Shown piece after piece: positions 1 through 15,111 of a stretch of 15,111 bases of DNA; the first letter of the stretch is position 1, and the number at the start of each line of letters is the position of its first letter. Where the stretch lies: positions 1 to 15,111 of the forward strand of contig JAYNIA010000057.1 of assembly GCA_038108555.1 (NCBI GenBank). Direction: 5' to 3'. Made by a program: the position numbers and the translations under genes. Source of the stretch: Nitrospinota bacterium. Lineage in GTDB: Bacteria > Nitrospinota > Nitrospinia > Nitrospinales > VA-1. Under the pieces are notes generated by a model. That model ran no database searches, was not told the DNA's origin, and saw nothing but the letters and a program-made list of their open reading frames with translations.

Positions 1-651
1 GGCTGCAAACTTGGGAAATCTGGGAGCATCCAGAGGGTTATGATGATGAGCGGCTGCTTCTGCCATAAATTCGGGGAGCCTCCAGCTATATAACAATTGT
101 CCTCCAACCTGGGCATGAGAAAAGCCCAACTCTTCCTGCTCTACCTGGTAAAGATGTCTGCCCAGATACTCAGCCCGACTTAAACAAGTTCTGGTTATGG
201 CTACCGCTTGCTGACACAAAACCAGGCTTCCGATATCATGGAGCAACCCAAGTAAATAAAACTTCTCTGTATTGGTCTCGCCAAATAAAGCAGTTATTTC
301 TTTAACCAACAATCCACAAACAATATTGTGCTTCCAAAAATTATCAAGGCTTAAGAGGTCTTTAGGAATCCCATTAAATTTACTCATGACAATGGTTGCG
401 AGCGCCAGATCACCCAATTTATCAATCCCCAGTATATTTAATGCATGGGTGATTGAATCGACTTTTCCAGACAAGCCATAAAACGAGCTATTTACAATTT
501 TTAAAATTCTTCCAGATAGACCGGAGTCTGCCCGAATAATTTCTGCAAAATCCTGGAAAGTACTTTCCGGATTTTGAGTAGCGTCTTTAAGTTTGTGATA
601 TACAGCAGGTGGAGAGGCAACCTCCTGAGTTAATATATCTTCAATCTGCAT
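1..651 (-). CDS. HDOD-domain (HD-related output domain) signal-transduction protein, 3' end runs off the window
   Basis: Absent from the ORF track because it has no stop inside the window. Manual translation from ATG at 651 is open for 217 codons: MQIEDILTQEVASPPAVYHKL...IIRADSGLSGRILKIVNSSFYGLSGKVDSITHALNILG...FWKHNIVCG...YLLGLLHDIGSLVL...EQEELGFSHAQVGGQLLYSWRLPE...AHHHNP. The motifs D..L..R.L..NS..YG, FW.H, GLLHDIG, G..HA.VG and W.LP are HDOD hallmarks. Confidence 0.9.
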   Translation of the reverse strand, partial: MQIEDILTQEVASPPAVYHKLKDATQNPESTFQDFAEIIRADSGLSGRILKIVNSSFYGLSGKVDSITHALNILGIDKLGDLALATIVMSKFNGIPKDLLSLDNFWKHNIVCGLLVKEITALFGETNTEKFYLLGLLHDIGSLVLCQQAVAITRTCLSRAEYLGRHLYQVEQEELGFSHAQVGGQLLYSWRLPEFMAEAAAHHHNPLDAPRFPKFAA

Positions 652-704
652 CTGGCACCCCCCCAAAAAAAAAATATCGGACTGGTAATATTGTCTAGCC
701 TAAC

Positions 705-1508
705 TCATAAAGGGCCTGGAAACAACTCGGAGGTCCGCCCAAGCAACCAGTAATAAACCAGTCCTATCCATTCATAGATTGTGTTTGATGCACCAATAAT
801 TGGGGACAATCGTGGAAGATTCAGCCCAAATTCCACTTTTCCAGTAGTTTTATAATCTACTGGGTAAGGAATAACCTGCCAACCCAATTTTCGAAAAATA
901 CCTACCGATCGAGCCATATGCCAGGCTGACGTGATCAAAATCCATTTTTCTCCCTTTTGCGGTTTCGCAAGTTTTAAGGAATTTTGAGCATTCTCCATAG
1001 TATTTCTTGATTGGGAATCAAAAATCACTCGATCCGGATTCAGACCCATTTGCTCAAAAAATAATTTTGCAGTAAAAGCTGCCTTATATTCCTGAGCAGA
1101 TAAAGCCCCCTGTCCTCCCGCATAGACCAGCTTTGCATCTGGAAACCTTCTTGAAAGACTAATAAAAGTGGTTAAACGTTCGACAGAGTCCGCGAGACTA
1201 ACTTGGCCTCTGATTTTGGTAAGGGTAGGAATTTCCGAGCCACCCAGGACAATCATTCCATCAATCTTTTCCGGGAGAGGCTCAGGAATGGGAAACCGGT
1301 TCTCAAGAGGAACCAGCAACATGTCATTAATGGGTATTAAGCTAAAAAGTAAAATGACAGCGGTGGAAAAAACCACCAACTTCTTTCCAATCTTTTCCCG
1401 GCCAATCAATAACAAAAACACTCCCAAGAGAAGAATCAGAAACAAACTTGTATTTGGAGAAAATATTAACCAAAAGACTTTAGAAATGATCCAAAACAAG
1501 GTGTCCAC
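705..1508 (-). CDS. YdcF/DUF218 (ElyC/SanA-like) membrane protein
   Basis: 267 aa, GTG start with AGGAG RBS. Two N-terminal TM helices, then IVLGG, ER(L), SRNT.ENA, LITSAWHM.RS, YPVDY and C-terminal YEWIGL.YY motifs typical of DUF218. Confidence 0.9.
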   Translation of the reverse strand: MDTLFWIISKVFWLIFSPNTSLFLILLLGVFLLLIGREKIGKKLVVFSTAVILLFSLIPINDMLLVPLENRFPIPEPLPEKIDGMIVLGGSEIPTLTKIRGQVSLADSVERLTTFISLSRRFPDAKLVYAGGQGALSAQEYKAAFTAKLFFEQMGLNPDRVIFDSQSRNTMENAQNSLKLAKPQKGEKWILITSAWHMARSVGIFRKLGWQVIPYPVDYKTTGKVEFGLNLPRLSPIIGASNTIYEWIGLVYYWLLGRTSELFPGPL

Positions 1509-1663
1509 TCAAACTCTCCTTGAAAAGAAGTAAAAACCAACCCAAGCTAACAAACAAATCCTTCTAACTCAATGATTTAATAGGACAAAACAAATTCTCC
1601 CCCGGCCATTTTTTACCTATCGCTTTGTAAGGATTTCCGGAACCTTCCGACAAAAAAATTAAT

Positions 1664-1689
1664 TCTATATAAATATTTCTTTATATAGA
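1664..1689. promoter_or_regulatory. 12-2-12 inverted repeat, putative ArsR/SmtB-type operator overlapping the arsM promoter
   Basis: TCTATATAAATA-TT-TCTTTATATAGA, 11/12 symmetric (perfect 10-6-10). It overlaps a candidate sigma70 promoter (TTCCGA 1645-1650, 17 nt spacer, TATAAA 1668-1673) and lies about 95 nt upstream of the arsM start. Confidence 0.55.
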
Positions 1690-1784
1690 TGCCATTTTGT
1701 ATAGAATATAAAGCTTTAAATGGTTTTTTTTTCAAAGAGGGAAGTAAATTTCTTCTACTCTTTTTCGCGTTCAGGAGATTTATT

Positions 1785-2840
1785 GTGAAAACCAGCACTG
1801 AAGTTCGTGAGGATGTTCAAGAGTACTACGGTAAAATTTTAAAAACCAAAAACGATTTGCAAACCAGTGCCTGCTGTGTAGCAGACACGATGCCAGACTA
1901 TCTTCGGGCCTATTTGCCAAATATACATGAAGAGGTTCAGTCTCGCTTTTACGGGTGCGCCTCTACTTTTCCAACAGGACTCTATGGAAAAACTGTGGTT
2001 GACCTCGGTTGTGGATCGGGACGGGACTGTTATCTTTTAGCACAAGTTGTGGGTCCAGAAGGCCTTGTCATAGGGGTGGATATGACGGAAGAACAATTGG
2101 CTGTAGCCAGAAAACATGTCACCTATCACACCAACAAATTCAATCTAGACAAACCCAATGTAGATTTTAGGAAAGGGTGGATCGAAGATCTTTCCACCGC
2201 TAACCTCGAGGACAACTCGGTGGACGTTGTAATTTCCAACTGTGTTATCAATCTCTCCCCTGACAAAGAAAGTGTTTTCAGAGAAATCTTTCGTGTATTA
2301 AAACCCGGTGGTGAACTCTATCTTTCAGATATTTTTACCGGCCGACGGGTTCCAGAACCACTCACCAAAGACCCGGTTTTATTGGGAGAATGTCTGGGGG
2401 GGGCTCTATATACAGAAGATTTTAGACGCTTGCTTGCCAAAGTAGGCTGTTTGGATGTTAGAACCATTTCTAAAACACCCATTACATTAAACAATGAAGA
2501 TATCCAACGCAAAGCGGGGATGATCGACTTTTACTCTATGACTGTAAGAAGCTTCAATTGTGATTTTGAAGATATCTGCGAAAACTTTGGTCATGTCGCC
2601 TATTATCAAGGGTCCATTCCTGAATTCCCACACGGATTTACCCTGGACAATCACCATTATTTCCAAACGGGAGTCCCAGTTCCAATTTGCGGAAACACTT
2701 ATAAAATGCTTAATGAATCACGGTTCTCAGAGCATTTCAAATTAACCGGAAATTTCTCCACCCATTATGGTCCGTTTGACTGCAGTGTCGTGACCCAACA
2801 AGAGGGGATTCCTTCCAATGGAAACGGGGCCTGTTGCTAG
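1785..2840 (+). CDS. arsM: Arsenite S-adenosylmethionine methyltransferase (AS3MT/ArsM type)
   Basis: Start reassigned to GTG 1785 (AGGAG RBS at 1773-1777, in frame with the 1689 ORF), giving 351 aa. Motifs: VQEYYGK.L....DLQTSACC, IHEEV..RFYGC, SAM motif I VDLGCGSGRDCY, GVDMT, VISNCVINL, LKPGGELY.SD, GECLGGALY and C-terminal CC. All four As-binding Cys positions known from AS3MT/CmArsM appear present. Confidence 0.88.
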   Translation: MKTSTEVREDVQEYYGKILKTKNDLQTSACCVADTMPDYLRAYLPNIHEEVQSRFYGCASTFPTGLYGKTVVDLGCGSGRDCYLLAQVVGPEGLVIGVDMTEEQLAVARKHVTYHTNKFNLDKPNVDFRKGWIEDLSTANLEDNSVDVVISNCVINLSPDKESVFREIFRVLKPGGELYLSDIFTGRRVPEPLTKDPVLLGECLGGALYTEDFRRLLAKVGCLDVRTISKTPITLNNEDIQRKAGMIDFYSMTVRSFNCDFEDICENFGHVAYYQGSIPEFPHGFTLDNHHYFQTGVPVPICGNTYKMLNESRFSEHFKLTGNFSTHYGPFDCSVVTQQEGIPSNGNGACC

Positions 2841-2857
2841 AATTAAATTAGGAGTAA

Positions 2858-2881
2858 CCCAAGGGGCGAAAGTCCCTTGGG
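2858..2881 (+). other. GC-rich stem-loop with GAAA (GNRA) tetraloop downstream of arsM; REP-like element, mRNA stabiliser or atypical terminator
   Basis: CCCAAGGGGC-GAAA-GTCCCTTGGG: 10-bp stem with one G-U pair, 17 nt after the arsM stop, no immediate U-tract. Confidence 0.5.
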
Positions 2882-3014
2882 GGAACCGGTAGGATTTTCC
2901 TCCCAAAGAATAATATTTTCCCTTTTCATCCCTTCTCCTCACCCCTTTTTCACATCCTGGCCTGAAACAGGCTGAAAATTCGGCAATAATCTGCCATCAC
3001 TTCAAAATACTTTT

Positions 3015-3030
3015 TGGCATAAAGATTGCT
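3015..3030 (+). promoter_or_regulatory. Sigma54 (-24/-12) promoter
   Basis: TGGCAT-AAAGA-TTGCT matches TGGCAC-N5-TTGCW with exact GG-N10-GC spacing, 45 nt upstream of the ATG at 3076. Confidence 0.7.
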
Positions 3031-3075
3031 CTTTAAAAGGCCGTTATTAATACAAAACCTTTAAGGGGAGTCATA

Positions 3076-4332
3076 ATGCGAGAACGTTCTGGAAAATCGA
3101 TTGCTTATAAACTTGCACTAATTTTGTTTGCTATGATTCTGTTTCCCCGACCGGGTTTCAGCGAACAAGAACCCATGACCACCCTAGGGCAACTTATAAA
3201 AACCATTTCCTACTCGCAACCGGAAAACCCTTTCATTCCAAATGAATCAGAATCCATGTCCCCGGAAAATTTATTTTCTTTTATTCAAACTAAAATGAGC
3301 AATAAGGGAATTCACTTGCTGGAGGGAAAAGATATGGAAACCCCTCTTTCAAATCTGGAGTTTCTTAATATTGTTTATGCATTTTCTGGAGGCCCCCAAA
3401 ACTCAAACCTGATAAATAAAAAACTTTTTTTAAAAAAGAATGGTTTTATTTCTTCTACAGATATTGGTTTGGCAACTGAAATAAAGGGCAGCGTAACCCA
3501 ATACCACCAAAATTCTTCTTTTGGAAAACCGATTACCCTTGCTTCACCCCTTTTCCAGTTTGACGAAATCCGCACCGAGCGCAAAAGCCGCGTTGCTTTT
3601 ACTCTGGATGATGAAAGTCGAGTGATTTTAGGCGGTTCTACAAACATCTCGATGGATAAAAACATATACAATCCAGAAAACAGGTTTAGAAAAATGCTTT
3701 TTCACCTGACGGAAGGAATGGCCCACTTTGTAGTTTCAAAAGCGATGAAAAAAGGTTCTACTTTTGCAGTGGTAACTCCAAATGGAATAGCGGGGGTACG
3801 TGGTACAGAATTCGTTACCATAGTAGAACCTGGGGGAAAGACCCGTTTCGTAGTACTGGAAGGTAAAATAGAAACCGCACCGATACTGTCCAGGGGAAGG
3901 CTGGGAGTCCGTACGTTTATAGGGGCCGGTGAGATGCAAACATTAAGTGAAAAGGGCCGGGCTTCTATTGTCCAGAAAGCACCAAAGAAACTTCTCGACC
4001 GGTTACAAAAAAATTCGATCGTTAAAAAGAAACTTAACCATCCAAAACTTTTGAGAAAATCCAGCTTGCCTAACAAAAAACTGGATTCAAACAAAAGGAC
4101 AAAAAAAGCAAAAACCGATTTCAAACAAAATGGAATGGCTCAGGACGCATTAAAACAGGCTTGGACAGGAAAGCGAAATCCAATGCCCTCTTCCATAGAC
4201 CGGGACACACTAAAACCTTTTAAAAATATCTCCAATCCCTCCCAACTGGATCGTTTCAAATCTAATTACCAGAAACGCATACCATCTCAAGCCTTAAACC
4301 AGATGAAACGACAAGCCCAGATTCATCCCTAA
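3076..4332 (+). CDS. Exported FecR-domain protein with Lys-rich low-complexity C-terminal tail
   Basis: 418 aa, GGGGAG RBS. Sec-type signal peptide (..LILFAMILFPRPGFS-E). FecR-fold motifs: DEIRT..SR..FTLDDES.V.LG..T, L.EG, F.V.TPNG.AGVRGTEF, VLEG. About 110 aa basic tail. Confidence 0.8.
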   Translation: MRERSGKSIAYKLALILFAMILFPRPGFSEQEPMTTLGQLIKTISYSQPENPFIPNESESMSPENLFSFIQTKMSNKGIHLLEGKDMETPLSNLEFLNIVYAFSGGPQNSNLINKKLFLKKNGFISSTDIGLATEIKGSVTQYHQNSSFGKPITLASPLFQFDEIRTERKSRVAFTLDDESRVILGGSTNISMDKNIYNPENRFRKMLFHLTEGMAHFVVSKAMKKGSTFAVVTPNGIAGVRGTEFVTIVEPGGKTRFVVLEGKIETAPILSRGRLGVRTFIGAGEMQTLSEKGRASIVQKAPKKLLDRLQKNSIVKKKLNHPKLLRKSSLPNKKLDSNKRTKKAKTDFKQNGMAQDALKQAWTGKRNPMPSSIDRDTLKPFKNISNPSQLDRFKSNYQKRIPSQALNQMKRQAQIHP

Positions 4333-4382
4333 ACAAATCTGGCTTTAAAATTTCCAACCCGTCCTTTCTCAAGGCCAGCCCT

Positions 4383-4391
4383 TGCTATAAT
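4383..4391 (+). promoter_or_regulatory. Extended -10 sigma70 promoter (TGnTATAAT)
   Basis: TG-C-TATAAT, 28 nt upstream of the ATG at 4420; RBS GGAGAGGA follows. Confidence 0.5.
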
Positions 4392-4419
4392 AATCCTATA
4401 CTTTTTTTGGAGAGGAAGA

Positions 4420-4695
4420 ATGGCCAGCAGGTATCTGGATATTTTGTGCGGAAAATGTGGAGGCTTTATTTTGCGTTACCGGAAGGAAGGTTCAGGACAG
4501 TTGATTCGACTGTATCTGGATAAAATACTGGAGCCCAAATCGTTAGCTTCCCTAAAGTCCCTTGGAAGCAAATCCAATCTCCCTCCATTGGTTTGTTCCG
4601 ATTGCAACCATCCCATTGGACATCCCATGGAACACCAGGGAACCAGGTTAGCCTACCGAATGATTAAAGGCTCGTTCAAAAAATCCCCAAACTGA
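4420..4695 (+). CDS. Small putative zinc-ribbon protein (CxxC...CxxC), function unknown
   Basis: 91 aa, strong RBS. CGKC and CSDC pairs with an LRY.KEG.G.L.RLY.D.I core; fills the gap between flanking genes. Confidence 0.75.
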   Translation: MASRYLDILCGKCGGFILRYRKEGSGQLIRLYLDKILEPKSLASLKSLGSKSNLPPLVCSDCNHPIGHPMEHQGTRLAYRMIKGSFKKSPN

Positions 4696-4721
4696 TTGTT
4701 ACAACTATATTCAGATATGGA

Positions 4722-5987
4722 TTAAGCATCCAACGTCAGGTTGCCTTTAGGAACGGCAATACAAGCCAGGCAAGACCCTTCTTCTGGTGGGGAACCCGGC
4801 TCACCCACGTAGGTCACTTCACCATTTTTAATGGCCGTGAGACAGGTACCACAATTTCCCGCACGGCAACCCGAATCCAAAGGGATGCCATTTTTCTCAG
4901 CGAATTCCAACAGCGAGGTGGCACTTGGATTCCAGGCAAGAATTTTTCCTGACTTGGTAAAGCGAATATCAATTTTGGGAGCCTGCTCTTTATCAGAATC
5001 AGTTTTACATTTTTTAACAGTAGCCGGTCCAAAAGCTTCAAAGTGGATATTGGCTTTTGGGACTCCCCAGGAAGCCAAGTCGGCACGCAAATCCTTTACC
5101 ATTGGAGGTGGTGCGCATATGTAAAAATCATAATTGCTGGAAGGCAAAAACGGTTTGAAGTTTTCAACCGTAACTCTTCCTTCCACATCATAGTCTGTGC
5201 CCTTTACATCTGATTCTTCCGGAGAACTGTAAAAAATCTTTAAATTCACATTGTTATTTTCTTTGGCAACGTTTTCAAGATGCTCCTTCATTACATGCTC
5301 TTTTTTATTTCTGACTCCAAGAAAAAACCAGATTTCCCTTTGGGATTCAATTTCTACCAGTGCATTTAACATACTAAGAAGCGGGGTAATTCCAACACCG
5401 CCGGCAAGTAATACAATGGGACTTTTTTCAGTCATGTTTAGACAAAAATGGCCGCTCGGGGCTTTAACATCGACGATGTCATGTTCGTTTAAATTGTCAT
5501 GAAAATAGTTGGATGCCAGGCCTGCAGGGGCATTCGGCTCATCTCTGGGAGGAAGAACCCTTTTAATTGAAACTCGATAGCGCTCAGGATGATAAGGGCT
5601 GTCAGATAACGAATAGCAACGAACTACTGGTTGTGCTTGCCCTTGAATATGCAATTGAAAAGTCAGGTACTGTCCCGGGATAAAGCCAGGCAGCGGTTTT
5701 CCATCATGGGGAGCTAGATAGAAAGAAGTTATGTCATGCGTTTCTTTAACTTTTGAAGCAATGCGAAACTTTCTAAATCCATTCCAGGAGCGCCTTGCCC
5801 TCTCATCCTCAAGCCGTTTGGCTTCCATGATTTGTTCAACGCGAGCCTTTAACAACTCTGATTCCAGATTTGTTCTATCCTGGTTGATTGCCAACGCACG
5901 GGAATTATTTGCAATAAGAATCAGCACATAGGCCACAAGGCTTAAAAGAAATACCAACGCGATAAAACTGATAGCGATATTTAACAA
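4722..5987 (-). CDS. Membrane-anchored FAD/NAD(P)H-binding FNR-like reductase with C-terminal [2Fe-2S] ferredoxin (PDR/PaaE/Hcr-type architecture)
   Basis: TTG start with AGGAGGAGG RBS, 421 aa. N-terminal TM helix plus charged helical linker. Motifs: PGQYL, RCYSLS (FAD), GLAS, P.G.F, AGGVGITP (NAD), YICAP, HFEAFG, then CRAGNCGTC...LAC (plant-type [2Fe-2S]). Confidence 0.9.
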   Translation of the reverse strand: MLNIAISFIALVFLLSLVAYVLILIANNSRALAINQDRTNLESELLKARVEQIMEAKRLEDERARRSWNGFRKFRIASKVKETHDITSFYLAPHDGKPLPGFIPGQYLTFQLHIQGQAQPVVRCYSLSDSPYHPERYRVSIKRVLPPRDEPNAPAGLASNYFHDNLNEHDIVDVKAPSGHFCLNMTEKSPIVLLAGGVGITPLLSMLNALVEIESQREIWFFLGVRNKKEHVMKEHLENVAKENNNVNLKIFYSSPEESDVKGTDYDVEGRVTVENFKPFLPSSNYDFYICAPPPMVKDLRADLASWGVPKANIHFEAFGPATVKKCKTDSDKEQAPKIDIRFTKSGKILAWNPSATSLLEFAEKNGIPLDSGCRAGNCGTCLTAIKNGEVTYVGEPGSPPEEGSCLACIAVPKGNLTLDA

Positions 5988-6027
5988 AATCCTCCTCCTT
6001 TAGACAACATGACTTTTCTATAAAAAA

Positions 6028-7914
6028 TCATTTTAAACGTTCCGCTATTTGTTTATTCCCAGAATGCATTTTCTTTTTAAATCCAGGATCGAGATGATAC
6101 ACATGACAAGTTTGACAATCCTGAACTATCTGGGATTCGGTATGACATTGAACACATGCTTTCCTTTTTATCGATGCAAAGTTGCTGGACCAGTTCGTTG
6201 CATCAAAACTCTTAAACGAAGCCATATATTCTGCCTTACCATCTAAAATATGGCAATTGGAACAGGAGCTGGTTTTTCCCATTATTTCTATGTGGCTGGA
6301 ATGGGCATATTGGGAATGGGGTCGGTTATTTACATCCTTGTAACGCCATTCGACTTTCAGCTCCTTATTTCCCTCGGCATCCGCTAACTCACTCACAGCA
6401 TGGCATTTAACACAGCCTCCCACACCTTCTTTAGGTGAAATGACCTGATCTCGCATTGCAACTGCACGAGCTTCCTTATCGCCATCTCCCTCCTTTGAAG
6501 ATACTGCCAGGGCAAACTCCACCCAGGCTTTCGCAACCGGATCACGATGCCCCATCGGTTTATAACGAACCTCAAGCATGTCCGCATACCAACCGCCAAA
6601 TTTTGCCTCAACGGGAGGTTCATATTCCAGGTTCAAACCCCACGAACAAGCGGCACGTTTCAGAACCTCTGGATTCAACCCGGTTAAAAGTTTGTGAGCC
6701 ATAGGGGTTTCGGTTTGGGTGTTTATCAAATCCTCAACTGAGAGAATACTATCTTCCGTCATTGCCATAATCAGCTCTTGCAAAGGCTGCTCATAAGTTT
6801 CCGGATCGTCTTCAGGAACATCCAGTAGAAAAGTACTGATCAAAGCTGGCATTTCAGTAGAGACACTGAGAAATTCCTCCTCTGCTTCATGGGCAGGAGA
6901 ATTACAAGCCTGCGTTAATGCTTCATGGTCAATATGATTTTTCATAAACTCAGGAAGGCGCAATAAAACCATCTCTTTCTTCTTTATTTGGGAGCCATGA
7001 CAATCAGCACAAATCTTTTCAAACGCCTGAGGCCTTACCTCCCTATCGGACAAGGTCACCTGATGACAACCAATGCAAGAAGAAGGGGCCTTCTGTGTAA
7101 ATTTGGGATTTTCAAAATGTTTATTTAAATGCGATCCGTGATCAAACTTAATCGAATTTCGGTTGAAATAGGGATACTTTTCAGGAAACTCAGGATGCCC
7201 CTTTGTAAAACTTTCAAATTTGTTTTTATGGCAAGTGTTGCATTGGACACTGGTCGATTGCAATGTGCTCATCCTTTGCCCATTGTGTTCCCGATGACAC
7301 ATAATGCATTCGGTTTTCATAACTTCCCTGCCCTTTGCCAGATCATTGTTATGCGGTATCGAATCAGGGCCCCCAAAAGAATGGCAGTTTACACAACTAA
7401 CTGAAATATCTTCCCGGGTAAAAACTGCTTTAATCCAGCCTACCGGGCCCTTACCATGAGCAGAGTGACAAGAAGAACAGCCCTGCGTTGCAGTAAATTT
7501 TTCATGGGCTTTGGATAATGGACCGGCATCTGAAATACTGACGAACCCACCGCCATCAGGATTTAAAGCCTGTGACGTAGCGAGTAATGCAAGAATGGCT
7601 GCCACAACCAAAAGGGAAATCTGGCCTCGGTTTGCCCGAATCGTTTTCCTCGGAGCACAAGGAGGACGTTGCCAGGAGCATTCCCCATTGGGTCCCGGTC
7701 CCTCTTCACAAGAACCTCCGTAACGTTTTTCGCGGCGACACGACCAGCGCCCTTTTTTAAAAAAAGGCTCACAATCCTGAGTTCCCCCGCAACTGCCATC
7801 TATTTTTGGCCCCTTGAAACAGGGAGTTCTCCATAGAGCCCCTCTTCCGCAACGGTAAGGGAAATTGGGCCTCTCATAAGGGCTTTTATCGTGATCGAAT
7901 TTATTTTCGTCCAT
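6028..7914 (-). CDS. Membrane-anchored decaheme c-type cytochrome with N-terminal Cys-rich cytoplasmic domain
   Basis: 628 aa. Ten CxxCH motifs (CSSCH, CVNCH, CIMCH, CNTCH, CIGCH, CADCH, CVKCH, CSNCH, CVQCH, CQTCH) and c3/c7-like FDHGSH and YAHSSH distal-His motifs. TM helix at aa ~99-117 is preceded by 8 non-heme Cys. ATG directly abuts the upstream TAA. Confidence 0.9.
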   Translation of the reverse strand: MDENKFDHDKSPYERPNFPYRCGRGALWRTPCFKGPKIDGSCGGTQDCEPFFKKGRWSCRREKRYGGSCEEGPGPNGECSWQRPPCAPRKTIRANRGQISLLVVAAILALLATSQALNPDGGGFVSISDAGPLSKAHEKFTATQGCSSCHSAHGKGPVGWIKAVFTREDISVSCVNCHSFGGPDSIPHNNDLAKGREVMKTECIMCHREHNGQRMSTLQSTSVQCNTCHKNKFESFTKGHPEFPEKYPYFNRNSIKFDHGSHLNKHFENPKFTQKAPSSCIGCHQVTLSDREVRPQAFEKICADCHGSQIKKKEMVLLRLPEFMKNHIDHEALTQACNSPAHEAEEEFLSVSTEMPALISTFLLDVPEDDPETYEQPLQELIMAMTEDSILSVEDLINTQTETPMAHKLLTGLNPEVLKRAACSWGLNLEYEPPVEAKFGGWYADMLEVRYKPMGHRDPVAKAWVEFALAVSSKEGDGDKEARAVAMRDQVISPKEGVGGCVKCHAVSELADAEGNKELKVEWRYKDVNNRPHSQYAHSSHIEIMGKTSSCSNCHILDGKAEYMASFKSFDATNWSSNFASIKRKACVQCHTESQIVQDCQTCHVYHLDPGFKKKMHSGNKQIAERLK

Positions 7915-8721
7915 TTAATTAAAGAAAACCTGAATAACAATTAAGTGCCATATCACCATTGTCATAACAGCCGCCGCCAAAGGCACATGAACAAGCAACC
8001 AGTTTTTCAACATGGTTTGCAAAGAATAATGGAAATCAATTTTCCGTTTTGTTTCTGCGAGAGCAAAAATTTGTTCCAGATATTCACGCTCCGCCTGATT
8101 TAAAAACCTTTCCAGAATGGAACACTGCTCTTTTACCCAGGTCTGTGCATTTTGCCCCCCAAAGATATTATTAAGGAAAAATCGAGGACGCTGAAAAAAC
8201 CAACCCAATGTTTCCAAATAATGTTGTGCAAGGGTATCACTCCCTGTTTTTTCAGTACACTCCAGAACCAGCCTTTCTGCCTTATTCCTTATTTCTGCTA
8301 TATCCCTTGGAATTCGCTCATAGATACATTCAAGACCAATTCGGGTTAAAAGATGCGGATAAACCTTTTCTATAATCAAACCCACAATTCCTGACAAAGT
8401 GGTTATATAAAATAGAATGGAAAGAATCTGAACATACAATCCTTTGGGCCATAAAACTCCTGCATGCAACCAGAATAAAAAAAGGGCAAGAAACCCAGTC
8501 ACCGTATGGAGCAAAAACCATTTATGGGCAGGCCATAGAGGAAGAAAAGGCAAGCGCTTACGCAGATTGAACAAGCATAAAAAGAAAATAATGAAAAATA
8601 ATCCGCCACCACTAATAAACTCGGGATAGCCGAGGGAGTCTTCTACTTTTAATGTCCAAACCCAAACAAGAACAAAATAGGCAATGGCAAAAGCAATGTA
8701 ACCCCATAATTTTTTCATCAC
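7915..8721 (-). CDS. Putative diheme cytochrome b membrane subunit (ferric-reductase/NOX-like TM domain)
   Basis: 268 aa (GTG 8721 or ATG 8718; TAGTGATG overlap with upstream stop). Five hydrophobic helices. Two intramembrane H-x13-H pairs (H72/H86 and H245/H259), RKR after TM2, and a ~120 aa soluble loop before the last helix. Confidence 0.75.
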   Translation of the reverse strand: MMKKLWGYIAFAIAYFVLVWVWTLKVEDSLGYPEFISGGGLFFIIFFLCLFNLRKRLPFLPLWPAHKWFLLHTVTGFLALFLFWLHAGVLWPKGLYVQILSILFYITTLSGIVGLIIEKVYPHLLTRIGLECIYERIPRDIAEIRNKAERLVLECTEKTGSDTLAQHYLETLGWFFQRPRFFLNNIFGGQNAQTWVKEQCSILERFLNQAEREYLEQIFALAETKRKIDFHYSLQTMLKNWLLVHVPLAAAVMTMVIWHLIVIQVFFN

Positions 8722-10439
8722 TAAGCCCCCATATCTCCACCCCAGGTCACATCTCTAAAATCCACTCTATTTAATGCATCATGGGGGCATGCAAAAGCGC
8801 AGGCAGGACCTGTGACCTGGTCAACACAAAGATCGCATTTTGTTGCTTTGATAATGGGTTTATGATTTTGCGGATCTAATATAAGTTCCCCTTCATCATC
8901 ACGAATGGAAACCATCCGAATATTTGAATAGGGGCAGGAGTTTGCGCAGGTCTCGCACCCTATGCAAGTGTCGTCATTGATAACAACCATTCCGCCTGAC
9001 ATCGTGCGATGAATCGCACCGGTAGGACAACCGATCATACAAACCGGGTCCGCACAATGCATACATGCATTGGCCACCATCCAGTTCTGGAATGTTTTTC
9101 CATGCCTGACAAACCTTGGGTTCCCATCGTGTGTTGCAGAACACGCACGGACACAATCATCACAGCGTACACACCGATCCAGATTAATCAACATCGCCTG
9201 GGTGCCGTTGACGAAACGCTCTTGAACCGCCCATTCCTGCAATGCACCTTCTGCCAGAGTCTGGTTAAAAAAATCCTGCAACCTTCTGCGTCTGCCCTGA
9301 TCTGGTTTGCCGTCCCGGGTTCCCCCAGGTCTTCCTGACTCCCAATAGGCAAACAAATGTTTCTCAATCGTCTTTGTGGGAACGCGCAAAACTTCTACAT
9401 AGCCGAGGGCGGTAATTGTTACCTTTAGACTGACGTTCAACTCACCTTTCCAGGCTCGATAGAGTTCATCGGCACCATAAAAATCTCCAGCTCCGAGATA
9501 GGTAATCGTTTGTCTTCCATTCCCTCTTTGCACGGAGACCCTTGCAAATCCCGCGCGCACCATCAATACTCCGTCAGGATACGTTCCTTCCAGAGTAATC
9601 TCCGGTTCATCTTTAACCCCTTCAATCCGGTCCTGCCCCTGCATTTTTTTATAGGAAAGATGCCAGTCAAATGTTCCGTAAGTTTCAAAGAGGGTATTAT
9701 CTGCAACCTCCTGAAGGTCATCATTATCCAGGTGAGAAAAAATGGAAGTGGCACCCAGGTGGGCTTTGAGAGCATTTTGGCGATAACGTTCATCGATCAA
9801 TCTTCGCCATCCCTGGTCGTATTTTCTAAACTCCCTGAGCCCTTGCCATCTTATTTCTAAAAGTTCTGAGTCCGATTCAGAAAATACGGTGGAAGTTCTG
9901 GGTGTTCTCCCCAGGGCAGCGAGTTCCCCAAACAACGCACCTTCATTTAGAATTGCAGTTTTATTGGAATCTAGAATGGCGGGAACATCCTGGAGAAAAA
10001 CGTGGGTGGAACCAGGATCTTTGTTTTCACGAAGCCCAGCTTTTTGATCGTAACGCTGGACATCCCTGAACTCCGGGGACTTCTTTTGCGTCCACAATTG
10101 TTTCAGGGCTTGCCAAAAATTTTTTTTCTGGATTTTCCTACGGCCCAGCATCTCACCGGGAAGTCCAGGGGCCAACACCACACGTAAGGACCCGTTGAGA
10201 ACCAGAAACGCTGAATTGCCATAATCCCCTTCACGTATGACAATGTCGCCCGCTTTGTAACGCATGATCCGGGCATCGTTTCTTAGTATCCCGGCAAGCG
10301 AAATTCGAGTCGGGAACTTATCCGCTTCAATGGCTCTAATTTCAGGAATGCCCAACAAGCGTTCAACATCCGCATCCGTCATGTCGGAGCCAAACGGCTG
10401 ATCCCAACGCTGTGGACGTGACTGGGTTGTGATAGTCAT
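8721..10439 (-). CDS. Cytoplasmic fusion of two cyclic-nucleotide-binding (CAP-fold) domains with a DmsB/NrfC-type 4x[4Fe-4S] domain
   Basis: 572 aa, GGAG RBS, no signal peptide. cNMP domain 1: GDIVIREGDYG..AFLVL.G...FGELAAL...PRTST. Domain 2 is degenerate: EG.YPDGV.MVRAG...YLGAGDFYG. Sixteen Cys in CVRCDDCVRAC, CMHCADPVCMIGCP, CIGCETCANSCP and KCDLC...PACAFACP. Confidence 0.9.
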   Translation of the reverse strand: MTITTQSRPQRWDQPFGSDMTDADVERLLGIPEIRAIEADKFPTRISLAGILRNDARIMRYKAGDIVIREGDYGNSAFLVLNGSLRVVLAPGLPGEMLGRRKIQKKNFWQALKQLWTQKKSPEFRDVQRYDQKAGLRENKDPGSTHVFLQDVPAILDSNKTAILNEGALFGELAALGRTPRTSTVFSESDSELLEIRWQGLREFRKYDQGWRRLIDERYRQNALKAHLGATSIFSHLDNDDLQEVADNTLFETYGTFDWHLSYKKMQGQDRIEGVKDEPEITLEGTYPDGVLMVRAGFARVSVQRGNGRQTITYLGAGDFYGADELYRAWKGELNVSLKVTITALGYVEVLRVPTKTIEKHLFAYWESGRPGGTRDGKPDQGRRRRLQDFFNQTLAEGALQEWAVQERFVNGTQAMLINLDRCVRCDDCVRACSATHDGNPRFVRHGKTFQNWMVANACMHCADPVCMIGCPTGAIHRTMSGGMVVINDDTCIGCETCANSCPYSNIRMVSIRDDEGELILDPQNHKPIIKATKCDLCVDQVTGPACAFACPHDALNRVDFRDVTWGGDMGA

Positions 10440-10547
10440 CCATCCACTCCTTCAGGTATAAAAAATGAAGCCTTAAAGGCTATTCTGTTTGAAACCCAAT
10501 ATCTACCTCTAAGCTGCTCAACAAGCGCTTCTAATTTTAACCAGAAA

Positions 10548-11522
10548 TTATTTATAATCTCCTTTGGCTGGGAGCTTGCTTCCTACCGCACCCGTCAGAT
10601 CCTTACCCGCGATAGCTGCTGCCAACTTCAAAGCATTTTCCCGGGTTGGGGAAGCCAACAGTTCTGCAGCTTCTGCAACACCAGAAAGAGCAGCCCTGGC
10701 ATTTTCAGCACGTTTTTTTTGCGCCTCAATATATTTGGCCTCTTTGGATTTTGACATGACGCTCGTTGCCGAAACCAAAGCCGCTGCCTGACCTATCACA
10801 AAAAACTCAGCCTGTTCCTTAGGAGTCATTTCTGCATTTGTTTTCATATTCGGAGGATAGTGTCTGTGTCGGACGGAGCCCTGTGAGTATTTCACCAATT
10901 CAAAATCAGGGTTGATGGGATGTCCCGCTCCCAGCATTTTTGCAAGGTCGTCTGCCTTCAAATTAGGATTGGCAAGCCCGTGACAGGTCATGCAGTTTTC
11001 TGCCACTTCATACTTCATGGTGGGCCAGATCAAACCAGCGGCTTTTGAGTCGGCAATTCTTTTGGCTTTATGATCAGCAGATTCCGCTTCTCTTTTTACA
11101 TCCTTGCCACCATAATTATCATGAATTTTCAACCAGTCCGATGAAGGCCCGTGACAGCTTTCACAAGAAGTACCTGATTTTGCCTGGGGTTTTGCTCCTG
11201 CATCTTTTTTCTCAAGAGTGTAATGGCAAAGATAACAAGTTTCGTTTCTCTTCATTCGTTTTTGACCACCCACCGCACTCAAAATCTTTTTAGGGGAAGG
11301 TTTACTTGAGTCTTTGGGCTCCCGATGAACCGTACGAAAAGACGTATAATGTTTTGTTTTTTCCCAGATCTTAAACTCTTCTTCATGGCATTCTTCGCAA
11401 AGCTTGGCGCCTCTCACAAAAGCATCAGCGTTCACCACAGAAGGCATGACAAACCCTGCGGCCACTACCCAGCCCAAAAGAAAAAGGAAAGCTAAATTAA
11501 AACAATTCTTATCTGGTTTCAT
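10548..11522 (-). CDS. Periplasmic tetraheme cytochrome c (c554/c-552 family N-terminal fold)
   Basis: Probable start ATG 11522 (AGAGGG RBS; ORF track starts at 11546), giving 324 aa. Signal peptide ends near VNA-DA. Heme motifs CEECH, CYLCH, CESCH, CMTCH. GA..C..CH......W..TKH and G.SCESCHGP signatures; Ala-rich helical C-terminal domain. Confidence 0.85.
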   Translation of the reverse strand: MKPDKNCFNLAFLFLLGWVVAAGFVMPSVVNADAFVRGAKLCEECHEEEFKIWEKTKHYTSFRTVHREPKDSSKPSPKKILSAVGGQKRMKRNETCYLCHYTLEKKDAGAKPQAKSGTSCESCHGPSSDWLKIHDNYGGKDVKREAESADHKAKRIADSKAAGLIWPTMKYEVAENCMTCHGLANPNLKADDLAKMLGAGHPINPDFELVKYSQGSVRHRHYPPNMKTNAEMTPKEQAEFFVIGQAAALVSATSVMSKSKEAKYIEAQKKRAENARAALSGVAEAAELLASPTRENALKLAAAIAGKDLTGAVGSKLPAKGDYK

Positions 11523-11591
11523 AGCACCCTCTCTAAAAAAATACATCTATCTTTATGTTTTATTGATTTCGGTGATTTATTTTTAATTCGC

Positions 11592-13004
11592 TTAAAACTG
11601 GTAACGGATTTCTGTTCGAATGGTAGAGCCATCATTACGCTTTTCCAGAACCGAGTAAGAAGCGTCAAATTGCCATTGGATCCGGTGAGCCAGTCTCTGC
11701 CGAAATTCAAAACCAAAGGCGACATCATCAAATCCAGCACCCCCGATATCTTTCCGGCTGGCGATTTCAAGAGTTAAACTTCTGCGATGGTCTTCCCAAA
11801 AAGCCTCATAACCAACGACCAAACCTGCGACATCGGTGGTGAAGTTATTAAGCTCTGATAAAAAGTTACCAACCCCGGGTGAGGCGAACAGAATTCCCAA
11901 TCCACCCAGCGCTCCACCAACCACCGGTTCCCGGCCTGCCTGCGTATAGTTTCCGTCCGCAAGAAAGGCGTTTACATAAGCAATATCATCGGAGCCGTGA
12001 GGTGTCCATGAAACTTCTGAGGTATATATGGTTCCCGTGCCTGCTTTAGGACTGTCTGCCCCTGGTTCAAAGGAGGCATTTATCCGGAAAGCCGTGTTGA
12101 AATGACCGATCCTTTGAATGGCTGCAACACCAAAATTAAAACTATCTCCGGTGGTTTGCTCGTCCTGGATGGCGATCATATCAATATTAATCGTATGACC
12201 GGGAGTGTCAATTGAGTTGAACCATCCGAACAAATCTGCAGATCTATTCAAACGGGCGTTGGCCCGGTTCAACTCATTCCAGCCATAAACAAAGGTACTT
12301 CTCATTCCCGAAATTCCTGCAAAACGAATATTATTTCGAACGATTCCCACGGCATCAATCGTTTCATTAATCATGATGGCATTTTGAAACGTGAAGGCCT
12401 GCCTTCCCACAGAGAAACCCATATCAATTGGTTTTTTTCCTATCGGATCCAGCCCTGGAAACAGACTTCCAAAATCACCCTCGAAAAACAAAGTCCGTAT
12501 ATTTAAATTGGGTTCAATTTTACTAGGGCCAAAATCATCATTGAGCTGAACCCGGGTAAACCGGTTAAACTCATTTCTGTCCAGGGGACGCACCCCAATA
12601 ATTAGTTTTTCTGTGTGGGTTAACTGAAGATTGGCAAAGAGGCTGAGGCGCGTTGCCCATTCTGCAGATGAAGGACGAACCCCATTATCAAAATAAAACA
12701 AGGAAGTTCGAAGCGTACCAAAAATCCATAATTGAGGCTGCCAGACAGCACCCCAGGGAGTTTCAAAACCTTCCTGCAAATTACCCGTGCCAAGAAACAG
12801 GTCACCCCCCTCGTAAATCAGGGGTGGTCGGTTCCCAGTATCTGAAGGTTCCTTAAGTTGAATTTTTTCATCAGAGAAACGACTGACGCCGAAAGACTCA
12901 CCCAGGGGATAGAGGTCACAAAAAGCAGGTGGCACAAAAGCCAAGAAAAAACCCGTAACCAGAACGCATAACAAACCCAATCGTCGTTTAATGCCGTTTC
13001 CCAT
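11592..13004 (-). CDS. Outer-membrane beta-barrel (porin-like) protein
   Basis: Probable start ATG 13004 (GAGGAGG RBS; ORF track starts at 13028), giving 470 aa. Sec signal peptide (..FVPPAFC-D). Many alternating amphipathic strands (LSLFANLQLT, FNTAFRINAS, VAFGFEFRQ, WQFDASYS) and C-terminal IRYQF BAM-type beta-signal. No heme motif. Confidence 0.75.
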   Translation of the reverse strand: MGNGIKRRLGLLCVLVTGFFLAFVPPAFCDLYPLGESFGVSRFSDEKIQLKEPSDTGNRPPLIYEGGDLFLGTGNLQEGFETPWGAVWQPQLWIFGTLRTSLFYFDNGVRPSSAEWATRLSLFANLQLTHTEKLIIGVRPLDRNEFNRFTRVQLNDDFGPSKIEPNLNIRTLFFEGDFGSLFPGLDPIGKKPIDMGFSVGRQAFTFQNAIMINETIDAVGIVRNNIRFAGISGMRSTFVYGWNELNRANARLNRSADLFGWFNSIDTPGHTINIDMIAIQDEQTTGDSFNFGVAAIQRIGHFNTAFRINASFEPGADSPKAGTGTIYTSEVSWTPHGSDDIAYVNAFLADGNYTQAGREPVVGGALGGLGILFASPGVGNFLSELNNFTTDVAGLVVGYEAFWEDHRRSLTLEIASRKDIGGAGFDDVAFGFEFRQRLAHRIQWQFDASYSVLEKRNDGSTIRTEIRYQF

Positions 13005-13060
13005 CAACACTGCCCTCCTCCAAAGCAATGGCTAACCTGCCAAATCTTTCAAAAAATTAA

Positions 13061-15025
13061 TTAATTGAAAATATCCAGTATTGAATCAAGAAATGAGGTT
13101 TGCATTACATTTCCCCCACCCTCAACATCAAAAACGAGTTCCTGGCTGGCAAGAACTTCATAACCAGCTGCAACCTTTTCCACTACTTCCCTTGCACTCA
13201 TCGCGTAATCAAATCCCCGATTCTTGATAGCTCCAATCAAATTGGCTGGTGCCATTCCGGCAACGAAATCAATTTTAGCTTTATATGGACCTTTACCCGT
13301 CAACAAATCTCCATCGACCTTATATTTGGCCCACTTGGAATCCAGAGGAGCAAGACTTCTTCTGTTGATTCTTTCGACAGTACTTTCCCCAGTCAAAATA
13401 AGAGACCGTGTCGTTGGCCTCAGGAAAGGAATCGTTGTGACGGGATAAGGAACCGGGATAACCCGTTCCCTCTCTCCCCCACGGCTGTTGAACACAAGAA
13501 AACGACCGCGGAGATCAAACAACTGGTCATCTAAAGGCAAATCGCCATTAATAACGTAAGCCGACTCATGATCTCGCACATCAAAGTTGGGATCATAGTC
13601 ACCAGATTTGAATATTGCTTTGCCCGTGCTGTCTGTAACAGTTACCTGCAGGAAGACAAGCCGCTCAGCCGCAAACCCTGTGGGGACATTATGTCCGTCT
13701 GTCAGGTTTTCCACTTTTACTTTAAAAGCAAGCCCACCTTTATCGTTCCGGGTAATTACCGGTTTCCCCAGTTTATAGCCATTGTTTAGCACTTCCAGAC
13801 GTTTTTGCCTGACCCATTCCAAACGCTTAAACTGAACTTTCAAGATATCACGAGCATCATAGCGGTCGTCCACAGATTCCCAACGTGATGGGAATTTCAT
13901 GTCGCTTGTAACTTTATTTTCGAATTCATCCGTTCCCCAACCCGCTTCGTAATCAAACTGCAACCATTCCCTCATTGTTGCCAGTTCCTGCGCTTCGACA
14001 TTGTGAGGGAAAATACCAGGATGAACCACTGAGTAATCGGGTCCTGCAAAAATATGGTTAGTCAATTTCCTGGGTTTGGTTTCTTTTCCCCCAACAATAG
14101 CGGCGGGCCCTTCTTCATACCCGGAGGGAATTCCCTGGACTTTTCCCATATGACAATCTTGACAGGTGGTTCCTTTTTCTGCTGCAGGTGACATTCGATA
14201 TTCACTGAATGCTTCTTCCAGCCGAATACCGTTCAACAAGGTCACATCATGACATTGGCCACAGAAAGTCGAACTGGAAATAGGTTCAAACTTGAAAGCT
14301 TTGGTATGGATTTTTCGACCGGGTTTTCCTTTTTCGGTAACGACTCGATATTCATCTGTATTATCCAATACCCGTTTCAGCTCTTGCCCGCCTGAAGGTC
14401 CATAAACCGGTGCCAGCAAATCCCCTTTCTCAATTGCCAGGCGACCACTACGCTTGTTGTAAACTTTGGTGGTTCGATGACAGGCAATACAGGTAATTCC
14501 TTCGCGGGAGGCCGGGTGACGGTCCAAATTAGAAATAAAAGGACTTTCGTTTAAATTTGCTCCAATGGGAGTGTGGCAGCGAAAACAGAAATCACCATTG
14601 GTTCCACTGGTAATTTCGTTAATAAAACTGCTCATGGAAAGATAAACAGGACTTAACTGTGCATAAGAATGTTGTGAAACCGACCATTCTTTATAGTGTT
14701 TTGGATGACACGTCGCACAGGTCGTAGCTGATGGGTAATCATTTTCAACGAATAGGTTCGCATGCTCGGCTGCAGCCACTGCTGCAATGTCTCTCTCTCC
14801 GTCAGCCTCACCCTCTTTCTTCATTTCCCCCTTCATCTCTGAAGAAGATTTGGATTCCATGGCTTTTTTATCTTCGGACTTTGCCATCATTTCCGACTTG
14901 CCAGAATCTTTCTGGGACATAGTAGCCGGAACATTTTTGTTACAGGAATAAAGAAAAACGATAGAAAGGATAGTTAAAACTAATGGAAGGAAACTTTTTC
15001 GATTCCCATGCGCACTCAAAGCCAT
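13061..15025 (-). CDS. Pentaheme c-type cytochrome lipoprotein (c554-like N-domain, C-terminal GHxxPTG beta-rich domain)
   Basis: 654 aa. Lipoprotein signal (FLYS-C28, Asn at +2) and Met/Lys/Glu/Ser-rich tether. Heme motifs CATCH, CFRCH, CIACH, CGQCH, CQDCH. W..SQH and EGITC..CH c554-family signatures; V.VENLTDGHNVPTG...RL.FL.V.V.D..G domain. Confidence 0.85.
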   Translation of the reverse strand: MALSAHGNRKSFLPLVLTILSIVFLYSCNKNVPATMSQKDSGKSEMMAKSEDKKAMESKSSSEMKGEMKKEGEADGERDIAAVAAAEHANLFVENDYPSATTCATCHPKHYKEWSVSQHSYAQLSPVYLSMSSFINEITSGTNGDFCFRCHTPIGANLNESPFISNLDRHPASREGITCIACHRTTKVYNKRSGRLAIEKGDLLAPVYGPSGGQELKRVLDNTDEYRVVTEKGKPGRKIHTKAFKFEPISSSTFCGQCHDVTLLNGIRLEEAFSEYRMSPAAEKGTTCQDCHMGKVQGIPSGYEEGPAAIVGGKETKPRKLTNHIFAGPDYSVVHPGIFPHNVEAQELATMREWLQFDYEAGWGTDEFENKVTSDMKFPSRWESVDDRYDARDILKVQFKRLEWVRQKRLEVLNNGYKLGKPVITRNDKGGLAFKVKVENLTDGHNVPTGFAAERLVFLQVTVTDSTGKAIFKSGDYDPNFDVRDHESAYVINGDLPLDDQLFDLRGRFLVFNSRGGERERVIPVPYPVTTIPFLRPTTRSLILTGESTVERINRRSLAPLDSKWAKYKVDGDLLTGKGPYKAKIDFVAGMAPANLIGAIKNRGFDYAMSAREVVEKVAAGYEVLASQELVFDVEGGGNVMQTSFLDSILDIFN

Positions 15026-15079
15026 GACCCCAACCCCCGTTATCTGGTGAAATAATAACCTTATAATAAACTTAAAACA

Positions 15080-15105
15080 GGGAATTTATACATAGTGGAA
15101 TTCCC
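15080..15105. promoter_or_regulatory. Inverted repeat upstream of the cytochrome operon (operator or terminator of an upstream minus-strand gene)
   Basis: GGGAATT-N12-AATTCCC; on the minus strand it is followed by TGTTTTAAG. Confidence 0.3.
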
Positions 15106-15111
15106 ATTGTA

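Follow-up and report, generated by a model that had tools for sequence, protein, structure and literature searches.

The seven-gene cluster that fills positions 4722 to 15025 of the analysed window, a stretch of 15,111 nt from a marine Nitrospinota bacterium, whose phylum comprises nitrite oxidisers (GCA_038108555.1, contig JAYNIA010000057.1, positions 1-15,111 of the forward strand), corresponds, when its sequence is compared with the authors' descriptions, to subgroup II of the porin-cytochrome system PCC4 and to the cluster ptdABCDEFG. With moderate confidence, we propose that it encodes an outward, NAD(P)H-driven electron transfer chain, ending in a periplasmic five-heme enzyme that would reduce a small soluble substrate admitted by the outer-membrane barrel. 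The cluster itself was already known; added here are the link between PCC4 and ptd, gene-fusion evidence, the class of the barrel and a predicted open heme. This cluster is common and, as reported, highly transcribed in oxygen-deficient seawater, and earlier readings took it for an iron or manganese wire. Should it instead feed a periplasmic enzyme from NAD(P)H, finding it in a genome ought not to count as a sign of extracellular electron transfer, and nitrogen-cycling bacteria would offer a new multiheme enzyme for testing.

Gene organization and conservation of the cluster

Seven minus-strand ORFs occupy the interval (Table 1), transcribed in the order ptdA-B-D-E-F-G-C with intergenic gaps of 32, 45, 108, -1, 0 and 40 bases, and their products hold 19 CxxCH motifs (5 in PtdA, 4 in PtdD and 10 in PtdG). 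The contig ends 86 bases upstream of ptdA, and a promoter and terminator scan returned 16 and 11 sites, no more than shuffled sequences gave (16.2 and 12.9).

Table 1. Genes of the cluster, in order of transcription.
Gene	Position	Strand	Product
ptdA	13061..15025	-	pentaheme cytochrome c, 654 aa, c552/MccSep (ExtKL) family, C-terminal Ig-like region
ptdB	11592..13028	-	478-aa outer-membrane beta-barrel ending in Phe, 18 strands predicted
ptdD	10548..11546	-	periplasmic tetraheme, cytochrome c554-like, 332 aa
ptdE	8721..10439	-	cytoplasmic cNMP-binding protein with DmsB-like 4x[4Fe-4S] domain, 572 aa
ptdF	7915..8721	-	PCC4 inner-membrane protein, 268 aa, five helices, two b hemes predicted
ptdG	6028..7914	-	decaheme cytochrome c, membrane-anchored, 628 aa, N-terminal 8-Cys repeat domain
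ptdC	4722..5987	-	FNR-type FAD/NAD(P)H reductase, membrane-anchored, C-terminal [2Fe-2S], 421 aa

An earlier note on this DNA had pointed to seven tightly linked genes with this number of heme motifs and had proposed gene order as a check; both the linkage and the count were confirmed, and the genes are co-conserved in relatives, with all seven found together in 26 of 32 well-flanked loci. Conservation of motifs and genes across Nitrospinota and Alphaproteobacteria rules out a chance arrangement. ptdA lies directly upstream of ptdB in 77/77 loci. Although five or more gene orders occur, the gene blocks are adjacent in 31/32 well-flanked and 14/14 subgroup-I loci. The modules move as units and in many genomes lie on opposite strands, with ptdD travelling with either block; in two loci (L028, L031) ptdA-B(-D) occurs with no membrane module nearby. 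No conserved eighth gene was found beyond family-level synteny. Of 120 genomes of Nitrospinota, the host phylum, 32 carry the pentaheme gene, as do 65 of 201 genomes of a Hyphomicrobiaceae-centred family (that of L086), the 14 subgroup-I loci being drawn from these 65 positive genomes. A total of 283 barrel loci were found in GTDB, and most hosts belong to Nitrospinota and Hyphomicrobiales.

Correspondence with PCC4 and ptd

In the available text of He, Barco, Emerson and Roden (2017; PMC5566968), PCC4 is defined as a porin with cytochromes of 4, 5 and 10 hemes and a five-helix inner-membrane protein, which carries WX3HX13H on TM3 and TM5 and SGXXG on TM4, and in which these authors noted a ferric-reductase-domain pattern. 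The same text reports PCC4 from four Zetaproteobacteria and a Hyphomicrobium of a pyrite-oxidising enrichment, and mentions clusters of cytochrome, membrane protein and redox protein lacking a porin (PMC5566968). All the defining parts are present in the window, as is the trait of subgroup II, namely a PF13247 gene directly 5' of the membrane protein gene (co-directional, gap of -1 base), together with a further redox gene. In PCC4 this redox gene precedes the tetraheme gene, whereas ptdC is the last gene in the window; it lies 5' of ptdD in many relatives, including L040, L046, L050, L061 and 14/14 subgroup-I loci, and its place in the window is a positional variant rather than a missing part.

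The cluster ptdABCDEFG was named in a preprint by Elbon, Stewart and Glass, which left its function open, reported high transcription of ptdAB in oxygen-deficient seawater and did not cite PCC4 (bioRxiv 10.1101/2023.11.21.568154). Each of the seven products described there has one counterpart in the window, and the homology of PtdA to c552 and the likeness of PtdF to ferric reductases agree as well. The window cluster differs in gene order (A-B-D-E-F-G-C instead of ABCDEFG), in the cysteines for four clusters in PtdE, for which the preprint gives two, in the membrane anchors of PtdC and PtdG, and in its host, as the preprint lists 'Nitrospirales' and not Nitrospinota; likewise, the available PCC4 text names no Nitrospinota host (PMC5566968). 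PCC4 and ptd most probably represent a single system, because homologues reproduce the subgroup I layout of He et al. (Hyphomicrobium-type genomes, divergent transcription, no Fe-S gene and another domain order of the reductase) in 14/14 loci fetched. Among the 120 matches listed, none was named Hyphomicrobium, Oceanospirillum or Zetaproteobacteria, and the 80 metagenome loci retained did not include contig Ga0066848. The conduit had been put forward as a candidate undescribed system, but it matches both PCC4 (PMC5566968) and the ptd preprint, neither of them biochemically characterised.

Reductase PtdC and cNMP-FeS protein PtdE

A Pfam search identified FAD_binding_6 (PF00970), NAD_binding_1 (PF00175) and a C-terminal Fer2 (PF00111) domain in PtdC. 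The protein also carries an N-terminal membrane anchor, a feature absent from the earlier description, and a hydrophobic stretch occurs there in 53/62 homologues. PtdC is a core part of the system, being encoded in 31/32 well-flanked loci and in 14/14 subgroup-I loci, with the domain order Fer2-FAD-NAD in the 4/4 of the latter that were scanned. Furthermore, in paralogues L093-L095 PtdC is fused with PtdE in a single ORF of 864-880 aa (Fer2-FAD-NAD-cNMP-Fer4), which adjoins the membrane-subunit gene on its upstream side in 3/3 divergent paralogue loci fetched. This fusion is the basis on which the cytoplasmic NAD(P)H input initially claimed can be upheld as likely.

PtdE contains cNMP-binding domains (PF00027) and a PF13247 domain (39 bits against a cut-off of 26), and its 16 cysteines, arranged in four groups, are all invariant in 46 aligned sequences; the first cNMP pocket (F170-G171-E172...R181) is also conserved. 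PtdE is accessory and some lineages do without it: the gene is absent from 5/32 well-flanked loci, and no full-length orthologue was found elsewhere in those five genomes.

Membrane subunit PtdF and decaheme PtdG

PtdF displays five hydrophobic segments with the pairs W68x3H72x13H86 and W241x3H245x13H259, and SGxxG (SGIVG) at 110; two WX3HX13H motifs are present in 51/53 homologues. Residue charges predict an N-in topology. By the positive-inside rule, the two helices that carry the paired Hx13H, TM3 and TM5, each cross the membrane from inside to outside, and PtdF is predicted to hold two b hemes between them (AlphaFold pLDDT 92). In Foldseek no match reached E <= 0.001 and the top rows were unrelated helical sensors; SpNOX was the highest-probability row (0.92, 111 columns), but with an E of 0.77. 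Profile comparisons by hhalign with Escherichia coli MsrQ, FdnI, HyaC and CybB were uninformative, all below 3% (MsrQ 0.4%), and a PDB sequence search with the PtdF profile returned nothing significant. Pfam matches within the family were to cytochrome b561/Ni_hydr_CYTB in 16/39 members (best E 0.01), versus Ferric_reduct (PF01794) in 3/39.

PtdG combines its ten CxxCH motifs, a transmembrane segment at 94-112 and ten extra histidines conserved among homologues. Its N-terminal 8-Cys domain, predicted to lie in the cytoplasm, is present in 33/47 full-length homologues. No usable match to this domain was obtained in the ESM Atlas, and a PDB sequence search with PtdG gave nothing significant.

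Barrel PtdB and cytochromes PtdA and PtdD

The AlphaFold model of PtdB, of moderate confidence (pLDDT 70, below 50 in loop L7), has 18 long strands, and its top Foldseek matches were MOMP (5LDT, E 1e-12), OccD/OccK and AlgE. PtdB showed no Pfam, NCBIfam or MtrB family match, and neither a PDB sequence search with its profile nor a plasmid search gave a significant hit or a match, respectively. On the outer face only L3 (0.87) and L7 (0.78; 19 of 40 residues near-invariant) are conserved, against 0.43-0.66 for the other outer loops, and no conserved His or Cys was found there. L3 and L7 are the constriction loops of OprD channels. As modelled, PtdB is predicted to be an 18-strand OprD/Occ/AlgE/MOMP-like channel rather than an MtrB sheath.

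PtdA is the most conserved component (56% versus 31% for PtdG). In the PDB it matched the pentaheme c552 of Thermochromatium tepidum (5ZE8, E 9e-12) and MccSep (9WT8, E 0.02), and in the ESM Atlas only c554-type clusters. Across 29 divergent sequences, the distal histidines H119, H324 and H445 are invariant and H240 is kept with a one-column shift, giving four conserved distal histidines for five hemes. C239 of MccSep, its heme-2 ligand, aligns with L269 of PtdA, and its selenocysteine U325 with F451; on inspection, the mature PtdA sequence has no Cys outside CxxCH and so lacks the catalytic Cys/Sec. PtdA is predicted to be the enzyme at the end of the redox chain, with heme 2 as its open site; the argument for catalysis combines the missing ligand with the conserved R149, E270, Y121 and R552, of which E270 might itself provide the sixth ligand. 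The description of PtdA as an outer-membrane lipoprotein stands in part: a lipobox (LYSC28) with a charged linker is present in the window protein, but a loose lipobox pattern occurs in only 27/66 homologue ORFs (fragments included), many homologues have plain signal peptides, and the outer-membrane location is only putative. PtdD matched cytochrome c554 (1BVB, E 4e-4), its four extra histidines H66, H142, H209 and H227 are invariant in 56 sequences, and it is the likely redox partner of PtdA.

Proposed mechanism and alternative explanations

In the carrier order that we infer, NAD(P)H would reduce the FAD and then the [2Fe-2S] cluster of PtdC, and electrons would pass through the [4Fe-4S] chain of PtdE, an optional and possibly cyclic-nucleotide-gated step, to the two b hemes of PtdF and across the inner membrane. 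From PtdF they would reach decaheme PtdG, tetraheme PtdD and pentaheme PtdA, which would bind PtdB so that its heme 2, with an open coordination site, lies next to the periplasmic mouth of the barrel. The direction is probably outward, with NAD(P)H as the electron source, because the reductase is a core component, is fused to PtdE in three paralogues, and PtdF has a heme-ligand topology resembling that of NOX and MsrQ. The membrane potential favours outward electron flow over two hemes. The transfer from NADH through Fre and MsrQ to periplasmic MsrP offers a precedent, as outlined in the available text of PMC12525009. Like Fre-MsrQ-MsrP or a split NADPH oxidase, the chain would spend energy instead of conserving it, and therefore a detoxifying or substrate-converting role is likelier than respiration; a nitrogen oxide is our leading guess for the substrate. 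By analogy, the presence of the proven enzyme MccSep in the PtdA family supports the enzyme model.

Several observations count against this model. PtdF has five helices and not the six of FRD, its Pfam matches lean towards b561 and it has no significant fold match; PtdA lacks the catalytic Cys and Sec of MccSep, and its family also has nanowire-like relatives (PMC11976967, available text). In addition, the barrel model is only moderately confident, ptdA-B(-D) is sometimes found without the membrane module (L028, L031), and a nitrite oxidiser pays a high price for NAD(P)H.

Extracellular export is unlikely, albeit the least so of the alternatives: the same NAD(P)H-fed chain would end with PtdA at the barrel passing electrons to Fe(III), Mn(IV) or other surface acceptors. 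This is the wire of the earlier note, and iron reduction is an option of Elbon et al. (bioRxiv 10.1101/2023.11.21.568154). It would account for a porin together with 19 c hemes, the seemingly full bis-His, wire-like ligation of PtdG and PtdD, the lipobox of PtdA in the window, and the high ptdAB transcription in oxygen-deficient water reported in that preprint; the available text of PMC11976967 also relates the pentaheme family structurally to an archaeal cytochrome nanowire. However, the 18-strand barrel, with a conserved 40-residue loop devoid of heme ligands, is much narrower than the 26-strand MtrB sheath (PMC7198977), the outer loops besides L3 and L7 are variable, and the lipobox is not general among PtdA homologues. 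A gene for an extracellular cytochrome is absent, as He et al. saw too (PMC5566968, available text), and no energy would be conserved by sending NAD(P)H electrons out. Between the two functions initially suggested, reduction of a substrate admitted by the porin is thus favoured and the outer-membrane wire disfavoured, given a channel-type barrel and a pentaheme of an enzyme family; a periplasmic reductase fed by a substrate channel fits better than a wire to the outside, a preference that we also hold with moderate confidence.

In the uptake model of He et al. (2017), in the text available, PCC4 oxidises Fe(II) or Mn(II) at the porin, and electrons enter the quinone pool through the membrane subunit; the reductase would then be a side branch. 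Our evidence speaks instead for export driven by NAD(P)H, with a periplasmic enzyme as the acceptor. We consider uptake improbable. A narrow channel could admit soluble Fe(II), and 16/39 PtdF members show weak b561-type matches, yet almost all loci encode the NAD(P)H reductase and some fuse it to the Fe-S protein, neither of which a quinone-only model needs. Electrons moving inward to NAD(P)+ would have to climb in redox potential and work against the membrane potential, and the cluster has no ion-pumping part. The first hosts, four Zetaproteobacteria and the pyrite-enrichment Hyphomicrobium, agree with iron oxidation (PMC5566968, available text), but most hosts found here (Nitrospinota, Hyphomicrobiales) are not known iron oxidisers, and the closest solved relative is described as low-potential in the title of its report, as cited among the references of PMC11976967. 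Just as improbable is a pair of loosely linked modules with no continuous chain. In that case PtdAB(D) would be a periplasmic enzyme-channel unit supplied from the general pool of the periplasm or from quinol, while PtdC/E/F/G would form a redox valve of its own that connects NAD(P)H with the cytochromes of the periplasm. The adjacency of the blocks in 31/32 well-flanked and 14/14 subgroup-I loci and the linker-like movement of ptdD with either block argue against such a division, even though the blocks rearrange and lie on opposite strands in many genomes, L028 and L031 hold ptdAB(D) alone, and porin-less clusters of cytochrome, membrane protein and redox protein exist (PMC5566968, available text).

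A bolder extension of the enzyme model, unlikely as a whole, would make PCC4/ptd one widespread non-wire machine, an electron exporter built like a split NADPH oxidase and gated by cyclic nucleotides. It would drive a pentaheme enzyme of a new class, with an open heme site and an OprD-type channel to itself. The substrate would be a nitrogen oxide (NO or nitrite), reduced in the periplasm of Hyphomicrobiaceae, marine nitrite oxidisers and Alphaproteobacteria of oxygen-minimum zones, with the 8-Cys domain of PtdG as a new metal-binding relay or sensor.

Comparison with other known systems

In MtrCAB, MtoAB and PioAB, too, genes for a decaheme and a beta-barrel are clustered, but the barrel there has 26 strands (PMC7198977) compared with 18 in the PtdB model, PtdG is anchored in the inner membrane, and CymA is missing here. 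PtdG scores 32 bits against the 192-bit cut-off of TIGR03508 (MtrA/DmsE) and the barrel has no Pfam or NCBIfam family, which agrees with the earlier statement that none of the seven proteins is MtrA, MtrB or CymA. PtdA shares its five hemes and Ig-like domain, CxxCHM at heme 5 and the GHxxPxG motif with the polysulfide reductase MccSep/ExtKL (9WT8) and T. tepidum c552 (5ZE8), and the ExtKL cluster also holds a porin gene, extI (PMC11976967, available text). PtdA differs from MccSep in the replacement of the heme-2 Cys by Leu and of the Sec site by Phe/Ser-Leu, in being about 200 residues longer and in its partners. With Fre-MsrQ-MsrP and bacterial NOX the cluster has in common a cytoplasmic NAD(P)H flavoprotein, a membrane protein whose paired histidines on TM3 and TM5 would hold two hemes, and a periplasmic acceptor; the five helices and long cytoplasmic helical insert of PtdF, the Fe-S relays and the multiheme acceptors set it apart. 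PtdF may be kin to the six-helix ferric reductase domain, whose paired TM3/TM5 histidines it has, a likeness of layout.

The Manganitrophus PCC_1 (dodecaheme) and the karst PCC groups with FNR genes, as far as their available descriptions go, have a different architecture. Reductive iron uptake was set aside, as about 39 iron atoms would be needed and no iron-uptake gene is linked. Regarding nod, no PF22085 match was found in 5/5 alphaproteobacterial hosts tested. A replacement of assimilatory nitrite reductase by the cluster was rejected, as many ptd-positive genomes (e.g., G001, G004, G010, G066, G067, G069, G076, G078, G081, G089 and G095) also carry a second NIR_SIR protein of 530-560 aa, presumably NirA.

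Identity and conservation of the cluster

The cluster is real, conserved and already named twice, as PCC4 and as ptd. Its seven minus-strand ORFs are separated by 32, 45, 108, -1, 0 and 40 bases, and the three cytochromes carry 5, 4 and 10 CxxCH motifs, which confirms the linkage of seven genes with 19 such motifs described in the earlier note. The conduit presented there as undescribed nevertheless matches both PCC4 (He et al., 2017; PMC5566968) and ptdABCDEFG (bioRxiv 10.1101/2023.11.21.568154), as portrayed in the accessible sections of these sources. PCC4 comprises a porin, cytochromes with 4, 5 and 10 hemes, and a membrane protein with five helices, two WX3HX13H motifs and SGXXG, and its subgroup II has a PF13247 gene upstream of the membrane protein; all of these features are present in the window. 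Among membrane-subunit homologues, two WX3HX13H motifs were found in 51/53 and SGXXG in 48/53.

As a sharper test of this identity, the subgroup I layout was sought among homologues. The pentaheme occurs in 65/201 genomes of the family of locus L086, putatively Hyphomicrobiaceae, and 14 loci of this family, being more divergent matches on long contigs, were examined. All 14 reproduced the layout described for subgroup I in the accessible part of PMC5566968, with divergent transcription, no Fe-S gene and the reductase upstream of the tetraheme; the decaheme was split in one, and the reductase domain order was Fer2-FAD-NAD in the 4/4 loci scanned. The products of ptdABCDEFG, named by Elbon, Stewart and Glass, to whom their function was completely unknown, are the same seven as in the window, and ptdAB transcription was high in oxygen-deficient water; in the accessible text of their preprint, the terms 'PCC4', 'He et al' and 'Nitrospin' are absent, and its 'Nitrospirales' may already include the host lineage (bioRxiv 10.1101/2023.11.21.568154). 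The equation of PCC4, ptd and the window cluster rests on matching descriptions and layouts, rather than on the authors' own sequences, to which no link by name appeared among the matches listed. In the openly accessible literature covered, the name ptdABCDEFG was found only in this preprint, and no functional study of the cluster was found for Nitrospina/Nitrospinota or Hyphomicrobium.

A barrel profile search of GTDB yielded 283 confirmed loci, and the 80 best of these were retained for comparison; gene content was counted in the 32 flanked by 9 kb or more on either side, the other 48 being omitted for short flanks. The co-conservation implied by the original proposal is borne out, since all seven genes were present in 26/32 loci; the cNMP-FeS gene alone was missing in five, and one (L031) held pentaheme, barrel and tetraheme only. 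Gene order was rearranged block by block, with the pentaheme directly upstream of the barrel in all 77 loci that extend far enough to show it. Beyond close kin, no eighth conserved gene was found in the locus neighbourhoods. With divergent paralogues counted in, the pentaheme was detected at E <= 1e-50 in 32/120 genomes of the host phylum, including 30/69 of the host's family and 0/21 of family f2. In the Nitrospinaceae loci L025, L026, L031 and L028, the pentaheme and barrel occur with an extended tetraheme (412-535 aa), and no membrane module adjoins them; L028 lies in the same genome as L013 and is its second ptdAB pair.

All cluster components are single-copy in the host genome, except for a distant pentaheme on contig C41. 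This genome also encodes an ORF of 1176 aa and DMSO-reductase-II type that would fit NxrA; on this basis, and from the named barrel homologues given below, its assignment to Nitrospinota was adopted. The SAM methyltransferase gene, whose product we take to resemble arsenite methyltransferase ArsM, is found close to the cluster at 7 loci of Nitrospinota.

Features of the window, host genome (G000) and related loci
Feature	Location	Strand	Remarks
Window	1-15,111		Entire contig C57
HDOD protein	1-666	-	Cut by contig end
DUF218 protein	705-1508	-	
SAM methyltransferase	1689-2840	+	Cys-rich ends
FecR-domain protein	3076-4332	+	Weak LipL45-like matches (Pfam/NCBIfam)
Zinc-ribbon-like ORF, 91 aa	4420-4695	+	CxxC...CxxC; no family matched
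Seven-gene cluster	4722-15025	-	
Decaheme (PtdG)	6028-7914	-	Within the cluster
10-heme and 11-heme ORFs	G000:C10:44741-49953	-	Neighbouring
Pentaheme	G000:C41:485-2348	-	With adjoining triheme; pentaheme 26% identical to PtdA
Second-type cluster	L093:3777-13245		
Second-type cluster	L094:3311-15224		Two tandem pentaheme genes
Second-type cluster	L095:3616-13200		

Outer side: pentaheme and barrel

Pfam and NCBIfam gave c554-type matches for the pentaheme (PtdA) and the tetraheme, whereas neither the barrel nor the membrane protein was assigned to a family. Conservation is highest in PtdA, at 56% to homologues from Alphaproteobacteria vs 29-46% for the other subunits. It matched T. tepidum c552 across the heme and Ig-like regions (E 9e-12) and, weakly, MccSep (E 0.02). 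MccSep is reported to reduce polysulfide in the periplasm; four of its hemes are bis-His, and heme 2 is Cys-ligated and lies close to Sec325 (bioRxiv 10.1101/2025.11.18.688581). In PtdA, these Cys and Sec sites are occupied by L269 and F451 (residue numbers refer to full-length proteins). Outside the CxxCH motifs, conservation across 29 divergent PtdA sequences extends to no more than four His, together with R149, Y121, E270 and R552; as there are five hemes, one probably has no His as its sixth ligand. Against an open heme, E270 could be a ligand, and nanowire-like folds also occur in this family (PMC11976967). The lipobox behind the lipoprotein assignment is present in the window protein, but not generally among homologues.

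The barrel model (AlphaFold, pLDDT 70) has 18 long strands, in contrast to the 26 given for MtrB (PMC7198977). Its structure matched MOMP, OccD/OccK, chitoporin and AlgE in Foldseek, and its nearest named homologues among the matches listed were from Nitrospinae, Nitrospina and Nitrospinaceae. No conserved His or Cys was found in the homologue alignment. Conservation on the outer face is confined to L3 and the 40-residue, poorly modelled L7, loops that form the constriction in OprD channels, and the inner face shows conserved turns T1 and T2 and an N-terminal extension. This pattern suggests a channel selective for its solute and working with a partner on the periplasmic side.

Inner membrane and cytoplasmic side

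In the AlphaFold model of the membrane subunit (pLDDT 92), five helices cross the membrane and a further, helical insert is long. Charge bias places TM3 and TM5 both in-to-out, with H72/H245 towards the cytoplasmic side and H86/H259 towards the periplasmic side, an arrangement predicted to let two hemes bridge the membrane as they do in ferric reductase domains. Homology to these domains is not proven: no Foldseek match reached E <= 0.001, SpNOX (probability 0.92, E 0.77) ranked below unrelated helical sensors, hhalign gave < 3% each against MsrQ, FdnI, HyaC and CybB, and weak Pfam matches among 39 members were to DUF4405 (20), Ni_hydr_CYTB (16) and Ferric_reduct (3).

The decaheme, with an N-in anchor and ten conserved extra His, and the tetraheme, with four, therefore look like pure carriers. 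Residues 22-86 of the decaheme form two tandem four-Cys repeats (C-x9-C-x2-GP...C-x5/6-C), predicted to be cytoplasmic since they precede the anchor. Present in 33/47 full-length homologues and absent in 13/13 subgroup-I decahemes, they had no Pfam or Atlas match and may be a Zn or Fe-S domain of an uncharacterised type.

The FAD/NAD/Fer2 domains of the reductase and those of the cNMP-Fer4 protein (PtdE) were confirmed with Pfam and NCBIfam. The reductase, present in 31/32 well-flanked loci, has intact RxYS, GGxGxTP and Fer2 motifs and an N-out anchor by charge bias, with a hydrophobic stretch in 53/62 homologues. In PtdE, 16 Cys are retained and the first cNMP pocket is conserved, hence nucleotide gating is possible; the protein is dispensable, as the 5 genomes whose locus lacks it encode no full-length orthologue at any other site. 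At the divergent paralogue loci L093-L095, all three have Fer2, FAD, NAD, cNMP and Fer4 fused in a single ORF immediately preceding the membrane subunit, a fusion that links NAD(P)H with the Fe-S chain. These loci represent a second cluster type within the same bacterial order, with a c554-like protein bearing three CxxCH and one CX4CH, a short decaheme and a barrel only 22-24% identical; both types occur together in some genomes.

Proposed electron flow and alternatives

In the best reading, which we consider somewhat probable, electrons from NAD(P)H would pass outward to the pentaheme, which would act as a periplasmic enzyme with the barrel as its supply route; a working precedent is NADH -> Fre -> MsrQ -> MsrP (PMC12525009). 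The NAD(P)H input of the wire proposed earlier is retained in this reading; export to external acceptors is less favoured and seems unlikely. Slightly less probable still are uptake to quinone, the model drawn by He et al. (PMC5566968), and, to the same degree, two independent modules. The only hints at a nitrogen oxide as substrate of the pentaheme enzyme come from the ecology of the hosts and from speculation in bioRxiv 10.1101/2023.11.21.568154. The gene nod was not found in the 5/5 hosts tested, and the cluster as a NirA replacement was rejected.

Loci L193-L196 contain a putative NirA-like gene with a putative FNT-type (NirC-like) transporter; in three related genomes such a pair lies ~9 kb past ptdC, and in G066 its distance from ptdA is ~25 kb, in both cases with unrelated genes between; this is probably synteny only.
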